A DNA stretch of 64,000 nucleotides, taken from positions 162,899-226,898 of the forward strand of contig DAOMCT010000001.1 in the NCBI GenBank assembly GCA_035428045.1, read 5' to 3'. Of this stretch, positions 1 to 64,000 are shown one piece after another. The notes beneath the pieces are model-generated. The model was given only the letters and a program-made list of their open reading frames with translations. It was not told the origin of the DNA and did not search any database. Source of the DNA: Thiobacillus sp. (lineage in GTDB: Bacteria > Pseudomonadota > Gammaproteobacteria > Burkholderiales > Thiobacillaceae). Positions within the stretch are counted from its first letter, which is position 1, and each line of letters starts with the position of its first letter. Made by a program: the position numbers and the translations under genes.

Positions 1-324
1 GACCTCGAATGACGTATTGCTTTCCAGCGCCGCGTGAATGGTTCGGCTGACGTCGTCGCGGTCCTCCGGCAGGGTGATCTGGTCATACGACACGCGGGTG
101 TTGAACACCAGTTCGGCGGGCCGGTAGCCGGTCAGCTTGTGGCATCCCTCGCTGACATATTCCATGGTCCAGATGGCATCCACCCGGCAGCGGTAGAGCA
201 TGCCGACCAGGTTGTCCGTGATCGTGGTGAGCAGGCGCGTGACGTCGAGCGGCGCATCGACCTCCGTTTTGTCTGCTTCGCCCGTCTGCGCGGGCGCAAG
301 CTTGATGGCCGGATTCAGAGTCAT
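1..324 (-). CDS. PAS-domain signalling protein, N-terminal part (runs off the window edge)
   Basis: Manual translation from ATG at 324: MTLNPAIK...DNLVGMLYRCRVDAIWTMEYVSEGCHKLTGYRPAELVFNTRVSYDQITLPEDRDDV..., a typical PAS_3 pattern. Open to position 1; absent from the ORF track. Confidence 0.75.
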   Translation of the reverse strand, partial: MTLNPAIKLAPAQTGEADKTEVDAPLDVTRLLTTITDNLVGMLYRCRVDAIWTMEYVSEGCHKLTGYRPAELVFNTRVSYDQITLPEDRDDVSRTIHAALESNTSFEV

Positions 325-720
325 GTTGTGTGATCCCGGACCCGCGACCCATGTTGGGGTCAGACGTTTCCAGGCTGGATCTCCTCTGTGGCGCGCTGCC
401 CGAAAGCGGGACCGGCCGTTCCGGTGTCCGCCTCGCGCGCTGCGCATGAATGGCTGATGCAGCCGACTGCGTTCGCGCATCCCTCCGTCTGGCTTAAGCA
501 ACTCCTGTTCCAGTTGCGCGCCAAGGCCCGGTGTGCTGCGAGCCGCATGCGTGCCTGGGCTTGCCGGGGGCGGCATTGTGCCGATTGGCCGGGCCGCAGC
601 GGCGTGCCCCGGGCTGGTGCGGCTTGTCGCCTGGCGCGCACCAGATTGGACCGATGCAATGCGGCCTTTTGTATTGGAGTGCTTTTCGGTAGGCTTCGCG
701 CTACTTTCCGGAAACCACCC

Positions 721-1638
721 ATGCACTTCACCCCCGAATCCTTCCGCGCCTGGCCCACCAAGCGCATCACCCTGCTCGGCATGTCGGGCGTCGGCAAGAC
801 GCACATTTCGTCCATGCTGCGCGGCCACGACTGGTTTCATTTTTCTGGCGACTACCGCATCGGTACGCGCTACCTCGACGAACCCATCCTCGACCTGATC
901 AAGCAGCAGGCGATGCAGGTGCCGTTTTTGCGCGACCTGTTGCGCAACGACTGGATCGACATCAAGAACAACATCAAGATCCACGATCTGGGGCCGGTGC
1001 TCACTTTCGTCGGCAAGCTCGGCGGGCCGGAGTGGGGCGGCCTGAGCCTGGACGAGTTCTCGCGGCGGCAGGCCGCCTACCGCGAGGCCGAAATCGCGGC
1101 GATGCGCGATGTTCCGGCCTTCATTCGCAAGGGCCAGGAGATCTACGGCTACCCGCACTTCGTCAACGACGTCGGCGGCAGCCTGTGCGAACTCGACGAG
1201 CCCGGCGTCGTTGAATTGCTGGCCGAACACACGCTGATCCTCTACATCCAGACCACCACGCGCGAAGAAGAGGACACGCTGATCCGGCGCGCGCAGTCCG
1301 ACCCCAAGCCGCTGTATTTTCGCCCGGCGTTTCTGGCCGAACAGCTGCCGGTCTACCGCAAGGAAAAAGGCATCGAATACGTGGCGCAGATCGAGCCCAA
1401 CGACTTTGCGCGCTGGGTGTTCCCGCGCCTGTTCCACTCGCGCCTGCCGCGCTACGAAGCGATTGCCGGGCCGCATGGCTACACCGTGACCTCGCAGGAG
1501 GTGGCGCAGGTGCGCGACGAGCGCGACTTTCTGGCGCTGCTGGAAACCGCGATTGCAAGAAAGGGGTCAGGGGTCAGCACTCTGACGGGCATGAAGGGTC
1601 AGGATTCAGGGGGAACGCATGCCGCTGGTCGCGCATAA
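721..1638 (+). CDS. Uncharacterised P-loop ATPase/kinase-fold protein coupled to metA
   Basis: Walker A GMSGVGKT. Start taken as ATG 721 because the upstream in-frame extension looks non-coding. Overlaps the metA start by 20 nt. Confidence 0.8.
   Translation: MHFTPESFRAWPTKRITLLGMSGVGKTHISSMLRGHDWFHFSGDYRIGTRYLDEPILDLIKQQAMQVPFLRDLLRNDWIDIKNNIKIHDLGPVLTFVGKLGGPEWGGLSLDEFSRRQAAYREAEIAAMRDVPAFIRKGQEIYGYPHFVNDVGGSLCELDEPGVVELLAEHTLILYIQTTTREEEDTLIRRAQSDPKPLYFRPAFLAEQLPVYRKEKGIEYVAQIEPNDFARWVFPRLFHSRLPRYEAIAGPHGYTVTSQEVAQVRDERDFLALLETAIARKGSGVSTLTGMKGQDSGGTHAAGRA
1561..1615 (+). repeat. TCAGNNN/TCAGGGG heptamer short tandem repeat with a small hairpin
   Basis: gggg-tcagggg-tcagcac-tctgac...ggg-tcaggat-tcagggg; hairpin gtcag-cact-ctgac. 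Same unit as at 26793-26835. Confidence 0.55.
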
Positions 1639-2671
1639 CGCCCTGCCCACCTTCGACCGCCTGCGTCGCGACGGCATCACGGTGCTGTCGACCGCGCGCG
1701 CGGCCAATCAGGAAATCCGCGAGCTGCACGTCGGCCTGCTGAACATGATGCCGGATGCTGCGCTGGAAGCGACCGAGCGCCAGTTTTACCGGCTGGTCGG
1801 CGAATCCAACCCGATCGCGCAGTTTTACATGCACCCGTTCACCCTGCCGGCGTTGCCGCGTGGCGCGGCGGCGCAGGCGCATATCGCGCAGTTCTACGAA
1901 TCGTTTGAGGACATCCGTGCCGGCGGGCTGGATGCGCTCATCATCACCGGCGCCAACGTCAGCCATGCCAACCTCGCCGACGAAGCGTTCTGGCAGCCGC
2001 TGATCGAGGTGATCAACTGGGCCTGGGACAATGTCACCTCGACGCTGTGCTCATGCCTCGCCACCCACGCGGTGATGCAGTTCCGCCACGGCCAGACACG
2101 GGTGAAGCAGCCGCACAAAACCTGGGGCGTGTACGAGCACCGCGTGACCGACGCGCGGCATCCGCTGGTGGCCGACATCAACACCCGCTTCGACGTGCCG
2201 CATTCGCGCTGGAATGATGTTTCAGGCGCGCAGTTCGCGGCGGCGGGCGTCAAGGTGCTGGCCGAAAGCACCGAGGCCGGCGTGCATCTGGCGGTGTCCG
2301 CCGACGGTCTGCGCACCGTGTTTTTCCAGGGCCATCCCGAATACGACACGGTGTCGCTGCTGAAGGAATACAAGCGCGACCTGCTGCTGGCGGCAGCGGG
2401 CAAATTGCCGGCCTTTCCGCCTTTCCCCGCGCGCTACTTCGACCGCCAGGCGCAGGCGCTGCTGCTGGAATATCAGAGTCGTGTGCAGGCGGGCGAGACG
2501 CTCGACTTTCCCGAAGTGCTGCTGCTGCCGCAGCTTGACAACACCTGGCACGACACCGCGGAAGGCGTGATCGGCAACTGGATCGGTTGCGTCTATCAGG
2601 TCACCCACCGCGAGCGCGGCTTGCCGTTCATGCCGGGTATCGACCCGGCCAATCCGCTGGGCCTGGCATGA
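1619..2671 (+). CDS. metA: Homoserine O-acyltransferase, MetA family (probably succinyltransferase)
   Basis: Motifs GLLNMMPDAALEATERQF, IITGANV, catalytic Cys in CSCLA, GHPEY. A small residue rather than Glu follows the TGA motif, consistent with succinyl specificity (inference). Confidence 0.9.
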   Translation: MPLVAHNALPTFDRLRRDGITVLSTARAANQEIRELHVGLLNMMPDAALEATERQFYRLVGESNPIAQFYMHPFTLPALPRGAAAQAHIAQFYESFEDIRAGGLDALIITGANVSHANLADEAFWQPLIEVINWAWDNVTSTLCSCLATHAVMQFRHGQTRVKQPHKTWGVYEHRVTDARHPLVADINTRFDVPHSRWNDVSGAQFAAAGVKVLAESTEAGVHLAVSADGLRTVFFQGHPEYDTVSLLKEYKRDLLLAAAGKLPAFPPFPARYFDRQAQALLLEYQSRVQAGETLDFPEVLLLPQLDNTWHDTAEGVIGNWIGCVYQVTHRERGLPFMPGIDPANPLGLA

Positions 2672-3762
2672 CGGCAGCGGCGGCGCATTTCGACGCAACG
2701 CAGGGCGTGCTGATTGCCAGCGGCGCCTGGCGCGTCGATGCGGCAGCGGCCTTGCCGCGTCTCGACGGACACATCGTGCGCGTGCTCGATGGCACGGCCA
2801 TCACCCAGCTCGACACCAACGGCGCGTGGCTGCTGCTCAACGCCGTACGACCGCAGCCCGACGATCCGCTACCCGAGCTTCGCGGTTTCCAGCCGCGTCA
2901 TCTGTCGCTGCTGAATCTGGTGGCGGAACACGCCGCCACCACGGCCGCGCGCATCGAACCACCGCGCGCGGGCTTGCTTGAGACGGTGGGGCGCAGCTCG
3001 TATGCCGTTGCCCGGCACATCAGCGGACTGGTTCGCTTCATCGGCCAGCTCACGCTCGAGCTGGGGCAGTTGATACGCAAGCCGGAAAACTGGCGCTGGC
3101 GCGAGCTGGGCGCGCAGGTGAGCACGGTGTTCGTCGGCGCGATCCCGATCGTGATCGGCATGATGTTCCTGCTCGGCGTGGTGTTCGCCTACCTGCTGGG
3201 TTCGCAGGCGCAGCAATACGGTGCCAGCATTTTTGTTGTCGATGGCCTGCTGCTGGCCATCCTGCGCGAAATTTCACCGGTCATCGTCGCCGTCCTGGTG
3301 GCCGGGCGCACGGGGGCGGCCATCACGGCGCAGCTCGGCACCATGAAAGTCAACGAGGAGATCGACGCCATCACCACGCTCGGCCTGTCGCCGTTGGCGG
3401 TGCTGGTGATCCCGCGCATCCTCGCCCTGCTGATCGCCCTGCCGCTGCTGGTGTTCATCGGCGACATCGCCGGCGTCATTGGCGGCATGCTGGTGGCGCA
3501 GGCGCAGCTGGATATTTCGACCTACATGTTCGTGGACCGGATGGAGAGCGTGCTGCGCCTGAAAACCCTTATGGTGGGGATTTTGAAGGGGCCGGTCTTC
3601 GCGGTGTTCATCGCCCTGATTGCCTGCCGCATGGGCCTGTCGGTCAGCCGCGACGCCAGCAGCGTCGGCGCCCACACCACGTCGACCGTGGTGCAAAGCC
3701 TGGTCGCCATCATCATTCTCAACGCGATTTTTGCCGTGATGTTCGTGCGGATGGATATCTGA
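2668..3762 (+). CDS. MlaE-family ABC permease with N-terminal STAS-like domain
   Basis: LLREISPV...AGRTGAAITAQLGTMKVNEEIDA motif; N-terminal LDGTAITQLDTNGA; ATGA overlap with metA. Confidence 0.9.
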   Translation: MTAAAAHFDATQGVLIASGAWRVDAAAALPRLDGHIVRVLDGTAITQLDTNGAWLLLNAVRPQPDDPLPELRGFQPRHLSLLNLVAEHAATTAARIEPPRAGLLETVGRSSYAVARHISGLVRFIGQLTLELGQLIRKPENWRWRELGAQVSTVFVGAIPIVIGMMFLLGVVFAYLLGSQAQQYGASIFVVDGLLLAILREISPVIVAVLVAGRTGAAITAQLGTMKVNEEIDAITTLGLSPLAVLVIPRILALLIALPLLVFIGDIAGVIGGMLVAQAQLDISTYMFVDRMESVLRLKTLMVGILKGPVFAVFIALIACRMGLSVSRDASSVGAHTTSTVVQSLVAIIILNAIFAVMFVRMDI

Positions 3763-4529
3763 TGAGCGAAACCGTGCTCGACGTGCGCGACATCCACACC
3801 ACGCTGGGCGGCAACAGCATCCATCGCGGCCTGAGCCTGACGGTTGCGCGTGGCGAAGTCATTGCGCTGATCGGCGGCAGCGGCACCGGAAAATCCGTAT
3901 TGCTGCGTGAAATCATCGGCCTGCTCAAACCGCAGGCGGGTCACATCAAGCTGTTCGGCGAATCCGTGCTGGACAGCACGCCCGCACAGATGAATCAGCT
4001 GCGGCAGCGTTTTGGCGTGCTGTTTCAGGATGGCGCGCTGTTTTCCTCACTGTCGGTGGAAGACAACGTCGCCACGCCGCTGTTTGAGCACACCGACCTG
4101 CCGCATCCCCTGTGCCGCCAGCTGGCACGCCTGAAGCTGGCGCTGGCCGGGTTGCCGGCGGACGTCGGGATCAAGCGGCCGAGCGAGCTTTCTGGTGGCA
4201 TGCGCAAGCGCGTGGCGCTGGCGCGCGCGCTGGTGCTCGACCCCGAACTGCTGTTTCTGGATGAGCCGACCTCCGGTCTCGACCCGATTTCGGCGCGCGC
4301 TTTCGATACCTTGATCCGCCTGCTGGCCGACAACCTGGGACTCACCGTATTCCTCGTCACCCACGACTTGGATACACTCTTTTCAATTATCGATCGCGTC
4401 ATTGTGCTGGCGGACGGTCGCGTACTCGGCAGCGGCACGGTGGCCGAACTGAAACAGTTCGACGACCCGTGGCTGAACGATTACTTTTCCGCGCGCGCGC
4501 GGGAGGAAGAAACCCTAGATGGAAACTGA
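3762..4529 (+). CDS. MlaF-like ABC transporter ATP-binding protein
   Basis: GGSGTGKS, LSGGMRKRVALARA, LFLDEPT, VTHD motifs. Confidence 0.93.
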   Translation: MSETVLDVRDIHTTLGGNSIHRGLSLTVARGEVIALIGGSGTGKSVLLREIIGLLKPQAGHIKLFGESVLDSTPAQMNQLRQRFGVLFQDGALFSSLSVEDNVATPLFEHTDLPHPLCRQLARLKLALAGLPADVGIKRPSELSGGMRKRVALARALVLDPELLFLDEPTSGLDPISARAFDTLIRLLADNLGLTVFLVTHDLDTLFSIIDRVIVLADGRVLGSGTVAELKQFDDPWLNDYFSARAREEETLDGN

Positions 4530-5463
4530 AGGACGCTACACCCTGGTGGGGTTGCTGGTACTGCTGGTGGCCGCGCTGATGACGCTGGCCATTGTGTGGC
4601 TGGTGGGCGCGGCCGGTACCAGCGCCTATCAGAACTACGCCATTTCTTTCAAGAAACAATCGCTCGACGGACTGGCCGTCGGCGGCCCGGTCAAAATGCG
4701 CGGCATCGATGTTGGCACCGTTGCGGATTTCGATTTCGTCAGTAACGGTGACGAAGCCGTTGCAGTGATCGTCCGGGTAGATGTGGATCTGAAAATCCAT
4801 CGTGGCGCAGAGGCCTACGTCAAACGTAATCTGGTCACCGGCATTGCCGCGATTGAAATCGTCAACGGCCCGAAAACCGCGCCCGTGCTGGAGGCTGCCC
4901 CAGGCGAACGTTATCCGCTCATCGCCGAGGGCAGTTCGGATATCGACAAGGTGGCCGTGACCTTGGCGAAACTGGCAGACAGCGGGGAGGCGATCATGGA
5001 GCAAATGAGCCTGGTGCTGTCGGAGAAAAACCAGCGCGCATTCAGCCAGGCACTGGCCAATCTAAACGCACTGTCCGGTCAGCTCGCTGCCGACAAGAAT
5101 GGTCTTAAAGACGTGTTGGTGGGAGTACGCGAAGCCTCGGACCAACTCCGCATCACCAGCGCCAGCATCGGGCAGGCGACCACCCGGGTCGAAGGCAGCC
5201 TCGTCGGCGTCGCCAATAATGCCGATGCCGCTTTGAAACAGGCTGTCGTCTCGATGGAGAAACTCGAACGTGACGCCAGCCAGATTTCCGCAAACATCCA
5301 GCAGCTCAGCGACACCGGCACGCTGGAAATGGTTCGGCTCAGCAGCGACGTGCGCACCACCTCCGATACCCTCACCACCACCGGACAGCGCTTGTCCGAC
5401 CCGCGCGCCATCCTGTTCGGCCCGGCGAAACAGCAGCTCGGCCCCGGAGAAAAACTGCCATGA
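4519..5463 (+). CDS. MCE (MlaD) domain protein with a long helical C-terminus
   Basis: N-terminal TM anchor, GLAVGGPVKMRGIDVGTV MCE motif, coiled-coil tail ending DPRAILFG. Confidence 0.9.
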   Translation: METEGRYTLVGLLVLLVAALMTLAIVWLVGAAGTSAYQNYAISFKKQSLDGLAVGGPVKMRGIDVGTVADFDFVSNGDEAVAVIVRVDVDLKIHRGAEAYVKRNLVTGIAAIEIVNGPKTAPVLEAAPGERYPLIAEGSSDIDKVAVTLAKLADSGEAIMEQMSLVLSEKNQRAFSQALANLNALSGQLAADKNGLKDVLVGVREASDQLRITSASIGQATTRVEGSLVGVANNADAALKQAVVSMEKLERDASQISANIQQLSDTGTLEMVRLSSDVRTTSDTLTTTGQRLSDPRAILFGPAKQQLGPGEKLP

Positions 5464-6077
5464 AAATCGCTCACGCCCGCATTGGGCTGATCCTGCTCGC
5501 AGCGAGCAGCGCGCTCAGCGGCTGCCTCAACCTGGGGGGGGCGATGAAAGCCCCGACCGTGGTGTATTACGTGCTGAACGATGCCGGTCCTGCAGCGCCC
5601 GCTGCACCCGTCGTGCCATTGCCCGCTCCCGTGCTGCGGGTGCTCGATACCACCACCGGTAATTTCTACGATACCGAGCAGCTGGTTTTCAGCCGCAGCC
5701 CCGACACCCGCGGCCTGTATCAGTATGCGCGCTGGACCGAACGTCCTGGAAAACGCTTCACCGAACTGATGCGCGCCCGCCTCGAACGCCAGGGCAGCTG
5801 GAGCGTTAGCGGCGGTGCCTCTGTGCGCGCCGACTGGCAGCTCGACACCGAACTGGTCGAGTTTTATCACGACGCCGTCAGCGAACCGGGGCAGGTGCGG
5901 CTGCTGCTGCGCGCCGCTGTCATCGACATCAAGCAGCGCACCGTGCTGGGGCAGCGCGTGTTCGAACAGCAGGTGCCGCTCGAACGTTACGATGCCGCCG
6001 CCGCCGCCCAGGCTTCCAGCCTGGCGGTCAGCCGCCTGCTGGACGAATTGACCCCCTGGCTCGCCAGTCTCAAATAA
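5460..6077 (+). CDS. ABC-transport auxiliary outer-membrane lipoprotein (PqiC-like)
   Basis: Lipobox LSGC; YARWTERP motif; last gene of the MCE operon. Confidence 0.8.
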   Translation: MKIAHARIGLILLAASSALSGCLNLGGAMKAPTVVYYVLNDAGPAAPAAPVVPLPAPVLRVLDTTTGNFYDTEQLVFSRSPDTRGLYQYARWTERPGKRFTELMRARLERQGSWSVSGGASVRADWQLDTELVEFYHDAVSEPGQVRLLLRAAVIDIKQRTVLGQRVFEQQVPLERYDAAAAAQASSLAVSRLLDELTPWLASLK

Positions 6078-6138
6078 GTGCCTACAATTCGTAAGGCATT
6101 TCCCGGGTTCGAATGCCCACAAAATTAGGAGAGAGACC

Positions 6139-6567
6139 ATGAAACGCCTGCTTGCTGCCCTGTTGCTGAGTTCCGTTGCTGCCGTTGCCCACGCTGAAAT
6201 TTCGCAAAAATTCGGCAACCTCGAAATCCATTACAACGCGCTGACCACCGACGAGCTGTTGCCCGAAGTCGCCCGCGCCTACAAGATCGAGCGTAGCAAG
6301 ACGCGCGGCATGGTGACCGTATCGGTGCTGAAGAAGAACAAGGTCGGCGCGCCGACCCCGGTGCCGGCCAAACTTACTATCTATGCGACCAACCTCACCC
6401 AGCAGCTGTCCAATGTCAGCATGCGTGAAATCAAGGAGGGCACGGCGATTTACTACCTCGGCGAATTCCGCGTTACGCCGCCGGATACGCTGAAATTTAC
6501 CGCCACCGTCGAAGTGGCCGGTGAACCCAAATACGAAATGACCTTCGACCAGAAGTTCTTCAAGTAA
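6139..6567 (+). CDS. DUF4426-like exported protein
   Basis: Signal peptide; IHYNAL...L.PEVARAYKIERS...IYYLGEF...F.QKFF pattern; RBS aggagag. Confidence 0.75.
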   Translation: MKRLLAALLLSSVAAVAHAEISQKFGNLEIHYNALTTDELLPEVARAYKIERSKTRGMVTVSVLKKNKVGAPTPVPAKLTIYATNLTQQLSNVSMREIKEGTAIYYLGEFRVTPPDTLKFTATVEVAGEPKYEMTFDQKFFK

Positions 6568-6569
6568 GC

Positions 6570-6611
6570 CAGTCACCAAACAGCCCCGCATGCGGGGCTG
6601 TTTGGTGACTG
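6570..6611. terminator. 42-bp perfect palindrome, probable bidirectional terminator
   Basis: cagtcaccaaacagccccgc-at-gcggggctgtttggtgactg, between convergent genes. Confidence 0.8.
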
Positions 6612-6634
6612 TAGTGAAGAGGCCAGGCGGGTAA

Positions 6635-7315
6635 TCAGGTCTTCGCCAGCGCCGTGTACGCCAGATGCCCCAGCCCCCACACCCCAAAGCCCGCCACCGT
6701 CAGACCCGCCGCGCGGCGCACCCACAGCTGCTGCATGAACGGCTGCATCTGCCGCGCGAACAGGCCCATGCCCAGCAAATTCGGCAGCGTGCCAATGCCG
6801 AACGCCAGCATCAGTGCCGCACCCGAAGTGGCGCTGCCCGCCGCCAGCGCGGAGACCAGCACCGAATACACCAGCCCGCACGGCAGCCAACCCCAGGCCA
6901 TACCCGCCAGCAGCGCCTGCGGCAGCGACTTCACCGGCAAGAGTTTCTGGAACAGTGGCTTGATCCAGTTCCACACCGCGCCGCCGGCGCGCTCGAACAC
7001 CAGCACCCACTGATTGAATCCGGCCAGATACAGGCCGAGCAGAATCATCACGAACTGCGCCAGCACAAACAGCAGCGTCTGCACCGGCATGAACCCGGCG
7101 AGCTTCAGCGACGCGCCAAGCGTGCCAGCCAGCGCGCCGAACATCACGTATGAACTTACCCGCCCCAGGTTGTAGGCCAGATGCAGGCGAAACGGCGGCG
7201 TGCTGCCGTCGGCGCGGAAGGAAAACGCCGCGACAATGCCGCCGCACATGCCGACGCAATGCACGCCGCCGAGCAGACCGGCGAGCAGTGCGGTGAGTAG
7301 GGAGAGTTCAATCAT
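6635..7315 (-). CDS. DsbD_2/TauE-like membrane protein (heavy-metal or cytochrome maturation type)
   Basis: HCVGMCG and GWLPCGLVY motifs, several TM helices; 4-bp overlap with ampG. Confidence 0.8.
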   Translation of the reverse strand: MIELSLLTALLAGLLGGVHCVGMCGGIVAAFSFRADGSTPPFRLHLAYNLGRVSSYVMFGALAGTLGASLKLAGFMPVQTLLFVLAQFVMILLGLYLAGFNQWVLVFERAGGAVWNWIKPLFQKLLPVKSLPQALLAGMAWGWLPCGLVYSVLVSALAAGSATSGAALMLAFGIGTLPNLLGMGLFARQMQPFMQQLWVRRAAGLTVAGFGVWGLGHLAYTALAKT

Positions 7316-8670
7316 GTTTGTTTATGGTTTCGGGATACCAGCCACACCAGCAGCAGCACCGGCACCCCGATTGCCGCTGTGCCGGTAAAGAAATTGGCCC
7401 AACCCCAGGCATCGACGAACTCGCCGGAAAAACCCGCGATGAACTTGGGCAGCAGCAGCATTACCGAGGTGAACAGCGCGTACTGCGTGGCGGAGTAGGC
7501 CTGGTTGACCAGACTGGACAGATACGCGACGAAGGCCGACGAGGCGATACCCGCCGAGAGGTTGTCGGCCGACACCGTGAACACCAGCGCGCTGACATCG
7601 TGGCCGCGCCCGGCCAGCCAGACGAACAGCAGGTTGGTCGCAGCCGACAGCACCGCACCAAGAAACAGCGTGCGCATCACGCCGATCCGCATCGTCAACA
7701 ATCCGCCGAGCGCTGCGCCGACGATGGTCATGATCACGCCGTAGACTTTCGACACGGTGGCCACCTCGTCCTTGGTGAAGCCCAGCTCCTGATAGAAGGG
7801 ATTGCTCATCACGCCCATCACCACGTCCGAGATGCGGTAGGTTGCGATCAGCGCCAGCATCAGCAGCGCCTGCCACTTGTAGCGCTGGATGAAATCGATG
7901 AAGGGCGACAGCACCGCACTGTAGAACCAGGCTGTGGCCGTCAGCAGCCAGCCAGACAGCCCGGCGGCGGCGAAGCGTTCGCGGGTGTGTGCCTCGCGCT
8001 CAGTGGTGACGGTGGAAATCTGCTTTTCCGGTTCGCGGATGATCAGCGTGGTCAGCATGCCGACCACCATCAGCGCCGCCATCACCGTGTAGGCCACCTG
8101 CCAGGGACGGAAATCGTAGGTCGCCTCGCTCGGGTCGAACGCCGCCGCGATCCACAGCGCGCCCGCGCCGGCGGTAATCATCGCGATGCGGTAGCCCGCC
8201 TGATAGGTTGCCGCCATCGCGCCCTGCTTCTCGGCTTCCACCGCCTCGATCCGGTAGGCGTCGAGCGCGATGTCCTGCGTCGCCGAGGCGAAGGCCACCG
8301 CCAGCGCGAAGAACACCATGTGCGTCAGATCCAGCACCGGATCGGTGTTCGCCATCCCCAAGAGTGCGGCGGCAATGCAGACCTGCGACAGCAGTAACCA
8401 CGCCCGTCGCTTGCCCAGCATGCGCGTAAGGAAAGGTAGCGGCAGCCGGTCCACCAGCGGCGACCACAAAAACTTGAAGCCGTACGCCAGCCCCACCCAG
8501 CTCAAGTGCCCGATCGTGGCTCGCGCGATCCCCGCTTCGGAGAGCCAGAACGACAGCGTTCCCAGCACCAGCAGCAGCGGCAGCCCGGCGGAAAAGCCGA
8601 GAAACAGCATGCCGACGACGCGTGGGTGGGTGTAGACCTTGAGAGCATTGAGCCAGGGGTGGGTGGCCAT
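7312..8670 (-). CDS. ampG: AmpG muropeptide MFS transporter
   Basis: LGFSAGLP, KFLWSPLVD, SATQDIALDAYRIE, YSATQYALFTS motifs. Confidence 0.92.
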   Translation of the reverse strand: MATHPWLNALKVYTHPRVVGMLFLGFSAGLPLLLVLGTLSFWLSEAGIARATIGHLSWVGLAYGFKFLWSPLVDRLPLPFLTRMLGKRRAWLLLSQVCIAAALLGMANTDPVLDLTHMVFFALAVAFASATQDIALDAYRIEAVEAEKQGAMAATYQAGYRIAMITAGAGALWIAAAFDPSEATYDFRPWQVAYTVMAALMVVGMLTTLIIREPEKQISTVTTEREAHTRERFAAAGLSGWLLTATAWFYSAVLSPFIDFIQRYKWQALLMLALIATYRISDVVMGVMSNPFYQELGFTKDEVATVSKVYGVIMTIVGAALGGLLTMRIGVMRTLFLGAVLSAATNLLFVWLAGRGHDVSALVFTVSADNLSAGIASSAFVAYLSSLVNQAYSATQYALFTSVMLLLPKFIAGFSGEFVDAWGWANFFTGTAAIGVPVLLLVWLVSRNHKQT

Positions 8671-8748
8671 AAGTGATAGTCCAAATGTGAGGCTAGTGAG
8701 TTTTGCCTTAACTAAACAAGTTGCTTAGTTAACGGAAACCTATTTAAG

Positions 8749-9882
8749 TTAACTAACAAACAGGCTAAGGTAACGATCGAATGCAAAGACCCTTCCGCGT
8801 TGCTGCCCCGTAATTTCGGTCACTATCCCCAGGTTTTCCATGTCACGGATAAGTGCATTAGCCGTTGGGGTGCTGACTGACAGCGCCACCTCGATATCCG
8901 TCGCTGACACCATAGGCTTGCGGTAGAGCAGATTGAGCATCAGTCTCGCGTTAGGTGCGCGTTTCCCCAGTGATAGGACGGCGTGTTCAACTTCAGTGCG
9001 CAAAGTCAGAATCTTGCGGAACACGTCACGGCCCTTTGTCGCAGTTTCTGCCACACCACTGAGAAAGAATCGAACCCAATGAATCAGATCATTCGAAACC
9101 CGCACACGCATCAGTGCATCGTAATAGCTTGCGCGGTTGCGCTCAAAATAGTCCGAAAGATAGAGTGAAGGTTTGGCCAGCAAGCCGTGATTGACTAGAT
9201 AGAGCGGAATCAGCAACCGCCCGATACGTCCATTGCCATCCAGAAACGGGTGGATGGTTTCAAACTGGTAATGGCTGATGGCTACCCGAATCAGATGTGG
9301 AACCGCAATGTTTTCGTTATGCCAGAACTTCTCCATTTCTCCCATCAGATCGGGTACTTCATCGGGGTGCGGCGGAATAAAAACCGCGTCTGCCAAACTG
9401 GCACCGCCAATCCAGTTCTGGCTTGCGCGAAATTCCCCGGGCTGTTTGTGCTCACCGCGCACTCCCCGCATCAGGATTTCATGCGTGTGCTTGAGCAAGC
9501 GGTTGGATAGCGGCAACGTGGCCAATTCCCGGATCGCCACATTCACTGCGTCGATGTAATTGCGCACTTCGCGCCAGTCGTTGCGCTTCTCCGGCAGAAT
9601 CTGTTCTTCGGGCAGGAGTGCCTCGTCAATGCCTGTTTGTGTCCCCTCGATGCGGCTGGAGGTTTGTGCTTCTTTGACCACGTGCATCTCAATGAAGAGA
9701 TCGATGTCAGGCACGATCAGCGAAAACGCATTCAGTTCACCCAGCGCTCGATTGGCATCTTCCAGCAGCGTGTTGACCACAGGGTCTTCCCAGGTCCAGA
9801 CAGTATTCACGGGCGATGGCGAAAAACTTTTGTATTGATACTGCTGGTGCCAAATGCCGGCCTTGAATTGTTCGAATTTCAT
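8749..9882 (-). CDS. Fic family protein with inhibitory helix and C-terminal HTH
   Basis: Canonical HPFLDGNGRIGR, N-terminal SSRIEG (SxxxEG) motif, winged-HTH-like C-terminus; lower GC than the flanks. Confidence 0.9.
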   Translation of the reverse strand: MKFEQFKAGIWHQQYQYKSFSPSPVNTVWTWEDPVVNTLLEDANRALGELNAFSLIVPDIDLFIEMHVVKEAQTSSRIEGTQTGIDEALLPEEQILPEKRNDWREVRNYIDAVNVAIRELATLPLSNRLLKHTHEILMRGVRGEHKQPGEFRASQNWIGGASLADAVFIPPHPDEVPDLMGEMEKFWHNENIAVPHLIRVAISHYQFETIHPFLDGNGRIGRLLIPLYLVNHGLLAKPSLYLSDYFERNRASYYDALMRVRVSNDLIHWVRFFLSGVAETATKGRDVFRKILTLRTEVEHAVLSLGKRAPNARLMLNLLYRKPMVSATDIEVALSVSTPTANALIRDMENLGIVTEITGQQRGRVFAFDRYLSLFVS

Positions 9883-11828
9883 TTCATCGCCTTTCTGGCG
9901 TGCTTCCCGACCGTTACTTGGCTGGCCGAGCTGCGCGCCAGGTTCAGCGCCAGCAAACGCTTGAGGATGTCCTCGTCCGGCATTTCCGGCGTGTAGTCGG
10001 TCCAGCCGTAGGCGGCGGCCACCGCCGCGTCGAGTTCGCGGTGGGCGTGGTCGAGCCAGGCCGGGCGGGCGTTGTAGAGATTGGTGAGGGTGCGTTTTTT
10101 CAGCTCGGCTTCATGGCTGGGCTTGGCGACCGGGCGCAGCGGGAAGCCGGCCTGCTCTTCTTCTTTCGTCCGCACCCAGTCCACCCACTCCGGCGGGTTG
10201 AGCCAGGTTTCGCGCAGGGTGTTGAGTTGTTTTGCGGCGGCGGCGATGGCTTCGGCCGTCACCCCGGCGGGGAAGGGGAAGGTCTCGAAGCAGGATTTTG
10301 CGAAGTATTCATCGCCCAGTTCGCCGCGTTTCATGCTGCCGCCGAGGAAAGGCGGATTGCCGAAGATGGCGTCGGCGGCGGGCCAGAGAGGTTCGCAGTA
10401 AATCTCGCTGCTTGAATCGATTTTCCGATAGGCCAGTACCGCATCGCGGTTCTCGATATGGTCGAGCGGCTGCAGGATCGGGTTGCGTCGCAGCGCGTAG
10501 CCGTGCGCCAGCATCCACTGGATTTCGCCGATCCACACGGTGACGCGGGCGAGTTCGGCGGCATACGGGTTGAGTTCGATGCCGAGGACGTTGGCGGGGC
10601 TGGTTTCGATCACCAGTTCGCAGTGCAGGCCGAGAGATTCGGCTTCGAGGTTGGCGCGGTGCTCCAGGTCTTTGAGGGTTTTCAGCGCCAGGTAGAGGAA
10701 ATTGCCGCTGCCGCAGGCGGGGTCGAGCACGCGGTAGGCCTTGAGCCGCTGGATGAAACCCGCCAACGCGGCCTGGGCGTCGCGGTGCGCGGTTTGCGAG
10801 CCTTTGCCGCCCTGGACATAGCTTTCCATCAACCCGGCGATGCGTGCCTTGACCGGCTGCCATTCGGCCAGCAGCGGCGCTTCGATCACCGGGCGGATCA
10901 GTTTGAGAATGGTGGCGGGGTCGGGGTAGTGCGCGCCGAGCTGGCTGCGCATGTCGGGGTTGAGGCCGCGCTCGAACAGGGTGCCCAGTATCGCCGGCTC
11001 GATCTCGCCCCAGCCCATGCGCGCGCAATCGAGCAGGTGCACCACATCTTCGGTGGTGAGCGGCGGCACCTCGATCAGCTCGAACAGGCCGCCGTTGAAA
11101 TAGGGGATGGTTTCCAGCGAAAAGTCGCCGCCTTTCTGCATGGCGGCAAACAAGGCAGTTAGCCGGGACTGGGCTTTGGTACCGTCCGGGTTGGATTTAT
11201 CGAGCACCCTTTCAAATAGCTTCTCGGGCAACAATTTCGCGTCTTCGGCAAACATGCAGAACACGCACTGGATCAGAAAGTGCGCGGTTTGCAGCGGTGT
11301 GTTGCCTTGCGCATTGAGGCGCTCGGCCAGCTTGCCCATCTTGCGCGCGGCTTCTTCGGTGACGGCGTAGGTGGTCGTGCGGGGTTTGTATCGATCAGGC
11401 GCATTAAATAGCCAGCGCAGCTTTTGCAGGTTTTCCGGCTGGCCAATGTCTTCCAGCAGAATCTCATGCACTTCGCTCGGCGTGCCGGTGAAGTGGGTGT
11501 GGATTTCAATCCGTTTGCGGTCGCTCACCACCAGCAGCGGTGGGTTGTCGAGCGCCAGCGCGTACACCATCAACTGCTTGAGCGCCGCGCCGAGATCCTT
11601 GTCGGGCGCCTTGTATTCACAGGCGAAGCAGCCGCGTTTCCACACATCCGCCCAGCCCTGGCTGGCGCTGCTTTTCTTGATCAGCCCGCGTTCGTACTGG
11701 TATTCGCCTTCGACGCGCGGCGGCTCCACTTCCAGCAGCGCGCACAGGTCTTCGAAATGCGCCTGCGCGCCCGCGCGTTCGGTCAGCGGGTTGGCGCGCC
11801 ATTTGGCGATGAAGGCTTGCGGGGTCAT
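9879..11828 (-). CDS. MmeI-like (type IIL/IIG) restriction-modification enzyme with an apparent in-frame internal deletion; possibly inactive
   Basis: N-terminal ADVWK..EYK nuclease-like motif, motif I LDPACGSGNF, motif IV GNPPF. GDEYF is joined directly to AKSCFETFPFP; only 649 aa. Confidence 0.8.
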   Translation of the reverse strand: MTPQAFIAKWRANPLTERAGAQAHFEDLCALLEVEPPRVEGEYQYERGLIKKSSASQGWADVWKRGCFACEYKAPDKDLGAALKQLMVYALALDNPPLLVVSDRKRIEIHTHFTGTPSEVHEILLEDIGQPENLQKLRWLFNAPDRYKPRTTTYAVTEEAARKMGKLAERLNAQGNTPLQTAHFLIQCVFCMFAEDAKLLPEKLFERVLDKSNPDGTKAQSRLTALFAAMQKGGDFSLETIPYFNGGLFELIEVPPLTTEDVVHLLDCARMGWGEIEPAILGTLFERGLNPDMRSQLGAHYPDPATILKLIRPVIEAPLLAEWQPVKARIAGLMESYVQGGKGSQTAHRDAQAALAGFIQRLKAYRVLDPACGSGNFLYLALKTLKDLEHRANLEAESLGLHCELVIETSPANVLGIELNPYAAELARVTVWIGEIQWMLAHGYALRRNPILQPLDHIENRDAVLAYRKIDSSSEIYCEPLWPAADAIFGNPPFLGGSMKRGELGDEYFAKSCFETFPFPAGVTAEAIAAAAKQLNTLRETWLNPPEWVDWVRTKEEEQAGFPLRPVAKPSHEAELKKRTLTNLYNARPAWLDHAHRELDAAVAAAYGWTDYTPEMPDEDILKRLLALNLARSSASQVTVGKHARKAMK

Positions 11829-12193
11829 GCAGCCGGGTCGATGATTTGACCCGCATTCGCCGCGGCCTTGAGAGCATGCAGGTTGTGCAGCAGGGCGGGG
11901 ATGTCAGTCTGAATGATGCTCCCGAGCGTGTCGTTGTCGATGCCGAGATAGCCATGAATCAACCGGCTACGCGTGGCTACGATGCGGCGCCAGTCAATGT
12001 GACTGGCGAATTGCCGCGCATGCTCGGGAATGTGTGTGGCGGCTTCGCCAATGAGTTCGAGATTGCGCACGGTGGCGTCGTAGTTAAGGCCGCTTTGCTC
12101 GAAACGGCTTTGTTCCATTTCATGGGTATAGGCCAGTACCTTTTCAGCGAAGTCGATCATGTCACTCACGTAAAAGTGCCATTCACGCGACAC
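11825..12193 (-). CDS. HepT-like HEPN ribonuclease toxin (DUF86)
   Basis: DATVRNLELIGEAA and W..IVATRSRLIHGY (Rx4H plus Tyr). Confidence 0.88.
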   Translation of the reverse strand: MSREWHFYVSDMIDFAEKVLAYTHEMEQSRFEQSGLNYDATVRNLELIGEAATHIPEHARQFASHIDWRRIVATRSRLIHGYLGIDNDTLGSIIQTDIPALLHNLHALKAAANAGQIIDPAA

Positions 12194-12476
12194 GAATAGC
12201 CTCTTTCTCGATATAGGGGCGGAGTTCCGGGCGCAGGGCCTTGTCGGTGACGAGGTCTACCGGGCAGCCGAACAGGTCTTCCAGATAAAACTGCAAACCG
12301 AAATAGCGGTCGGAGGTGGCTGGTCCGTCAAATTCGACCAAGACGTCAACGTCGCTTTTTTCCCGCGCTTCATCGCGTACGGTGGAGCCGAAGAGCGACA
12401 GATGCCGAACGCCGAAGCGTTGGTAAATCGTTTCCTTGTGTTCCTGCAGCAGGTGCAGAGCGTTCTGTTTGTTCAT
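12183..12476 (-). CDS. MntA-like minimal nucleotidyltransferase antitoxin
   Basis: GS-x10-DxD motif ([16 protein letters not shown]); start at ATG 12476; overlaps hepT. Confidence 0.88.
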
Positions 12477-12495
12477 CGTGATCTCGATGGATAAC

Positions 12496-13275
12496 TCAAG
12501 CCCGATAATCGTAATCGACAATCAGCGGCGCGTGGTCGGAAAAGCGCTGGTCCTTGTAGACGCTGGCCGCTTTTGCCTTGGCGGCGATGCCGGGGGTGGC
12601 GATCTGGTAGTCGATGCGCCAGCCGACGTTCTTGGCATACGCCTGGCCGCGGTTGCTCCACCAGGTGTAGGCCTCGCCGGTGTGCTCGGGGTAGAGGCTG
12701 CGGTAGACGTCGACCCAGCCGAGTTCATCGAACAGGCGCGTCATCCAGGCGCGCTCTTCGGGCAGGAAGCCGGAGTTCTTCTGGTTGGATTTCCAGTTCT
12801 TCAGGTCGACCTCTTTGTGGGCGATGTTCCAGTCGCCGCAGATGACGATTTCGCGGCCGCTTTTGATCAGCGCTTCGAGGTGGGGAAAGAACACGTCCAT
12901 GAAGCGGAATTTGGCCTGCTGGCGCTCGTCGCTAGAGGAGCCAGAGGGCTGGTAGAGCGAAATGACGGCCAGATTTCCGTAGTCGGCTTCGATGTAGCGG
13001 CCTTCGGCATCGAACTCGGGGACGTTCAGGCCTTCGACGATGCGCTGCGGTTGCGTGCGGGTGTAGACCCCCACGCCGCTGTAGCCTTTTTTCTCGGCGT
13101 AATGAAAGGCGCCGGTGAGACCGTCGCACTGGATGAATTCGGGCTTGAGGTCGGCGGCCTGGGCCTTGAGTTCCTGCACGCAGACGACGTCGGCGTGTTG
13201 CGTAGGCAGCCAGTCGAAAAATCCCTTGGTGGCGGCAGACCGGATGCCGTTGAGGTTGGCCGATATAATTCGCAT
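12496..13275 (-). CDS. xth: Exodeoxyribonuclease III
   Basis: [31 protein letters not shown] motifs. Confidence 0.95.
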
Positions 13276-13305
13276 TGCGTTTATCTACTCAAGAAAAGTC
13301 AGGAA

Positions 13306-13944
13306 ATGTCCGATTACAAAGCCGAGTTTGTGGAGTTCGCGATTGCGTCGCAGGTGCTGTGTTTTGGTGAATTCAAGACCAAGGCAGGGCGCATGAGCCC
13401 CTACTTCTTCAATGCAGGACTGTTTAACGACGGCGACAAGCTGAAACGGCTCGGCGAATTTTACGCCAAGGCGATTGTGGATTCGGGGATCGCGTTCGAC
13501 GTGCTGTTCGGGCCGGCCTACAAGGGGATTCCGCTGGCGGCGAGCATTGCGATCGCGCTGGCCGGCATGGGCAGAAACGTGCCGTTTGCGTTCAACCGCA
13601 AGGAGGCCAAGGACCACGGCGAGGGCGGCACGCTGGTCGGCGCGGAGCTGAAAGGCCGCGTGCTGATCGTCGACGATGTGATTTCGGCCGGCACCTCGGT
13701 GCGCGAATCGGTGCAGCTGATCCGCGGCGCGGGGGCCGCGCCGGCGGGGGTGGTGATCGCGCTGGACCGGATGGAGCGCGGAACAGGCGAACGATCCGCC
13801 GTGCAGGAAGTACAAGAACAAGTGGGCATTCCGGTGGTGGCCGTGGTCACGCTGAATAATCTGGTGGAGTTTCTGGAACGTGATGCAAGCAGACAAGCAG
13901 AATTGCAAGCCGTGGCGGGTTACCGCGCAACCTATGGCGTTTAG
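13306..13944 (+). CDS. pyrE: Orotate phosphoribosyltransferase
   Basis: [31 protein letters not shown]; start MSDYK at 13306. Confidence 0.96.
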
Positions 13945-14530
13945 TGCATTGGCACTGGCTTTGATGCTGGTCGCTGGGAGCGCGCAGGCGCAGATGTATC
14001 GCTGGGTGGACGGCAACGGCCGGGTGCATTACAGCGATACCGCGCCGATGACCTACCGGCAAAGCGGCGGCGCTGAACTGGGCAAGCAGGGCAACGTGAT
14101 CAAGCGTACCCAGTCCGAAGCGGAACGCCGCGCAGAAGCCGCACGCGCAGCCAAGCAGAAGCAGCTTCAGCTGGAGCAGCAAAAACAGGCACAACTGGAT
14201 CGCGCGCTGACCCAGACCTACACCACCGAAGCGGAAATTGACCTGGCGCGCGACCGTGCGCTGGAACATCACAAGCTGGCGATCAAGGGAGCTGAAACCC
14301 GCAGCAAGGCCGTGGAAGCCAATCTGGCCGACCTGCGCACCCGCATTGCGTCTATCGAAAAAGCCAGGGGCAAGGTGGGGGCGGGGCTGACTGCGCAGGT
14401 CGAACAGGCCAGCCGAGAGAGCCTGGAACTGAAGCGCGTCATCCTCAACAACGAGGAAGCCATGCAGCAAGTGCGTGACAAGTATGCGGCCGATAAGATG
14501 CGCTTTCGGGAGTTGACGGCCAAGCCTTGA
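13934..14530 (+). CDS. DUF4124 domain exported protein
   Basis: Signal peptide then [15 protein letters not shown]; coiled-coil C-terminus. Confidence 0.85.
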
Positions 14531-14563
14531 TTGCGCTGCCAACAGGCAGCCGGGCCGGGGGGG

Positions 14564-14617
14564 GGATGAACGAAAAAGCGTTGGCAGGGTCACCCCGGCC
14601 AACGCTTTTTTTCATCC
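14564..14617. terminator. Bidirectional rho-independent terminator
   Basis: aaaaagcgttggc...gccaacgcttttt stem with A/T tails between convergent genes; overlaps the gatB stop. Confidence 0.85.
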
Positions 14618-16042
14618 CTGAAGCTTGAGCTTCAGCAGGTCGTTGACCTGCGCCGGATTGGCCTTGCCCTTGCTGGCTTTCATGACTTGCCCCACCAGCG
14701 CGTTGAAGGCTTTTTCCTTGCCTGCGCGGAATTCCTCGACCGACTTGGCGTTGGCGGCCATGACGTCGTCGATGATTTTTTCCAGTTCGCCGGAGTCGGA
14801 CATCTGCTTGAGGCCGCGCGCCTCGATGATGGCGTCGACTTCGCCCGCGCCTTCCCACAAGCCTTCGAACACCTGCTTGGCCAGCTTGCCGGACAGCGTG
14901 CCGTCCTGGATGCGGGCGACCAGCGCACCGAGCCGGGCGGCGGAGACCGGGCTGCGCTCGATGCTCAAATCGGCCTTGTTCAGCGCGGCGGAGAGTTCGC
15001 CCATCACCCAGTTGGCGGCGAGCTTGCCCTGGCCGCAGGCTTTCGCCGCAACTTCGAAGTAATCGGCCAGCGCGCGCGAGCCGGTCAGCACGGCGGCGTC
15101 GTAGGGCGAGACGCCGTATTCGCTTTGAAAGCGCGCCTGCATCGCGGCGGGCAATTCGGGCAGTGTGGCGCGTACCTGCTCGATCCAGTCTTCGTCGAGT
15201 TTCACCGGCAGCAGGTCTGGGTCGGGGAAGTAGCGGTAGTCGTGCGCGTCTTCCTTGCTGCGCATCATGCGCGTCTCGCCGGTGTCGGGGTCGAACAGCA
15301 CGGTGGCCTGCTCGATGCGGCCGCCGTCTTCCAGTGTCTCGATCTGCCAGCGCACTTCGTAATCGATCGCTTGCTGCAGGAACTTGAACGAGTTGAGGTT
15401 CTTGATTTCGCGGCGGGTGCCGAATTCGGCCTGGCCGACCGGGCGCACCGACACGTTGGCGTCGACGCGGAAGCTGCCTTCCTGCATGTTGCCGTCGCAG
15501 ATGCCGATCCAGGTCACCAGCGTGTGCAGCGCGCGGGCGTAGGCGACCGCCTCGGCGCTGGAACGCATCTCCGGCTCGGAGACGATTTCAAGCAGCGGCG
15601 TGCCGGCGCGGTTGAGGTCGATGCCGCTCATACCATGAAAGTCTTCGTGCAGCGACTTGCCGGCGTCCTCTTCCATGTGTGCGCGGGTGAGATTGATCAC
15701 GCGCTCGGTGTCGCCGACCTGGATGGTGAGCGCGCCGCCTTCGACGATGGGCTTGGCCAGCTGGCTGATCTGATAGCCCTTGGGCAGATCGGGGTAGAAG
15801 TAGTTCTTGCGGTCGAATACGTTGATGCGGTTGAGGGTCGCATCGATGGCCAGTGCGAATTTGATCGCGCATTCCACCGCGCCCCGGTTCAACACCGGCA
15901 GCACGCCGGGCAACGCAATGTCGACCGCGCTCGCCTGGGTGTTGGGCGCCGCGCCGAAGGCGGTGCTACTGCCGGAGAAGATCTTCGACTGGGTGGCGAG
16001 CTGGGTGTGGACTTCCAGCCCGATGATGGTTTCCCATTGCAT
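14612..16042 (-). CDS. gatB: Asp-tRNA(Asn)/Glu-tRNA(Gln) amidotransferase subunit B
   Basis: [41 protein letters not shown]. Confidence 0.97.
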
Positions 16043-16083
16043 GTTGATTACCCCGTATGACGCTTTATTGATGCCGTGCCGGC

Positions 16084-16419
16084 TCAATTCGATTCGTTGT
16101 CGATCACTTGATCGCGTAGTTGGCGCAAGCTTTCCGGCATGGTCAGGGTTGTCCTGTCCCATCCTTCCAAGTCCAGTATCTTGTCCAGACACTGCTCCAG
16201 CACGGCATGGGCCTTGCGGGTCGCCTCGGCAATACGCGCATGAACCTGAATGTTCAGTGGGCCGTCGTTTATGCACGTCTGCTGGTAGCTGTAGAGCTCG
16301 CGTAACGACAGGAGCTGGTTCGCAACCTGGGCGGGGCAGGCGCACATATAAATCATCGCCTCGTCCGTGATTCGTTGCAGCTGTTTTTCGCTGTGGCGCA
16401 CAGGCAATACTTCGATCAT
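16084..16419 (-). CDS. Small helical Cys-rich hypothetical protein (111 aa)
   Basis: [32 protein letters not shown]...; RBS agagggggg; ATGA overlap with the gatA stop. Confidence 0.75.
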
Positions 16420-17879
16420 GATCCCCCCTCTATGGTTGGTTGCCGCTGATGCCAGTAGGTGGCGCGCTGATACTGGTGGGCGACATTGAGCATTTTCGCC
16501 TCGCTGAAATAATCGCCGACGAGTTGCAGGCCGATCGGCAGGCCTTTGCTGTCGAAGCCGCACGGCAGGGACATGCCGGGCAGGCCGGCGAGGTTGGCAG
16601 GGATGGTGTAGAGGTCGTTCAGATACATTTCCACCGGGTCGTCGGATTTTTCGCCCAGCTTGAACGCGGTGCCGGGCGCAGTGGGGCCGAGAATGACATC
16701 GCAGGTCTTGAAGGCGGCGCTGAAGTCCTCGGCGATCAGGCGGCGGATCTTCTGCGCCTGCAGGTAATAGGCATCGTAGTAGCCATGTGAGAGCACATAC
16801 GCGCCGATCAGGATGCGGCGTTTGACCTCGGCGCCGAAGCCCTGCGCGCGGGTCTTGCAATACATGTCGTCGAGGTTGCCGTATTCCGGCGCGCGGTAGC
16901 CGTAGCGCACGCCGTCGAAGCGCGACAGGTTGGACGAGGCTTCGGCGGGCGCGAGCACGTAGTACACGGGAATGGCAAGTTTGGAATTGGCGAGCGAGAT
17001 CTCGACGGTGGTCGCGCCGAGCTTCTTCAGTTCGGCCACGGCTGCTTCCACCGCAGTAGCGACTTCATTGCCCAGGCCTTCGGCAAAAAACTCCTTCGGC
17101 AGGCCGACGCGCAGGCCGCTCAGGGGTTTGTCCAGGTCGCGCGTGTAGTCTTCCTTGTCGCGTTCAAGACAGGTCGAGTCCTTGGGGTCGAAGCCGGTCA
17201 TCACGTTCAACAACAGCGCGCAATCCTCGGCCGACGGCGCCATCGGCCCGGCCTGGTCGAGGCTGGAGGCAAACGCGATCATGCCGTAGCGTGACACCAG
17301 GCCGTAGGTGGGTTTCAAGCCGGTGATGCCGCACAGCGCGGCGGGCTGGCGGATCGAGCCGCCGGTGTCGGTGCCGGTGGCGGCCGGCGCCATGCGGGCA
17401 GCGACGCACGCCGCTGCGCCGCCGGACGAGCCGCCGGGCACGTAGGCGGGGTTCCAGGGGTTTTTCACCGCGCCGAAATAAGACGTTTCGTTGCTTGAGC
17501 CCATGGCGAACTCGTCCATGTTGGTCTTGCCCAGGCTCGGCATGCCGGCGGCCTTGAACTGCTGGATCACGTGAGCGTCGTAGGGCGCGACAAAGTTGTG
17601 CAGCATTTTCGAGCCGCAGGTGGTGAGCCAGCCGTCGGTGCAGAAAATATCCTTGTGCGCGATCGGCACGCCGGTGAGCGGGCCGGCCTGGCCGGCGGCA
17701 ATGCGCGCGTCAGCGGCGGCGGCCTCCATCAGCGTTTTTTCGGCATCCAGCGTGATGAAGGCGTTGATCGACGGGTTCAGCGCGGCAATGCGGTCGAGAT
17801 ACTGCTGGGCGAGTTCGCGGCTGGAAATCTGGCGGGTCTTGAGCTGCGCGGCCAGGGCGGAAAGCGTGGTGTCGGACAT
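16416..17879 (-). CDS. gatA: Asp-tRNA(Asn)/Glu-tRNA(Gln) amidotransferase subunit A
   Basis: Amidase signature [32 protein letters not shown]. Confidence 0.97.
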
Positions 17880-17882
17880 GGC

Positions 17883-18170
17883 TTAGTCGATGACCCTGGG
17901 CACGAGGTACAAGCCGTTTTCGACGGCGGGCGCGATGGCCTGAAAGGCGGCACGGCGGTCGGTTTCGGTCGCGACGTCTTCGCGCAGGCGCTGATAGACC
18001 TCCTGCGCATGCGCCATCGGGCTGACGCCGGCCGTATCGACTGCCTGCATGGTGGCAATCAGGTCGAAAATGTTGTTGAGCTGGGTTTGCGTGGCCTGCG
18101 CCTCGGCATCGCTTGTTTCGATGCGGGCAAGGCGGGCGATGCGCTTGACGTCGTCCGTTGAAAGGGACAT
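17883..18170 (-). CDS. gatC: Asp-tRNA(Asn)/Glu-tRNA(Gln) amidotransferase subunit C
   Basis: [10 protein letters not shown]...LREDV...GLYLVPRVI. Confidence 0.95.
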
Positions 18171-18208
18171 GAAAACACCTGGTTGCTTACGGTAAATAAG
18201 CTCGTTAG

Positions 18209-19312
<1,104 letters not shown>

Positions 19313-19349
19313 ACCCGGCAAGGCGCAGCCACCCTGACGGCAGACGTTG

Positions 19350-20222
19350 ATGGCAACGTCGAATCAGCTCATGTTCGCCCGCCAGCTGGGCGCGACTGCC
19401 CGCCTGTTGATCTGGTTGCTGGTGGGGCTGGCCTGCGTGATCGCCGATTCCCGTTATCACGCGCTCGAAGGCTTGCGCAGCGGGTTTTCGCTGCTGCTGC
19501 AACCGGTGCGCGAAACCTTGCGTGTTCCGGCCGATGTCGCCACCGAACTGGGGGGCTTCTTTACCCGTCACCGCCTGTTGCAAAACGAACGCGATGCCTT
19601 GCGCATTGAACGTGCAAGCCTGCTGGCGAGCGTCCATGCCGGGCGCGAGATCAGCCGCGAAAACGCCGAGTTGCGCGCCTTGCTGAAGTTACAGACGCGT
19701 CCCGGCCAGCAGCTGGTGCATGCGGCCATGCTCTATCGGGGGCATGACTGGTTTGCCCAGCAACTGGTGCTGGATCAGGGCGGGCGCGCAAAACTCCGCC
19801 CCGGCTTGCCGGTGGTCGATGCCAGTGGCCTGGTGGGGCAGTTGAGCCAGGTCTACGCGAGTAGCAGCGAGGTCACGCTGGTGAGCAGCCCCAATCAGTT
19901 AACCCCGGTGTTCATTGAACGCACCGGCCAGCGTGGCCTGGTGGAGGGCAGTGGACGCGGTGTTCTCGAACTCAAATACATGCCGGGCAATGCCGATGTG
20001 CGGGTCAATGACCGCTTGATGACCTCTGGTATCGACCGGGTATATCCGGCCGGGATACCGGTGGCGCGCGTCACCCGCGTGACGCATTCGCAATCGGGGC
20101 CCTATTTGCGGGTGGCCTGCGCGCCGTTGGCCGGCCTGGACCGCGCGCGCGCCGTGCTGGTGTTGCGCGCCGACCCGCCGGTCGTGCAAACGCCGTTGCC
20201 GCCAAAGGACAAGAAACCATGA
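19350..20222 (+). CDS. mreC: Rod shape-determining protein MreC
   Basis: TM plus coiled coil (ENAELRALL), GLVGQ, TSGIDRVYPAGIPV. Confidence 0.93.
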   Translation: MATSNQLMFARQLGATARLLIWLLVGLACVIADSRYHALEGLRSGFSLLLQPVRETLRVPADVATELGGFFTRHRLLQNERDALRIERASLLASVHAGREISRENAELRALLKLQTRPGQQLVHAAMLYRGHDWFAQQLVLDQGGRAKLRPGLPVVDASGLVGQLSQVYASSSEVTLVSSPNQLTPVFIERTGQRGLVEGSGRGVLELKYMPGNADVRVNDRLMTSGIDRVYPAGIPVARVTRVTHSQSGPYLRVACAPLAGLDRARAVLVLRADPPVVQTPLPPKDKKP

Positions 20223-20716
20223 GCGCGGCACCTACGAGCGGCAGCTGGCGACGCATTCTGGGCAGCCTGACCCTGGCCTTGCTGCTGGAGCAGCTGCCGT
20301 GGTCGGGTTGGGCGCTGGCGCTGCGGCCGGATTTTTTGCTGATCGGCGTGTTGTTCTGGACGTTGCATCAGCCTGCGCGCATCAGTTTTGGCGCGGCGTT
20401 TCTGGCCGGTTTGCTGGCTGATTTCCAGAATGGCGGCGTGTTCGGCCAGCATGCCATGCCGTATGTGGTCGGCGTCTATCTGGTGCTGATTTTTCGCCTG
20501 CGCTTGCTGCAGTTCGACCCGCTGCGCCAGGCCGCCCAGCTGCTGCCCATGTTCCTGCTGGTGCAGTTGCTGTTGCTGCTGATCGGCTGGCTGGCCGGCA
20601 ACCCGCCTTCTGACTGGAGCGTCATGTTGCCGGTTGCGAGCAATAGCATGATGTGGCTGGTGCTGGTGGGCGTGCTGCGGCTATGGCACGGCAAGGGCAT
20701 GCAGGACCGGGCATGA
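20219..20716 (+). CDS. mreD: Rod shape-determining protein MreD
   Basis: Hydrophobic; LRPDFLLIGVLFW, GLLAD, GQHA; position in the operon. Confidence 0.9.
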   Translation: MSAAPTSGSWRRILGSLTLALLLEQLPWSGWALALRPDFLLIGVLFWTLHQPARISFGAAFLAGLLADFQNGGVFGQHAMPYVVGVYLVLIFRLRLLQFDPLRQAAQLLPMFLLVQLLLLLIGWLAGNPPSDWSVMLPVASNSMMWLVLVGVLRLWHGKGMQDRA

Positions 20717-22605
20717 GGCGGCCTACTCCGCTCAAGAATCTGGATCGTGAACTGGCGGGTTTTCACGGACGCCTGAAAGTCGGTGCGGTTTTCGTGGCGA
20801 TACTGGCGACCCTGTTGCTGGCGCGGGGCTTTTATCTGCAGATCACGCAGCACGATTACTACACCGGGCGTGCCGAAAGCAATCGCATTTCGCAGGTGCC
20901 GATCGCACCCAATCGCGGGCTGATACTCGACAGCAAAGGCCGTGTGCTGGCAGAAAATTATTCCGCCTATACGCTGGAAGTCACCCGTGGGCATATCGGG
21001 AACCTGGAGACCACCCTGACCAAGGTGGGTAAGCTGATCGAGATTACGCCGGGCCAGTTGCGCCGGTTTCGCCGCCTGCTCGCCGAATCGCACGAGTTCG
21101 AGACGGTGCCGTTGAAAAGCAAGCTGAGCGACGAGGAAGTGGCGATTCTGGCAGCCAACCGCTATCGCCTGCCGGGGATCGAGGTCAAGGCGCGTCTGTT
21201 CCGCAATTATCAGGCGGGCCACGGGATGGCGCACGTGGTGGGCTTTATCGGCCGCATCAATGACCGCGACCTGAAGCGGCTGCGCGAGGCCGGGCGTGAG
21301 GAGAACTATCAGGGCGGCGCGCATATCGGCAAGACCGGGCTCGAGCAGAGTTACGAAACCCTGCTGCACGGCCGTACCGGCTTCGACCAGATGGAGACCG
21401 ATTCAAGCGGCCGCGCAGTCCGCGTGTTGTCGCGCATTCCGCCGGTCCCGGGCAAGGATTTGCGGCTGTATCTTGACCGCGACCTGCAGGAAGTGGCCGA
21501 ACACGTATTCGGTGAGTATCTGGGCGGCCTGGTTGCGCTCGACCCGAATACCGGCGGGGTGCTGGCGCTGGTGAGCAAGCCGGGCTTCGACCCCAACCTG
21601 TTCGTCGACGGCATCGACCCGGAAACCTGGAAATCGCTCAACGAATCGCCCGATCGGCCGATGGTCAACCGCGTGCTGCGCGGAATTTATCCGCCCGGTT
21701 CGACGATCAAGCCCTTCATGGCGCTGGCGGGTCTGGAGCTGGGCTTGCGCAAGCCGTCCGACGCGATCAACGACCCGGGTTATTACAGCCTGCCGCGCAG
21801 CAGCCACCAGTACCGCGACTGGAAAAAAGGCGGCCATGGCGTGGTCGACCTGAGCAAATCGATCGCCCAGTCGTGCGACGTCTACTACTACCGGCTGGCG
21901 GTCGACATGGGGATTGACCGCATGCACGACTATCTTGCGCAGTTTGGGCTGGGTGAAAAATCCGGCATCGATCTCGACGGCGAATCGGCGGGCCTGCTGC
22001 CTTCGCGCGAGTGGAAGCAGCGGCGCTTCAAGCAGCCCTGGTATCCCGGCGAAACGGTGATCGCAGGGATTGGCCAGGGTTTTCATCTCACCACGCCGCT
22101 GCAGCTGGCCGTGGCGACCGCCATGATCGCCAACGGCGGCAAGCGTATCGAGCCCCGGCTGGTGCAGTCGGTGCGCGACCCGCTGACGCGCGCGTGGCAG
22201 GCCCAGCCTGTTGCAACCCGGAAGCAGCTGGCCATCGATCCCGACAATCTGGCAGCGGTGCGCGCAGGCATGATGGCCGTGATGCAGCCCGGCGGCACGG
22301 CATCGCGCGCCGCCGCCGGCGCCGCCTACACGATCGCCGGCAAGACAGGTACCGCGCAGGTGGTGGGAATCAAGCAGGGCGCGCGTTACGACGCAGGCAG
22401 TCTGGCGCGCAAGCATCGTGACCACGCCTTGTTCATCGCCTATGCGCCGGTCGAAAACCCCACCATCGCGATCGCGGTCATGGTGGAAAACGGCGAGCAT
22501 GGCGGCTCCACTGCTGCGCCCATGGCCCGCGCGGTGATGGATTACTACCTGACCGGAAAACGCCCCGGTAACATGAATCTGGGAGCAATCGATGCCACAG
22601 AATAG
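20713..22605 (+). CDS. mrdA: Penicillin-binding protein 2
   Basis: Intact SxxK (GSTIK), SxD (SCD), KTG (GKTGTAQ); APNRGLILD. Confidence 0.95.
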   Translation: MRRPTPLKNLDRELAGFHGRLKVGAVFVAILATLLLARGFYLQITQHDYYTGRAESNRISQVPIAPNRGLILDSKGRVLAENYSAYTLEVTRGHIGNLETTLTKVGKLIEITPGQLRRFRRLLAESHEFETVPLKSKLSDEEVAILAANRYRLPGIEVKARLFRNYQAGHGMAHVVGFIGRINDRDLKRLREAGREENYQGGAHIGKTGLEQSYETLLHGRTGFDQMETDSSGRAVRVLSRIPPVPGKDLRLYLDRDLQEVAEHVFGEYLGGLVALDPNTGGVLALVSKPGFDPNLFVDGIDPETWKSLNESPDRPMVNRVLRGIYPPGSTIKPFMALAGLELGLRKPSDAINDPGYYSLPRSSHQYRDWKKGGHGVVDLSKSIAQSCDVYYYRLAVDMGIDRMHDYLAQFGLGEKSGIDLDGESAGLLPSREWKQRRFKQPWYPGETVIAGIGQGFHLTTPLQLAVATAMIANGGKRIEPRLVQSVRDPLTRAWQAQPVATRKQLAIDPDNLAAVRAGMMAVMQPGGTASRAAAGAAYTIAGKTGTAQVVGIKQGARYDAGSLARKHRDHALFIAYAPVENPTIAIAVMVENGEHGGSTAAPMARAVMDYYLTGKRPGNMNLGAIDATE

Positions 22606-23689
22606 CCATTGGATTCTGCGCCGGCTGGGTCATCTCGACGGCATTCTGCTGACCCTGGTGGTGGTGCTGCTGGGGGTGAGCCTGGCGATGGTGGCGAGCG
22701 CGTCAGGCCAGAGCCCCGCGCGCATCAGCGGCCATCTCATCAATATCGGCCTCGCGCTGTCAGTGATGGTGGTGATGGCCAACGTGCCGCCGCACATCCT
22801 GTCCAAAGTGGGACCGCCGCTCTATGTGGCTGGCGTGACCTTGCTCATCGGCGTGGCCTTGTTCGGCGAAATCCGCAACGGCGCGCGGCGCTGGCTCAAC
22901 CTTGGCTTTGCGTTCCAGCCGTCCGAACTGCTGAAGCTGGCGCTGCCGCTGATGCTGGCCTGGTACTTCCAGCGCAACGAAGGCGGCTTGCGCGGCAAGC
23001 ATTTTTGGGTGGGCGGGGCGTTGCTGCTGGTGCCCTTCCTCCTGATTCTGCGTCAGCCGGACCTGGGCACTGCGCTGATGATCGGTGCGTCAGGTTTTTA
23101 CCTGCTGTTTTTTGCCGGCTTGTCGTGGAAGGTGATTGCCGGCGGTGGCGCGCTGGCCGGCGCGAGCCTGCCTCTGGTGTGGATCCTGATGCACGACTAC
23201 CAGCAGCGTCGCGTGCTGACCTTGCTCGACCCGACCTCCGATCCGCTGGGCGATGGTTACCACATCATTCAATCGACCATTGCGATCGGTTCGGGTGGCT
23301 TGTTCGGCAAGGGCTGGATGCAGGGCACGCAAAACCAACTCGACTTCGTTCCCGAGCGCACGACGGATTTCATCTATGCTGTATTTGGCGAGGAATTCGG
23401 CTATGTCGGCACGATCCTGCTGGTCGGGCTTTATCTCGCCATCGTCGCGCGCGGGCTGGTTATTGCGGCGCGCGCCCCCACATTGTTTGGACGCTTGATG
23501 GCCGCAACGCTGAGCCTGAACCTGTTCACCTATGCCTTCGTCAACATGGGCATGGTTTCGGGCATTTTGCCGGTGGTCGGCGTCCCGTTGCCGCTGATGA
23601 GCTATGGTGGCACGGCGTTCATCACCCTGCTGCTGGGCGTGGGCATCATCATGAGCGTGGCGACACATCGCCAGCTCAACAAAACCTGA
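22592..23689 (+). CDS. mrdB: RodA SEDS peptidoglycan polymerase
   Basis: GARRWL, QPSELLK, QPDLGT, PERTTDFI, GVPLPLMSYGG. Confidence 0.95.
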   Translation: MPQNSHWILRRLGHLDGILLTLVVVLLGVSLAMVASASGQSPARISGHLINIGLALSVMVVMANVPPHILSKVGPPLYVAGVTLLIGVALFGEIRNGARRWLNLGFAFQPSELLKLALPLMLAWYFQRNEGGLRGKHFWVGGALLLVPFLLILRQPDLGTALMIGASGFYLLFFAGLSWKVIAGGGALAGASLPLVWILMHDYQQRRVLTLLDPTSDPLGDGYHIIQSTIAIGSGGLFGKGWMQGTQNQLDFVPERTTDFIYAVFGEEFGYVGTILLVGLYLAIVARGLVIAARAPTLFGRLMAATLSLNLFTYAFVNMGMVSGILPVVGVPLPLMSYGGTAFITLLLGVGIIMSVATHRQLNKT

Positions 23690-23706
23690 CGAGGTAAAAT
23701 GACCCG

Positions 23707-24540
23707 ATGAAAACGATCCTGATTTCTGCTTCGGTCGCAATCACCCTGGTGCTGGCCGGTTGCAGCAGCGGCCCAACGGTCGGCGACAAAAAAAACCCGG
23801 ACCCAGCCAAGAGCGCCAAGAAAGGCGGCTATTACCTCGACGACGGCCCCGATGCCTCGCCACCGCCCGACCTCGCCGCCATTCCGGACGCAGTGCCGCG
23901 TGCCGAGCCGTTGCACCGTTTTGCCAACCGCCCCTACGAAGTGATGGGCAGTCGTTATGTGCCTCAGAGCGAGCGCCGCGCGCACAGCGAAGAAGGCGTT
24001 GCATCGTGGTATGGCAAGCGGTTTCACGGCAGAAAAACCGCCTCGGGCGAACGCTACGACATGTATGCGATGACTGCGGCACATCCGACCTTGCCGATCC
24101 CGAGTTACGTGCGGGTCACCTCGCTCGCCAATGGCAAAAGCGTGGTGGTGCGGATCAACGACCGCGGGCCGTTTCACAGCAAGCGCATTATCGATCTGTC
24201 GTATGTCGCCGCGAGCAAGCTCGGCTACATCGGCAAGGGCAGCACCCGGGTGCGGGTGGAAAGTCTCGATTCGGCGGCCTACGACACGACGGGCGAAGCC
24301 ATCGAACAAGGCCTTTATTTGCAGGTAGGGGCTTTTTCCAGCCCCGGCAACGCCCAGCAATTGCTGGCGCGCCTGACGCGTGAGCTCGAGCTCGACGACC
24401 AGCAGACGCGCGTCGTCCTGACCGGCAAGCTGCACCGTGTGCAGCTCGGTCCGTATCCCAGCGATGACGCCGCCCAAGCGGAACGCGGCCGGGTGCAGGA
24501 CCGCCTTGCCTTGAATGCCATTCTGGTCCGGCGCGATTGA
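23707..24540 (+). CDS. rlpA: Septal ring lytic transglycosylase RlpA
   Basis: Lipobox LAGC, DPBB motif ASWYG...TAAHPTLP...RINDRGPF, C-terminal SPOR domain. Confidence 0.93.
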   Translation: MKTILISASVAITLVLAGCSSGPTVGDKKNPDPAKSAKKGGYYLDDGPDASPPPDLAAIPDAVPRAEPLHRFANRPYEVMGSRYVPQSERRAHSEEGVASWYGKRFHGRKTASGERYDMYAMTAAHPTLPIPSYVRVTSLANGKSVVVRINDRGPFHSKRIIDLSYVAASKLGYIGKGSTRVRVESLDSAAYDTTGEAIEQGLYLQVGAFSSPGNAQQLLARLTRELELDDQQTRVVLTGKLHRVQLGPYPSDDAAQAERGRVQDRLALNAILVRRD

Positions 24541-24547
24541 GCCGGCC

Positions 24548-25669
24548 ATGTTGAGCGCACGTTTTTACCTTGTCTTGATCGGGCTTTTTTTTGCGCTTAC
24601 GGCATGGGCTGCGCCCACCGGCATGACTGCGCGGGCCTGGGTGTCGATCGATGCGGTAACCGGCCGCGAGCTGGCGGCGCATCAAGCCGATTTGCCCCTG
24701 GCTCCGGCTTCCCTGACCCAGTTGATGACGGCTTATGTACTGCTGGGCGACATCAGGAAAAACAAGCTGAGCCTCGGCGAAATGCTCAGCGTGCCGCCCG
24801 CGGCCGAACAGGTGGACGGCGCGCGCGTCTTCCTCAAGGCGGGCGAGCAGATCAGCGTCGACACCCTGCTGCAGGCGATGCTGGTGCACTCTGCCAGCGA
24901 CGCCACGTTGACGCTGGTGACGGCAGTCGACGGCAGCGAAGCGGCGTTTGTGGAGCGCATGAATAGTGAAGCAAAACGCCTTGGCATGAGCAAGACCCGC
25001 TTCATGAATGCCACCGGCCTGACCGAGCCGGGGCACGAGTCGAGTGCACGTGACCTGGCGATACTGGGGCGGGCGTTGGGTCGCGACTTTGCCAATCGCC
25101 AGACGTTTTTCACGCAGAAGGAACTGGTTTTCAAGGGCGTCACCTATTACAACGCCAATCGCCTGCTGTGGCGCGACCCTGCGGTGAATGGCCTGAAGGT
25201 CGGCCGCACCGCGCAGGCGGGATATTGCAGCGTGGCCTCGGCGCAACGCGGAGACCAGCAACGCATCGCGGTGGTGCTGGGCGCGCGCAGCGACGCGCTG
25301 CGTACCCAGGACGCGCTGAAGCTTCTGAACGATGGCTTCGAGAACTTCGACAGTGTGCTGCTGTATCGCGCCCGGCAGCCGGTCAAGGTGGTCAAGTTGT
25401 ACCGCGGCATCAGCGATTCGGTGGCGCTGGGATTTGCGCAGGACTTGCACGTGTTGATCCCGCACGGCAGCGCTGCGCGGATCAAGGCGCAGGTCATCAC
25501 CCAGCAGCCGGTACTGGCGCCGCTGCGCAAGGGGCAGCGCATGGGCAGCCTGCGCCTGACACTCGATGGCAAGCCGCTGGGAGAATTTGCGCTGGTGGCG
25601 CTGCAGGGCGTGAGCGTGTCCGGCATTTTTGGTCGGGCCTGGGATTCGATCCGGCTGATGGTGGAGTGA
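24548..25669 (+). CDS. dacA: D-Ala-D-Ala carboxypeptidase (PBP5/DacA) homologue with degenerate active-site motifs
   Basis: Peptidase S11 plus PBP5 C-terminal architecture, but motifs read SLTQ, SAS and KVG instead of SxxK, SxN and KTG. Confidence 0.85.
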   Translation: MLSARFYLVLIGLFFALTAWAAPTGMTARAWVSIDAVTGRELAAHQADLPLAPASLTQLMTAYVLLGDIRKNKLSLGEMLSVPPAAEQVDGARVFLKAGEQISVDTLLQAMLVHSASDATLTLVTAVDGSEAAFVERMNSEAKRLGMSKTRFMNATGLTEPGHESSARDLAILGRALGRDFANRQTFFTQKELVFKGVTYYNANRLLWRDPAVNGLKVGRTAQAGYCSVASAQRGDQQRIAVVLGARSDALRTQDALKLLNDGFENFDSVLLYRARQPVKVVKLYRGISDSVALGFAQDLHVLIPHGSAARIKAQVITQQPVLAPLRKGQRMGSLRLTLDGKPLGEFALVALQGVSVSGIFGRAWDSIRLMVE

Positions 25670-26517
25670 TGAACGTCTATCTGGATGGGCAATTCCTGCC
25701 CCTGGCCGACGCGAAAGTGTCACCACTCGACCGCGGCTTTGTGTTCGGCGATGGCGTGTACGAACTGGTTCCGGTGTATTCGCGCAAGCCGTTCCGTCTG
25801 GAGGAACACCTGCGCCGCCTGCAGGGCAGCCTCGACGGCATCCGTCTGGCCAACCCGCATGGTGTGGCGCGATGGCGCGAGCTGGTCGAGCAGTTGATAG
25901 CGCTGCAGGATTTCAACGACCAGTCGGTTTACCTGCAGATCACGCGCGGCGTGGCGCCGCGCGATCAGGCTTTTCCGCTTGGCGTGGCGCCGACCGTGTT
26001 CATGTTCTCCCAGCCGCTGGTGAGCGCAACGCAGGCGCAGAAAGAGGCCGGCGTGTGTGCGATCACGGCGCGGGACATCCGTTGGGGGCGCTGCGATATC
26101 AAGGCCGTCTCGCTGCTCGCCAATGTGCTGGCACGCCAGCAGGCGGTGGAAGCCGGGTGTGCCGAAACCGTGATGCTGCGCGACGGCTTTTTGAGCGAAG
26201 GCGCGGCGAGCAATATTTTTGCGGTGAAAAACGGCGTGTTGCTGGCACCGCAGCCCTCCCCGCTGATTCTGACCGGCATCACCTACGACGTGGTGCTCGA
26301 ACTCGCTGCCGCGCATGGCATTCCGTCCGAACTGCGGGCGATCAGCGAAGCCGAACTGCGCGGCGTGGACGAATTGTGGATGACGTCGTCTACCAAGGAA
26401 ATCATGCCGATCGTGCGTCTCGATGGCGCGCCGGTCGGCGACGGCAAACAAGGGCCGATGGCGCGGCAGATGGATGCGCTGTACCAGCAATTCAAACAAC
26501 AGGTGATGCGCGCATGA
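25669..26517 (+). CDS. D-amino acid aminotransferase (PLP class IV)
   Basis: DRGFVFGDGVYE, RCDIKAVSLL, EGAASN, LTGIT, SSTKEIMP. Confidence 0.9.
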   Translation: MNVYLDGQFLPLADAKVSPLDRGFVFGDGVYELVPVYSRKPFRLEEHLRRLQGSLDGIRLANPHGVARWRELVEQLIALQDFNDQSVYLQITRGVAPRDQAFPLGVAPTVFMFSQPLVSATQAQKEAGVCAITARDIRWGRCDIKAVSLLANVLARQQAVEAGCAETVMLRDGFLSEGAASNIFAVKNGVLLAPQPSPLILTGITYDVVLELAAAHGIPSELRAISEAELRGVDELWMTSSTKEIMPIVRLDGAPVGDGKQGPMARQMDALYQQFKQQVMRA

Positions 26518-26795
26518 GCGAGGAAACCCTGCTCGAGTTTCCGACCGATTTTCCGGTCAAGATCATGGGTGAGCGGCGCGTGTCTCCCAGCGGAGGCGAA
26601 GAATTCGCGCAGACCATGATCGAACTGGTGCAGCGCCATGCGCCCGATTTCGATCCTGATACCGCCGAAATTCGCGTATCGAGCAAAGGCCATTACCTGA
26701 GCGTGACCTGTGTCGTTCGTGCCACGTCCAAAGCTCAGCTTGATTCGCTGTATCTCGAGATCACCGCGCATCCGTGGGTGAAGATGGCGCTGTGA
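26514..26795 (+). CDS. ybeD: YbeD/DUF493 family protein
   Basis: [13 protein letters not shown]...[10 protein letters not shown]...HPWVKMAL, upstream of lipB. Confidence 0.9.
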
Positions 26796-26835
26796 GGAGT
26801 CAGAGGTCAGTGGTCAGGGGGCAGGGAGGTGAGGC
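26793..26835 (+). repeat. TCAGNGG heptamer short tandem repeat
   Basis: tgaggag-tcagagg-tcagtgg-tcagggg-gcaggga-ggtgagg between ybeD and lipB. Confidence 0.6.
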
Positions 26836-26839
26836 GATC

Positions 26840-27436
26840 GTGCGCAGCCTGGGGCGGGTCGAGTACGAACCGACCTGGCGGGCGATGCAGGAATTCACGG
26901 CGCGGCGTACGCCTGACACGGCGGACGAGATATGGCTGCTGGAGCATCCGCCGGTTTACACCCAGGGCCAGGCGGGCAAGCCCGAGCACCTGATCGCCGC
27001 CACCGCCATCCCTGTCGTGCCGATTGATCGCGGTGGGCAGATCACCTATCACGGCCCGGGACAGATCGTCGCCTATGTGCTGGTCGATCTGCGGCGGCGT
27101 GGTTATGGCATCCGTGAACTGGTCACGCGGATGGAGCAGGCCGTGATCGATGTGCTGACCGGAGTGGCAGTGGCCGCCACCCGGCAGGCAGGCGCGCCGG
27201 GGGTGTACGTGGCGGGCGCAAAAATTGCCGCGCTGGGACTGCGCGTCAAGCAGGGTTGCACCTATCACGGCCTGGCACTGAATGTGGACATGGACTTGCA
27301 GCCGTTTTCCGCAATCAATCCCTGCGGGTATGCCGGCATGCAGGTCACGCAATGCCGCGACCTTGGCGTCAGCGAGTCGCTGCCGGCTTTGGCGCAAGCT
27401 GTCGAACTCGCCTTGCGCCGAACGATCTATTCTTGA
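26840..27436 (+). CDS. lipB: Lipoyl(octanoyl) transferase
   Basis: [42 protein letters not shown]. Start GTG 26840 (RBS ggaggtga) or GTG 26792. Confidence 0.95.
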
Positions 27437-27453
27437 CTGATTTAGTCGGTTAT
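27429..27453 (+). promoter_or_regulatory. IscR type-1-like operator overlapping a sigma-70 -35 element (TTGACT)
   Basis: ATTCTTGACTGATTTAGTCGGTTAT matches 23 of 25 positions of the E. coli IscR type-1 consensus ATASYYGACTRwwwYAGTCRRSTAT (consensus recalled). Candidate -10 TATTCT at 27457-27462. Confidence 0.7.
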
Positions 27454-27485
27454 TAGTATTCTTGCGGCTTCTATTGGAGTTATTT

Positions 27486-28601
27486 ATGACCACCGACACC
27501 CTGCCGTCCGATCCCAAGCTGCTGATGCGTTCGATCATCCAGCGCATCGCCACCGGTCCCGACCTGTCGAAAGACATCAGCCGCACCGAGGCGCACCTGG
27601 GTACCAAGGCCATCATCGACAACATGATCGATCCGGTTCAGGTCGGGATTTATTTCATTGCCTTGCGGATGAAGCGCGAGACCATGGACGAAAACCGCGG
27701 CGTGCTCGATGCCGTGCTGGATACTACGCTCCGCGTGACGGCCGAGGTGGACGAGGTGGTCGATATCGGTGATCCGTACGACGGCTATACCCGCTGCCTG
27801 CCTGCTGCACCGTTTCTCGGTCCGTTACTGGCAGAGCTGGGCGTGCATGTGGTGTCGCATGGTCTCGACAAGGTGGGGCCCAAGTTCGGCGTGACGGTGC
27901 GCCATGTGCTGGAAGCCGCGGGGGTGCCGGTGAACCTGACGCCGGTCGAAGCCGCCGCGCGTCTGAGCGACCCGGCCCTCGGCTGGAGTTATGTCGACCA
28001 GGCGCAATCCAACCCCGGCATGCACAAGCTGATTCCGCTGCGCACGCAGATGATCAAGCGTCAGGTGCTGACCACGGTGGAAGTGTTGTCGAAGCCGATC
28101 GCCGGCAAGAAGCTGACCCATTTCATCACCGGCTACGTGCACAAGCCCTATCCGCCAGTGTATGCCGATCTTGCCCGGGTGGCCGGATTCGACACTGCCT
28201 GCATCGTGCGCGGCGTCGAGGGCGGGGTGATCCCGTCGCTGCGCCAGACCGGCAAATATTTCCACTATCACGACCGTGCCGAGGAAATCGAGGCCAGCAT
28301 CGATCCGGTTGCGCTCGGCATCGACCAGCCAGTACGCGCTGTGCCGCTGCCCGGCAGTGTGGCGGGCGAAGCGGGCGAGGACGAAATTGTCGCTGCCATC
28401 GACATCAAGGCCACGGCACGCGCTGCCGCCGAGGCCGGGATTCTGGCGCTCAAGGGCGACAAGGGCGCGACCTACGACTCGCTGGTGCTGGCCGGCTCGA
28501 TCGTCCTGCTCCACGTCGGCAAAGCCGCCAGCGTGGCCGATGCGGCGCTGCAGATTCGCGCAGTGCTGGATTCCGGCCGCGCCGTGGCACGGGTGAAGTG
28601 A
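27486..28601 (+). CDS. TrpD/YbiB-like glycosyl transferase family 3 protein (non-canonical)
   Basis: N-terminal helical domain IIQRIATG...GIYFIALRMKRET resembles YbiB/TrpD; GTGGD is absent (IGDPYDGYTR instead); VRGVEGG. Confidence 0.75.
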   Translation: MTTDTLPSDPKLLMRSIIQRIATGPDLSKDISRTEAHLGTKAIIDNMIDPVQVGIYFIALRMKRETMDENRGVLDAVLDTTLRVTAEVDEVVDIGDPYDGYTRCLPAAPFLGPLLAELGVHVVSHGLDKVGPKFGVTVRHVLEAAGVPVNLTPVEAAARLSDPALGWSYVDQAQSNPGMHKLIPLRTQMIKRQVLTTVEVLSKPIAGKKLTHFITGYVHKPYPPVYADLARVAGFDTACIVRGVEGGVIPSLRQTGKYFHYHDRAEEIEASIDPVALGIDQPVRAVPLPGSVAGEAGEDEIVAAIDIKATARAAAEAGILALKGDKGATYDSLVLAGSIVLLHVGKAASVADAALQIRAVLDSGRAVARVK

Positions 28602-28909
28602 TGGCTGAATATGTCGCTATTGCCGCCGCCGATGAGCTCAAGCCGGCGCAGATGAAGCGCGTTGTCGTCGACGGCAAAAAGTTGCTGCTGTGCAACTCGA
28701 ACGGCACGCATTATGTCGTCGATGAAATGTGCACTCACGAGGATTACTCGCTATATCTGGGCTGCATCAAGGACGGCAAGATCAAGTGTTCGCTGCATGG
28801 CAGCTACTTCGATCTGACCACCGGCCAGCCTACCTGCGATCCGGCGGACGAACCGATCAAGACCTATCCGGTGAAGCTCGAAGCCGGTCAGGTGTGGGTA
28901 CAGGTCTGA
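28601..28909 (+). CDS. Rieske-type [2Fe-2S] ferredoxin
   Basis: CTHED...CSLHGSYFDLTTG; GTGA/ATG overlap with the upstream gene. Confidence 0.92.
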   Translation: MAEYVAIAAADELKPAQMKRVVVDGKKLLLCNSNGTHYVVDEMCTHEDYSLYLGCIKDGKIKCSLHGSYFDLTTGQPTCDPADEPIKTYPVKLEAGQVWVQV

Positions 28910-29464
28910 TTACTTCTTGAGCAGGTCGCGGATCGCCTGCTCGATCTGCGGGTGATCGAATTCGCGACCGCCGATGGCACTGGCGACAATGCGCCCCCGC
29001 TGGTCGATCAGATAGGTGGTCGGTAGCCCCGACACTTTCCAGACTTGCAAGCTGCGGCTCTGGCTGTCGAGCAGGATGGGAAAGTTCAGCGTGGCGTCGA
29101 GTTGGCTGGCGAAACTGTTGATGGTGTCTGCGTCCTCGCCGACATTGATCGCTAATACGCTAAAGGCTTCGTTTTTGAGCGCTTGCGACAAGCGTTCCAT
29201 TGACGGCATTTCGCGTCGGCAGGGCGGACACCAGGTGGCCCAGAAGTTGACAAGCACCACGCGTCCCTTCAGTTGCGCCAGGTCGTGCGGTTTGCCGTCG
29301 AGGTCTTTTAACTTCAATGCCGGGGCGGGCTGGGGCGCTTGACGGGTCAAGCTGTGTGACAAGGCCGGCGGGGCGGCTGAACAAGGGTTTGCCGCGGCCA
29401 TGCCCAGCGAAAAAACCATGACCAGCGCCTGCAAGTGCATTCGATTACGACTCTTCATCTGCAC
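28910..29464 (-). CDS. TlpA-family thiol:disulfide oxidoreductase
   Basis: VLVNFWATWCPPCRREMP, GLPTTYLID; N-terminal signal or anchor. Confidence 0.9.
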   Translation of the reverse strand: MQMKSRNRMHLQALVMVFSLGMAAANPCSAAPPALSHSLTRQAPQPAPALKLKDLDGKPHDLAQLKGRVVLVNFWATWCPPCRREMPSMERLSQALKNEAFSVLAINVGEDADTINSFASQLDATLNFPILLDSQSRSLQVWKVSGLPTTYLIDQRGRIVASAIGGREFDHPQIEQAIRDLLKK

Positions 29465-30005
29465 ACCTCACTTGTTTAAGGCTGTCTGAATGGTGCTTTC
29501 CGTCAGTGCGCCAGGCAAAGTGGAGATCGAAACTTGCGCCGCGCGCCACACGGTAGGCGGTCATCCCCTGGTTCCAGTCGCCCGGTGAAAAAGTCTGCGT
29601 GGCGGGGAACTGTGCCCAGGCGAAGGCGATGCGAGCAGGCTCGGCAACGCCGTGTTGTTTCCAGATGCGTTCCCATGCGGCCTTGCTGCGAATGGGGCGC
29701 GGAGCCTGGCCTGCAACGACATAGCGCCAGTCGGCCAGACGGTGCTGGATCGGCGTGTTGCCGAGGTTGCGCACCACAGTCATGAAGACGCATTCGGCGG
29801 CGTAGCGTTCTGACATCGCAGCAGAAAACCCGCGTGCCTGGTAAAAGGCACGCGCCTGATCCGGGCTGATCTGGGTCAGCTGCAACTGGATGCCGCCGGT
29901 TTCGATTTGCCAGGTGGCCAGTCCGGTTTCCGCGTCCACACTAAAGTCGGCAGCGCTCGCTGCCACACTCCACACAGCCAAAAGGGTCAGGGCGGCGAAT
30001 CGCAT
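29445..30005 (-). CDS. Exported hypothetical protein with two Cys
   Basis: Signal peptide [18 protein letters not shown]; overlaps the tlpA start. Confidence 0.75.
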
Positions 30006-30053
30006 AGGCTAAAATCCCCAGAGTTGAATTCCCAACGTTGTCCCGAGCAGATT

Positions 30054-30980
30054 ATGGCAGACCCCATTCAACACAAGGGTGCGGCAAAAACCGCGCGCAT
30101 CCCGATCAAGATCGTGCCGCAGGAGCGCATGCGTCTGCCGCCGTGGATTCGCGCCAAGGCGCCGAGCCTGCCAAATGTCGCACGGCTGAAGGGCATTCTG
30201 CGCGAGGCGAAGCTGCACACCGTGTGCGAAGAAGCCTCCTGTCCCAATCTGGGCGAATGCTTTGGCCACGGCACTGCGACCTTCATGATCCTGGGCGACC
30301 TGTGTACCCGGCGCTGCCCGTTCTGCGATGTCGGCCACGGCACGCCGCTGCCACCGGACGTCGACGAGCCGCGCCACCTGGGCGAAACCATTGCGATGAT
30401 GGCGCTGAAATATGTGGTGATCACCAGCGTCGATCGCGACGATCTGCGCGACGGCGGAGCGCAGCATTTCATCGACTGCATCCGCGCCGTGCGCGAGTTG
30501 TCGCCGGCGACGCGGATCGAAATCCTGACGCCGGACTTTCGCGGTCGTCACGACCGTGCGCTCGATATTTTTGACGCCGCGCCACCCGACGTGATGAACC
30601 ACAATCTTGAAACCGTGCCGCGCCTGTACAAGGCGGCGCGCCCGGGCGCCGATTACGCGCATTCGCTCAAATTATTGAAAGACTTCAAGGCGCGCCATCC
30701 CTCTGTGCCGACCAAGTCTGGTCTGATGCTGGGACTGGGTGAGGAAGACGACGAGATCCTGCAGGTGATGCGCGATCTGCGCGCCCATGAGGTCGACATG
30801 CTGACGCTGGGGCAATACCTGCAGCCCTCGCAACACCATTTGCCAGTATTGCGCTTCGTGACGCCGGAACGCTTTGCCCAGTTCGAGCAGGAAGCGCTGA
30901 CGATGGGTTTCAAGCACGCCGCGTGCGGCCCAATGGTGCGATCGAGTTACCACGCCGACCAGCAGGCGGCGGGGGTGTAA
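30054..30980 (+). CDS. lipA: Lipoyl synthase
   Basis: [24 protein letters not shown] motifs. Confidence 0.97.
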
Positions 30981-30981
30981 C

Positions 30982-32115
30982 TTACTTGGCGCGTTGCGTG
31001 GGGATGGGCCGATTGCGCCCCGTCCAGACCAATGCGACCAAACCCAGAAGCATCAGGTAGATCATTGAAGGTTCGGGTACGGCAGCTCTGGTTAAGCCAA
31101 CCGTTCGCGACGGCGGCTGACTGGCGCCCGGCTCCGCTAGCACTTCAGGCAGGGCCGAGGGCAGGATGAACTGGCTGATTGGCGCGTCCGGTCCAGATGG
31201 AAACGCCAATATGAGTGGTTCGAACTGAGCCGGCGGGTTGCCGGGCAAGGCCTCAGGCTGTTCATTTCGCGGTACTTCCGATGGAGGCGATGCCGGTGCG
31301 CCTGCCTCGCCAGGGCCGTTCTGGTCGGCCGGCGTGTCGGTGCTCGGACGCGCCGCCTGTTCGGGCAGAGCCGTCACGTTTTCAGGGGAGGGGTTTTGCG
31401 GCACGTTTCGTGGATCGCCCGGGGGAAGTGTCGTCGGCAAGCCGGCGTCGTTCGGGTTTTTATGGTCGATAGGATCAACGGGCTTCGCGAGGTGTGTCGG
31501 ACAAGGACTCCCCCCCGGCAGCAACGCATTGGGTGATTCGCTATCGGGTGCGGAGACCGCGGCGGGTGTGCAATTGAGCTGTTCGCCGGGGGTACGCGGT
31601 AGCAGTGGGATATGGCCGTTCGTGGGCGGAGAGGTTGGATTGCCATCCGGCAGCGAAGCTTTGGGTGGAAGTCCGCCGTGACTAGGGCCAGGCAGAACGG
31701 GTGAACCGTGGCGAGGACCGAAGTGTGGCGACGAACCCGCTCCCGGCCCGCGCCCGCCGTCGCCAGACAGGTCGAGAGACGGCGAGGCAGATGCCGATCC
31801 GCGCCCGACTGCGCGGCTGTCAGCCGCCGGAAATTCGGCCAGCACCACTTGTAGCAGGTGTCCTTCGACCTCGATGTGGGCGATGTCCAGTGCAGATGCG
31901 CTATTGTGAGCCAGGCGGGTGGGGGCCATCGCCACAGTGGCTGCCTTGAGGGCGGGCGAAGCGGGAGAGGGCAGTTGCGTGACGAGCCCGCCAACCAGTA
32001 CGGAGGCAGCAGCGGCACTGGAAATGATTTTTCCAGACGGGCTGAGCAAGGCGGAAAGCGTGAGTCCCAACGCGCCGATTTTGCGTGCACGAGGATAGGG
32101 GGAGGGTGGAGTCAT
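30982..32115 (-). CDS. PEP-CTERM sorting domain protein, Pro/Ser/Gly-rich
   Basis: C-terminus VPEPS + hydrophobic helix + basic tail (RNRP..RAK); N-terminal basic/hydrophobic signal. Confidence 0.85.
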   Translation of the reverse strand: MTPPSPYPRARKIGALGLTLSALLSPSGKIISSAAAASVLVGGLVTQLPSPASPALKAATVAMAPTRLAHNSASALDIAHIEVEGHLLQVVLAEFPAADSRAVGRGSASASPSLDLSGDGGRGPGAGSSPHFGPRHGSPVLPGPSHGGLPPKASLPDGNPTSPPTNGHIPLLPRTPGEQLNCTPAAVSAPDSESPNALLPGGSPCPTHLAKPVDPIDHKNPNDAGLPTTLPPGDPRNVPQNPSPENVTALPEQAARPSTDTPADQNGPGEAGAPASPPSEVPRNEQPEALPGNPPAQFEPLILAFPSGPDAPISQFILPSALPEVLAEPGASQPPSRTVGLTRAAVPEPSMIYLMLLGLVALVWTGRNRPIPTQRAK

Positions 32116-32261
32116 GGTCGGGTGCCTTGATTATCAGTATTGATGGCAGCTTCGAGCCATTACGCAAGAGTTGCATTTGTTCCGTCAATGTACTGATGCA
32201 ACCCAATGATCCGGATTTCGTACCTGGACGAGACACACGGTCAACCCGATAGCCTGATAAC

Positions 32262-32277
32262 AGCAAGGCCTATGCCG
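32262..32277 (-). promoter_or_regulatory. Sigma-54 promoter of the PEP-CTERM gene
   Basis: Minus strand CGGCATAGGCCTTGCT = GG-N10-GC with TTGC, followed upstream by an AT-rich tract. Confidence 0.75.
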
Positions 32278-32362
32278 TGAATTAAATTTGTCATTCATGG
32301 CATTGATTTGTTAAGGATTTAAATTAATAACGCTGCGAAGTAGCAGTCGTCAAATCGAAAAG

Positions 32363-32379
32363 TGTAAAGTTCTTCGACA
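32363..32379. promoter_or_regulatory. Candidate enhancer-binding-protein (PrsR-type) site
   Basis: TGTAAAGTTCTTCGACA (TGT-N11-ACA), about 87 bp upstream of the sigma-54 -24 element. Confidence 0.55.
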
Positions 32380-32510
32380 TTTGAGCGGCATAACGGGCTG
32401 GTTTGCCTTGATCGCACCTGGCTGCCCTTCCCTTTGCGGGTGTCTGCGCTCACTCAGGGGGTAAAACCGGTCCCGAATAGATCCATCGTGCTGAGCGACG
32501 GGCTGTAAGC

Positions 32511-33296
32511 CTACTTCAGAAGCCGCTTGCGCGTCAGTGCCAGCGCAATGACATAACCCAGACTGCCGTAGATCAATAAGGCAGTCACGTGCAGCGCAAC
32601 GCTGTCGGGCATGCGTCCGACCACCAGCGGCCGCGCCAGATCGATGGCGTGGCTGAGCGGCAGCCAGGCGGAGACGCTTTGCAGCAGCGGCGGCAGTTGT
32701 GACACAGGGAAGAATACGCCGCACAGCAACACCATCGGCGTGATCACCAGGGTGAAGTAATAGAGAAAAAAGTCGTAGCTCGGTGACACCGCATTCATTA
32801 CCAGACCCATGCCGCCGAAGCAGAAGCCGACCAGTGCGACGACCGGAATGATCCACAGCGTCATCCAGAAATTGCCGAACAGCCCCAAGCCCCAGATCAC
32901 CGCAAGGATCGCCACGCCGGAGAGCAGGCTCTTCGACGTCGCCCAGGTCAGTTCCCCCAGCATCACGTCGTCAAGCGTCATCGGTGCGTTGAGGATGGCG
33001 TCCCAGGTGCGCTGCACGTGCATGCGCGAAAAACTCGAATACAACACCTCAAAGGTGGCGGCATTCATCGTGCTGTAAGCCACCGTTCCCGCAGCAAGAA
33101 AATTCAGATAAGGCATGCCGCCGACATCCGGCAGCAGGCTGCCGAGGCCGAAACCGAGGCCGAGCATGTACAGCATCGGGTCGGCCAGATTGCCGAGGAT
33201 GGACGGGATGGCGAGCTTTTTCCACACCAGATAGTTGCGCTGCCACACCGGAATGAAGCGCCACGATAGCTGGGGAAAACGCAGGTGTTTAATCAC
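32511..33296 (-). CDS. ABC-2 permease, NodJ-like
   Basis: [44 protein letters not shown]. Confidence 0.88.
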
Positions 33297-34194
33297 GCAG
33301 GTCTCTCCCCGTCAGTTTGAGGAAAACATCCTCGAGGTTGGAGGGGCGGTGGATGTAGCGCAAGGCGGGTACCCGTTTCAGCGCGTCGATCACGCTGTCG
33401 GGGGTGCCGGTGTAGCAGAAAAGGGTTTCACCGACGGTTTCGTGGCGCAGGCACAGCGTTGCAGCATGCGTGCGGGTCCAGTTGGCGAGCCCATCGCCAA
33501 AGACTTCGACCACTGCGGGTTCGATATGCGCTTCGATCAGCGCGCGTGGCGCGCCTTCGACCACCATGCGGCCATGATCGAGGATGGCCAGACGGTCGGC
33601 CAGTCGTTCGGCTTCGTCCATGAAATGCGTGGTCAGCACGATGGTCTTGCCTTCGGCGATCAGCCGACGCAAGCCCTGCCAGATGAGATGGCGCGCCTGC
33701 GGGTCGAGGCCGGTGGTGGGCTCGTCGAGAAACAGGATGTCGGGATCGTGCACCAGCGCGCGAGCCAGCGTCAGCCGCCGTTTCATGCCGCCGGAAAGCT
33801 GCGTAATCTGAGCGTCGGCCTTGCTTGCCAGGCCGGCAAAGTCGAGCAGCATGGGCACCCGCGCGGTGACGGCGGCGCGGCTCATGCCGAAATAGCGGCC
33901 ATAGGCGAGCAGGTTTTCGCGCACCGAGAAATCCGGGTCCAGGTTGTCCATTTGCGGCACGATGCCGACTTTCATCCGGGCTGCGCGGGCCTGTTGCGGC
34001 ACCGCGATACCGGCAATTTCGATGCTGCCACTGTCCGGCTCGGTCAGCCCGAGCAGCAGGCGCAAGGTGGTGGTTTTGCCCGCGCCATTGGGGCCCAGCA
34101 GGCCAAAGCATTCACCGCGCCGGACGCTCAGGTCGAGGCCGCGCACCACTTCGGTGTCGCCGTACTTTTTGGTGAGGCCGCGCACTTTCAGCAT
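33289..34194 (-). CDS. ABC ATP-binding protein, NodI-like
   Basis: [46 protein letters not shown]. Confidence 0.9.
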
Positions 34195-34790
34195 GGACAG
34201 GACTCCGTGAAAGCCTGTCTCAACTCGCTGAGTTTGCCGTGAAAAAAGTGTCCGGCATTGGGGATGACCTTGACCGTTATCTGCTGTTGTTCGGCCCAGT
34301 GCAGCATCGCAGCAGGCGGGATCAGTTCGTCGGCGTCGCCATAAATCAGCACGCTGTCGGGCGGCACCGGGTCGAATGCATACATCGTGACGGCCGGTGC
34401 GACAAGAATCAGGCGACGCGCATCGAGTTGCTGGCGCAGGCGATGCTGCACGAAGGCGCCGAACGAAAAACCCGCCAGCGCCCAAGGCAGGTTCGGATAG
34501 CTGGCTTCGACAAAGCGGGCGACCGCTAGCAGGTCTTCGGTTTCACCCATCCCCGCATCGTAGATGCCGTCGCTCATGCCGACGCCGCGAAAGTTCGGCC
34601 GCACGCTGACCCAGCCCGCTTCGTTGGCCGCCTTGGCCAGCGTGGTCACCACCTTGTTGTCGAGCGTGCCGCCGTGCAGTGGGTGAGGGTGGGCCACCAG
34701 CAGCAGGCCGCGGCGTTCGCCCTCCGGGTCGTCGATGACGGTTTCCAGCTTGCCGACGGCAACGGGGATGCGGAGTTTGTAGCGCTTCAC
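34188..34790 (-). CDS. Alpha/beta-fold hydrolase
   Basis: [23 protein letters not shown], nucleophile GFSFG, D and H (GHFFHG). Confidence 0.9.
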
Positions 34791-34800
34791 GGGGTGCGGA

Positions 34801-35118
34801 TCATTTCAACTGCAGGCGTTCGACGATGCGTCCCTGTTTGAGGTGCACCTCGAATATTTCGTCGATATCGGACTCGTCCACATAGGTGTACCAGATTGCT
34901 TCGGGGTAGATCACGATCACTGGGCCTTCGTTGCAGCGATCGAGGCAGCCTGCGCTGTTGATGCGACATTTGCCGACACCCGTGAGATGGGCATGCTTGG
35001 CTTTTTTCTTCAGGTAGTCGCGCATCCGCTGTCCGCCGGATGCGCCGCAGCAGGCGGCACCGTCGTCGCGCTGGTTGGTGCAGAAAAACACGTGATGGGA
35101 GAAATACGGCTTAGTCAT
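34801..35118 (-). CDS. Thioredoxin-like [2Fe-2S] ferredoxin
   Basis: HVFFCTNQR...CC...RINSAGCLDRCNEGP...YPEAIWY. Confidence 0.9.
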   Translation of the reverse strand: MTKPYFSHHVFFCTNQRDDGAACCGASGGQRMRDYLKKKAKHAHLTGVGKCRINSAGCLDRCNEGPVIVIYPEAIWYTYVDESDIDEIFEVHLKQGRIVERLQLK

Positions 35119-35482
35119 CTGTTCGTTCCATATATTGAGTAGCATTTTCATGCGCCTGGTCTGCCGGATATTTGCGGGCGTTGATCACCAGCTTGTCGGC
35201 TGCGGCGTCCAGCAAATCGATGTCGAGCAGATCGGCCAGTCGCGTCAGATAGATCAACACATCGGCGATTTCCTGGCGTACCGCTTCGTGCTGTGCCGGG
35301 CTCAGGTTCTGGCTTTGTTCTGCCGTCAGCCATTGAAACGGCTCCAGCAGTTCCGCGGCTTCGACGCTCAGCGCCATCACCAGGTTTTTGGGCGTGTGAA
35401 AGATTTCCCAGGCGCGCGCCTCGGCAAAGGCACGTATCTGTTGACGCAAGGTTTCGAGCGAGTCGATGGCAGGTCGATTCAT
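35111..35482 (-). CDS. MazG-like nucleotide pyrophosphohydrolase
   Basis: W..FHTPKNLVMALSVEAAELLE, EIADV, KLVINARKYP. Confidence 0.88.
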   Translation of the reverse strand: MNRPAIDSLETLRQQIRAFAEARAWEIFHTPKNLVMALSVEAAELLEPFQWLTAEQSQNLSPAQHEAVRQEIADVLIYLTRLADLLDIDLLDAAADKLVINARKYPADQAHENATQYMERTDD

Positions 35483-35605
35483 GAGCCGCATGATACCCCG
35501 GCAGGGGGCGAGCTTTTGACGCTTTTGGCGAGCAATCGTCATGACCCTGCTGGCATAAGCGATCACTGGGTGGGCGGGGCTCATGGTAACGCCACTTTGG
35601 GTATC

Positions 35606-35621
35606 TGGTGCGGGCCTTGCT
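35606..35621 (+). promoter_or_regulatory. Candidate sigma-54 promoter for the EPS locus
   Basis: TGGTGCGGGCCTTGCT (GG-N10-GC) shares GGCCTTGCT with the PEP-CTERM promoter. An alternative candidate lies at 35685-35700. Confidence 0.45.
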
Positions 35622-35722
35622 TACTGTGAACCCTGATGGCTTTGCAGCATGAAGTCGAAATTTCAATTCGCTCAGGCATAATCGCGGCGGATAGCTTGCT
35701 TAATTAGAGGGAGGGTGGACGC

Positions 35723-36349
35723 ATGCATACAATCAATACACTCATCGCACGCATCGGCGTTGTGTTTGCAATCGTGGCCATGGCGGGCTGCTCCAGCACC
35801 CCGACTTACCCGCCCGCGCCTGCGCAGGTCACTGAGCGTGACTGGAACTATCAGCTGGGGCCGGGCGATTCGGTGAGCGTGTTCGTGTGGCGTAATCCAG
35901 AAGTGTCGGGCAGTTTTCCGATTCGCCCGGACGGCAAGATGACCATGAACCTGATCGAGGACCTGCAGGCTTCCGGCAAGACGCCCAGCCAGCTGGCGCG
36001 CGATATCGAGAAGGCGCTGTCGAAATACATCCAGGAGCCCATTGCGACCGTGATCGTAGGCGGCGGCATCGGTCCCTATGACCAGCAGATCCGGGTCGTT
36101 GGCGAAGCCAGCAAGCCGCAGGCGCTGGGCTATCGCGAAAACATGAGTCTGATCGATCTGATGATTGCCGTAGGCGGGCTGACCGACTTCGCGGACGGCA
36201 ACAAGGCTTACCTGCAACGGATCGCGCCTGATGGTAAGCGCATCCAGCTGGGCGTGCGTCTCGAGGACCTCATCCGCAATGGCGATATCACGGCCAATGC
36301 CGACGTTCGTCCGGGCGATGTCCTGGTCATTCCCGAAAGCCTGTTCTGA
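35723..36349 (+). CDS. XrtA-system polysaccharide export lipoprotein (Wza-like)
   Basis: Lipobox MAGC, YQLGPGD...VWRNPE...IRPDGK, SLBB repeats. Confidence 0.92.
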   Translation: MHTINTLIARIGVVFAIVAMAGCSSTPTYPPAPAQVTERDWNYQLGPGDSVSVFVWRNPEVSGSFPIRPDGKMTMNLIEDLQASGKTPSQLARDIEKALSKYIQEPIATVIVGGGIGPYDQQIRVVGEASKPQALGYRENMSLIDLMIAVGGLTDFADGNKAYLQRIAPDGKRIQLGVRLEDLIRNGDITANADVRPGDVLVIPESLF

Positions 36350-36405
36350 TCGTCAACACACCGTCAGCTGGCGGTGTGTTTGTTTTGGTGGGATAGAGAC
36401 TCTGC

Positions 36406-37938
36406 ATGGATCAAGTACTGCAACAAATTTTAGGGTACGCCAAAGCCACCTGGCAGCGGCGTTGGTGGGGCGTGGCGGTAGCCTGGCTGACGTGCATCGT
36501 TGGCTGGACCTGGGTCATGACGATTCCTGATCGCTATGAGGCGTCGTCGCGGGTGTATGTCGACACGCAGACCCTGCTCAAGCCGCTGCTGCAAGGCCTG
36601 ACGGCCGAGCCCAACGTGGAGCAGCAGATCAAGCTGATGACGCGTCAGCTGGTCAGTCGGCCCACCCTGGAAAAAGTCGCCCGCATGACTGACCTGGATG
36701 TCAAGGCGAAAACCCCCGAACAAACCGAAGCCATGCTCAACAGCCTGGCAAGCAAGATCGCGATTGGTGATGCCGGGCAGGAAAATCTTTACACCATCAA
36801 GTTTCAGGACGCGAATGCCGATCTGGCCAAAAAAGTCGTGCAGTCGTTGCTGACCATTTTTGTCGAAACCAGTCTCGGTAAAACCCGCCAGGATATTTCC
36901 AGTTCGCAGCGTTTTATTGAGGATCAGCTGCAGCAATACCAGCAGAAACTGACCGATTCGGAAAACGCGCTCAAGGAATTCAAGCAGAAGCACATTGGCA
37001 TGATGCCGGGGCAGGGCGGAGACTATTACGCCAAGCTGGCCGAAGTGTCGGCCCAGTTGCGCCAGGCCCAGCTGGATCAACAGGAGGCGATCAATCGCCG
37101 CAATCAGCTCAAGCAGCAGCTGGCCGACGAGGAGCCGGAACTGGTGGCAGCAGCGGCCGCCACAACGGACGGCGAGATTGATAGCCGCATCCAGGCCTTG
37201 CAGAAGCAGATGGATCAATTGCGCCTGCAGTACACCGATCTGCATCCGGATATCCAGGCCAACAAGCGTCTGGTCGAGCGGCTGGAAGCACAGAAGAAAA
37301 TCGATATGGCTGCCCGCAAGGCAGATCCGGCGGGTTCCAAAATCCAGAACCCGGTTTATCAGCAGCTGACCATCGCCATTGCCGAGGCTGACGCAACGGT
37401 CGCTTCCCTGCAGGCGCGCGTGGGCGAGTATCAGCGACGCTATAACGAGTTGCGTAGTGCGTCCAACATGGTTCCGCAGGTCGAGCAGGAATACACCCAG
37501 CTGATGCGCGACTACGAAGTCTATCGCCAGAATTACGATGCGCTGTTGAAGCGTCGTGAGTCGGTCACCATGTCGGGCGAGGTTGAAAGCAAGACCGATA
37601 CCGTCGACTTCCGCGTGATCGACCCGCCCTTCGTCCCGAGCCAGCCCGCCTGGCCAAACCGCCCCATGCTGCTCTCCCTTGTGACGCTGGGCGGGCTGGG
37701 TGCTGGCGTGGTGGTCGCGTTCCTGCTCAGCCAGTTGCGTCGCACCGTAACGGATCGCCGTGTGCTGCGCGAGTTGACCGGCTTGCCCTTGCTGGGTGCG
37801 GTATCGCGGGTGGAAACGGATGAAACCCGTCGCCGCAAACGCAAGGGCTTGCTGACTTATCTGGCCGCCCTCGGTAGTTTGATCGCCGCGTATGGCGGAG
37901 TCATGATCCTGCAATTGGTCATGTCGCGTGCCGGTTAG
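36406..37938 (+). CDS. XrtA-system polysaccharide chain length determinant
   Basis: N-terminal TM, YEASSRVYVDTQTLL, long coiled coil, FRVIDPP, C-terminal TMs. Confidence 0.92.
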   Translation: MDQVLQQILGYAKATWQRRWWGVAVAWLTCIVGWTWVMTIPDRYEASSRVYVDTQTLLKPLLQGLTAEPNVEQQIKLMTRQLVSRPTLEKVARMTDLDVKAKTPEQTEAMLNSLASKIAIGDAGQENLYTIKFQDANADLAKKVVQSLLTIFVETSLGKTRQDISSSQRFIEDQLQQYQQKLTDSENALKEFKQKHIGMMPGQGGDYYAKLAEVSAQLRQAQLDQQEAINRRNQLKQQLADEEPELVAAAAATTDGEIDSRIQALQKQMDQLRLQYTDLHPDIQANKRLVERLEAQKKIDMAARKADPAGSKIQNPVYQQLTIAIAEADATVASLQARVGEYQRRYNELRSASNMVPQVEQEYTQLMRDYEVYRQNYDALLKRRESVTMSGEVESKTDTVDFRVIDPPFVPSQPAWPNRPMLLSLVTLGGLGAGVVVAFLLSQLRRTVTDRRVLRELTGLPLLGAVSRVETDETRRRKRKGLLTYLAALGSLIAAYGGVMILQLVMSRAG

Positions 37939-37946
37939 GAGAAACC

Positions 37947-38891
37947 ATGAGCATTATTGAAAAAGCGGCAGGAAAAATCGGCACCGGCGCGCCCAAGCCG
38001 GGTGTTGTGGCCAATCCGGCCGAGACGGCGCGAGACGCCAGCCTGATCGAGAGCGCGCTCAGCAAGCAAGGCAGTAGTTCACACGCCTCGCCTTTCATCG
38101 CGACAACGGTCGAGCCGATTTTCAGCGACCCCGATGCCTCGGTGATGGAGGGCAACAGCCAGGTGCAATCGATCAATCTGGCGCGCCTGCATCGCATGGG
38201 CGTGGTGTCGCCGGATGCCGAGAAGAGCAAAATTGCAGAAGAGTTCCGCATCATCAAGCGGCCCTTGATCGCCAACGCTTTTGGACAAGGCGCGGCGCGG
38301 GTCAAGAATGGCAACCTTATCATGGTCACCAGTTCGCTGCCGGGCGAAGGCAAAAGCTTCTGCGCCATCAACCTGGCCATCTCGATGGCGATGGAAATGG
38401 ATCGCACCGTGCTGCTGATCGACGCCGACGTCGCCAAGCCCCGGGTCCCGGAGTACCTCGGCATCCATGCCGACAAGGGCCTGTTGGATGTGCTGCAGGA
38501 CAAAAATCTCAAGCTGTCCGATGTGATGATCAAGACCGACATCGCCAAGCTGACTATTTTGCCGGCCGGCCGCACCTACAAGCGCGCAACCGAATTGTTG
38601 GCGAGCGCCGCGATGACCCGTTTGATCGAGGATATCGGCAATCGGTATCCTGACCGGATCATTTTGTTCGACTCCCCACCGTTGCTGGCGACCAGCGAGT
38701 CCAGCGTGCTGGCGACTCACATGGGGCAGATTGTCATGGTGGTGGAGGCCGAAAAAACCTCTCAGGATGCGGTGCGCGAAGCACTCAGCCACATTCAGTC
38801 GTGCGAAGTCGTGGGCATGTTACTGAATAAAACCACGCCGACCCCGGGTGCAGATTATTACTATGGTCACTATGGCAGTTACGGAAAATAA
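37947..38891 (+). CDS. XrtA-associated tyrosine autokinase
   Basis: AEEFRIIKR, Walker A SSLPGEGKS, LIDAD, DSPP, Tyr-rich C-terminal cluster. Confidence 0.92.
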   Translation: MSIIEKAAGKIGTGAPKPGVVANPAETARDASLIESALSKQGSSSHASPFIATTVEPIFSDPDASVMEGNSQVQSINLARLHRMGVVSPDAEKSKIAEEFRIIKRPLIANAFGQGAARVKNGNLIMVTSSLPGEGKSFCAINLAISMAMEMDRTVLLIDADVAKPRVPEYLGIHADKGLLDVLQDKNLKLSDVMIKTDIAKLTILPAGRTYKRATELLASAAMTRLIEDIGNRYPDRIILFDSPPLLATSESSVLATHMGQIVMVVEAEKTSQDAVREALSHIQSCEVVGMLLNKTTPTPGADYYYGHYGSYGK

Positions 38892-40461
38892 GGCTCATCC
38901 GCGCAAGGTGAAGCGGGTCTTGTCGCGGTGCATACCGTTGGCCCTCCTTGCGGCTGGGGTCGCGCTGCTTGCCCGTCCGGCATGGGCACTGGATTGGCGG
39001 TTTGAGCCCTCGTTGGGCGGCACGGCGACCTATACCGATAACGCCAACCAGAGTAACGTCAGCCCGGAAGACGCGATGATCTTTACCGTGAGGCCGGGCT
39101 TCAGTCTGCGCTCTGAAGGCTCGCGTCGCATTCAGGCCAATCTGAACTATGGCCTGTCGGGGGTGGCGCGTTATGGCGAGGACCAAAGCACAGACCTCAA
39201 ACACAATCTGGGCGCGCTCGGCAAAGCGGAACTGATCGAGGACTTCCTGTTTGTGGACGGAACCGCAAGCGTTTCGCAGGAGCTGATTTCGCTGACGGGT
39301 TCGCCGGCCGACGCCAACACCAACGACAGCAACCGCGCCACCGTCGGCACCTATTCGCTCAGCCCCTACATTCAGAAACGTCTCGGTACATTCGCCAATG
39401 CGCAAGCGCGCTACACCTCCGGTGGTGCGATTTTCGAGAATGATGCGGCCTCCAATTCCAACGTGAATGCCTTTACAGCCGGTCTGACCAACGGTAGCCG
39501 CTTCAAGAATTTAAGCTGTGGAATCAACTACTCCTTACGCAAGGCGAACAACAGCACCACCGCAGATACGACATTCGAGCGTGTCAGTGCGAGCGCAGGC
39601 TATGCGCTCACCCGCAAATTCCGGGTGTTTGGTACCGTGGGTCAGGACTGGAACGACTACCTCAGCACCAGCGGAACCGATGGCTCGTCGTGGAGCGTGG
39701 GGGGGGGCTGGTCACCCACCCGCCGCACCAGTGTTGAGGCTTCGTTTGGCAAACGCTATTTCGGCAATACCTACAGTCTGTCCGCGAGTCATCGCACCCG
39801 GATATCACGATGGACGGCCAGTTATTCAGAGAATGTCAGCGATATCACGCAACAGTTTCTGGAGCAGAGCAGCCGTGTTTTCTGGGTGTGCAACACAGGA
39901 GAAGCTGTGAGGGATACCCAGGACGTTACAAATCCCGATGCGGCAAGCTGCGTGGGGCCGTATAGTTCAGGCGAACTGACCCAGTTGGTGCTCAACAGCA
40001 CTCCTGGCGTCACGATTGCCGATCTGGTGGCGGCCAATCTGCTGGATATCTCGATTGCCAATGGCGTTTACGTTATCAAGAGCTTTACTGCGGGTGTGTC
40101 TTGGGATATCGGGCGCCTGGGCTTCGGGCTGTCGGCACGCGATACCCGTCGCCTCTATCAGGCGCTTGATGATGCGCAGGACCATGTGCAGAGCCTGACC
40201 GGTTCTGTTAATTATCGGTTGTCTCCCCGAACCAGCGCCTACAGCAGCCTGTCGCTCACACGTACCAATATTGATGCGCTACTATCCGGCGGCACGGCGC
40301 GGGAGGATGACTTGCTCAGCCTTAATCTGGGCCTGAGTCATCGTTTTTCCGAGAAGCTCAACGGCGCGTTGACTTTACGCCATACCCAACGGGATTCGAA
40401 CGACGCCAATTCCGACTACGACGAAAACAGTCTCACTGCCTCGGTCAACAAGCGTTTCTGA
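38872..40461 (+). CDS. PEP-CTERM system-associated outer-membrane beta-barrel protein (TIGR03016-like)
   Basis: Signal peptide, alternating beta-strand pattern, terminal Phe, position after the kinase. Start uncertain (38863, 38872 or 38908). Confidence 0.85.
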   Translation: MAVTENKAHPRKVKRVLSRCIPLALLAAGVALLARPAWALDWRFEPSLGGTATYTDNANQSNVSPEDAMIFTVRPGFSLRSEGSRRIQANLNYGLSGVARYGEDQSTDLKHNLGALGKAELIEDFLFVDGTASVSQELISLTGSPADANTNDSNRATVGTYSLSPYIQKRLGTFANAQARYTSGGAIFENDAASNSNVNAFTAGLTNGSRFKNLSCGINYSLRKANNSTTADTTFERVSASAGYALTRKFRVFGTVGQDWNDYLSTSGTDGSSWSVGGGWSPTRRTSVEASFGKRYFGNTYSLSASHRTRISRWTASYSENVSDITQQFLEQSSRVFWVCNTGEAVRDTQDVTNPDAASCVGPYSSGELTQLVLNSTPGVTIADLVAANLLDISIANGVYVIKSFTAGVSWDIGRLGFGLSARDTRRLYQALDDAQDHVQSLTGSVNYRLSPRTSAYSSLSLTRTNIDALLSGGTAREDDLLSLNLGLSHRFSEKLNGALTLRHTQRDSNDANSDYDENSLTASVNKRF

Positions 40462-40475
40462 CCGATCGGGCGGGT

Positions 40476-40491
40476 TGGCATGTCCCTTGCG
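40476..40491 (+). promoter_or_regulatory. Internal sigma-54 promoter
   Basis: TGGCATGTCCCTTGCG, near-consensus -24/-12 in the 82-bp gap before the ATPase gene. Confidence 0.7.
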
Positions 40492-40543
40492 TAGTTGTAG
40501 ACGGGGCAAGCCAATCCGGCCGCCAACCTCCAACGGATCGTTC

Positions 40544-41578
40544 ATGTACGAAGACTATTACCGCTTTAGCGCCAAACCGTTTCAGCTCAACCCCGACCCG
40601 CGCTTCTTTTTCGGGTCCAAGGGTCACAAGCGGGCGATGGCTTATCTCGACTATGGGCTGTCGCTGGGCGAGGGCTTTATCGTCATCACCGGCGAAGTTG
40701 GCGCGGGCAAAACCACGCTGGTGCGCAATCTGTTTCGCCAGCTCGAATCGCACAATCTGATTGCGGCGCAACTGGTCTCCACCCAGCTCGATGCCGAGGA
40801 CACGCTGCGCAGCGTGGCCGCTTCGTTCGGTCTGGAGCACGAAGGCCTGACCAAATCGGCCCTGCTGAAAAATATCGAGGATTTTTTCATCGCCGCGACG
40901 CGCCAGGGCAAGCGGGTGCTGCTGGTGGTGGACGAGGCGCAAAATTTGACACCGCGCGCAGTGGAAGAACTGCGCATGCTGTCCAATTTCCAGAACGACG
41001 AACGTTCGCTGATCCAGACCTTCCTGCTCGGGCAGCCCGAGTTTCGCGGCATCCTGCAAAGTCCCAACATGCAGCAGCTGCGCCAGCGCGTCGTGGCCTC
41101 CTACCATCTGGGCCCGCTCGGTGCGGACGAAACGCGTGGGTATATCGAGCACCGTTTGCGTACCGTCGGCTGGCAGGGGGTTCCCGGGTTTGACGACGAG
41201 GCGTTTGCCGAACTGCATCGTTTTACCGGCGGTATCCCGCGGCGTCTCAACACAACCTGCGACCGCCTGCTGCTGTTTGGTTTTCTGGAAGAAAAAAGTC
41301 ATTTTGGTATCGATGAAGTCAACGAAGTGATCGCCGACCTCAAAAATGAAATCGCACATCAGGATTTCAGGGGTGATGGCGGCCTCAACGGCCAGCCTGC
41401 AACGGAGGGAAGGGTTTCCAGTGAAGAGACTGCACGACTGGTGCAGCGCGTCGAGCAAATGGAGCGTTCGGTGAACCGCATCCTGCCCATCGTGCGCAAG
41501 ATTCTGTTTACCGTGAGCGAACGCAATGCAGCGGCCGAAGGCGAAACGCTGCCCGATAATCCCGAAATCACTCACTAG
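40544..41578 (+). CDS. XrtA/PEP-CTERM-associated ExeA-like ATPase
   Basis: PFQLNPDPRFFF, GEVGAGKT, VVDEAQ, GGIPRRLN. Confidence 0.92.
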   Translation: MYEDYYRFSAKPFQLNPDPRFFFGSKGHKRAMAYLDYGLSLGEGFIVITGEVGAGKTTLVRNLFRQLESHNLIAAQLVSTQLDAEDTLRSVAASFGLEHEGLTKSALLKNIEDFFIAATRQGKRVLLVVDEAQNLTPRAVEELRMLSNFQNDERSLIQTFLLGQPEFRGILQSPNMQQLRQRVVASYHLGPLGADETRGYIEHRLRTVGWQGVPGFDDEAFAELHRFTGGIPRRLNTTCDRLLLFGFLEEKSHFGIDEVNEVIADLKNEIAHQDFRGDGGLNGQPATEGRVSSEETARLVQRVEQMERSVNRILPIVRKILFTVSERNAAAEGETLPDNPEITH

Positions 41579-41594
41579 CCCACACGGAATGAAC

Positions 41595-42698
41595 ATGACT
41601 CAAGTTTTGTGTGTTGCAGGAGCGCGTCCCAATTTCATGAAAATCGCACCGGTCATGGCCGCACTGGCCGAGACCGGCATCACAGCGCAGTTGCTGCATA
41701 CCGGCCAGCATTACGATGCGGCGATGAGCGACGGCTTTTTTGCCGACCTCGGCATTCCGCGCCCGGATCATCATCTTGAAGTCGGCTCCGGCAGCCACGC
41801 GGTGCAGACGGCGGAGGTGATGAAGCGCTTTGAGCCGGTGCTCGACAGCGTGCAACCGCAAGCCGTGCTGGTGGTGGGAGATGTCAACTCCACTATTGCC
41901 TGCGCACTGGTGGCGGCCAAGCGCGGCGTGCGCGTGATCCATGTCGAAGCCGGATTGCGCAGCTACGACCGCAGCATGCCCGAAGAAATCAACCGCGTTC
42001 TGACCGACCAGATTTCCGATTTGCTGTTCACTACCGAAAAAAGCGCGCTGGCCAATTTGCAGCGCGAGGGCATCGACCCCGCACGCGTTGAGTTCGTCGG
42101 CAACGTGATGATCGATACCCTGTACCGCAATCTCGAACGGGCCGTGCCCAGCAGCCAGACGCTGGGGGCGGCGCTGCCGGCCTATGCCGTGCTGACGCTG
42201 CACCGGCCGTCCAACGTCGACGACCCGGCCACGCTGGCCGCACTGCTCGATGTGATCGGTGAAATCAACGCCGTCTTGCCGGTGGTGCTGCCCCTGCATC
42301 CACGCACGCGCGGCAATATCAAAAAATTCGGCCTGTCCGCCAGGCTAGAGCCGCTGCGCATCCTGCCGCCGCTGGGCTACCTTGAGATGCTCGGGCTGAT
42401 GCGCGATGCAAAACTGGTGTTGACTGATTCGGGCGGCATCCAGGAAGAAACCACCGCGCTCGGCGTTGCGTGCCTCACGCTGCGCGACAATACCGAGCGC
42501 CCAATCACGCTGACCGAAGGCACGAATACCCTGGTCGGTGCCGATCCCGCTGCGATCCGGGCTGCATTTGAAACCGTGATGACGAGTGGCGGCCGCGCCG
42601 GTTGCATCCCGGAATACTGGGATGGCCGTGCAGCGATGCGCATCGCGCATACGCTGAAAGGCTGGTTGCCGCAACCGGCCGGCGTCAGGGGGATGTAA
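41595..42698 (+). CDS. wecB: UDP-N-acetylglucosamine 2-epimerase (non-hydrolysing)
   Basis: GARPNFMK, HTGQHYD, HVEAGLRS, PEEINR, TDSGGIQEE, TERP. Confidence 0.93.
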   Translation: MTQVLCVAGARPNFMKIAPVMAALAETGITAQLLHTGQHYDAAMSDGFFADLGIPRPDHHLEVGSGSHAVQTAEVMKRFEPVLDSVQPQAVLVVGDVNSTIACALVAAKRGVRVIHVEAGLRSYDRSMPEEINRVLTDQISDLLFTTEKSALANLQREGIDPARVEFVGNVMIDTLYRNLERAVPSSQTLGAALPAYAVLTLHRPSNVDDPATLAALLDVIGEINAVLPVVLPLHPRTRGNIKKFGLSARLEPLRILPPLGYLEMLGLMRDAKLVLTDSGGIQEETTALGVACLTLRDNTERPITLTEGTNTLVGADPAAIRAAFETVMTSGGRAGCIPEYWDGRAAMRIAHTLKGWLPQPAGVRGM

Positions 42699-43541
42699 AT
42701 GGCCCGCATGAAAAATGCGATGTCGATCGACGTCGAAGACTATTTTCAGGTATCAGCGTTTGCCTCGACTATCCGGCGCGAAGACTGGGACAGCATGCCG
42801 TGCCGGGTGGAACGCAACATCGACGTGATCCTGCAACTGCTGGACGAGGCGGGCTCCAGCGCAACTTTCTTTACCCTTGGCTGGATTGCCGAGCGCTACC
42901 CGCAGGTCGTGCGGCGGATCGTCGACGGGGGTCACGAACTCGCCAGTCATGGCTACGGCCACCAGCGCGTATCGGATCTCACGCCGGAACAGTTTCGGCA
43001 TGACATTACCCACGCCAAGCGCATCCTCGAAGACCTTGGCGGGATCGCGGTTCGCGGCTACCGCGCGCCGAGTTTTTCCATCAACCAGAACAACTGGTGG
43101 GCGGTCGAGGAACTGCAAAATGCCGGCTACGTCTACAGTTCGAGCATTTATCCAGTCAAGCACGATCACTACGGCATGCCGGATGCGCCACGTTTTCCCA
43201 ATCGCCCCAATGGCGTCGACGGCATACTGGAACTGCCGCCCACCACGCTTGAATTGCTGGGCCGCAACCTACCGGCGGCAGGCGGCGGCTGGTTCAGGCT
43301 GTTGCCCTATTCGATGTCGCGCTGGATGCTGCGTCGCGTGAACGCGCAGGATCAGGCACCCTGCATGTTCTATTTCCACCCGTGGGAAATGGACGCCGAG
43401 CAGCCGCGCCAGCCCGGCTTGTCGGCCAAAACGCGTTTTCGGCATTACGTCAATTTGCAACGTATGCCGGGCAGAATGAAAAAACTCCTGAACGATTTTG
43501 AATGGGATCGCGTCGACCGCGTGTTCCTTCCAGCGCTTTGA
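42699..43541 (+). CDS. XrtA-system polysaccharide deacetylase
   Basis: SIDVEDYF, HELASHGYGH, GYRAPSFS, FYFHPWE. Confidence 0.92.
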   Translation: MARMKNAMSIDVEDYFQVSAFASTIRREDWDSMPCRVERNIDVILQLLDEAGSSATFFTLGWIAERYPQVVRRIVDGGHELASHGYGHQRVSDLTPEQFRHDITHAKRILEDLGGIAVRGYRAPSFSINQNNWWAVEELQNAGYVYSSSIYPVKHDHYGMPDAPRFPNRPNGVDGILELPPTTLELLGRNLPAAGGGWFRLLPYSMSRWMLRRVNAQDQAPCMFYFHPWEMDAEQPRQPGLSAKTRFRHYVNLQRMPGRMKKLLNDFEWDRVDRVFLPAL

Positions 43542-43543
43542 AC

Positions 43544-44620
43544 ATGCCAGCTGAACTTCCACAAGGGCACGCGACTATCGCGGTGTCCGCGTCCCCTGTG
43601 ACCGTGCGTGCAGCGTCGGCAAACGACGTGTCGCGCTGGGATGCCTTTGTGCTGACGCATCCGGAAGCCACGTTTTTTCATCGCATCGGCTGGAAGCGGG
43701 TGATCGAACAGGCATTTGGCCATCGAACCCATTTTTTGCTGGCAGAACGGGACGGCTCCATCGTCGGCGTGCTGCCGCTGGCCGAAATCAAAAGCCGGCT
43801 GTTCGGCCATAGCCTGGGTTCATTGCCGTTTTGCGCCTATGGCGGCATCGTCGCCAGCGACGATGCGGCGTGGCGCGGACTCGATCTTGCCGCGCAGGCG
43901 CTAGCCCGCACGCTCAAGGTGGGCGCGCTCGAATACCGCAATCAGGTCGCGCAGCATGTCGACTGGCCGGCCAAGGATCTCTACGTCACCTTCAAGAAAG
44001 CCATCGAACCCGAAACCGAAGCCAACATGAACGCCATTCCGCGCAAGCAGCGCGCGATGGTTAGAAAGGGCATCAAGGCCGGACTCACGGGCGAGATCGA
44101 TCACGACACCACGCGTTTCTTTCAGGCCTATTCGGCCAGCGTGCACCGGCTCGGCACGCCGGTTTTTTCGCGCAAGTTTTTCCAGTTGCTCAAGGACGAG
44201 TTTGGCGATCATTGCGAAGTGCTGACCATCGTGCTCGGCGAGCAGGTGATCGCCAGCGTGATGTCGTTCTATTACCGCGACGAAGTGCTGCCGTATTACG
44301 GCGGCGGCGTCGATGCGGCGCGCGCCGTGGCAGGCAACGATTTCATGTATTGGGAGCTGATGCGGCGTGCCTGCGAGCGAGGCATCAAGGTGTTCGACTT
44401 CGGCCGCAGCAAGCGTGGCACCGGCTCGTTTGATTTTAAGAAGAACTGGGGCTTCGAGCCGACGCCGCTGCACTATGAATATTTTCTGGTGAACGACAGC
44501 GACGTGCCTGAAATCAACCCGCTCAATCCGAAATACCGCCTGTTCATTCAGGCCTGGAAGAAGATGCCGCTGGCGGTTGCCAATGTGATCGGGCCGCACA
44601 TCGTCAAGAATCTGGGCTGA
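43544..44620 (+). CDS. FemAB-like XrtA/PEP-CTERM-associated protein
   Basis: GVLPL...LFG..L.SLPFCAYGG, RKQRAMVRKG, FDFGRSK..TGSFDFKKNWGF. Confidence 0.9.
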   Translation: MPAELPQGHATIAVSASPVTVRAASANDVSRWDAFVLTHPEATFFHRIGWKRVIEQAFGHRTHFLLAERDGSIVGVLPLAEIKSRLFGHSLGSLPFCAYGGIVASDDAAWRGLDLAAQALARTLKVGALEYRNQVAQHVDWPAKDLYVTFKKAIEPETEANMNAIPRKQRAMVRKGIKAGLTGEIDHDTTRFFQAYSASVHRLGTPVFSRKFFQLLKDEFGDHCEVLTIVLGEQVIASVMSFYYRDEVLPYYGGGVDAARAVAGNDFMYWELMRRACERGIKVFDFGRSKRGTGSFDFKKNWGFEPTPLHYEYFLVNDSDVPEINPLNPKYRLFIQAWKKMPLAVANVIGPHIVKNLG

Positions 44621-44623
44621 CGC

Positions 44624-45856
44624 ATGGACGGACTGCTGTTCCTCGCGCATCGCATTCCGTTCCCCCCCAACAAGGGCGACAAGATTCGCTCGTTCCACTT
44701 GTTGCGCCACTTGAGCACGCGCTATGTCATCCACCTCGGCGCCTTCGTCGACGATGCGGACGACTGGCAGTTTCAGGATGCGCTCAAACCCTATTGCGCG
44801 TCGATCAAGTTGCTGCCGTTGAATCCGCGCCGGGCCAGGCTGGCGAGCCTGACGGGATTGTTCAGCGGCGAAGCGCTGACACTGCCGTACTACCGCAACC
44901 GCGAATTGACGCAATGGGCGGCCGGGCTGGCGGCGAGCGGCACGGTGACGCGCGGTCTGGCGTATTCGTCGGCGATGGCGATGTTCATGCCGCCCATGCT
45001 GGCGCGGCGGGTGATCGACATGGTCGACGTGGATTCCGACAAATGGACGCAATACGCGTCGACCCAGCGCTGGCCGATGTCCTGGGTGTACGCGCGCGAA
45101 GGCCGCAAGCTGGCGGACTGGGAGGCGCGGGTGGCACAGGATTTCGATGCCACCCTGCTGGTGTCGCCTGATGAAGCGGCGCTGCTGCAGCAGCGCGTGC
45201 CGCAGGCGCGGGACCAAATCGGGGCCTTTGAAAACGGCGTCGATGCGGATTATTTTTCGCCCGCGCGCGACTACCCGAACCCGTATTCACCCGAGGTGCA
45301 GGGCGTCGTTTTCACCGGTGCGATGGACTACTGGCCCAATGTCGATGCTGTCAGCTGGTTTGCCGAGCGGATTTTTCCGGCGATTCGCGATGCGGCCCCG
45401 GCCGCGCAGTTCGCCATCGTCGGCAGCCGCCCCAGCGCGGCGGTGCTTGCGCTGGGGCGCCAGCCGGGGGTGATCGTCACCGGCAGCGTGCCTGATGTGC
45501 GCCCCTGGCTTGCGCATGCAAAGTGCGCCGTGGCGCCTTTGCGCATCGCGCGCGGCGTGCAGAACAAGGTGCTTGAGGCGATGGCCATGGCGCGTCCGGT
45601 CGTCGTCAGCGCCCAGGCCGCCGAAGGCATCCGCGCCGAAGCCGGGCGCGATTTCATTCTGGCGCATGGCGAGGCGGAATTTGCCCAGGCCGTGGTCAAG
45701 CAGTTGCAGGGTGCGTCGTCCGCCGCACCCGCACGCGCGTGCATCCTGGCGCATTACGACTGGGCGGCCAGTTTGCGCCGCATCGACCCCCTGTTTGAAC
45801 CGGTCGCGGTTCAGCCCCCTGTACTGGAGACGTACCCGCATGTCACGCCCGCCTGA
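44624..45856 (+). CDS. XrtA-system glycosyltransferase (GT4)
   Basis: HRIPFPPNKGDKIRS, VDVDSDKW, NGVD, GVQNKVLEAMA. Confidence 0.9.
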   Translation: MDGLLFLAHRIPFPPNKGDKIRSFHLLRHLSTRYVIHLGAFVDDADDWQFQDALKPYCASIKLLPLNPRRARLASLTGLFSGEALTLPYYRNRELTQWAAGLAASGTVTRGLAYSSAMAMFMPPMLARRVIDMVDVDSDKWTQYASTQRWPMSWVYAREGRKLADWEARVAQDFDATLLVSPDEAALLQQRVPQARDQIGAFENGVDADYFSPARDYPNPYSPEVQGVVFTGAMDYWPNVDAVSWFAERIFPAIRDAAPAAQFAIVGSRPSAAVLALGRQPGVIVTGSVPDVRPWLAHAKCAVAPLRIARGVQNKVLEAMAMARPVVVSAQAAEGIRAEAGRDFILAHGEAEFAQAVVKQLQGASSAAPARACILAHYDWAASLRRIDPLFEPVAVQPPVLETYPHVTPA

Positions 45857-47387
45857 TTCCCTGCCTGCTGCCCCGCGCAGCTGGTTGTTGCCCGCCGGTC
45901 TGACGGTCGGGGTGTTGTTGCTGCTGATCGCGGTGTTCTGGCCAACGTTTTATTCGATGGCCGCAGTGTGGGAGCGCTCGGAAACCTTTGCGCACGGCTA
46001 CCTGATCTTTCCGATCAGCGCCTGGCTGGTGTGGCGGATGCGCGACGAACTGGCGCAGCTGCAGCCACAGCCCGATTTGCGTGGCTTGCTCGTGATGGCA
46101 CTGGCCGGGCTGGGCTGGTTGCTGGCGGACGCCGGCAGTGTCAATGTGGCGGCGCAGTTTGCCTTCATCACCCTGCTGATCGCAGCGGTGTGGACGCTGC
46201 TGGGCTGGCAGGTGTTCCGCGCGTTGCTGTTTCCGCTGATGTTCCTGTTCTTCGCCGTGCCGGTGGGCGAGTTCCTGATCCAGCCGCTGATGGGCGTGAC
46301 GGCCGATTTCACCGTGGCGATGCTGCAGTTCACCGGGATTCCGGTGTATCGCGAAGGCACTTTCTTCAGCATTCCGAGCGGCGACTGGTCGGTGGTCGAA
46401 GGCTGCTCGGGGCTGCGCTACCTGATCGCGTCGATCACGCTGGGCGTGCTGTACGCCTACCTGACCTATCGTTCATGGCAGCGCCGGCTGCTGTTCACCC
46501 TCGCCGCGATGGTCGTCCCGGTGTTCGCCAACAGTGGGCGTGCCTACATGATCGTGATGATCGCCCACCTGTCCGACATGAAGCTGGCGCTGGGGGTCGA
46601 TCACTATATTTATGGCTGGGTATTCTTCGGCATCGTCATGCTGCTGCTGTTCTGGATCGGCAGCTTCTGGCGCGAGGACGAAGCGCCGCAATCGACGCGT
46701 CCCGCTGCCGCGCCGCATGCCGCTGCCGGCAGCGCGCGCGGGCGTCCCCTCTGGCTGGCCGGCATGGCGGTGATGCTGGTTGCCAGCCTGTGGCCGGTGT
46801 ACGCGATCTGGCTCAATGACCGGCCATTGCCCGAGATGACTGCTTTGCAGGTCGAACCGAGCGGCGGCTGGCAGCCTGCTGCGGCCTTTACCCGCTGGAC
46901 ACCGCACTGGGTCGGTGCCGATCGCCAGCTGCGCCAGTCGTTTGCCCAGGCAGGCAACAACGTGTTGCTGGAACTCAACTACTACGTGACCCAGCGCCAG
47001 GATGCCGAACTGATCAATTCGCAGAATTTCATGATTCGGCAGAAGGACCCGGCCTGGTCGAACATCGGCGAAAAGATTGCTGACGTGACGATCGGCGGCG
47101 CGTCGCGCCGGGTGCGCGAGGCCCGGTTGCGCGGCAGCAATGGCCAGCGCCTGCTGGTGTGGCAGTGGAATCTGATCGACCAGCGCCCGGTCGTGAACGA
47201 CCAGATCGCCAAGCTGGTTCTGGCGGCCGACCGGGTGCAGCTGAAGCGCGACGATGGCCTGTCGGTGCTGATAGCCACGCCTTATCTGGAAAGCGAGATG
47301 GATGCTGCAACCGCGACGCTGGCGCGTTTTGCGGCCGACATGCAGAAGCCAATCGGCCGCGCACTCGATCAGGTCAATGGGCAGTGA
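45840..47387 (+). CDS. xrtA: Exosortase A with C-terminal EpsI domain
   Basis: Multi-TM; catalytic Cys VVEGCSGLRY, Arg (NSGR), His (VDHYIYGW); EpsI-like tail. Confidence 0.93.
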   Translation: MSRPPDSLPAAPRSWLLPAGLTVGVLLLLIAVFWPTFYSMAAVWERSETFAHGYLIFPISAWLVWRMRDELAQLQPQPDLRGLLVMALAGLGWLLADAGSVNVAAQFAFITLLIAAVWTLLGWQVFRALLFPLMFLFFAVPVGEFLIQPLMGVTADFTVAMLQFTGIPVYREGTFFSIPSGDWSVVEGCSGLRYLIASITLGVLYAYLTYRSWQRRLLFTLAAMVVPVFANSGRAYMIVMIAHLSDMKLALGVDHYIYGWVFFGIVMLLLFWIGSFWREDEAPQSTRPAAAPHAAAGSARGRPLWLAGMAVMLVASLWPVYAIWLNDRPLPEMTALQVEPSGGWQPAAAFTRWTPHWVGADRQLRQSFAQAGNNVLLELNYYVTQRQDAELINSQNFMIRQKDPAWSNIGEKIADVTIGGASRRVREARLRGSNGQRLLVWQWNLIDQRPVVNDQIAKLVLAADRVQLKRDDGLSVLIATPYLESEMDAATATLARFAADMQKPIGRALDQVNGQ

Positions 47388-48513
47388 CGTGATTCCGCAC
47401 ATCGTGCATGTCGTTCACCGCTTCGATACCGGCGGTATGGAAAACGGCATGGTCAACCTGTTCAACACCCTGCCGCCCGAGCGCTACCGGCACACGGTGG
47501 TTGCGCTGACCGATTTCAGCGACTTCCGTCGCCGCATCACCGCGCAGCCGGTCGGCTTCTATGCCCTGCATCGCCCGCCGGGCCGAGGCCTCGGCTGGAT
47601 GCTGCGCTTGCGCAGGCTGTTGCGCCAGCTGCAACCCGATCTGGTGCACACGCGCAACCTGGCCGCGCTGGAAGCGCAGCTGGTGGCGGCCGCGTCCGGC
47701 ATCCGCGCCACGGTGCATGGCGAACATGGACGCGATGTGTTCGACCTCTACGGGCAGAATCGCAAGTACAACCTGATTCGGCGTGCTATCCGGCCGTTTG
47801 TCTCGAACTACATTGCGGTGAGCCAGGATCTTGAAAACTGGCTGCGCGAGACCATTCATGTGCCGCCTCGCCGGCTGCACCAGATCTACAACGGCGTCGA
47901 CAGCGTGAAATTCCATCCGCGTGTCGGCGCGCGCCCCGATTTTGCACACCCCAACAGCATCGTGTACGGCTCGGTGGGGCGCATGGTCGAGGTCAAGGAT
48001 TATCCGACCCTGACGCGCGCCTTCATCCAGATGGTGCGCCAGCAGCCCGAGCGCGACGAGCGGGCGCGTCTGGTGCTGGTCGGCGAAGGGCCGGCGCGCG
48101 CCACCTGCCAGACCTTGCTGCAGCAGGCCGGGCTGGCGCATCTGGCCTGGCTGCCGGGCGAGCGCCACGATATTGCAGATATCATGCAGGCCTTCGATGT
48201 GTTCGTCCTGCCATCCAGAAACGAGGGCATCTCCAATACCCTGCTCGAGGCCATGGCGAGCGGGTTGCCGGTGATTGCCACCGCGGTCGGCGGCAATGTC
48301 GAACTGGTGCAGACGGGGGTCAACGGCATGCTGGTGCAGCCGGGCGATGTCTCCGGCATGGCACAGGCCTTGCTGGGGTATCTGGACGCGCCGGCACGGA
48401 TTGCCGAGCAGGGCCATGCCGCGCGGCGGCAGGCCGTTCAGCGCTACAGCATCCCTGCGATGGCCGAGGCGTATGCGGCGGTTTACGACCTGACGCTGCA
48501 GCGCAAGTGCTGA
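47377..48513 (+). CDS. XrtA-system glycosyltransferase (GT4)
   Basis: GGMENG, VHTRN, HGEHGRD, IYNGVD, EGISNTLLEAMA. Confidence 0.92.
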   Translation: MGSDVIPHIVHVVHRFDTGGMENGMVNLFNTLPPERYRHTVVALTDFSDFRRRITAQPVGFYALHRPPGRGLGWMLRLRRLLRQLQPDLVHTRNLAALEAQLVAAASGIRATVHGEHGRDVFDLYGQNRKYNLIRRAIRPFVSNYIAVSQDLENWLRETIHVPPRRLHQIYNGVDSVKFHPRVGARPDFAHPNSIVYGSVGRMVEVKDYPTLTRAFIQMVRQQPERDERARLVLVGEGPARATCQTLLQQAGLAHLAWLPGERHDIADIMQAFDVFVLPSRNEGISNTLLEAMASGLPVIATAVGGNVELVQTGVNGMLVQPGDVSGMAQALLGYLDAPARIAEQGHAARRQAVQRYSIPAMAEAYAAVYDLTLQRKC

Positions 48514-48565
48514 AGCCCCGTCAGACCGCGCGAAAACTTGACACGAACCGAGACCCAATAAGCGT

Positions 48566-50485
48566 ATGTGTGGCATTACCGGCATTTTCGATACCCGTGG
48601 CGCGAGCGAGATTTCCTGCGAACTGCTGCACACGATGAACGAAACCCAGTTCCATCGCGGTCCCGACGAAGGCGGCCTGCATCTGGAACCCGGCGTCGGG
48701 CTGGGCCACAGGCGGCTGTCGATCATCGACCTCTCTTCCGGCCAGCAGCCGCTGTTCAACGAAGACGGCTCGGTGGTGGTGGTGTTCAACGGCGAAATCT
48801 ACAACTTTCAGGAACTGGTGCCCGAGCTCGAAGCGCTGGGTCATGTGTTCCGCACCCATTCTGACACCGAAGTCATCGTACATGCCTGGGAGGCCTGGGG
48901 CGAAGCCTGCGTGGCTCGCTTTCGCGGCATGTTTGCGTTTGCCTTGTGGGACCGCAATCTGGGCACGCTGTTCGTGGTGCGCGACCGCTTCGGGGTCAAG
49001 CCGCTGTACTACGCGTTTCTCGACAGCGGCGAATTCATTTTCGGCTCCGAGCTGAAGGCACTGATGGCGCACCCCGGCTTGGGCCGCGCCATCGATCCGT
49101 GCGCCGTCGAGGAGTATTTCGCCTACGGCTACGTGCCGGAGCCGCGCACGATTTTCAAGGGCTGCCACAAGCTGCCGCCCGGCTTTACCCTCACCCTCAA
49201 ACGCGGCCAGACAGCGGCCGCTCCGAAGCAGTATTGGGACATGCCGTTCACTCCGGTGCAGGTGACCGACGAGGCCGGCGCGATGGACGAACTGGTCGAG
49301 CGGCTCAAGGATTCGGTGCGCCTGCGCATGATTGCCGATGTGCCGCTGGGCGCCTTCCTGTCGGGCGGGGTCGATTCCAGCGCGGTGGTCGCCATGATGG
49401 CGACGCAATCCGACACGCCGGTGAATACCTGCTCGATCGGCTTCGACGATCCGGCGTTCAACGAAATCGAGTTCGCCCAGCAGGTGGCGGACCGCTACAA
49501 GACCACTCACCATGTCGAGACCGTCGCCGTCGACGACTTCGGCCTGGTCGACAAGCTGGCCAACGTGTACGACGAGCCTTATGCCGACTCGTCCGCGCTG
49601 CCGACTTACCGGGTCTGCGAACTGGCGCGCAAGCACGTGAAAGTGGCGCTGTCGGGCGACGGCGGCGACGAGCATTTTGCCGGCTACCGGCGCTATCGCT
49701 GGTTCCGCTACGAAGAGCGGATGCGCGCAGTGATGCCGCTGGCCTTGCGCCGCCCGCTGTTCGGCGTGCTCGGCAAGCTCTATCCCAAGGCCGACTGGGC
49801 GCCCAAGGTGTTCCGCGCCAAAACCACGTTCGAGGCGCTGGCGCGCGACACCGTCGAAGGCTATTTTCATGGCGTGTCGCTGCTGTCCGACGCCCAGCGC
49901 AAGCAGCTGTTTTCGCCCTCTTTCAAACGCGAGCTGCAAGGCTATGAGGCGGTCGACGTGCTGCGTCGCCACGCTGCCGCTTCACCCACCGACAACCCTT
50001 TGTCGCTGGTGCAATACCTCGACATGAAGACGTATCTGGTGGGCGACATCCTGACCAAGGTGGACCGCGCCAGCATGGCGCATGCGCTGGAAGTGCGCGA
50101 GCCGCTGCTCGACCACGAGCTGATGGGCTGGGTGTCGGGGCTGCCGACAGACCTCAAGCTGCGCGGCACCGAAGGCAAATATCTGCTGAAAAAATCGATG
50201 GAACCCTACTTGCCGAATGATGTGCTGTACCGCAAGAAAATGGGCTTTTCGGTGCCGTTGGCTGCATGGTTCCGCGGTCCGCTGGCGGCCACCATCCGCA
50301 GCGTGATGCTGGGCGAACGGCTGGCTTCGACCGGGCTGTTCAACCAGAGCTTCCTGCGTGACGTCGTCGAGGCGCACCAGAGCGGGCGGCGCGATTATTC
50401 GGTGATCCTGTGGACGGTCTTGATGTTTGATGCCTTCCTCGCGCAGGTGCTCGGCATGGATGCCGGCGATCGGGCGGCGGTATGA
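48566..50485 (+). CDS. asnB: XrtA-system asparagine synthase-like amidotransferase
   Basis: MCGITG (Cys1 intact), HRRLSIID, FNGEIYN, LSGGVDSS, LSGDGGDE. Confidence 0.93.
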   Translation: MCGITGIFDTRGASEISCELLHTMNETQFHRGPDEGGLHLEPGVGLGHRRLSIIDLSSGQQPLFNEDGSVVVVFNGEIYNFQELVPELEALGHVFRTHSDTEVIVHAWEAWGEACVARFRGMFAFALWDRNLGTLFVVRDRFGVKPLYYAFLDSGEFIFGSELKALMAHPGLGRAIDPCAVEEYFAYGYVPEPRTIFKGCHKLPPGFTLTLKRGQTAAAPKQYWDMPFTPVQVTDEAGAMDELVERLKDSVRLRMIADVPLGAFLSGGVDSSAVVAMMATQSDTPVNTCSIGFDDPAFNEIEFAQQVADRYKTTHHVETVAVDDFGLVDKLANVYDEPYADSSALPTYRVCELARKHVKVALSGDGGDEHFAGYRRYRWFRYEERMRAVMPLALRRPLFGVLGKLYPKADWAPKVFRAKTTFEALARDTVEGYFHGVSLLSDAQRKQLFSPSFKRELQGYEAVDVLRRHAAASPTDNPLSLVQYLDMKTYLVGDILTKVDRASMAHALEVREPLLDHELMGWVSGLPTDLKLRGTEGKYLLKKSMEPYLPNDVLYRKKMGFSVPLAAWFRGPLAATIRSVMLGERLASTGLFNQSFLRDVVEAHQSGRRDYSVILWTVLMFDAFLAQVLGMDAGDRAAV

Positions 50486-51699
50486 AGATCCTGCACGTTT
50501 TCGACCATACCCTGCCGCTGCATTCCGGCTATACCTTCCGGAGCGCCGCGATCCTGCGCGAACAGCGCAAGCTGGGCTGGGACACCCATCACCTGTCGGG
50601 CCCCAAGCAGATCAATTGCAGCGTGACCGAAGAAGACGCCGACGGCCTGCATTTTTACCGCACGCCGCAACCGACCGGATTGCTGGCGAAACTGCCGGGC
50701 GCCGATCCGTTTGCGGTGATGGGCGCAATTGAATCCCGCCTGCTTGAGCTGGCCACAACCCTGCGCCCCGATGTGATCCACGCCCATTCGCCGGTGCTCG
50801 ATGCGGTGCCGGCGATTCGCGTCGGCCGCAAGCTGGGGATCCCGGTGGTATACGAAATCCGTGCCTTCTGGGAAGACGCGGCGGTGGATCACGGCTCGAC
50901 CCGCGAAGGCAGCCTGCGCTACAAGCTGACCCGCGCACTGGAAACCTGGGCGGTGAAAAATGTCGATGCGGTCACCGTCATCTGCGATGGCCTGCGGCAG
51001 GATCTGGCGGCGCGCGGCATCGCGCCCGATAAGATCACGGTGATTCCAAACGCGGTCGATATCGACAAATTCGCCGTTGGTGGCCGACCCGACCCCGAGC
51101 TGAAAATGAAGCTGGGTCTCGGCACCAGCCGCGTGCTGGGTTTCATCGGCTCGTTCTATGCCTACGAGGGCCTCGACCTGTTGCTCGATGCGCTGCCGGT
51201 GATTCTCAAACAGATGCCGGATGTAAAGGTGCTGCTGGTGGGCGGCGGGCCGCAGGAAGCTGCACTGAAAAAGCAGGTCATGGCGCTCGACTTGAAAGAG
51301 CGCGTGATTTTTACCGGGCGTGTGCCGCACGGCGACGTGAACCGCTATTACGACCTGATCGATGTGCTGGTGTATGCGCGCCACCCGATGCGCCTGACCG
51401 AGCTGGTGACGCCTTTGAAGCCGCTGGAAGCGATGGCGCAGGAGCGGCTGATGGTGGCGTCGGACGTTGGCGGCCACAAGGAACTGATTGAGGATGGCAA
51501 GACCGGCGTGCTGTTCCGCGCCGGCGAAGCGGACGACCTCGCCGCCAAGGTGGTCGACCTGCTGAAAAACGAGGCAGGCTGGGCGGCGATGAAGCGCAAC
51601 GGCCGTGCCTTCGTCGAATCCGAGCGCAACTGGACCGCCAGCGTGGCGCGTTATCGCGGTGTGTATGGCCGGTTGATTGGGGGCGCGCGCCTTGGCTGA
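50482..51699 (+). CDS. XrtA-system glycosyltransferase (GT4)
   Basis: LPLHSGYTFRS, HAHSPVL, YEIRAFWED, PLKPLEAMA. Confidence 0.92.
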   Translation: MKILHVFDHTLPLHSGYTFRSAAILREQRKLGWDTHHLSGPKQINCSVTEEDADGLHFYRTPQPTGLLAKLPGADPFAVMGAIESRLLELATTLRPDVIHAHSPVLDAVPAIRVGRKLGIPVVYEIRAFWEDAAVDHGSTREGSLRYKLTRALETWAVKNVDAVTVICDGLRQDLAARGIAPDKITVIPNAVDIDKFAVGGRPDPELKMKLGLGTSRVLGFIGSFYAYEGLDLLLDALPVILKQMPDVKVLLVGGGPQEAALKKQVMALDLKERVIFTGRVPHGDVNRYYDLIDVLVYARHPMRLTELVTPLKPLEAMAQERLMVASDVGGHKELIEDGKTGVLFRAGEADDLAAKVVDLLKNEAGWAAMKRNGRAFVESERNWTASVARYRGVYGRLIGGARLG

Positions 51700-52945
51700 G
51701 TCGACGGCGGCGGATCGCATCGACCTCGTCGTATTCAGCGCGCTGTTTCCTAGCGCCGTGCGGCCGGGCGCGGGGCTGTTCATCCGCGAGCGCATGTTCC
51801 GCGTCGCCCGCCAGCGGCCGCTCGCCGTGGTGTCGCCGCAGCCGTGGTTTCCCGGCCAGGCGCTGATCCGCCGCTGGCGTCCGGGCTATCGTCCCGCTGC
51901 CCCCGTGCTGGAAGTGCAGCAGGGCATTCGGGTCTACCACCCGCGCTTTCTGTCTTTTCCCGGCGTACTGCGTGGACTCGACGGCTGGTCGATGGCCCTC
52001 TGCAGCTACTGGCTGGTGCGGCGGCTGAAACAGCAGGGCGCGCGCCTGATCGACGCGCATTTTGCCTATCCCGACGGCGAAGCCGCTACCCGGCTCGGCC
52101 GCTGGCTCGGTCTGCCGGTGACGGTCACGTTGCGTGGCACTGAAGTGCCGCACAGTCGCAATCCGGCGCTGCGCCCCCGTCTGGTGCGTGCCTTGCGCGG
52201 CGCGACGCGGGTGTTTGCCGTATCGGATTCGCTGCGGCGGCTGGCGCTGGAGCTGGGTACGCCGGCCGAGCGCACCGAAGTTGTCGGCAACGGCGTCGAT
52301 GTGGCGCGCTTCCATCCGGTCGACCGGATGGAAGCGCGTGCGCGTTTCAATTTGCCAGCGGATGCGCAGGTGCTGATTTCGGTGGGCGGGCTGGTCGAGC
52401 GCAAGGGCATGCACCGCGTGATCGATTGCCTGCCTGCATTGCTGGCGAACCATCCCGCTTTGCACTACCTCATTGTCGGTGGCGGCAGTCCGGAAGGGGA
52501 CATGCGCCCCGAACTGGAGGCCCAGGTCAGGCGACTGGGCCTGGCCGGGCAGGTGCATTTTCTCGGCGCAGTGGTACCGGACGACCTCAAATGGCCGCTG
52601 TCGGCAGCGGACGTGTTCGTGCTGTCCACGCGGAACGAAGGCTGGGCGAACGTGTTTCTTGAAGCGATGGCGTGCGGCCTGCCGGTCGTCGCCACCGATG
52701 TCGGGGGCAATGCCGAAGTGGTGTGTCGCGCCGAACTCGGCAGCATCGTACCGTTCGGCGATGCAGCCGCCCTGACTACCGCTCTCGACACCGCGCTGGA
52801 CAAGCCATGGGATCGCGCCGCGATCCTCGCGTATGCCGAGGCCAATCAGTGGGACAAGCGGGTGGCGCAGTTGCTGCACGCGTTCGCGTCCATGCTGGCG
52901 AAACCGGATGTCACGCCGGAACCGACGGCAGCGGCCAAATCATGA
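51677..52945 (+). CDS. Glycosyltransferase family 4 (TuaC-like)
   Basis: DAHFAYPDG, TLRGT, GNGVD, EGWANVFLEAMACG. Start uncertain (possibly TTG 51692). Confidence 0.88.
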   Translation: MGARALAESTAADRIDLVVFSALFPSAVRPGAGLFIRERMFRVARQRPLAVVSPQPWFPGQALIRRWRPGYRPAAPVLEVQQGIRVYHPRFLSFPGVLRGLDGWSMALCSYWLVRRLKQQGARLIDAHFAYPDGEAATRLGRWLGLPVTVTLRGTEVPHSRNPALRPRLVRALRGATRVFAVSDSLRRLALELGTPAERTEVVGNGVDVARFHPVDRMEARARFNLPADAQVLISVGGLVERKGMHRVIDCLPALLANHPALHYLIVGGGSPEGDMRPELEAQVRRLGLAGQVHFLGAVVPDDLKWPLSAADVFVLSTRNEGWANVFLEAMACGLPVVATDVGGNAEVVCRAELGSIVPFGDAAALTTALDTALDKPWDRAAILAYAEANQWDKRVAQLLHAFASMLAKPDVTPEPTAAAKS

Positions 52946-53802
52946 CAGCCGCCCCACTCGCTTCGCCCCAACCCGCTACCGGCCACGATGCCCGCAGCCT
53001 GTCGTTGCGTCTGCGGCACGCGCTGTGGCGAAAAGCCAAGGCTTGGCGGCAGCGTGTATTGCCGCGCCCGCTGGCGCAGCATGTGTTCGTTGCCGGCATG
53101 CAGCGTTCCGGCACCAATTTGCTGATGGACGTGCTGGACGCCAGCGCCGCCACCCAGGTGTTTCACGAGACCGATGCGCGCGCGTTCGAGCGCTACGAGA
53201 TGCGCGATGTGGCCGTGATCTGGCAGCTCGCCCGCCAGTGCCCGGCGCCGGTGTTCGTGGTGAAGGCGCTGTGCGAGCTGGACCGTATCAAGTTCCTGAT
53301 GGAGACGTTCACGCCGGCACACACCCTGTGGGTGGTGCGCGACTGGCGCGACAGCGTGAATTCGGCGGTCAAGTCATTTGGCAACTTTGTGCCGCAGTGG
53401 CAGCGCCTGGCCGAAGGCGACGCCGATGACTGGCGCGGACGCGGGATGTCGGCCGCCACCCGCGAACTGCTTGCTGCCCTGTACCACCCGGACGCGAGTG
53501 AAGCCGAAGGCGCAGCCATCATGTGGTTCTACCGCAATGTGCTGTTTTTCGAGCAGCAACTGGCGGCCGATCCGCGCGTGCGCGTGGTGTTTTACGAGGA
53601 TCTGGTGCAGCAGCCGATGCGTGAAGTCGCTGCGGTGTATGCCTTCCTGGGGCTGCCCGGATTCAATGCAGCCAAGGCCCGCCGCATTCACGCACATTCG
53701 GTGAAACGCAGGAGTCCGCCCGACATCGCCCCAGCGGTGACGGCTTTGTGCGACGAATTGCTGGCGCGCTTCGCGGCGTTGCCTGCGCGAAAGCCGGCAT
53801 GA
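52942..53802 (+). CDS. Sulfotransferase family protein
   Basis: 5'-PSB loop VAGMQRSGTNLL; 3'-PB-like VRDWRDSVNS; YEDLV..P. Confidence 0.8.
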   Translation: MTAAPLASPQPATGHDARSLSLRLRHALWRKAKAWRQRVLPRPLAQHVFVAGMQRSGTNLLMDVLDASAATQVFHETDARAFERYEMRDVAVIWQLARQCPAPVFVVKALCELDRIKFLMETFTPAHTLWVVRDWRDSVNSAVKSFGNFVPQWQRLAEGDADDWRGRGMSAATRELLAALYHPDASEAEGAAIMWFYRNVLFFEQQLAADPRVRVVFYEDLVQQPMREVAAVYAFLGLPGFNAAKARRIHAHSVKRRSPPDIAPAVTALCDELLARFAALPARKPA

Positions 53803-55190
53803 GCGTTCCGGTCTGGTTTGCCCGCACGGTGTTTCGCGCGCAGGAAGCCGCGATGAAACGCCCTACCTTTGCAGTGCTGACCGGACTGGAGCGCAGCCAA
53901 TGGCTGTCGCCCGAAGCCATGCAGGTCGAACAGACTCTGCGCCTCAATCAGCTGTTGCACACCGCCTTGCTGCATAGTCCATGGCATGCCGCGCGTCTGC
54001 GCGAGGCGGGACTGGATGGTCGGGTGCGGGCAGGCGCGGCCACGCTGGCGGATCTGACGTTGCTGCCGACCATGAACAAACGCGATGCGCGCGAACACGT
54101 CGAGCAGCTGGTCTGGCGCGGTGTGCCGGGTGGGGTGTTCAAGTACACCACGGGCGGATCCAGCGGCGAGCCGCTGATTTTCTATTTCGGCCGCGCGCGT
54201 CAGGCAGCCGATGCTGCCGGGCGCCTGCGCGCGCGCCGCTGGTGGGGCGTCGAGCCAGGTGCGCGCGAGGTCTATCTGTGGGGCGCGCCGGTGGAACTGA
54301 ACAAGACCGACCGCATCAAGACGCTGCGCGACCGTCTGGTCAACCAGCTGTTGCTCAACGCCTTCGAGATGTCGCCCGCACGGATGGATGAGTATCTGGG
54401 CGCACTTCAAGTCTGGAATCCACTGGCGATTTATGGCTATGCCAGCAGCTTGGCCTTGCTGGCTAGCCACGCTGTGGCGCGTGGTGTCGGACTGAAACTG
54501 CCCGCGTTGCGCGTGGTCAGCGCCACCGGCGAGCCCTTGTTCCCGCACCAGCGTGAGTTGATTGAGCGCGTGTTCGGGGTGCCGGTGTCCGTGGAATATG
54601 GTGCGCGCGATGCCGGGTTGATGGCACTGGAGTCGCCCGACGGCGTGCTGCTGCAAATGAGCGAGACCCACCTGATCGAAGTGCTCGACGCCGCCGGGCA
54701 GCCGGTGGCGGACGGCGAGGAGGGTGAAGCGGTGGTCACCAGTCTGGTGTCTGAAGCGCAGCCCTTCATCCGCTATCGCACCGGCGACGTCGTGCGGCGT
54801 TCGACCCGAAATGACCCCAGCGGCCGCGCCCTTGCGGTGCTCGATGCCGTGGTGGGGCGGCAGACCGACTTCATCGTCGCCGCCGATGGCCGCGTCATGC
54901 ACGCGCTGGCGGTGATTTACGTGCTGCGCGCGATTGCCGGCGTCGACCAGTTCAAGTTGATCCAGCACGCGCTGGATCGCCTGGAAGTGCAGGTGGTCCC
55001 GGATGCGCGCTGGAACGAGGCCGCACGCGCCGCCGTGATCGAAGGCCTGCGCGCGCGGCTGGGACCGGCGCTGGCGGTGGAGTTGAAACTACTGGATGCG
55101 ATCGCCCCCGAAGCCTCGGGCAAACACCGTTATGTCGTCAGCCACGTGCCGCTTCCCGGCGCGCTGGCGCAGAAAGCTGAAGCCGCATGA
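53799..55190 (+). CDS. Phenylacetate-CoA ligase/CapK-like adenylate-forming enzyme
   Basis: YTTGGSSGEP, EYGARDAG, PFIRYRTGD, GRQTD, SGKHR. Confidence 0.85.
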   Translation: MSVPVWFARTVFRAQEAAMKRPTFAVLTGLERSQWLSPEAMQVEQTLRLNQLLHTALLHSPWHAARLREAGLDGRVRAGAATLADLTLLPTMNKRDAREHVEQLVWRGVPGGVFKYTTGGSSGEPLIFYFGRARQAADAAGRLRARRWWGVEPGAREVYLWGAPVELNKTDRIKTLRDRLVNQLLLNAFEMSPARMDEYLGALQVWNPLAIYGYASSLALLASHAVARGVGLKLPALRVVSATGEPLFPHQRELIERVFGVPVSVEYGARDAGLMALESPDGVLLQMSETHLIEVLDAAGQPVADGEEGEAVVTSLVSEAQPFIRYRTGDVVRRSTRNDPSGRALAVLDAVVGRQTDFIVAADGRVMHALAVIYVLRAIAGVDQFKLIQHALDRLEVQVVPDARWNEAARAAVIEGLRARLGPALAVELKLLDAIAPEASGKHRYVVSHVPLPGALAQKAEAA

Positions 55191-56482
55191 GAGACATCTT
55201 CATTACCGCCGTCATCTTCGGCCTGCTGCCGTTTGTCTTTAAACGCCCGTGGCTGGGCATCCTGCTCTGGTCGTGGCTGGGTTACATGAGCCCGCACCGG
55301 CTGGCGTGGGGCTTTGCCTACAGCCTGCCGTTTTCGATGATCGTCGGTCTGGTGACCATCGTTGCCTTTATGGCGTCTAAGGAAAAGAAAGAGATGCCGT
55401 GGACGCGCGAGACCATTCTCCTGCTGGTCTTTGTAGGCTGGATGCTGTTCACCACCTTCTTTGCGTTTTATCCCGACCTGGCCTGGATGCAATGGGACAA
55501 GGTATGGAAAATCCAGCTCATGGTGTTCCTGACGGCGCTCATCATCACCGACCGCCATAAACTGCATTGGCTCATCTGGGTGATTGCCCTGTCATTCGGG
55601 TTCTATGGGGTCAAAGGCGGAATCTTCACCATCATCAACGGTGGCGCCTACCGGGTGCAGGGGCCTCCAGGCACCTTTATTGGGGGCAACAACGAAATGG
55701 CGCTGGCGTTGGTAATGACGATTCCGCTGATCCGTTATCTGCACCTTCAGGAAACTCGTCATTTGTTCAAAATGGGTCTTGCCAGCGCCATGGTGCTGAC
55801 CGGGGTGGCGGCGATCGGCAGCCAGTCGCGCGGTGGCCTGGTGGCAATGGTGGCGATGGGCCTGTTCCTGTGGCTGAAGAGCCGCAACAAGATTGTCACG
55901 GGGTTATACATGGCGATCGCGGTTTTGATCATGGCCTCGGTGATGCCGCAGGCCTGGTACGACCGCATGAACACGATCAATACCTACGAGCAGGATCAGT
56001 CGACCCAGGGACGCTTCAATGCCTGGCATACCGCATTCAATCTGGCGAAAGACCGCATCACGGGCGGTGGCTTCGAGACGTTTCAGGGGCCCACCTTCCG
56101 CCAATATGCGCCTGACCCGTGGAACGTGCGCGACGTGCACAGCATCTATTTCGAGCAGATGGGCGAGCATGGCTTCATCGGCCTGGCGTTATTCCTGCTG
56201 CTGGGCCTGCTGGCCTGGATCCGCGCGCAGCAGATCATCAACCGATGCAAGAACGATCCGGAGCGGAAATGGGCGGCCGATCTGGCGGCGATGATCCAGG
56301 TCAGCCTCATCGGCTTTGCCGCAGGCGGCACCTTTCTTGGCATGAGCTACTTTGACCTGCCCTATCACCTGATGGTCATTCTGGTGCTGGTCGCCAAATT
56401 CACCGGGCTGCTGGAGAAGCAGGTGGTTCCGCTTGCACGCTTTGGCAATGTGCCCGACGCCGCCCCCCGGCCATTTATTTAA
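55187..56482 (+). CDS. Putative O-glycosylation ligase, exosortase A-associated (O-antigen ligase-like)
   Basis: Multi-TM; MSPHRLAW, SRGG, periplasmic loop ending HSIYF...GEHG. Confidence 0.88.
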   Translation: MRDIFITAVIFGLLPFVFKRPWLGILLWSWLGYMSPHRLAWGFAYSLPFSMIVGLVTIVAFMASKEKKEMPWTRETILLLVFVGWMLFTTFFAFYPDLAWMQWDKVWKIQLMVFLTALIITDRHKLHWLIWVIALSFGFYGVKGGIFTIINGGAYRVQGPPGTFIGGNNEMALALVMTIPLIRYLHLQETRHLFKMGLASAMVLTGVAAIGSQSRGGLVAMVAMGLFLWLKSRNKIVTGLYMAIAVLIMASVMPQAWYDRMNTINTYEQDQSTQGRFNAWHTAFNLAKDRITGGGFETFQGPTFRQYAPDPWNVRDVHSIYFEQMGEHGFIGLALFLLLGLLAWIRAQQIINRCKNDPERKWAADLAAMIQVSLIGFAAGGTFLGMSYFDLPYHLMVILVLVAKFTGLLEKQVVPLARFGNVPDAAPRPFI

Positions 56483-56494
56483 TAGGCACGCATC

Positions 56495-57484
56495 GTGGCT
56501 GGATTGAGTTTGCCGCCCGGCTTGGGGCGATCGTTCTGGTTTGCCGTACTGCTACTGCTCGGGATGGAATTCGCGCTCCACAGCGATGCCGTGCTGCTAC
56601 GCTATCGTTCGGTGTTCGCGGTGGGGCGCGCGGTAGACAAGCTGCAACTCGTCGAAACCCGGCCGCCGCACGTGCTCTTCATTGGCAACAGCCGGACCGA
56701 CAATGGCATCGACCCGCGCACGGTCAGTCGTGTTTTGAGTCAGCCTGCGGCCACCAGTTTCAACCTCGGGTTGCCGGGCACCAATGTGCTGACCTGGCAC
56801 GGCATGGTCGAACGACTGAACGCCCGGGGCTTGCTGGGTTCCCGGGGCATCCATACGGTGGTGCTGGGGCTGGATGAAAGCGCGCTGCAGGACGACAACT
56901 CGCTGGGTTATGTGAGTTTTTTTGCCGACCGCGCCGCACTATGGCAAGCCGGGCGTTATCAGGACTGGCTGGGCAGCGTGGTTCGCCTGTGGTCGTACAG
57001 CGGCAACCTGCGGCAACTGCGCGAGCCGGAAAAGGGGCTGCGTTTTCTTGCCGCGAGCACCCGACAGATCGACCCGGTGGGCGGTGCGGCGGCGGCGTAC
57101 CTGGGCTACCGCGCGGGTTTCGGTGCGGCACAGGACCAGGCACAGGTCGCGCAGCAGGAACGCGCGGCCCACCAGCCGCCCGCCCCGGTCGCCCTCGATT
57201 TTTTGTGGAGCATGCTAGACCGACTGCAGGGGCAGGGGGTGCGCGTCTTTGTCACCATCCCGCCGCTGCGTGACCGCGAGTCGGCCTTCTACGATTCCGG
57301 CGCAAGCGCTGCGCCCTACCGCGTCCTGCTTGCCCGGCTGCAACAGCACGGGGTGACGGTGTTGCCCGCGCCGACCGGCTTTGTGCCGGCAGACTTCATC
57401 AACGCCGGCCATCTGCGTGATGCAGGAGCGCAACGCTACAGCGCGGATGTGGGGCGACTATTGCGCGCGTCAGGGGTGAAATAA
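56495..57484 (+). CDS. SGNH/AlgJ-like periplasmic partner of the MBOAT protein
   Basis: N-terminal TM, block I IGNSR, NLGLPG, C-terminal FINAGHL; directly upstream of the MBOAT gene. Confidence 0.6.
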   Translation: MAGLSLPPGLGRSFWFAVLLLLGMEFALHSDAVLLRYRSVFAVGRAVDKLQLVETRPPHVLFIGNSRTDNGIDPRTVSRVLSQPAATSFNLGLPGTNVLTWHGMVERLNARGLLGSRGIHTVVLGLDESALQDDNSLGYVSFFADRAALWQAGRYQDWLGSVVRLWSYSGNLRQLREPEKGLRFLAASTRQIDPVGGAAAAYLGYRAGFGAAQDQAQVAQQERAAHQPPAPVALDFLWSMLDRLQGQGVRVFVTIPPLRDRESAFYDSGASAAPYRVLLARLQQHGVTVLPAPTGFVPADFINAGHLRDAGAQRYSADVGRLLRASGVK

Positions 57485-57487
57485 GTC

Positions 57488-58921
57488 ATGGTTTTCAGTT
57501 CGCCTTCCTTCCTGCTGTTCTTTGCGGTGCTGCTGCTTTTTTACGCGGGTGCGCGCACCTACCGTGAACGCGCGGCCGTGATTCTGGTGGGTAGTCTGAT
57601 TTTTTATGCGTCGTGGAAACCGGCCTACCTGATCCTGCTGGCGGTGTCGGTCAGTTTCAACTATCTGATCTATTCGGGGCTGACGGCGACCCGCAGCAAA
57701 CGCCTGCTGACTTTCGGGCTGGTGCTGAACCTGGGCTTTCTCGGCATCGTCAAATATCTCGGCATGGCGCTGGAAAGCCTGCTGGGTTTGAGCGCCTGGC
57801 TCGACATGCCGCTGTTCGGTGCGCCGCCTGCTTGGAGCCACTGGGCGCTGCCGCTGGGCATCAGCTTCTACACCTTCCACATGCTGTCGGTCATGATCGA
57901 CGTCTATCGCGGCGAGTGGACGCACCGCATTTCCTTCCGCGCCTGGTGGCTGTATGTAACCTTCTTCCCGCACATGATTGCCGGCCCCATCCTGCGCGCC
58001 TCCGAACTCGTCGAGCAGCTGGAAAACCTGCAGCCGCTCAAGGCCGCCCAACTCAAGCTGGGCGCGCTGATTTTCATGGCGGGGCTGATCAAGAAGGTGC
58101 TGTTTGCCGACAACCTGGCGCCGCTGGCCGATGAGCTGTTCAGCCGTCCCGAGGCGCTGGATTTTTATACCGCGTGGCTGGCGGCCACCGTATTCGCACT
58201 GCAGATCTATTTCGATTTTTCCGGCTACAGCGAAATGGCCATCGGCCTCGCGCTGGCCTTTGGCGTGGTGCTGCCGCGCAATTTTCTGTACCCCTACACC
58301 AGTCGCAGCGTGCGCGAATTCTGGCAGCGCTGGCATATCACGCTGTCGCGCTGGCTGCGCGACTACCTCTACATTTCGTTGGGCGGCAACCGGCGCGGCG
58401 TGCCGCGCAACTTTGCCAATCTGATGATCACCATGCTGCTGGGCGGCCTGTGGCATGGCGCCGCCTGGACCTTCGTGTTCTGGGGCTTATTGCACGGCAG
58501 CTATCTGGTGCTGCACCGCATGCTGCTCGACGGTTACACGCGGCTGGGCGTGGTGAACGGCTCGACGGTGTCACGCGCCCTGTCCTGGCTGGGCTGGCCG
58601 CTGACGCTGGCGCTGGTGTGGGTGACCTGGGTGTTCTTTCGTGCGCCTTCGTTTCATGACGCCTGGATCATTACTGCGGCGATGCTGGGCCTGGCCGATG
58701 CGATGAACGCCCCGTATGTGCGCACCTACGTGCAGGCTCTGGTATGGGGCAGTCTGCTGCTGGTGCTGCTGGAACCCCGGATCGAGCGCGGCCTGACGCA
58801 GGGTTTACAGGCCTGGGGGCGGTTGCACTTTGCGCTGCGCGGCAGTGCCTACGCCGGGCTGGTGCTGGCGGTCATCGTGCTGGGAGGAAGCAGCCAGAAG
58901 TTCATCTACTTCGACTTCTAG
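57488..58921 (+). CDS. MBOAT family polysaccharide O-acyltransferase (AlgI/PatA-like)
   Basis: LPLGISFYTF, FFPHMIAGPI, YFDFSGYS, EFWQRWHITLS, GLWHGAAWTF, FIYFDF. Confidence 0.93.
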   Translation: MVFSSPSFLLFFAVLLLFYAGARTYRERAAVILVGSLIFYASWKPAYLILLAVSVSFNYLIYSGLTATRSKRLLTFGLVLNLGFLGIVKYLGMALESLLGLSAWLDMPLFGAPPAWSHWALPLGISFYTFHMLSVMIDVYRGEWTHRISFRAWWLYVTFFPHMIAGPILRASELVEQLENLQPLKAAQLKLGALIFMAGLIKKVLFADNLAPLADELFSRPEALDFYTAWLAATVFALQIYFDFSGYSEMAIGLALAFGVVLPRNFLYPYTSRSVREFWQRWHITLSRWLRDYLYISLGGNRRGVPRNFANLMITMLLGGLWHGAAWTFVFWGLLHGSYLVLHRMLLDGYTRLGVVNGSTVSRALSWLGWPLTLALVWVTWVFFRAPSFHDAWIITAAMLGLADAMNAPYVRTYVQALVWGSLLLVLLEPRIERGLTQGLQAWGRLHFALRGSAYAGLVLAVIVLGGSSQKFIYFDF

Positions 58922-58956
58922 GTGAACCGTATGGCGTCTGACGCGCTGTGTGTGGC

Positions 58957-60783
58957 TCAGTGATCGTTCGCCTGCAGCCACTGCTCCAGCATCATCACCA
59001 CCCAGATCATCACGCCGTAATAACTGGCATGCTGGCCGCGCTGCATGGCCAGCATGTGGTCGAGGTAGGCAGGCTGGATCCAGCCGCGCTGTTTGAAGCT
59101 GGCGAGGCTGTCGCCGACAAGTTCGCCGAGCGGCGCGTATTGCATGCTCCACACGCCGAACGGCAGGCCGAAGCCGTGCTTGCTCTTGTTGATGATTTTT
59201 TCCGGCAACAGGTCGGACAGCGCTTCCTTGAAAAACCAGCGCAACTTCTGGCCGCGCACCTGGTAATCCACCGGCAGATGGTTGGCGAAGGCGACCATGC
59301 GGTCGTCGAGCAGCGGGTAGCGCACCTCGATACCCGCTGCCTCGGTCATGCTGTTGACCTTGCGCAGATCGCTGTCGGCCAGAGTGAACTTCATGTCCAG
59401 ATGCATCATGCGGTTTATGTAGTGATCCGAACTGGTGCGTTCATAGACTTCGATCAGCGCGGCATCGGCAGTCGATGGATCCACCGCGTGGATGAAATCC
59501 GTGGTCAGCAGCTGGTCGAGCGGGGTGCGATGCAGGAAATTGTAGCTTTCCAGCCGTAGCGGCAAGCCGATGTTGGCCTGCTGCACGTAGCTCTTGAGTT
59601 TGGACAGCGGGAAGCGATTCGACAGCCCCGGCAGGTAGGCAAGCGGCTCGACCACGTTCTGGCGCAGCGCAACAGGCAGGCGGAAGTAGCTTTCGAACAG
59701 TTTCTGTTTGGCATAACGCGCATTGCCGCCGAAGATTTCGTCGCCGCCGTCGCCCGCCAGCATGCGCTCGAACCCGGCGGCGCGCGCGGCCTGGGCGCAA
59801 AAGTAGGTGGGCACGGCGGAAGCGTTGCCGAACGGTTCGTCGTAGGCCTGGGCAATCACCGGAACGGCGGTGACGATGTCGGCGGGCTTCAGGTAGTACT
59901 CGTGCGGGCGGCTGCCGAAGCGTTCGACGGCGCAGCGCGCGTATTCCATTTCGTCGAAGCCGGCGGCGTCAAAGCCGATGGAAAAGGTATCGACCGGCGC
60001 GCCGCGCGCAGCGGTCAGTGCACCGACGATGGTGGAGCTATCGGTGCCGCCGGAAAGGAATGCGGCGGTAGCCGGGCCATCGGCATCGCGCACTGACTGA
60101 TCGAGCACGCTGCGGAAATGTTCGCGGTGGGTGCGGAAGGGGGCGTCGACCGGAGTGTAATCGGCCTGCCAGTAATAGCGCGATTGAATTTGCCCGTTTT
60201 TCAGGGTGACCATCTGTCCGGGTAGCAGTTTGCGCACGCCCTGATAGAGGCTGCGCGGCGCGGGAATGGAATGGAAGTACAGGTAATCGTAAATCGCCTG
60301 CGGGTCGATGACGCGGCCGACGGCGGGATGCGCGGCCACGCTCTGGATGCTGCTGCCAAACACCAGCTGGCCGCCATGCTTGGCATAGCACAGGCGTTCG
60401 GCGCCGATGCGGTCGAGCACCAGGCAGGCCTGTTGCTTGTGGGGTTCGAGCACGGCAAACGCAAAATTGCCGCGCATCAGGGTCGGCAGTTTTTCGCCGT
60501 GGCGCAGCCAGCCGTGCGCAACGGCCACCGCCGGGTGTCGGTCCTGAGCCAGCGCGGCCAGTTCGGCGTCAAGAAAAACCGGGCGTCCAGTCAGGCTGGC
60601 GGCGAGGCCATTTTCGACATGGAGGTCGGCCTTGCCAAAGCGCGAACACGCAGCCACGCCGAATGCGGGGCTGCTGTGTTCTTTCAGGGGACTATCCGGG
60701 GGAAGACGGGCGGCCATCCCCATCTGTTTGATCAAATCCTGATGCGCGCCGTGGTCGCCCAGCCAGCCAAATATGCCATCCAT
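58957..60783 (-). CDS. Asparagine synthase-related protein lacking the N-terminal Cys
   Basis: Starts MDGIFG rather than MCGIxG; synthetase motifs LSGGTDSS, GDGGDE, VRYPLLD, KHGF retained. Confidence 0.85.
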   Translation of the reverse strand: MDGIFGWLGDHGAHQDLIKQMGMAARLPPDSPLKEHSSPAFGVAACSRFGKADLHVENGLAASLTGRPVFLDAELAALAQDRHPAVAVAHGWLRHGEKLPTLMRGNFAFAVLEPHKQQACLVLDRIGAERLCYAKHGGQLVFGSSIQSVAAHPAVGRVIDPQAIYDYLYFHSIPAPRSLYQGVRKLLPGQMVTLKNGQIQSRYYWQADYTPVDAPFRTHREHFRSVLDQSVRDADGPATAAFLSGGTDSSTIVGALTAARGAPVDTFSIGFDAAGFDEMEYARCAVERFGSRPHEYYLKPADIVTAVPVIAQAYDEPFGNASAVPTYFCAQAARAAGFERMLAGDGGDEIFGGNARYAKQKLFESYFRLPVALRQNVVEPLAYLPGLSNRFPLSKLKSYVQQANIGLPLRLESYNFLHRTPLDQLLTTDFIHAVDPSTADAALIEVYERTSSDHYINRMMHLDMKFTLADSDLRKVNSMTEAAGIEVRYPLLDDRMVAFANHLPVDYQVRGQKLRWFFKEALSDLLPEKIINKSKHGFGLPFGVWSMQYAPLGELVGDSLASFKQRGWIQPAYLDHMLAMQRGQHASYYGVMIWVVMMLEQWLQANDH

Positions 60784-60843
60784 GGTGTGTTGTGTCGGAG
60801 TGATGCGGGATAATGCCCGCCAATATATAACGAGCCGGTGATC

Positions 60844-60859
60844 AGGCACGAATTCTGCT
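60844..60859 (+). promoter_or_regulatory. Candidate sigma-54 promoter for the sulfotransferase-deacetylase-GT unit
   Basis: AGGCACGAATTCTGCT (GGCAC, GG-N10-GC) in the divergent intergenic region. Confidence 0.5.
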
Positions 60860-60924
60860 CATCGATTTACGGATTCCATCCCTGTGCAGCCGTGCCGGTT
60901 CGCGAACAATGAAAGCCCACGAGT

Positions 60925-61842
60925 TTGAATGAATTTTTCGACAAAGTAGCCAAAACGCTGGCCTACCACGCGCAACGACTGCTGCGCGGCGTGCGCGGCG
61001 TGCGCTGGAACCTGTCGCGCCGGCCTGCCCGTCGCCCGATCATCGTGGTGGGCTGTTCGCGTGCGGGTACCACGCTGGTCTACAAAATGCTGTCCGAATC
61101 GCACGAAATCGGCAGCCTGCAGCGTGAAACCCACGACTACTGGACCGACCTGCATCCGCTGTCGGATAAAAACTGGGACACCCATGCACTGGATGCGGCC
61201 GATGTCAGCCCGGCGGACCGCGACACCGTCAGCCGCTATTTTTACCGCTGGACGGGGAAGCATCGCTGGGTCGACAAGAACAACCAGAACGGCCTGTGCG
61301 TCCCCTATTTGACCACCCTGTTCCCGGACGCGGTACTCGTGTTCGTCAAGCGCAGCCCGGGCGACAACCTCAATTCCCTGATCGAAGGCTGGCGCAAGCC
61401 CGACGAATTCGCGACCTGGTCCAAGGATTTGCCGGCGACGGTGGCGGTGGAAAACGGCCAGTTGAAGGAATGGTGTTTTTTTCTTGCCAATGGCTGGCGT
61501 GACTATGTGAACGCACCGGTTGAGGACGTGGCCGCATTTCAATATCGGGCGATCAATCAGGCGATTCTTGAGGCCCGTGCGACGTTGCCCGGGGCGCAGT
61601 GGGTCGAGGTGTTTTACGAAGACTTCCTGCGTGACCCCGCCACCACCTTCCGCCAGGTGTTCGAAGGCTGTGGCCTGAAGTTTGATGCCGCGCTGCAGGC
61701 GCGTTGCGCCGAGGTGCTCGATACGCCGTTCAATGCGTTTTCCGAAATCCGTCTCGACAAATGGAAGGACGGCCGCAACCGTGAAAAAATCGAGCGCGTG
61801 TTGCCGCAGGTGGCGGACGTGGCCGGGCGGATGGGCTATTGA
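60925..61842 (+). CDS. Sulfotransferase family protein
   Basis: 5'-PSB loop VVGCSRAGTTL, HEIGSLQRET, VDKN, YEDFL.DP. TTG start uncertain. Confidence 0.8.
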   Translation: MNEFFDKVAKTLAYHAQRLLRGVRGVRWNLSRRPARRPIIVVGCSRAGTTLVYKMLSESHEIGSLQRETHDYWTDLHPLSDKNWDTHALDAADVSPADRDTVSRYFYRWTGKHRWVDKNNQNGLCVPYLTTLFPDAVLVFVKRSPGDNLNSLIEGWRKPDEFATWSKDLPATVAVENGQLKEWCFFLANGWRDYVNAPVEDVAAFQYRAINQAILEARATLPGAQWVEVFYEDFLRDPATTFRQVFEGCGLKFDAALQARCAEVLDTPFNAFSEIRLDKWKDGRNREKIERVLPQVADVAGRMGY

Positions 61843-63035
61843 TGAGCGTGCCGGTCCTGCTGCTCGCGCTGTGCCTGCTGTTGTGGGGCGGCGTGTTGCT
61901 GGCGTTCGCCGCGCCACTGGTGGCGCGCTGGCGCGAGCCGGTGCTGCGGTGCCCGGTGCTCATCATTGAAAGCGATGACTGGGGCGCGGGATCGCTGGCC
62001 CAGGCTGCGGCGCTGGTTCGTTTGTCGGGATTGCTGAAAGGGGTGCGCGATTCGCATGGCCGGGCGGCGGTGATGACGCTGGGGGTGGTGCTGGAGGTGC
62101 CGGACGGCGCGCGCATCGCGGCGAGCGGGGGCGAGGTGTATCACGCGTTGCCGCTGGCCGATGCGCGTTTCGACGCTGTGCGCCAGGCGATGCTGGCGGG
62201 GATTCGGGCGGGGGTGTTCGTTCCGCAATTGCATGGCCAGTGCCACTACTGGCCGGAGGCGGTGATGGCGGTCGCGCAAACCGATGGCGCGGTGCGCGAT
62301 TGGCTCTGCGCGGCCGAGCCTGCGGCAACCGAAGACCTGCCGTCGTACCTGCAAAGTCGCTGGATCGATGCGGGCAGCCTGCCGTCGCGCGCCTTGCCGG
62401 TTGACGCGATCCAGCGCGCCGTCGCTGCCGAAGCGCGGGCGTATCAAGCCGTGTTTGGCGAGCAGCCGCAGGTGGCCGTCGCCACCACTTTTGTCTGGAA
62501 CGAGGCGGTTGAAGCGGCCTGGCGCGAGGCGGGCGTGAACGTCATCATCACCCCGGGTCGTCGCGCGACCTGCCGCAATGCAAGCGGGCAGCCGGCATGT
62601 GTCGATGCACGGATGTTGACAGGCGAGCGTTCAGGTGCCGGACAAATCTATCTGGTGCGCGACGTGTATTTTGAACCGGCGCTGGGCCACGTTCCGCAAC
62701 GCGTGGTGGATGGCCTGCAATTGCGCACCTTGCAGGGGCGTGGCTGCCTGGTCGAAACCCATCGCTTCAACTTCCTGCGCGCACCTGAAGCGAGCTGCGT
62801 GGCGCTTGAGTCTGCCTTGCGCCAGGCGCTGGCCGCCTGTCCCGCATTGCGTTTCACCTCGCCGCTGGAACTGGCAAACGCGCTTCAGGCACGCGATGCG
62901 GAATGGGTTGAAACCCGGCTGCAGCCCCGCTTGCGGGCATGGCGTGCGCGGCTCGACGAGATCCCGCGCTTTCGCCGCATCGCGCAACTCAGCGGGCTGG
63001 CGCTGCCGCTGCGTCTGCTGGGAGGCGCAGCATGA
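61842..63035 (+). CDS. Membrane-anchored glycoside hydrolase/deacetylase-superfamily protein
   Basis: N-terminal TM; IESDDWG acidic pair; PQLHGQCH His pair; VETHRFNF. Confidence 0.6.
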   Translation: MSVPVLLLALCLLLWGGVLLAFAAPLVARWREPVLRCPVLIIESDDWGAGSLAQAAALVRLSGLLKGVRDSHGRAAVMTLGVVLEVPDGARIAASGGEVYHALPLADARFDAVRQAMLAGIRAGVFVPQLHGQCHYWPEAVMAVAQTDGAVRDWLCAAEPAATEDLPSYLQSRWIDAGSLPSRALPVDAIQRAVAAEARAYQAVFGEQPQVAVATTFVWNEAVEAAWREAGVNVIITPGRRATCRNASGQPACVDARMLTGERSGAGQIYLVRDVYFEPALGHVPQRVVDGLQLRTLQGRGCLVETHRFNFLRAPEASCVALESALRQALAACPALRFTSPLELANALQARDAEWVETRLQPRLRAWRARLDEIPRFRRIAQLSGLALPLRLLGGAA

Positions 63036-63961
63036 AGCCGCGTTTTTCCGTGGTCATTCCCGCTTACAACAGCGCGGCCACGCTGGTGCGCGCGATCGAG
63101 TCGGTGCGGGCCCAAAGCTGGCCCGCGCATGAAATCATCGTGGTGGATGACGGCTCGCGTGACGCCACCGCCGAGGTGGCGCGCCAGTTTGGCGACGCTG
63201 TGCGCCTGATCCAGCAGGCCAACAGCGGGGTGTCGGTGGCGCGCAACGCCGGGGCGGCAGCGGCCAGCGGCAACTGGCTGGCGTTTCTCGATGCGGATGA
63301 CTGGTATGCGCCGGATCGCATCAAGCTGCACGCCGAATGGATTGCCGAAGACCCCGGCCTGGATTTTCTGACCGGCGATTACGAATACCGCGATGCGGCG
63401 AACACGTTGCTCGGCACTTCGATGGCGCAGCACGCATCGGGACAGGCGATGCTGGCGAAATGCGGTGGCGCGCAGCGCGGGGTGATGGACACCCCCGCCG
63501 AGATCGCCGCCTTCGTCGCCGACCACTTTGGCGACACCCATACCCTGTCAGTTCCGCGTGCGCGTTTTATCCAGCTCGGCGGCTATCCCACCGGTTTCAA
63601 GGTGTGCGAAGACGTGCATTTTCTGACCCGGCTGGTGGCGCAGAGCCGCCGCATCGGCGTGGTGTGCCAGAGCCTGGGCGTGTATGCCATTCACGGCGGC
63701 AGCGCCACGCGCCGCGACCCGGTGGCGGCGCAGCGCGAAAACGTACGTACCCTGAATGATCTGGTGCGGCTGGCGACGCGGTTTCCGCTGCCGGTTCGCG
63801 AGGGGGTGGCTGCCCGCATGCAAAGCGCACGCTACAACCTGGCGTGCGCCCTGAGCAAAAGCGGCCAGCGCGGCGCAGCGGTTCGCGCCGTGTTGCCGTC
63901 GCTGGCCGCCGCCCCTGGCTGGACCAGCGTGCGCCAGGTGTTGTCGATGTTGAAAGGATGA
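63032..63961 (+). CDS. Glycosyltransferase family 2
   Basis: SVVIPAYN, VVDDGSRD, NSGVSVARN, FLDADD, CED. Confidence 0.93.
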   Translation: MKPRFSVVIPAYNSAATLVRAIESVRAQSWPAHEIIVVDDGSRDATAEVARQFGDAVRLIQQANSGVSVARNAGAAAASGNWLAFLDADDWYAPDRIKLHAEWIAEDPGLDFLTGDYEYRDAANTLLGTSMAQHASGQAMLAKCGGAQRGVMDTPAEIAAFVADHFGDTHTLSVPRARFIQLGGYPTGFKVCEDVHFLTRLVAQSRRIGVVCQSLGVYAIHGGSATRRDPVAAQRENVRTLNDLVRLATRFPLPVREGVAARMQSARYNLACALSKSGQRGAAVRAVLPSLAAAPGWTSVRQVLSMLKG

Positions 63962-63965
63962 AGTG

Positions 63966-64000
63966 GTGAATCGTTTTCTGGTGCTGACCGAGCTGTTCTT
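63966..64000 (+). CDS. Start of a probable glycosyltransferase (truncated at the window edge)
   Basis: GTG AAT CGT TTT CTG GTG CTG ACC GAG CTG TTC = MNRFLVLTELF, resembling GT4 N-termini. Confidence 0.45.
   Translation, partial: MNRFLVLTELF

Follow-up and report, generated by a model that had tools for sequence, protein, structure and literature searches.

A gene in the elongasome operon of Thiobacillus, here called dacX, probably (we would give it about 65%) encodes a conserved but catalytically crippled pseudoenzyme of the PBP5 fold, which would serve the elongasome as a non-enzymatic accessory. The gene lies in a window of 64,000 nucleotides, the whole stretch of DNA that was analysed, and an earlier note made from these letters alone had drawn attention to it. 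The assignment is based on sequence comparison of the motifs, the surrounding locus, related genomes and the other genes of the same family in the genome. In the literature, we found nothing specific on Thiobacillus PBPs, on SxxK-degenerate PBP5 or on the role of Lys47.

dacX is a PBP5-type gene within an intact rod-shape operon

The dacX reading frame runs on the forward strand from an ATG at 24548 to a TGA at 25667-25669 (24548..25669) and encodes 373 amino acids. Since its homologues are 371-376 amino acids long, the start at 24548 is favoured over an alternative ATG located upstream at 24515. dacX is the seventh gene in an unbroken forward-strand string, mreB-mreC-mreD-mrdA-rodA-rlpA-dacX-dat-ybeD-lipB. 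The string begins with mreB (18224..19312; PF06723 MreB_Mbl, 494 bits; exact start codon uncertain), mreC (19347..20222; PF04085, 126 bits) and mreD (20219..20716; PF04093, 52 bits). These are followed by mrdA, the gene for PBP2 (20653..22605; PF03717 and PF00905), in whose translation STIK and KTG are visible and whose true start is likely the ATG near 20713, at an overlap with the stop of mreD, and by rodA (22592..23689; PF01098, 341 bits). The product of rlpA (23707..24540) combines a DPBB lytic transglycosylase domain with a SPOR domain (PF03330 and PF05036); the gene ends at 24540, and only seven bases separate it from the dacX ATG. On the other side, dat, encoding a class IV (D-amino-acid) aminotransferase (25669..26517; PF01063, 157 bits), starts with an ATG at 25669 that overlaps the dacX stop in the sequence TGATG. 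It is followed by ybeD (DUF493; 26517..26795; PF04359) and lipB (26774..27436; PF21948). The placement between rlpA and dat that the earlier note had given is thus correct. Around dacX, no promoter- or terminator-like site stands out on inspection of the sequence.

The dacX product exceeds the Pfam gathering scores both for Peptidase_S11 (PF00768, 199.1 bits against a cut-off of 27.6) and for the C-terminal beta-sandwich domain PBP5_C (PF07943, 59.2 bits against 21.2). Among solved structures, the best HMMER match is PBP5 of P. aeruginosa (4k91; E 5e-73, full length), followed by PBP6 and PBP5 of E. coli. All NCBIfam equivalog cut-offs are missed (239.7 of 765 bits for PRK10001, 229 of 610 for DacD and 220 of 694 for DacA), in DacA/DacC/DacD models that are built around enterobacterial proteins and for which a low score alone is a weak criterion. 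The records closest to it are MAGs of Thiobacillus and Hydrogenophilales; for T. thioparus DSM 505, the protein identity is 74%.

At the amino terminus, a predicted Sec signal peptide, MLSARFYLVLIGLFFALTAWA, with the cleavage site A-W-A (24548..24610, forward strand), was read from the sequence by eye. The carboxy-terminal end, GRAWDSIRLMVE (25625..25666, forward strand), is a predicted amphipathic helix, the usual membrane anchor of PBP5; its length and pattern are as in the canonical orthologues of the family, and it appears as helix 360-372 in an AlphaFold2 model. DacX ends before the C-terminus of E. coli PBP5 or of the canonical paralogue described below. Because the canonical family orthologues end early too, a truncated anchor was rejected as a trait of DacX. 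The AlphaFold2 model, computed with 33 close homologues, has a mean pLDDT of 70.8 and a pTM of 0.47. Foldseek places PBP6 and PBP5 at the top (E 1e-32) with a TM of only about 0.42, which makes the model too poor for reading the active site.

All three catalytic motifs are altered

The motifs of DacX were therefore read from alignments, in which all three fall column for column on those of solved PBP5/PBP6 structures (HMMER). Residues are numbered according to the E. coli PBP5 sequence, on which S44, K47, S110, N112, K213, T214, G215, H216 and R248 all fit; the positions within the motifs of DacX itself are given with the coordinates. In motif 1, S55-L-T-Q58 (24710..24721, forward strand), aligned to SLTK of 4k91, 3it9 and 5tr7, the nucleophilic Ser is kept and the general-base Lys has become Gln (CAG, 24719-24721). 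Motif 2, S115-A-S117 (24890..24898, forward strand), stands in place of SxN (SASDA versus SGNDA). Its third position varies among S, G, T and V in the crown of the genus, a clade that comprises 28 of the 30 Thiobacillus genomes sampled. Motif 3, K217-V-G219 (25196..25204, forward strand), aligns to the KTG of the PBP5/PBP6 structures; it takes the form K[V/A/S]G in the crown, and the residue that follows it, His216, is replaced by Arg. The earlier claim that all three motifs are mutated is borne out by this match of SLTQ / SAS / KVG to SLTK / SGN / KTG.

In PBP5/PBP6 structures, Lys47 serves acylation as the general base, the acyl-amide carbonyl is bound by Asn112, and Thr214 together with Arg198 holds the terminal carboxylate. 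The SxxK Lys, the SxN Asn and the KTG Thr are each at least 95% conserved in 139 canonical type-5 PBPs, and each is changed in 165 of 165 crown sequences. This can be ascribed neither to chance nor to sequencing error, and the three independent changes seen in the earlier note are real and fixed throughout the crown. At the Lys47 position, 99% of the 165 sequences have Gln. Altogether, 33 positions are at least 95% invariant in the canonical set; crown DacX keeps 26 of them and has changed the remaining seven, K47, G105, N112, A119, D210, T214 and, partly, R234. Gly105, the site of the deacylation-defective PBP5' mutation, has become Ala, and Arg198 is now Gly, Ala or Ser.

Ser44, Ser110, Lys213, Gly215 and Arg248 are strictly kept. 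The first four are invariant, yet they are encoded by several synonymous codons. The codon at the Lys47 position was read from 47 genome loci and is CAG in 37, CAA in seven, CAC in one and AAA in two. Besides these, DacX has 29 conserved residues that are specific to the crown. When these residues were scanned for a compensating Lys, neither a Lys nor a His proved to have been gained near motif 1; the only changes next to the pocket are Q195 to Y and H216 to R.

dacX is conserved across the crown of Thiobacillus and evolves under purifying selection

Among 5.8 billion proteins, a search found 120 metagenome homologues with identities of 72-97%, and every one of them has SLTQ, SA[S/G/V] and K[V/A]G. 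Among the 30 sampled Thiobacillus genomes, the 28 with Gln at the Lys47 position are exactly those of the crown. One further MAG (L005) has SLTH, with a His that is one step from Gln. The reading frame is open in all of the approximately 165 sequences, which come from independent assemblies.

When the same 16 crown genomes were compared under the GY94 codon model, DacX had an omega of 0.104. The canonical paralogue came to 0.087, Dat to 0.093, RlpA to 0.096 and RodA to 0.031. Median pairwise NG86 values gave the same picture for DacX (0.22), RlpA (0.24) and Dat (0.20). dacX is therefore under ordinary purifying selection, like Dat, RlpA and the canonical paralogue. Strain-private substitutions with a dN/dS near 1, which the earlier note had named as the mark of a decaying pseudogene, were not what we found: omega is 0.10 and the changes are fixed throughout the crown.

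The housekeeping gene was changed in place and in steps

In all 15 genera of the family, a single PBP5-type gene occupies the rlpA-dac-dat-ybeD-lipB position, and the copies outside Thiobacillus are canonical (SLTK, S[G/A]N, KTG). The same position and canonical motifs were found for 28 of the 28 best order-level matches. In the protein tree, DacX forms a clade (support 100) that branches from within the family orthologues (support 95), and the stem leading to it measures 0.5 substitutions per site. The corresponding stem is just 0.076 in a tree built from the neighbouring genes (RodA, RlpA, Dat, YbeD). Likewise, DacX is only 48.6% identical to the proteins of the other genera, compared with 61.2% for those genera among themselves. 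This deficit is absent in RodA, RlpA and YbeD and smaller in Dat (60.9 versus 67.9). The long stem and the identity deficit point to a phase of rapid change that affected this gene in particular, after which constraint returned. Synteny and tree identify dacX as the positional, vertically inherited orthologue of the family's single canonical dacA, altered in situ. The suggestion that the housekeeping enzyme had been replaced at this locus must be dropped, as dacX is the housekeeping orthologue itself.

The neighbour-gene tree divides the genus into a small clade of two genomes, G040 and G106 (support 100), and the crown of 28 genomes (support 100). The small clade already has the diverged protein, with SAS or SAT in place of SxN and with Pro for Ser72, Val for Ala119 and Phe for Gln195; Lys47 and KTG are kept. 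The crown adds the changes of Lys47 to Gln, Thr214 to Val or Ala and Arg198 to Gly or Ala, which map to a single event on that tree. Judged by this distribution, rapid divergence and the loss of the SxN Asn took place on the stem of the genus, and Lys47, Thr214 and Arg198 were lost later, once, on the stem of the crown. The three motif changes hence arose at different times, SxN being lost first and the Lys to Gln and Thr to Val changes coming afterwards.

A canonical PBP5 is encoded elsewhere in the genome

The earlier note had proposed a search of the genome for another active dacA, and a copy that looks active is indeed present. On another contig (C26) of the same genome there is a second PBP5 of 381 amino acids with SLTK, SGN and KTG. 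In addition, contig C27 carries a canonical S11 gene of the PBP7 type and contig C9 a gene of the PBP4 type. A second PBP5-type match is found in every Gln-bearing genome sampled, and the paralogue of the C26 type is canonical (SxxK/SGN/KTG) in 17 of the 17 genomes checked. Its identity is 67% with PBP5 of P. aeruginosa, about 45% with the family orthologues and 39% with DacX, and in the protein tree it is placed apart from both DacX and the family orthologues. The distant placement and the high identity to the P. aeruginosa protein argue for a separate, Pseudomonas-type lineage, which was probably acquired horizontally.

The only sampled Thiobacillus that lacks this paralogue is G040, a genome of 100% completeness, and it has kept Lys47 and KTG in its rlpA-linked gene. 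Such a pattern fits with DD-carboxypeptidase activity being required from one gene or the other, on the strength of a link between paralogue and Lys loss that consists of one evolutionary event and one contrasting genome. As the paralogue tree is incongruent with the neighbour-gene (species) tree, we do not claim that the paralogue was acquired before the Lys was lost. Genus and family offer a natural stepwise series, from the canonical gene through the loss of SxN to the loss of Lys and Thr, with a back-up enzyme in all late-stage genomes. This series lends itself to the question of which functions a PBP5 has in the Rod system apart from the removal of D-Ala.

Proposed role of DacX and alternative readings

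We propose the following role for DacX. The protein has a predicted signal peptide for export and carries the C-terminal amphipathic helix of the PBP5 type. From the state of its motifs we infer a loss of catalytic activity, in the sense that the turnover of D-Ala-D-Ala stem peptides by DacX would have become too slow to be of use. The trimming of pentapeptides would then fall to the canonical Pseudomonas-type PBP5, together with the PBP4- and PBP7-type enzymes. DacX itself would take a non-enzymatic part in the synthesis or remodelling of the side wall, probably by contacting a partner enzyme or peptidoglycan. The earlier note had suggested a non-catalytic scaffold or regulator that binds peptidoglycan or beta-lactams. 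What remains of that suggestion is a probable pseudoenzyme kept by selection; the idea of replacement at the locus fell with the tree, and a clear binding role does not emerge. Binding of peptidoglycan or beta-lactams is doubtful, because the residues that hold the carboxylate and the amide, Thr214, Arg198 and Asn112, are precisely those that have been lost.

A different reading, which we consider unlikely, is that DacX is still an enzyme. Its site would have been rebuilt from Ser44, Gln47, Ser110, Lys213 and the lineage-specific Tyr195 and Arg216, and it would use another route of acyl transfer or another substrate. Stem peptides without a terminal D-Ala-D-Ala would be an example of such a substrate. 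This would account for the strict conservation of Ser44, Ser110, Lys213, Gly215 and Arg248 in the face of synonymous codon variation, for a Gln47 that is fixed at 99% without drift, for the 26 retained positions out of 33, and for the 29 crown-specific residues, among which Q195 to Y and H216 to R are by the pocket. Moreover, most of the acceleration in sequence change predates the loss of the Lys, which suggests that the function had changed earlier. In other enzymes of the same fold, a Tyr is used (class C enzymes and R61) or a motif 2 without Asn is tolerated (SGC in K15, SxV in class D). However, no serine enzyme of the penicillin-recognising fold is known to work once the SxxK Lys is missing, and a Gln is unable to take up a proton. 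N112, R198 and T214 have been lost with variable replacements (S/G/T/V, G/A/S and V/A/S, respectively), a pattern that resembles relaxation, and copies at this locus in other lineages have eventually lost even the Ser.

The preferred reading of DacX as a non-enzymatic accessory has to accommodate that the strictly kept Ser44, Ser110, Lys213, Gly215 and Arg248, together with the invariant Gln47, exceed the needs of a mere scaffold; they could reflect chemistry in the pocket or the binding of a ligand. There is also a bolder proposal, to which we attach somewhat less credence than to a surviving enzyme as such. The SxxQ form of DacX may be alive, with the kept Ser44, Ser110, Lys213 and Gly215, Gln47 and the new Tyr195 and Arg216 making up a rebuilt site, either for a new chemistry on stem peptides or for a long-lived complex that passes pentapeptide donors to PBP2-RodA. 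If this were true, DacX would be the first protein of the penicillin-recognising fold for which a function based on the pocket had been shown in the absence of the SxxK lysine. In that case, the recurrent decay of the locus in other lineages of Burkholderiales would point to a general function, other than that of a carboxypeptidase, which the rlpA-linked PBP5 has in the elongasome.

It is even less probable, and in our view very much so, that DacX acts as a slowly acylating trap or sensor that holds D-Ala-D-Ala stems or beta-lactams at its Ser, thereby shielding pentapeptide donors for PBP2 or signalling the status of the wall. The retention of the nucleophilic Ser and of the strand of the oxyanion hole (K-x-G) would agree with such a function, as would the location of dacX together with mrdA and rodA. 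A precedent for a PBP with a non-catalytic sensing role is PbpP of Bacillus thuringiensis (PMC8092216). On the other hand, the anchors of the terminal carboxylate, T214 and R198, and that of the acyl-amide, N112, are gone, and neither a signalling domain nor a partner gene is found within the cluster. A decaying pseudogene or an artefact of sequencing or assembly, for which nothing speaks except the motif changes themselves, is ruled out for practical purposes by the conservation of the intact frame in about 165 of 165 sequences from independent assemblies, an omega of 0.10 at the level of the neighbouring enzymes, an invariant Gln written with the synonymous codons CAG and CAA, and the TGATG overlap that couples dacX to dat.

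Comparison with known systems

The type-5 low-molecular-mass PBPs (MEROPS S11; PBP5/DacA and PBP6/DacC of E. coli, PBP5 of P. aeruginosa, 4k91) share with DacX the PF00768 and PF07943 domains, the signal peptide, the amphipathic helix and the same rlpA-dac-ybeD-lipB neighbourhood, as well as the 26 of 33 family-invariant positions that DacX has kept. DacX differs from them in having Gln for the Lys, Ser, Gly or Thr for the SxN Asn, Val or Ala for the KTG Thr, Gly or Ala for Arg198 and Ala for Gly105.

Degeneration of this kind is not confined to Thiobacillus. Among the 128 nearest full-length representatives of 50%-identity clusters, 25 lack one or more of the seven core motif residues, with examples from Uliginosibacterium, Aquabacterium and Acidiferrobacteraceae. 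When ten low-scoring genomes of the order were considered, five, from four other families, proved to have a ybeD- or dat-linked copy in which the nucleophile is gone; their motifs include PLTK..ILG, GLSV..IAH, DLVQ, GLTS..SSG and ALTQ..KAG. A canonical PBP5-type gene was found in none of these five genomes with fully degenerate ybeD- or dat-linked copies. Automatic annotation names all these proteins "D-alanyl-D-alanine carboxypeptidase", a name that probably does not fit a considerable part of the family, given the 25 of 128 representatives.

For a protein that keeps the fold of an enzyme and acts without catalysis, EnvC and NlpD offer a functional analogy. These degenerate LytM factors have a hydrolase fold without the catalytic residues and are kept as regulators or activators of cell-wall enzymes. 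They differ from DacX in their unrelated fold (M23 metallopeptidase), and for EnvC and NlpD the partner and the mechanism of activation are known.

A closer parallel exists in Neisseria, a betaproteobacterium. Its DacC is a homologue of PBP5/6 in which the three motifs are mutated in N. gonorrhoeae and SxN alone is kept in N. meningitidis (PMC6365954). Mutation of dacC alone hardly changes the sacculus (PMC6365954, summarising Obergfell et al. 2018), and DacC has been proposed to be a scaffold that may act in a complex directing PBP3 (PMC6365954). The dead PBP5 is therefore a kind of protein that is already known, with Neisseria DacC as its published precedent, and the role of DacX is probably comparable to the one proposed for this motif-less protein. 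Both are PBP5/6 homologues with mutated motifs, retained as intact genes. A common descent of the two degenerations seems unlikely, as the lineages in between, namely the other genera of the family and the 28 order-level orthologues, are canonical, which argues for independent events. Taken together, DacX, Neisseria DacC and the degenerate copies in four families at the same locus suggest a non-catalytic role, visible to selection, for the PBP5 that is linked to rlpA/ybeD in betaproteobacteria. The Thiobacillus case is set apart from DacC in that the nucleophilic Ser, Ser110 and Lys213 are kept and one particular residue, Gln, has become fixed; in that the gene belongs to a rod-shape operon that is still intact, in a bacterium that is itself rod-shaped; and in that DacX coexists with a canonical PBP5 paralogue, a xenologue elsewhere in the genome, which Neisseria does not have.

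A canonical second PBP5 in Thiobacillus

The second PBP5 of Thiobacillus, encoded elsewhere in the window's genome (L001, G000:C26:1425-2516), is canonical and shares 67% identity with PBP5 of P. aeruginosa but only about 45% with the family's own orthologues. Since the tree of L001-type proteins conflicts with the tree built from the neighbouring RodA, RlpA, Dat and YbeD, the sequences suggest that this PBP5 was acquired horizontally and later exchanged within the genus. An additional PBP5-type paralogue of a different sort, 32-33% identical to DacX, is found in a sister genus of the family (L085, G001:C11:6245-7330; L086, G058:C6:7588-8616). In these proteins KTG is replaced by KAG and SGN is unaltered; SLTK was verified in L086 only.

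Degeneration at the dat-linked locus

In the sequence TGATG (window 25667-25671), the stop codon of dacX overlaps the start codon of dat, which encodes a D-amino-acid aminotransferase; the dac-dat pairing is kept in most of the order. Directly past lipB, window 27462-28909 holds two ORFs, one TrpD/YbiB-like and the other for a Rieske-type ferredoxin.

The PBP5 locus linked to ybeD/lipB or dat has degenerated repeatedly within the Burkholderiales. Three further families carry intact ORFs there that lack both the nucleophilic Ser and KTG (G180:C16:46359-47018, G277:C1:1799849-1800433, G193:C50:99226-99801 and G194:C17:261056-261625; L125, L126, L127 and L137), with the motif sets PLTK/GAN/ILG, GLSV/GAH/IAH, DLVQ/AAE/- and GLTS/GAQ/SSG. 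In each of these genomes, the sole other S11 member is a PBP7-type gene.

Another family of the order, represented by a complete 1.8-Mb genome, has a PBP5-type gene with the motifs ALTQ, SAN and KAG (L131, G169:C1:907171-907848). In it Lys has become Gln and Thr has become Ala. Thiobacillus dacX shows both of these changes too, but they arose independently, and in L131 the nucleophile is gone as well.

What the first reader, a model, noticed from the sequence alone, without database searches (positions are those of the whole stretch)
27429..28909. IscR-box-controlled operon: non-canonical TrpD/YbiB-like protein plus Rieske ferredoxin
Seen: ATTCTTGACTGATTTAGTCGGTTAT, overlapping the lipB stop and a TTGACT -35, precedes a two-gene unit (GTGATG overlap) inserted between lipB and lipA. 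The first protein has the anthranilate-PRTase fold but lacks the GTGGD PRPP loop; the second is an intact Rieske ferredoxin with no oxygenase partner. Established: type-1 sites are bound by [2Fe-2S]-IscR to repress Fe-S biogenesis genes; LipA consumes an Fe-S cluster each turnover; YbiB-type TrpD2 proteins lack PRTase activity and bind nucleic acid. Inference: an undescribed Fe-S-stress-responsive module (cluster supply, repair, or redox-linked nucleotide or RNA chemistry), possibly serving lipoyl synthase.
Basis: partly seen in the sequence, partly recalled or inferred. Interest (0 to 1): 0.78.

Follow-up and report, generated by a model that had tools for sequence, protein, structure and literature searches.

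The report
IscR-controlled TrpD2-like/Rieske gene pair
A Thiobacillus genome carries a two-gene operon (a TrpD-fold protein that cannot be the tryptophan enzyme, plus a small Rieske iron-sulfur protein) behind a convincing binding site for the iron-sulfur sensor IscR; the pair travels together in sulfur-oxidising bacteria, has no known function, and probably sits beside the lipoate genes by accident.

Summary
The 25-bp box at 27429-27453 matches the IscR type-1 consensus at 23 of 25 positions. A matrix built only from iscR promoters of other Thiobacillus genomes ranks it 4th of 3.5 million positions in this genome. It is kept at -57/-58 in most of about 70 Thiobacillus loci, and also in a second genus where lipB and lipA are not neighbours. 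The first protein has the TrpD fold (pLDDT 95; TM 0.73-0.76) but DPYDG replaces GTGGD, and it falls below every curated family cut-off. The Rieske partner keeps all four cluster ligands.

IscR control is well supported in silico, but only in Thiobacillaceae. The link to LipA is not supported: the pair keeps together, in either gene order, in quite different contexts elsewhere (a nif cluster, behind cysG, beside Alvin_2107-family and DsrC-like genes). In a 401-genome sample of the order, all 13 genomes with the coupled pair have dsrA, against about 20% overall.

The best reading is an uncharacterised Rieske-coupled TrpD2-clade module of reverse-Dsr sulfur oxidisers, placed under IscR in this lineage. 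This scan met the same cassette before on other DNA, with similar verdicts. No paper on it was found.

The parts
27429..27453 (+). IscR type-1-like operator (palindromic 25-mer), overlapping the lipB stop codon and the -35 hexamer
   Evidence: 23/25 to the consensus. It scores 30.7 bits, rank 4 of 3.5 M genome positions, with a matrix built from iscR promoters of other Thiobacillus genomes. It is conserved at -57/-58 in most Thiobacillus loci.
27433..27462 (+). Sigma-70-like promoter: TTGACT, 18 nt, TATTCT. Same layout as site B of the genus's iscR promoter (box starts 4 nt before -35 TTGACT).
   Evidence: consensus scan. One search gives the iscR promoters ATAG-TTGACT-N17-TATAGT. One search shows a fully conserved block from about -62 to -27 in 58 distinct upstream sequences.
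27486..28601 (+). TrpD-fold (glycosyltransferase family 3) protein of a distinct TrpD2-like clade, 371 aa. DPYDGxxR replaces GTGGD.
   Evidence: AlphaFold2 pLDDT 95. Foldseek TM 0.73-0.76 to TrpD structures.
28601..28909 (+). Rieske [2Fe-2S] ferredoxin, 102 aa, translationally coupled to the gene upstream (TGATG)
   Evidence: Ligands C44, H46, C63 and H66 are invariant in 34 partners.
26840..27436 (+). lipB (octanoyltransferase), upstream neighbour; not part of the module
   Evidence: LplA-B_cat, 1.1e-35.
28910..29464 (-). TlpA/ResA-like periplasmic thiol-disulfide oxidoreductase, convergent with the Rieske gene; present in some Thiobacillus genomes only
29445..30005 (-). 186-aa protein with a signal-peptide-like N-terminus and no family hit; travels with the tlpA-like gene
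30054..30980 (+). lipA (lipoyl synthase), downstream neighbour; not part of the module
   Evidence: Radical_SAM and LIAS_N.

Best explanation
The region 27429-28909 is a self-contained operon. Its promoter is occluded by an IscR type-1 operator that covers the -35 hexamer and the spacer. By analogy with type-1 sites in E. coli, [2Fe-2S]-IscR should repress it, and it should be released together with the isc genes when Fe-S clusters run short (inferred, not shown). It encodes two proteins that act together. One is a TrpD-fold protein of a separate TrpD2-like clade. It cannot bind Mg-PRPP as TrpD does and so is not anthranilate phosphoribosyltransferase. The other is a small Rieske [2Fe-2S] ferredoxin, which most likely gives electrons to, takes them from, or redox-gates its partner. 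That step is inferred from fixed gene pairing only. The pair belongs to the accessory gene set of bacteria that oxidise sulfur through reverse Dsr. Its place between lipB and lipA, and its IscR control, are features of Thiobacillaceae and not of the module. My estimates for the separate steps: real IscR-type operator about 0.85; the two proteins work together about 0.9; not a TrpD enzyme about 0.85; tied to the reverse-Dsr sulfur-oxidiser way of life about 0.6; Rieske as direct redox partner or gate of a ligand- or polyanion-binding TrpD2-like protein about 0.35.
For: Operator. It scores 23/25 to the consensus and is unique in the window. It is among the three best sites in the genome. With a matrix built from iscR promoters of 22 other genomes it ranks 4th, at 30.7 bits; about ten sites score 23 bits or more and all others fall below 20. 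The other top sites fit an Fe-S and sulfur-relay regulon. They are iscR itself (two sites), cysE, a CGFS glutaredoxin, a site ahead of an FKBP-type gene that is followed by a YgiQ-like radical-SAM gene, and a TusE-like gene. The TusE-like gene's box scores at least 18 bits in 27 of 30 Thiobacillus genomes. The genome has one IscR orthologue, with Cx5Cx5Cx2H, next to cysE and iscS. The other two Rrf2 genes lie beside hmp and beside cox-assembly genes. The box is kept at -57/-58 across Thiobacillus, with changes mostly at degenerate positions. It is also kept at -42/-43 (25-31 bits) in a second genus, at 68% protein identity and with no lipB or lipA nearby. Pairing. A Rieske gene is adjacent in most loci that have room on both sides. 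The order is TrpD2-Rieske above about 60% identity and Rieske-TrpD2 in a 50-59% clade. Not TrpD. GTGGD, KHGN and the DE metal site are all replaced. TIGR01245 scores 61 bits against a cut-off of 199. A separate TrpD-like match lies on contig C4 (28% identity, E 1.6e-9). Sulfur link. All 13 genomes with the coupled pair in a 401-genome sample of the order have DsrA, against about 80 of 401 overall; Fisher p = 3e-10, uncorrected for kinship, with positives in eight families of the order (f1, f14, f109, f115, f124, f125, f133, f142). Recurrent neighbours are an Alvin_2107-family 'globule sulfur oxidation protein' (12 loci), cysG (16 loci, 11 of them directly upstream), DsrC-family proteins, 2OG-Fe(II) oxygenases, and a 196-aa protein whose homologue in this genome lies beside dsrAB.
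Against: Outside Thiobacillaceae the pair has no IscR box; Gallionellaceae have an extended -10 promoter instead. Fe-S control may therefore say little about function. Only about one in five dsrA genomes carry the pair. Some Thiobacillus genomes that are 99% complete lack it but keep dsrA, so it is dispensable for Dsr. One subclade (about 51-56% identity, next to Alvin_2107) has no adjacent Rieske gene. The co-occurrence counts are inflated by kinship. No fusion or structure of the complex was obtained.
Confidence: 0.6

Rival explanations
1. The module serves lipoyl synthase. Under Fe-S shortage it supplies, repairs or reduces the auxiliary cluster that LipA consumes.
For: In Thiobacillus the pair lies between lipB and lipA. 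In several genomes, including the closest relative (97% identity), lipA follows the Rieske gene directly, about 37-100 nt away on the same strand. There it could be co-transcribed from the IscR-controlled promoter (L034, L040, L042, L087).
Against: The lipB/lipA context is confined to one genus. Orthologues at 44-82% identity sit in unrelated contexts with no lipoate genes. In this window two opposite-strand genes separate the pair from lipA. The pair is rare (2 of 400 sampled genomes of the phylum), whereas lipA is a widespread housekeeping gene (background knowledge, not counted here).
Confidence: 0.07
2. It is a functional YbiB: a non-enzymatic binder of nucleic acid or polyanions (possibly linked to ObgE), here gated by the redox or cluster state of the Rieske partner.
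For: YbiB is the closest solved relative by sequence (E 1e-9). The PRPP loop reads P-Y-D-G-x-x-R, like YbiB's S-Y-N-G-A-R-K. Basic residues R61, R103, K133, R186, K191 and R192 are invariant or nearly so. R103 and K133 lie next to the positions of YbiB Arg92 and Arg123, which bind the ObgE tail (PMC10123104). One lineage encodes the pair directly after rplU-rpmA-obg-proB.
Against: The NCBIfam YbiB model scores 82 bits against a cut-off of 185. The family is mildly acidic (median pI 6.25; this protein 6.07, net charge -5), unlike a protein described as having strongly positive grooves. There is no dinG or LexA context. The obg neighbourhood occurs in one lineage only.
Confidence: 0.18
3. It is a true enzyme with a new chemistry: a TrpD or nucleoside-phosphorylase-fold catalyst acting on a different ribosyl or aromatic substrate, with the Rieske protein as its dedicated electron carrier, perhaps in making a cofactor such as a siroheme derivative.
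For: Conservation is very high (80% identity between Thiobacillus and Gallionellaceae). There is a family-specific set of invariant residues (G24, R61, E65, E69, G100, P132, G135, R186, K191, R192, H219, E245, G246), as expected for an active site. cysG lies directly upstream in 11 loci, and 2OG-Fe(II) oxygenases are neighbours in 11 or more.
Against: All residues that hold Mg-PRPP in TrpD are replaced (PMC9835598). No TrpD-fold enzyme is known to need an electron donor. No substrate can be named from the data.
Confidence: 0.2
4. The box is not an IscR site. It is conserved because it holds the -35 hexamer and the lipB stop codon, or it is bound by another Rrf2 regulator.
For: The left half of the box contains TTGACT and the lipB stop codon, which are conserved for other reasons. 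Two further Rrf2 genes exist in the genome.
Against: The right half-site, which holds no promoter element, is conserved as well. The box persists where lipB is not adjacent and in a second genus. It scores like the iscR promoter sites with a matrix built without it. The other Rrf2 genes sit beside hmp (NsrR-like) and beside cox-assembly genes.
Confidence: 0.1

Closest known systems
YbiB / TrpD2 family (E. coli YbiB; PDB 4MUO, 8BFR, 7Y3P; NCBIfam NF006005)
   Same: Two-domain TrpD fold. The GTGGD PRPP loop is lost and replaced by an x-Y-x-G-x-x-R/K loop. The T/V-E-G motif stands in place of the TrpD metal-binding DE. It is the best sequence match among solved structures (E 1e-9).
   Different: About 25% identity over the first 250 residues only, and below the family cut-off (82 against 185 bits). 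The protein is mildly acidic rather than basic. It has its own invariant signature: DPYDGxxR, GPKxGxT, GYVHKxYP, RGVEGG. It is paired with a Rieske protein instead of dinG under LexA (PMC10123104).
Anthranilate phosphoribosyltransferase TrpD (for example PDB 4HKM, 1ZVW, 1O17; TIGR01245)
   Same: Same fold: Foldseek TM 0.73-0.76, E down to 3e-19. The superfamily Arg of the 'R..L..RT' segment (R186, K191, R192) is kept.
   Different: GTGGD, KHGN and the DE metal site are all replaced. The family model scores 61 against a cut-off of 199 bits. There is no trp context, and a separate TrpD-like match lies on contig C4 (28% identity, E 1.6e-9).
NCBIfam PRK07394 (NF005635), a 'hypothetical protein' family of TrpD-like proteins
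   Same: Best-scoring curated model (136 bits over residues 15-256).
   Different: Far below the cut-off of 287 bits. The C-terminal third does not align. That family is uncharacterised too, so it gives no function.
IscR type-1 operators of the iscR, erpA (yadR) and nfuA (yhgI) promoters of E. coli
   Same: 25-bp imperfect palindrome, 23/25 to ATASYYGACTRWWWYAGTCRRSTAT. It overlaps the -35 hexamer and the spacer, the same layout as site B of the Thiobacillus iscR promoter.
   Different: The controlled genes are not known Fe-S biogenesis factors. Binding and direction of control are untested here. The E. coli details rest on my own background knowledge.
Small Rieske ferredoxins of three-component oxygenases (HcaC, AndAb) and NirD
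   Same: About 100 aa, with CxH...CxxH ligands. Best NCBIfam hits are HcaC (78 bits) and AndAb (69 bits); Rieske_2/NirD is also hit.
   Different: Below all equivalog cut-offs. There is no oxygenase or reductase gene in the operon. The conserved partner is a TrpD-fold protein.

Membership tests
Anthranilate phosphoribosyltransferase (TrpD) | GTGGD loop that binds the 5-phosphate of PRPP | tested here: not met
   Reads IGDPYDG, and DPYDGxxR across 32 family members. The motif is defined in PMC9835598.
Anthranilate phosphoribosyltransferase (TrpD) | KHGN segment and the Asp-Glu pair that binds Mg2+ | tested here: not met
   SHGLD stands at the KHGN position and RGVEGGV at the position of the DE pair, by alignment to YbiB and, by inspection, to TrpD.
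Anthranilate phosphoribosyltransferase (TrpD) | Score above the curated cut-off of TIGR01245 | tested here: not met
   61 bits against 199.05.
Anthranilate phosphoribosyltransferase (TrpD) | Two-domain TrpD fold | tested here: met
   AlphaFold2 pLDDT 95, pTM 0.92. Foldseek TM 0.73-0.76 to many TrpD structures.
TrpD2 / YbiB | TrpD fold without the PRPP-binding motif | tested here: met
TrpD2 / YbiB | Score above the curated cut-off of NF006005 | tested here: not met
   82.3 bits against 185.
TrpD2 / YbiB | Strongly positive surface grooves that bind nucleic acid; conserved Arg92 and Arg123 | tested here: inconclusive
   R103 and K133 lie one or two positions from the YbiB arginines in the alignment. 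The whole protein has pI 6.07 and the family median is 6.25. No surface or binding test was possible.
TrpD2 / YbiB | LexA-controlled operon with dinG | tested here: not met
   No helicase gene lies next to the pair in any locus read.
PRK07394 (NF005635) | Score above the curated cut-off | tested here: not met
   136.3 bits against 287.
Rieske [2Fe-2S] protein | CxH and CxxH ligand boxes; Pfam PF00355 above the cut-off | tested here: met
   64.9 bits against 20.3. C44, H46, C63 and H66 are invariant in 34 partners.
IscR type-1 operator | Match to the 25-bp type-1 consensus beyond chance | tested here: met
   23/25, with 0 matches in 100 shuffles of the window. It is among the three best sites in the genome.
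IscR type-1 operator | Resembles the organism's own iscR promoter sites | tested here: met
   A matrix from iscR promoters of other Thiobacillus genomes gives 30.7 bits, rank 4 of 3.5 M positions.
IscR type-1 operator | Conserved upstream of orthologues | tested here: met
   Met within Thiobacillaceae: Thiobacillus loci plus a second genus. Not found in Gallionellaceae or gammaproteobacterial orthologues.
IscR type-1 operator | Bound by [2Fe-2S]-IscR; repression relieved on cluster loss | not testable with these tools
   Needs a gel-shift assay and expression data. The genome's IscR has the Cx5Cx5Cx2H ligand pattern.

The most novel reading that the evidence does not exclude
The TrpD-fold protein and its Rieske partner form a new redox-dependent component of cytoplasmic sulfur oxidation. 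For example, they could handle a DsrC-bound or persulfide intermediate, or a siroheme-type cofactor of DsrAB. The Rieske centre would feed electrons to a fold so far known only for phosphoribosyl transfer, phosphorolysis and nucleic-acid binding. Thiobacillus would tie its synthesis to Fe-S status through IscR.
Probability: 0.2. Interest if true: 0.75.

Novelty: new variant of a known kind. Interest (0 to 1): 0.55.

Why it matters
The TrpD superfamily has three described branches: TrpD, class II nucleoside phosphorylases, and DNA-binding TrpD2. This clade is a further branch with its own invariant residues and an almost obligatory Rieske partner, which implies a redox link never reported for this fold. 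It is annotated everywhere as 'anthranilate phosphoribosyltransferase', and that is almost certainly wrong. It is widespread in environmental sulfur and iron oxidisers (more than 4000 clusters at 90% identity). It is a candidate for one of the remaining unknown accessory functions of reverse-Dsr sulfur oxidation. The Thiobacillus IscR regulon sketched here (iscR, cysE, grx4, a tusE-like gene and this pair) offers a simple handle for expression tests.

Tried and rejected
- Papers. Schneider 2015 (PMC4528117) and Weissgerber 2013 and 2014 are not held. Searches for Alvin_2107 to Alvin_2109 gave only passing mentions. The supplement of PMC11267869 is cut before Alvin_21xx. I could therefore not check whether the Allochromatium homologue responds to sulfur compounds.
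- Rosetta-stone fusion. The long representatives (420-445 aa, 524 aa, 1072 aa) carry no Rieske domain. The only in-frame TrpD2-Rieske reading in my loci is L106, a MAG in which the end of TrpD2 is missing, probably a deletion or an assembly fault.
- NifA or sigma-54 control in the nif-embedded copy: no convincing site, only a conserved extended -10.
- Foreign origin of the pair: its GC and GC3 match the neighbouring genes.
- A complex model of the two proteins, and mapping of invariant residues on the model: the tool takes single chains only and no coordinates reach the script box.
Full report
**What is in the window.** Co-oriented genes run along the plus strand: a dacC-like gene (24515-25669), an aminotransferase, ybeD (26514-26795) and lipB (26840-27436). 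After a 49-nt AT-rich gap (35% GC against 63% for the window) come a 371-aa gene (27486-28601) and a 102-aa gene (28601-28909). The stop of the first (TGA) and the start of the second (ATG) share one base. Two minus-strand genes follow: a TlpA/ResA-like thioredoxin (28910-29464) and a 186-aa protein without family (29445-30005). Then comes lipA (30054-30980). So the pair does not directly abut lipA here. The genome is a Thiobacillus; its best protein match (97%) is to 'Hydrogenophilales bacterium 12-61-10'.

**The operator.**
- The 25-mer at 27429-27453 is the only match in the window to a slightly relaxed form of the type-1 consensus, and 100 shuffles gave none.
- Against the strict consensus it scores 23/25. 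Only three sites in the 3.5-Mb genome score that high, and one of them is the iscR promoter.
- To avoid circularity I took the iscR upstream regions of 22 other Thiobacillus genomes. Each has two tandem sites. I built a matrix from those sites alone and scanned this genome.
- The site scores 30.7 bits and ranks 4th of 3.5 million positions. Ahead of it are the two iscR sites and a site between a YyaL-like thioredoxin gene and an ankyrin gene. About ten sites score 23 bits or more; all the rest fall below 20.
- The other high sites fit an Fe-S and sulfur-relay regulon. They precede cysE, a CGFS glutaredoxin, an FKBP-type gene followed by a YgiQ-like radical-SAM gene (named from their N-termini, not family-checked), folE2 and a TusE-like gene. 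The TusE-like gene's box scores at least 18 bits in 27 of 30 genomes of the genus.
- The genome's IscR has the Cx5Cx5Cx2H ligand pattern and sits in cysE-iscR-iscS order. The two other Rrf2 genes lie beside hmp and beside cox-assembly genes.

**Promoter layout.** The -35 hexamer TTGACT lies inside the left half of the box, and TATTCT follows after 18 nt. Site B of the genus's iscR promoter is built the same way: ATAG-TTGACT-N17-TATAGT. If the -10 is placed correctly, the operator covers roughly -40 to -16. That fits repression by occlusion. The direction of control is inferred from E. coli type-1 sites, from my own knowledge; it is not shown here.

**Conservation of the box.**
- In 17 of 18 genus loci from the genome search, and in most of about 70 named Thiobacillus loci, a box scoring 20-24 of 25 lies at -57/-58 from the ATG. 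Substitutions fall mostly at degenerate positions.
- In 58 distinct upstream sequences a block from about -62 to -27 is almost invariant, while the preceding lipB codons vary.
- The box stays with the pair in loci where 1-2.6 kb is inserted after lipB.
- It also stays in a second genus of the family (68% protein identity, no lipB or lipA within 1.5 kb), where it scores 25-31 bits at -42/-43.
- Outside the family it is missing. Gallionellaceae have a conserved extended -10 (TGGTAGAAT), and gammaproteobacterial loci score below 10 bits.

**The proteins.** The first protein hits both Pfam halves of glycosyltransferase family 3. It falls below every curated NCBIfam cut-off:

| NCBIfam model | Score (bits) | Cut-off (bits) |
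|---|---|---|
| PRK07394 | 136 | 287 |
| YbiB (NF006005) | 82 | 185 |
| TrpD (TIGR01245) | 61 | 199 |

- Among solved structures YbiB is the best sequence match (E 1e-9). The alignment puts P-Y-D-G-Y-T-R opposite YbiB's S-Y-N-G-A-R-K, at the place where TrpD has GTGGD.
- An alignment of 32 representatives at 30-58% identity shows a signature of the family's own: DPYDGxxR, GPKxGxT, GYVHKxYP and RGVEGG. Fifteen columns are invariant.
- The AlphaFold2 model is confident (pLDDT 95) and superposes on TrpD structures with TM 0.73-0.76.
- The family is mildly acidic, with a median pI of 6.25.
- The second protein is a Rieske ferredoxin whose four ligands are invariant in 34 partners.
- A separate TrpD-like match lies on contig C4 (28% identity, E 1.6e-9); I take it to be the genome's trpD but did not check it further.
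- Two Rieske-type oxygenase genes exist on other contigs, unlinked to the pair.

**The pair elsewhere.** The family is rare among sampled genomes: 2 of 400 in the phylum and 14 strong hits among 401 in the order. It is common in metagenomes, with more than 4000 clusters. A Rieske gene is adjacent in most loci that have room on both sides. The order is TrpD2-Rieske above about 60% identity and Rieske-TrpD2 in a 50-59% clade. Pairing that survives a swap of gene order is strong evidence that the two proteins work together. The surroundings differ widely:
- inside a nif cluster, between nifHDK-fdx-DUF4202 and draGT;
- beside ribonucleotide reductase genes;
- after rplU-rpmA-obg-proB;
- directly behind cysG in 11 loci;
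- in marine gammaproteobacterial loci, among an Alvin_2107-family 'globule sulfur oxidation protein' (12 loci), a 196-aa protein (16), 2OG-Fe(II) oxygenases (11), Sel1 proteins (11), DsrC-family proteins (6), a Cas6-like PF09559 protein (6), DUF6866 (6) and a MoxR plus VWA pair (6).

In this genome, homologues of the Cas6-like, DsrC-like and 196-aa proteins lie right beside dsrAB on contig C3.

**Link to Dsr.** In the 401-genome sample of the order, 16 of the 17 genomes with any hit have DsrA, and so do all 13 with a Rieske-coupled pair. Overall about 80 of 401 have it. Fisher p = 3e-10 without correction for kinship, and the positives fall in eight families. The single exception (G709) also lacks the adjacent Rieske gene. 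The pair is not universal among dsrA genomes. Some complete Thiobacillus genomes lack it, so it is an accessory.

**Reading.** The IscR-type operator and the two-gene operon are real, and the first protein is not TrpD. The lipoate link is best explained as an accident of position in one genus. In several Thiobacillus genomes that lack the tlpA insert, lipA follows the Rieske gene closely and could be read through from this promoter; that may matter for lipA regulation there. What the pair does remains unknown. I commit to this: a Rieske-coupled, non-PRPP TrpD2-clade module that belongs to the accessory set of reverse-Dsr sulfur oxidisers and is switched on in Thiobacillaceae together with the isc genes. 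The report sections give the rivals with odds: a YbiB-like polyanion binder, a new enzyme, LipA support, and a box that is not an IscR site.

**Earlier notes of this scan.** The same cassette was noted and followed up in another Thiobacillus genome (e1-5206788). The pair was also followed up beside Dsr genes in another genome (e1-1474083). I read both only after reaching the same points here, and they agree. A note of a natural 480-aa fusion (e1-2980574) could not be confirmed with my loci.

Noticed in passing
G000:C1:61066-61090 (same contig, outside the window): An IscR-type box lies about 72 nt upstream of a TusE-like gene of the DsrC family with a single C-terminal Cys (...PKPTGCV). It is present in all 30 sampled Thiobacillus genomes, 27 of them at 18 bits or more. 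This suggests that the tRNA-thiolation sulfur relay belongs to the IscR regulon here.
   Followed up: yes
G000:C1:2353-2377, C3:120647-120671, C14:63569-63593, C2:155735-155759, C12:90731-90755: Further IscR-type sites at 23-33 bits. They lie between a YyaL-like thioredoxin-domain gene and an ankyrin-repeat gene, upstream of a CGFS monothiol glutaredoxin, upstream of an FKBP gene followed by a YgiQ-type radical-SAM gene, upstream of folE2, and upstream of cysE. Gene names are read from N-termini and motifs, not checked against family models.
   Followed up: partly
window 28910-30005: The convergent tlpA-like gene plus the 186-aa secreted protein form a variable insert. They are absent in several Thiobacillus genomes, including the closest relative, where lipA follows the Rieske gene by about 37 nt (L034, L040, L042, L087).
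   Followed up: partly
L114:4438-18724 (Gallionellaceae metagenome contig): The pair sits inside a nif cluster: nifH-D-K, a Fer2 ferredoxin, DUF4202, a 47-aa ORF, then the pair, then draG-draT on the other strand, then nifENX and nifQ. It has its own extended -10 promoter and no NifA or sigma-54 site.
   Followed up: partly
G000:C3:105283-112378: Beside dsrAB lie a DsrC-like gene, a Cas6-like PF09559 gene with no CRISPR context seen, another DsrC-like gene and a 196-aa protein without family. The same set neighbours the TrpD2-like/Rieske pair in marine gammaproteobacterial contigs.
   Followed up: partly
L153-L155, L158, L164, L175, L235-L237, L239, L241: In the clade with Rieske-TrpD2 gene order, siroheme synthase cysG lies directly upstream on the same strand. 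This recalls nirD-cysG linkage in enterobacterial nir operons.
   Followed up: partly
L106:4001-5362 (T. denitrificans MAG UBA4768): TrpD2 (residues 1-325 only) and the Rieske gene read through in one frame as a 454-aa product. This is probably a deletion or an assembly fault rather than a natural fusion.
   Followed up: partly
L120/L121:3565-8131: In one gammaproteobacterial lineage the pair follows rplU-rpmA-obg-proB directly. That is notable because E. coli YbiB binds the ObgE tail, but it occurs in one lineage only.
   Followed up: no

Follow-up and report, generated by a model that had tools for sequence, protein, structure and literature searches.

Gene content of the tailoring region in the XrtA locus

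The window analysed here is a 64-kb stretch of Thiobacillus DNA. Its positions 52942-63035 hold the tailoring half of a Wzx/Wzy-type XrtA/PEP-CTERM EPS locus of about 43 kb, which runs on for about 15 kb past the end of the window and encodes the Wzx flippase at its far end (Table 1). All genes that had been listed for this region in an earlier note, made from the sequence alone, were recovered by profile, motif and fold evidence. The XrtA/PEP-CTERM EPS system (Haft et al. 2006, PMC1569441; TIGR03109 and associates) is represented by all of its core families, each scoring above its curated cut-off, and AsnB1 of the core, which begins with MCGI, reaches 1130 bits with TIGR03108. In an NCBIfam search, no model matched the sulfotransferases 1 and 2 (ST1, ST2), the ESDDWG deacetylase or the DltD-like protein. 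Compared with the XrtA system of PMC1569441, these four proteins form a conserved accessory module in the present locus, and the published description contains no word starting with 'sulfo'. The accessory genes had been thought to come after the core, but one gene among them, that of the TIGR03097 'O-ligase', belongs to the XrtA core families, and core and accessory genes are thus interleaved.

Table 1. Features of the EPS locus within the window (positions refer to the window).
Feature	Position	Strand	Evidence
XrtA export and chain-length genes: TIGR03027 exporter, TIGR03007 chain-length determinant, TIGR03018 tyrosine kinase, TIGR03016 outer-membrane protein	35723..40461	+	NCBIfam, all above curated cut-offs
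XrtA core, part 1: TIGR03015 ATPase, WecB, TIGR03006 deacetylase, TIGR03019 FemAB-like, stp1	within 40475..52945	+	
XrtA core, part 2: XrtA-EpsI fusion, stp2, AsnB1, stp3, further GT4	within 40475..52945	+	
Sulfotransferase 1 (ST1), 286 aa, cytoplasmic	52942..53802	+	PF13469 65.5 bits; PF00685 39.3 bits
PaaK/CapK-like adenylate-forming ligase	53799..55190	+	Sub-threshold NCBIfam PaaK/F390; PDB AjiA1 6wuq 8e-21, PaaK-like ligase 6siw
TIGR03097 Wzy_C/DUF5935 protein of the XrtA system (polymerase or 'O-ligase')	55187..56482	+	615 bits against a cut-off of 188; Pfam Wzy_C and DUF5935
DltD-like SGNH-fold protein, 329 aa, membrane-anchored, MBOAT partner	56495..57484	+	AF2 pLDDT 78; Foldseek
MBOAT membrane O-acyltransferase (DltB/AlgI type)	57488..58921	+	PF03062 111 bits; TIGR04091 153 bits (below cut-off); PDB DltB 8jem/6bug 1e-24
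AsnB2, asparagine-synthase-type ATP-dependent amidoligase	58957..60783	-	PF00733 264 bits; TIGR03108 300 bits (below cut-off of 817)
Sulfotransferase 2 (ST2), 305 aa, cytoplasmic	60925..61842	+	PF13469 80.6 bits
ESDDWG-family CE4-fold deacetylase (or deformylase), 398 aa, N-terminal membrane anchor	61839..63035	+	AF2 pLDDT 97.3; Foldseek
GT2 glycosyltransferase, opening a GT run that extends past the window	62939..63961	+	PF00535 120 bits

An orthologue of the adenylate-forming ligase, Tbd_0295, has been listed as a PEP-CTERM-correlated 'CapK' (PMC1569441). The ligase is also kept where the MBOAT pair is missing from the genome, and it is therefore not a dedicated partner of that pair. The DltD-like protein has no match in Pfam, and Foldseek ranked the DltD structures 6pfx, 6o93 and 7dxm (E 4.5e-5 to 5e-4) ahead of GDSL esterases and PatB; the residues Ser66 and His306 do not vary, and Asn303 occupies the position of the Asp in SGNH enzymes. 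A DltB-like MBOAT is thus accompanied by a membrane-anchored SGNH protein of the DltD fold, as in the Dlt (DltA-D) and alginate AlgI/AlgJ systems. Unlike in the Dlt systems, there is no carrier protein on the present contig and no DltA-type ligase. The inverted AsnB2 gene is co-conserved with ST2, and its product begins with MDGIFG, the glutaminase Cys1 being replaced by Asp and the SGGTDSS motif being kept.

Sulfotransferases and PAPS supply

Four sulfotransferase Pfam families have no match in the 3.53-Mb genome other than ST1 and ST2, and the presence of both in one locus is more than would be expected by chance. The PAPS-binding motifs are intact in both proteins (5'-PSB loop GMQRSGTN and 3'-PB VRDWRDSVNS in ST1; GCSRAGTT and KRSPGDNLNS in ST2). 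ST1 occurs in 17 of 36 genomes of the genus, and ST2 in 31 of 36 with 76-94% identity and intact motifs; ST2 orthologues with 59-69% identity sit in XrtA loci of other families.

Acceptor specificity is not readable from membership of PF13469, which also matches protein-tyrosine sulfotransferases (TPST). One or both enzymes might modify proteins rather than polysaccharide; PEP-CTERM cargo, for instance, might be sulfated on tyrosines before it is exported, much as RaxST sulfates a tyrosine of RaxX. The XrtA locus does serve a protein-sorting system, the only PDB sequence matches of ST1 are very weak ones to TPST (E 0.04-0.08, not significant), and the 3'-PB motif of ST1 resembles its TPST counterpart. 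However, the likeness of ST1 to TPST is restricted to the cofactor motifs, the start of ST1 overlaps the stop of the preceding GT4 gene, no PEP-CTERM cargo gene is present in the tailoring region (52942-63035), and ST2 sits among, and travels with, glycosyltransferases and a carbohydrate-type deacetylase. We regard protein sulfation as quite improbable. The best PDB relatives of ST2 are the mycobacterial Stf9 (2z6v, 2e-8), Stf1 and the CurM sulfotransferase domain, and LpsS and the mycobacterial Stf enzymes sulfate envelope glycoconjugates such as LPS or glycolipid. That the two enzymes act on such a target, their position in an EPS locus being incidental, or that they are inactive remnants, nevertheless seems very improbable: several families share the position within XrtA loci, the genus-wide identity of ST2 with its intact motifs speaks for selection, and the association of PF13469 with APS kinase described below argues for sulfotransferase activity.

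The earlier note had left the source of PAPS to be located in the genome, and it was found there. The only strong APS kinase of the genome (1056 bits) is a full-length orthologue of the two-domain T. denitrificans enzyme of PDB 3CR8, encoded on a contig other than that of the EPS locus; the true Sat is encoded on another contig. The 3CR8 enzyme (Gay, Segel & Fisher 2009) was crystallised and is reported to be an active APS kinase, and the accessible text of the accounts deals with the structure and with a sulfurylase-like domain that is inactive and names no consumer of PAPS (PMC3734648; bioRxiv 10.64898/2026.04.02.716029). PF01507 (CysH/CysD) was absent from the present genome and from five further genomes with ST2, of which two are closed, with 14 of 14 control genomes positive, and sulfation is therefore the only visible use of PAPS. 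A survey of XrtA loci for sulfation genes covered 301 genomes of the order, in which APS kinase was present in 76 of the 80 genomes with PF13469, compared to 48 of the 221 without, and in each of the 18 genomes whose XrtA locus has a linked sulfotransferase. A sulfotransferase lay within 40 kb of XrtA, often at 11-13 kb, in 18 of 96 XrtA loci against a roughly estimated chance expectation of about 2, these counts spanning related genomes and thus not representing independent events.

The ESDDWG deacetylase and its association with ST2

Foldseek placed ArnD (8t0j) on top for the ESDDWG protein, followed by CE4 enzymes and, at rank 32, NDST1 (8chs), so that the initial designation 'deacetylase-like' was right at the level of the fold. 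Even ArnD reaches TM-scores of only 0.41/0.57, at a sequence identity of 14%. ArnD is the deformylase of undecaprenyl-phosphate-linked Ara4FN. The residues D46, D47, H132, H136 and H308 are invariant in the ESDDWG family. From the charge pattern at its anchor (positive-inside rule only), the protein is probably oriented N-out/C-in and faces the cytoplasm; both it, by this prediction, and ArnD would then be membrane-associated proteins acting at the cytoplasmic face. The deacetylase gene starts before ST2 has ended, an overlap that suggests translational coupling.

The module of ST2, deacetylase, GT2 and GT4 is conserved in 31 of 36 Thiobacillus species, and at least six families carry it in their XrtA loci. 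Of 80 deacetylase-bearing loci, 75 hold ST2 together with the deacetylase, GT2 and GT4 and the other five end at a contig edge, and the GT2 gene at 62939..63961 is co-conserved with ST2 and the deacetylase. The locus is syntenic with that of a closed Thiobacillus genome of 2,909,809 bp, and ST1 and the MBOAT pair vary between genomes. This genus-wide and wider conservation means that the ST2/deacetylase/GT block is not a foreign island. Nor is the region a compositional island, since its GC content (0.625-0.67) equals that of its flanks; the term 'island' used before is misleading.

A CE4-type deacetylase fold and a PAPS-dependent sulfotransferase also occur together in NDST1, NDST being a single fused Golgi enzyme that works on the finished heparosan chain. 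By analogy, the ESDDWG deacetylase might free the amine of a lipid-linked hexosamine for N-sulfation by ST2, the two forming a split bacterial counterpart of NDST. We consider this heparan-like logic unlikely. It is topologically possible, as the predicted orientation puts the deacetylase on the cytoplasmic side, where ST2 is also predicted to act, and it accords with the gene overlap, with the joint operon in 75 of 75 informative loci and in six families, with the NDST1 deacetylase domain among the fold matches, and with N-linked sulfate suggested by a dye/nitrous-acid assay in granular-sludge EPS (PMC10483923). Yet in three genomes the DltD-like/MBOAT pair is inserted between ST2 and the deacetylase, neither of two distant family members examined had a sulfotransferase nearby, and there was no fusion of the two activities among the best 150 family members (lengths 104-484 aa). 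Moreover, the amine could just as well stay unmodified, or the CapK-like ligase or the FemAB-like enzyme could re-acylate it. To our knowledge, O-sulfation is the rule for bacterial glycan sulfotransferases. In contrast to NDST1, the present locus encodes two separate proteins with a distant fold match, and N-sulfation is only a candidate. The heparan logic of the earlier note is therefore unsupported, and it is not required; its term 'glycosaminoglycan-like' finds no support in the gene content, and wecB indicates sugars of the ManNAc type.

A putative sulfated EPS and its relation to known systems

The combination of sulfotransferases, a deacetylase and enzymes for amidation and O-acylation in one XrtA locus makes a sulfated, decorated exopolymer very probable. 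The genes required for sulfation, amidation and O-acylation of a polymer that contains amino sugars are in the locus, which bears out the capacity proposed earlier, and this Thiobacillus likely makes a sulfated EPS. With a probability of roughly 0.65, the locus as a whole directs the synthesis of a sulfated, partly de-N-acetylated, amidated and O-acylated heteropolysaccharide by the Wzx/Wzy-XrtA route. Our literature search turned up neither a report of Thiobacillus EPS with sulfate esters nor a published description of such a locus.

Sulfotransferase genes also lie inside the synechan (xss) EPS cluster of the cyanobacterium Synechocystis PCC 6803, the product of which was shown to be sulfated; the abstract of that paper calls cyanobacteria unique among bacteria in producing sulfated EPS (PMC8205485), and we saw no sign of an exosortase link for the cluster. 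The likeness to the present locus is one of gene content. For Vibrio sp. KMM 8419 the structure of a sulfated capsule was solved, and sulfotransferase and PAPS genes in the cluster were called a 'hallmark' of sulfated polysaccharide synthesis (PMC11641403). That cluster relies on ABC-transporter (Kps) export and includes cysNDC, whereas here the route is Wzx/Wzy-XrtA and the APS kinase is encoded on another contig.

In the pathway that we propose, repeat units, which would contain ManNAc-type amino sugars given the presence of WecB, would be assembled on undecaprenyl-PP at the cytoplasmic face by the many GT2 and GT4 enzymes. The lipid-linked unit would receive sulfate from PAPS via ST2 and, in about half of the Thiobacillus species, also via ST1, and the membrane-anchored ESDDWG protein would remove the N-acyl group of an amino sugar in an ArnD-like manner. 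AsnB1 and the Cys1-less AsnB2 may amidate carboxylates, and the CapK-like ligase may activate a carboxylate. After flipping by Wzx, the MBOAT and its DltD-fold partner would O-acylate the polymer in the periplasm, most simply by acetylation, and the TIGR03097 protein would polymerise or ligate the polymer, to be secreted by the XrtA export genes. That such a polymer serves as a sulfate sink, as once suggested, is implausible, because the sulfate excreted by a sulfur oxidiser would far exceed what EPS could bind. The PAPS would come from the Sat-like/APS-kinase protein, with APS, which arises as an intermediate when the cell itself oxidises sulfite, as substrate. The EPS locus thus supplies candidate consumers for the PAPS made by this long-puzzling APS kinase.

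Layout of the XrtA locus and its sulfotransferases

The XrtA EPS locus begins at window position 35723, and its core families all score above the curated NCBIfam cut-offs. Exosortase A (TIGR03109) reaches 368 bits against a cut-off of 208, with an EpsI domain at 121 bits, and the associated equivalogs TIGR03015, 03006, 03019, 03087, 03088, 04063, 03108, 03097, 03027, 03007, 03018 and 03016 likewise exceed theirs. The genes that the earlier note had listed for region 52942-63035 were found there, and its coordinates for this island proved accurate. Since most junctions between the island genes overlap by a few bases or span less than 15 bp, we read these genes as operons; the only one in the opposite orientation is AsnB2, which is divergent from ST2. 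The GC content of the island is the same as that of its flanks and its synteny is kept across the genus, which rules out a horizontally acquired island. The window stems from a Thiobacillus genome, and the database relatives closest to the island genes carry that name too.

Features of the XrtA locus and of related loci (G000, the genome that contains the window, with contigs C1 and C3; L007, L008 and L030, fetched loci; G020, closed Thiobacillus genome; G234 and G274, genomes of other families)
Feature	Location	Strand	Description
Export and chain-length core genes	window, from 35723		TIGR03027 exporter, TIGR03007 chain-length determinant, TIGR03018 tyrosine kinase, TIGR03016 outer-membrane protein
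Further core genes			TIGR03015 ATPase, WecB, TIGR03006 deacetylase, TIGR03019 FemAB-like, stp1, XrtA-EpsI fusion, stp2, TIGR03108 amidotransferase (AsnB1), stp3, further GT4
ST1	window 52942-53802	+	PF13469 sulfotransferase
CapK-like ligase	window 53799-55190	+	PaaK-like ligase
TIGR03097			Wzy_C protein
DltD-like protein	window 56495-57484	+	329-aa hypothetical
MBOAT	window 57488-58921	+	
AsnB2	window 58957-60783	-	inverted AsnB paralogue
ST2	window 60925-61842	+	PF13469 sulfotransferase
ESDDWG deacetylase	window 61839-63035	+	398-aa hypothetical
GT2			last gene in the island order
Beyond-window stretch			more GT2/GT4 genes, TPR protein, GT2-TM-'Sulfatase' fusion, third CE4 deacetylase, MOP-family Wzx flippase
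GT2-'Sulfatase' fusion	G000:C1:230815-233913 (window 67917-71015; L007:4815-7913)	-	1032 aa: GT2 domain, multi-span membrane region, Pfam 'Sulfatase' domain
Third CE4 deacetylase	within L007:10774-13055	-	PgaB/HfsH-like, 266 aa, adjoins Wzx flippase
APS-kinase gene	within G000:C3:27819-31404 (L008:7819-11404)		
Additional G020 gene	L030:6690-7767		~360 aa, between CapK-like ligase and TIGR03097
APS kinase beside sulfotransferase	G274:C6:124510-138936		APS kinase (cysC) 124510, ST 125951, XrtA 138160
APS kinase beside sulfotransferase	G234:C3:67926-96943		

Both sulfotransferases score well above the PF13469 gathering cut-off of 27 (ST1, 65.5 bits; ST2, 80.6 bits), and a profile search of the 99.9%-complete genome found no other match to PF13469, PF00685, PF03567 or PF17784. 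ST1, aligned to TPST2, carries the 5'-phosphosulfate loop GMQRSGTN and the 3'-phosphate motif VRDWRDSVNS; the corresponding motifs of ST2, aligned to Stf9, are GCSRAGTT and KRSPGDNLNS. As neither a signal peptide nor a membrane segment was found in ST1 or ST2, both should act in the cytoplasm, the compartment of PAPS.

AsnB2 begins with MDGIFG (Cys1 replaced by Asp) and combines a degenerate glutaminase domain with intact synthetase motifs. It is co-conserved with ST2 across families at 48-53% identity, which is why we regard it as a predicted functional amidoligase-type partner and not as a decaying copy.

The locus extends about 15 kb past the end of the window. With the third CE4 deacetylase at its distal end it totals three deacetylase-type proteins. 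In the GT2-'Sulfatase' fusion, the position of the formylglycine motif C/S-x-P-x-R is aligned with T-A-P-S-L, and no CxPxR occurs in the domain. The Thr (TAPS) at the nucleophile position and the missing CxPxR rule out a role of this fusion in a sulfate cycle, and the 'Sulfatase' domain is therefore not evidence for sulfate ester turnover. Judged by its residues, this GT2-TM-alkaline-phosphatase-superfamily fusion is more probably an LtaS/EptA/BcsG-like phospho-substituent transferase than a sulfatase. Its co-conservation with the ST2 module extends to MAG loci labelled Nitrotoga and to a divergent locus in Thiobacillus (genome G001).

Folds of the two hypothetical proteins

Sequence searches against PDB and Pfam gave nothing usable for the 398-aa and 329-aa proteins. 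The family of the former is uncurated and comprises 609 clusters at 50% identity; an alignment of 53 members revealed invariant residues E44-S45-D46-D47-W48, H132, H136 and H308. Its AlphaFold2 model (pLDDT 97.3) was placed by Foldseek in the CE4/NodB deacetylase superfamily, with ArnD as the top match, followed by CE4 esterases, HP0310, PdaC, PgaB/IcaB, ChbG and GH57 enzymes; human NDST1 ranked 32nd. The CE4 metal triad is reproduced by D47 together with H132-x3-H136. The designation "deacetylase-like" in the earlier note was right at the level of the fold. Throughout the family, the net charge is zero or negative ahead of the N-terminal helix and positive behind it; under the positive-inside rule, this predicts a catalytic domain at the cytoplasmic face. 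The family is rare, being present in 2 of 400 other genomes in a phylum-wide sample, and one of two distant members is broken by a stop codon.

A CE4-type fold with invariant D46/D47, H132-x3-H136 and H308 is what a bacterial counterpart of NDST would need, namely a metal-dependent deacetylase fold with an Asp-His-His site. In such a scheme, ST2 and the cytoplasm-facing ESDDWG deacetylase would form a split NDST that produces N-sulfated hexosamine on undecaprenyl-linked units, and the sole purpose of the APS kinase in sulfur oxidisers would be to feed this sulfation of the matrix, using APS drawn from energy metabolism. Deacetylase and sulfotransferase are indeed coupled in the XrtA-type clade. 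However, this coupling is not obligate family-wide, as the two distant members examined have no sulfotransferase nearby, and no fusion of the two activities was found among the top 150 family members. The "heparan logic" of deacetylation followed by N-sulfation thus stands as a possibility, but an optional one, and we consider the NDST-like scheme as a whole unlikely. If true, it would for the first time give the N-sulfated, heparan-like groups of environmental biofilm polymers a genetic route. Nothing in the genes indicates a "glycosaminoglycan-like" polymer, and a role as a "sulfate sink" would be quantitatively implausible on stoichiometric grounds.

For the 329-aa protein, the model (pLDDT 78) matched DltD best (E 4.5e-5 to 5e-4), followed by GDSL/SGNH esterases and PatB, which bears out the previous label "SGNH-like" as a description of the fold. 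Ser66 and His306 are invariant, and Asn303 occupies the position of the Asp in SGNH enzymes. The resemblance to DltD exists at the fold level only and needs structure prediction to be seen, the DltD match in a profile search being non-significant (E 0.56). The neighbouring MBOAT protein scores 153 bits against a TIGR04091 cut-off of 375. Whereas the Dlt D-alanylation pathway has a DltC-type carrier and a DltA-type ligase, no PP-binding carrier protein was matched on contig C1 and the ligase of the island is PaaK-like. A complete relay of the Dlt kind, with ligase, MBOAT and SGNH protein, is unsupported, because there is no carrier protein near the locus and the ligase is kept where the MBOAT pair is absent.

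Conservation in Thiobacillus and in other XrtA loci

ST2 is present in 31 of 36 Thiobacillus species genomes at 76-94% identity, and most genomes lacking it are incomplete; ST1 is present in 17 of the 36. Synteny with the closed 2,909,809-bp genome G020 covers the ligase, TIGR03097, AsnB2, ST2, the deacetylase, the glycosyltransferases and the GT2-'Sulfatase' fusion. This genome encodes ST2, the deacetylase and an APS kinase, and lacks ST1 and the DltD-like/MBOAT pair. These absences and an additional gene with no counterpart in the window indicate variation of the accessory region at the level of single genes within the genus.

For loci holding the deacetylase, species-representative genomes were scanned, which yielded 338 relatives, and gene neighbours were counted on the best 80 loci. 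An ST2 homologue accompanied by the deacetylase, GT2 and GT4 was found in 75 of these best 80 loci, the remaining five being cut by a contig end within 2 kb. Among the best 80 are records under the labels Sulfuriferula, Sulfuricella, Gallionellaceae, Nitrotoga and Tenderia and a Methylococcales MAG; the distance between the module and xrtA is about 13 kb in Sulfuriferula sp. GW1. XrtA loci were also surveyed across the order in 301 evenly sampled, near-complete genomes, of which 96 have XrtA above the cut-off. A PF13469 gene lies within 40 kb of XrtA on the same contig in 18 of these 96 genomes (10 families), often at 11-13 kb, where chance would lead one to expect, very roughly, about two. 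Examination of 16 stretches from 15 of the 18 genomes revealed the ST2/deacetylase/GT2/GT4 module in six families and different PF13469 members in the others. Three genomes have the DltD-like/MBOAT pair between ST2 and the deacetylase.

PAPS supply and a putative pathway for a sulfated matrix

The earlier note had proposed to locate PAPS synthesis, and both an APS kinase and Sat were found in the genome. The one strong APS kinase, a full-length orthologue (1056 bits) of the Thiobacillus denitrificans protein in PDB 3CR8, is fused to an ATP-sulfurylase-like domain, which is inactive in the T. denitrificans protein according to citing papers (PMC3734648; bioRxiv 10.64898/2026.04.02.716029). A true Sat is encoded separately. 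For a sulfur oxidiser that has Sat, APS is a plausible intermediate of sulfite oxidation. Searches of six ST2-bearing genomes, of which two are closed (G000, G020, G262, G251, G101 and G115), detected no PAPS_reduct family member (CysH or CysD), while 14 of 14 control genomes matched. These six chemolithotrophs appear to lack assimilatory sulfate reduction by the PAPS_reduct route while retaining APS kinase. Since no CysH or CysD was found, PAPS would have no visible assimilatory use here, and the predicted sulfotransferases of the island are its only recognisable consumers. Of the 80 genomes with PF13469 in the sample of 301, 76 have an APS kinase, against 48 of the 221 without, and so do 18 of 18 with XrtA-linked sulfotransferases; these counts are descriptive, as genomes that are related cannot count as independent.

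Two genes that flank the APS-kinase gene stand out: a convergent one for a putative PEP-CTERM protein with the C-terminus VPEPASLALLGIGMAGLVAMRRRKTA (one protein, spotted by eye) and, upstream, one whose 347-aa product matches a DHH domain weakly (E 0.0012) and is possibly an NrnA-type pAp phosphatase. Other families have XrtA loci in which a gene for APS kinase, either a stand-alone cysC or a cysNC fusion, directly adjoins a PF13469 sulfotransferase within 14-29 kb of xrtA.

Read most economically, the locus makes a Wzx/Wzy-dependent heteropolysaccharide, and the lipid-linked repeat unit would be modified at the cytoplasmic face and then flipped. The analysis shows what the genes are, their motifs and folds, the PAPS supply and the co-occurrence; we infer in which order the steps follow and which acceptors and donors take part. 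At the cytoplasmic face, ST2, and in some species also ST1, would sulfate the repeat unit, and the ESDDWG enzyme would de-N-acylate an amino sugar. AsnB1 and AsnB2, the latter without the glutaminase Cys1, could amidate carboxylates, and the CapK-like ligase, a type of protein described as PEP-CTERM-correlated by Haft et al. (PMC1569441), may act on a carboxylate. After flipping, the MBOAT/DltD-fold pair would O-acylate the polymer, which TIGR03097 would then polymerise or ligate before export.

Precedents for the principle are synechan of Synechocystis (PMC8205485) and the capsule of Vibrio sp. KMM 8419 (PMC11641403). Outside cyanobacteria, sulfated exopolysaccharides are considered rare among bacteria (PMC8205485). 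We found no literature linking sulfotransferases or sulfated polymers to exosortase/PEP-CTERM loci or to Thiobacillus EPS; no word beginning with "sulfo" occurs in the XrtA/PEP-CTERM description of Haft et al. (PMC1569441), and neither the two sulfotransferases nor the ESDDWG family have a model in NCBIfam. New here are three things: a defined ST2/deacetylase/GT module is conserved across the genus, its frequency in XrtA loci is quantified, and a link is made to APS kinase in genomes without CysH.

In granular sludge, sulfated, "GAG-like" polymers have been measured, and the authors call the responsible pathways and sulfotransferases unknown (PMC10483923). The locus supplies concrete candidate genes for sulfated biofilm polymers. 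A genus that can be cultivated conserves these genes, and XrtA loci of several lineages contain them as well, among them MAGs with the labels Sulfuriferula, Sulfuricella, Gallionellaceae and Nitrotoga; the question of sulfated polymers is therefore now directly testable. The crystallised APS kinase of T. denitrificans is offered a physiological role in an organism without CysH. For biofilms that oxidise sulfur, iron or nitrite, a matrix that is sulfated and strongly anionic would be of consequence in the binding of metals and minerals, in flocculation and in the formation of granules.
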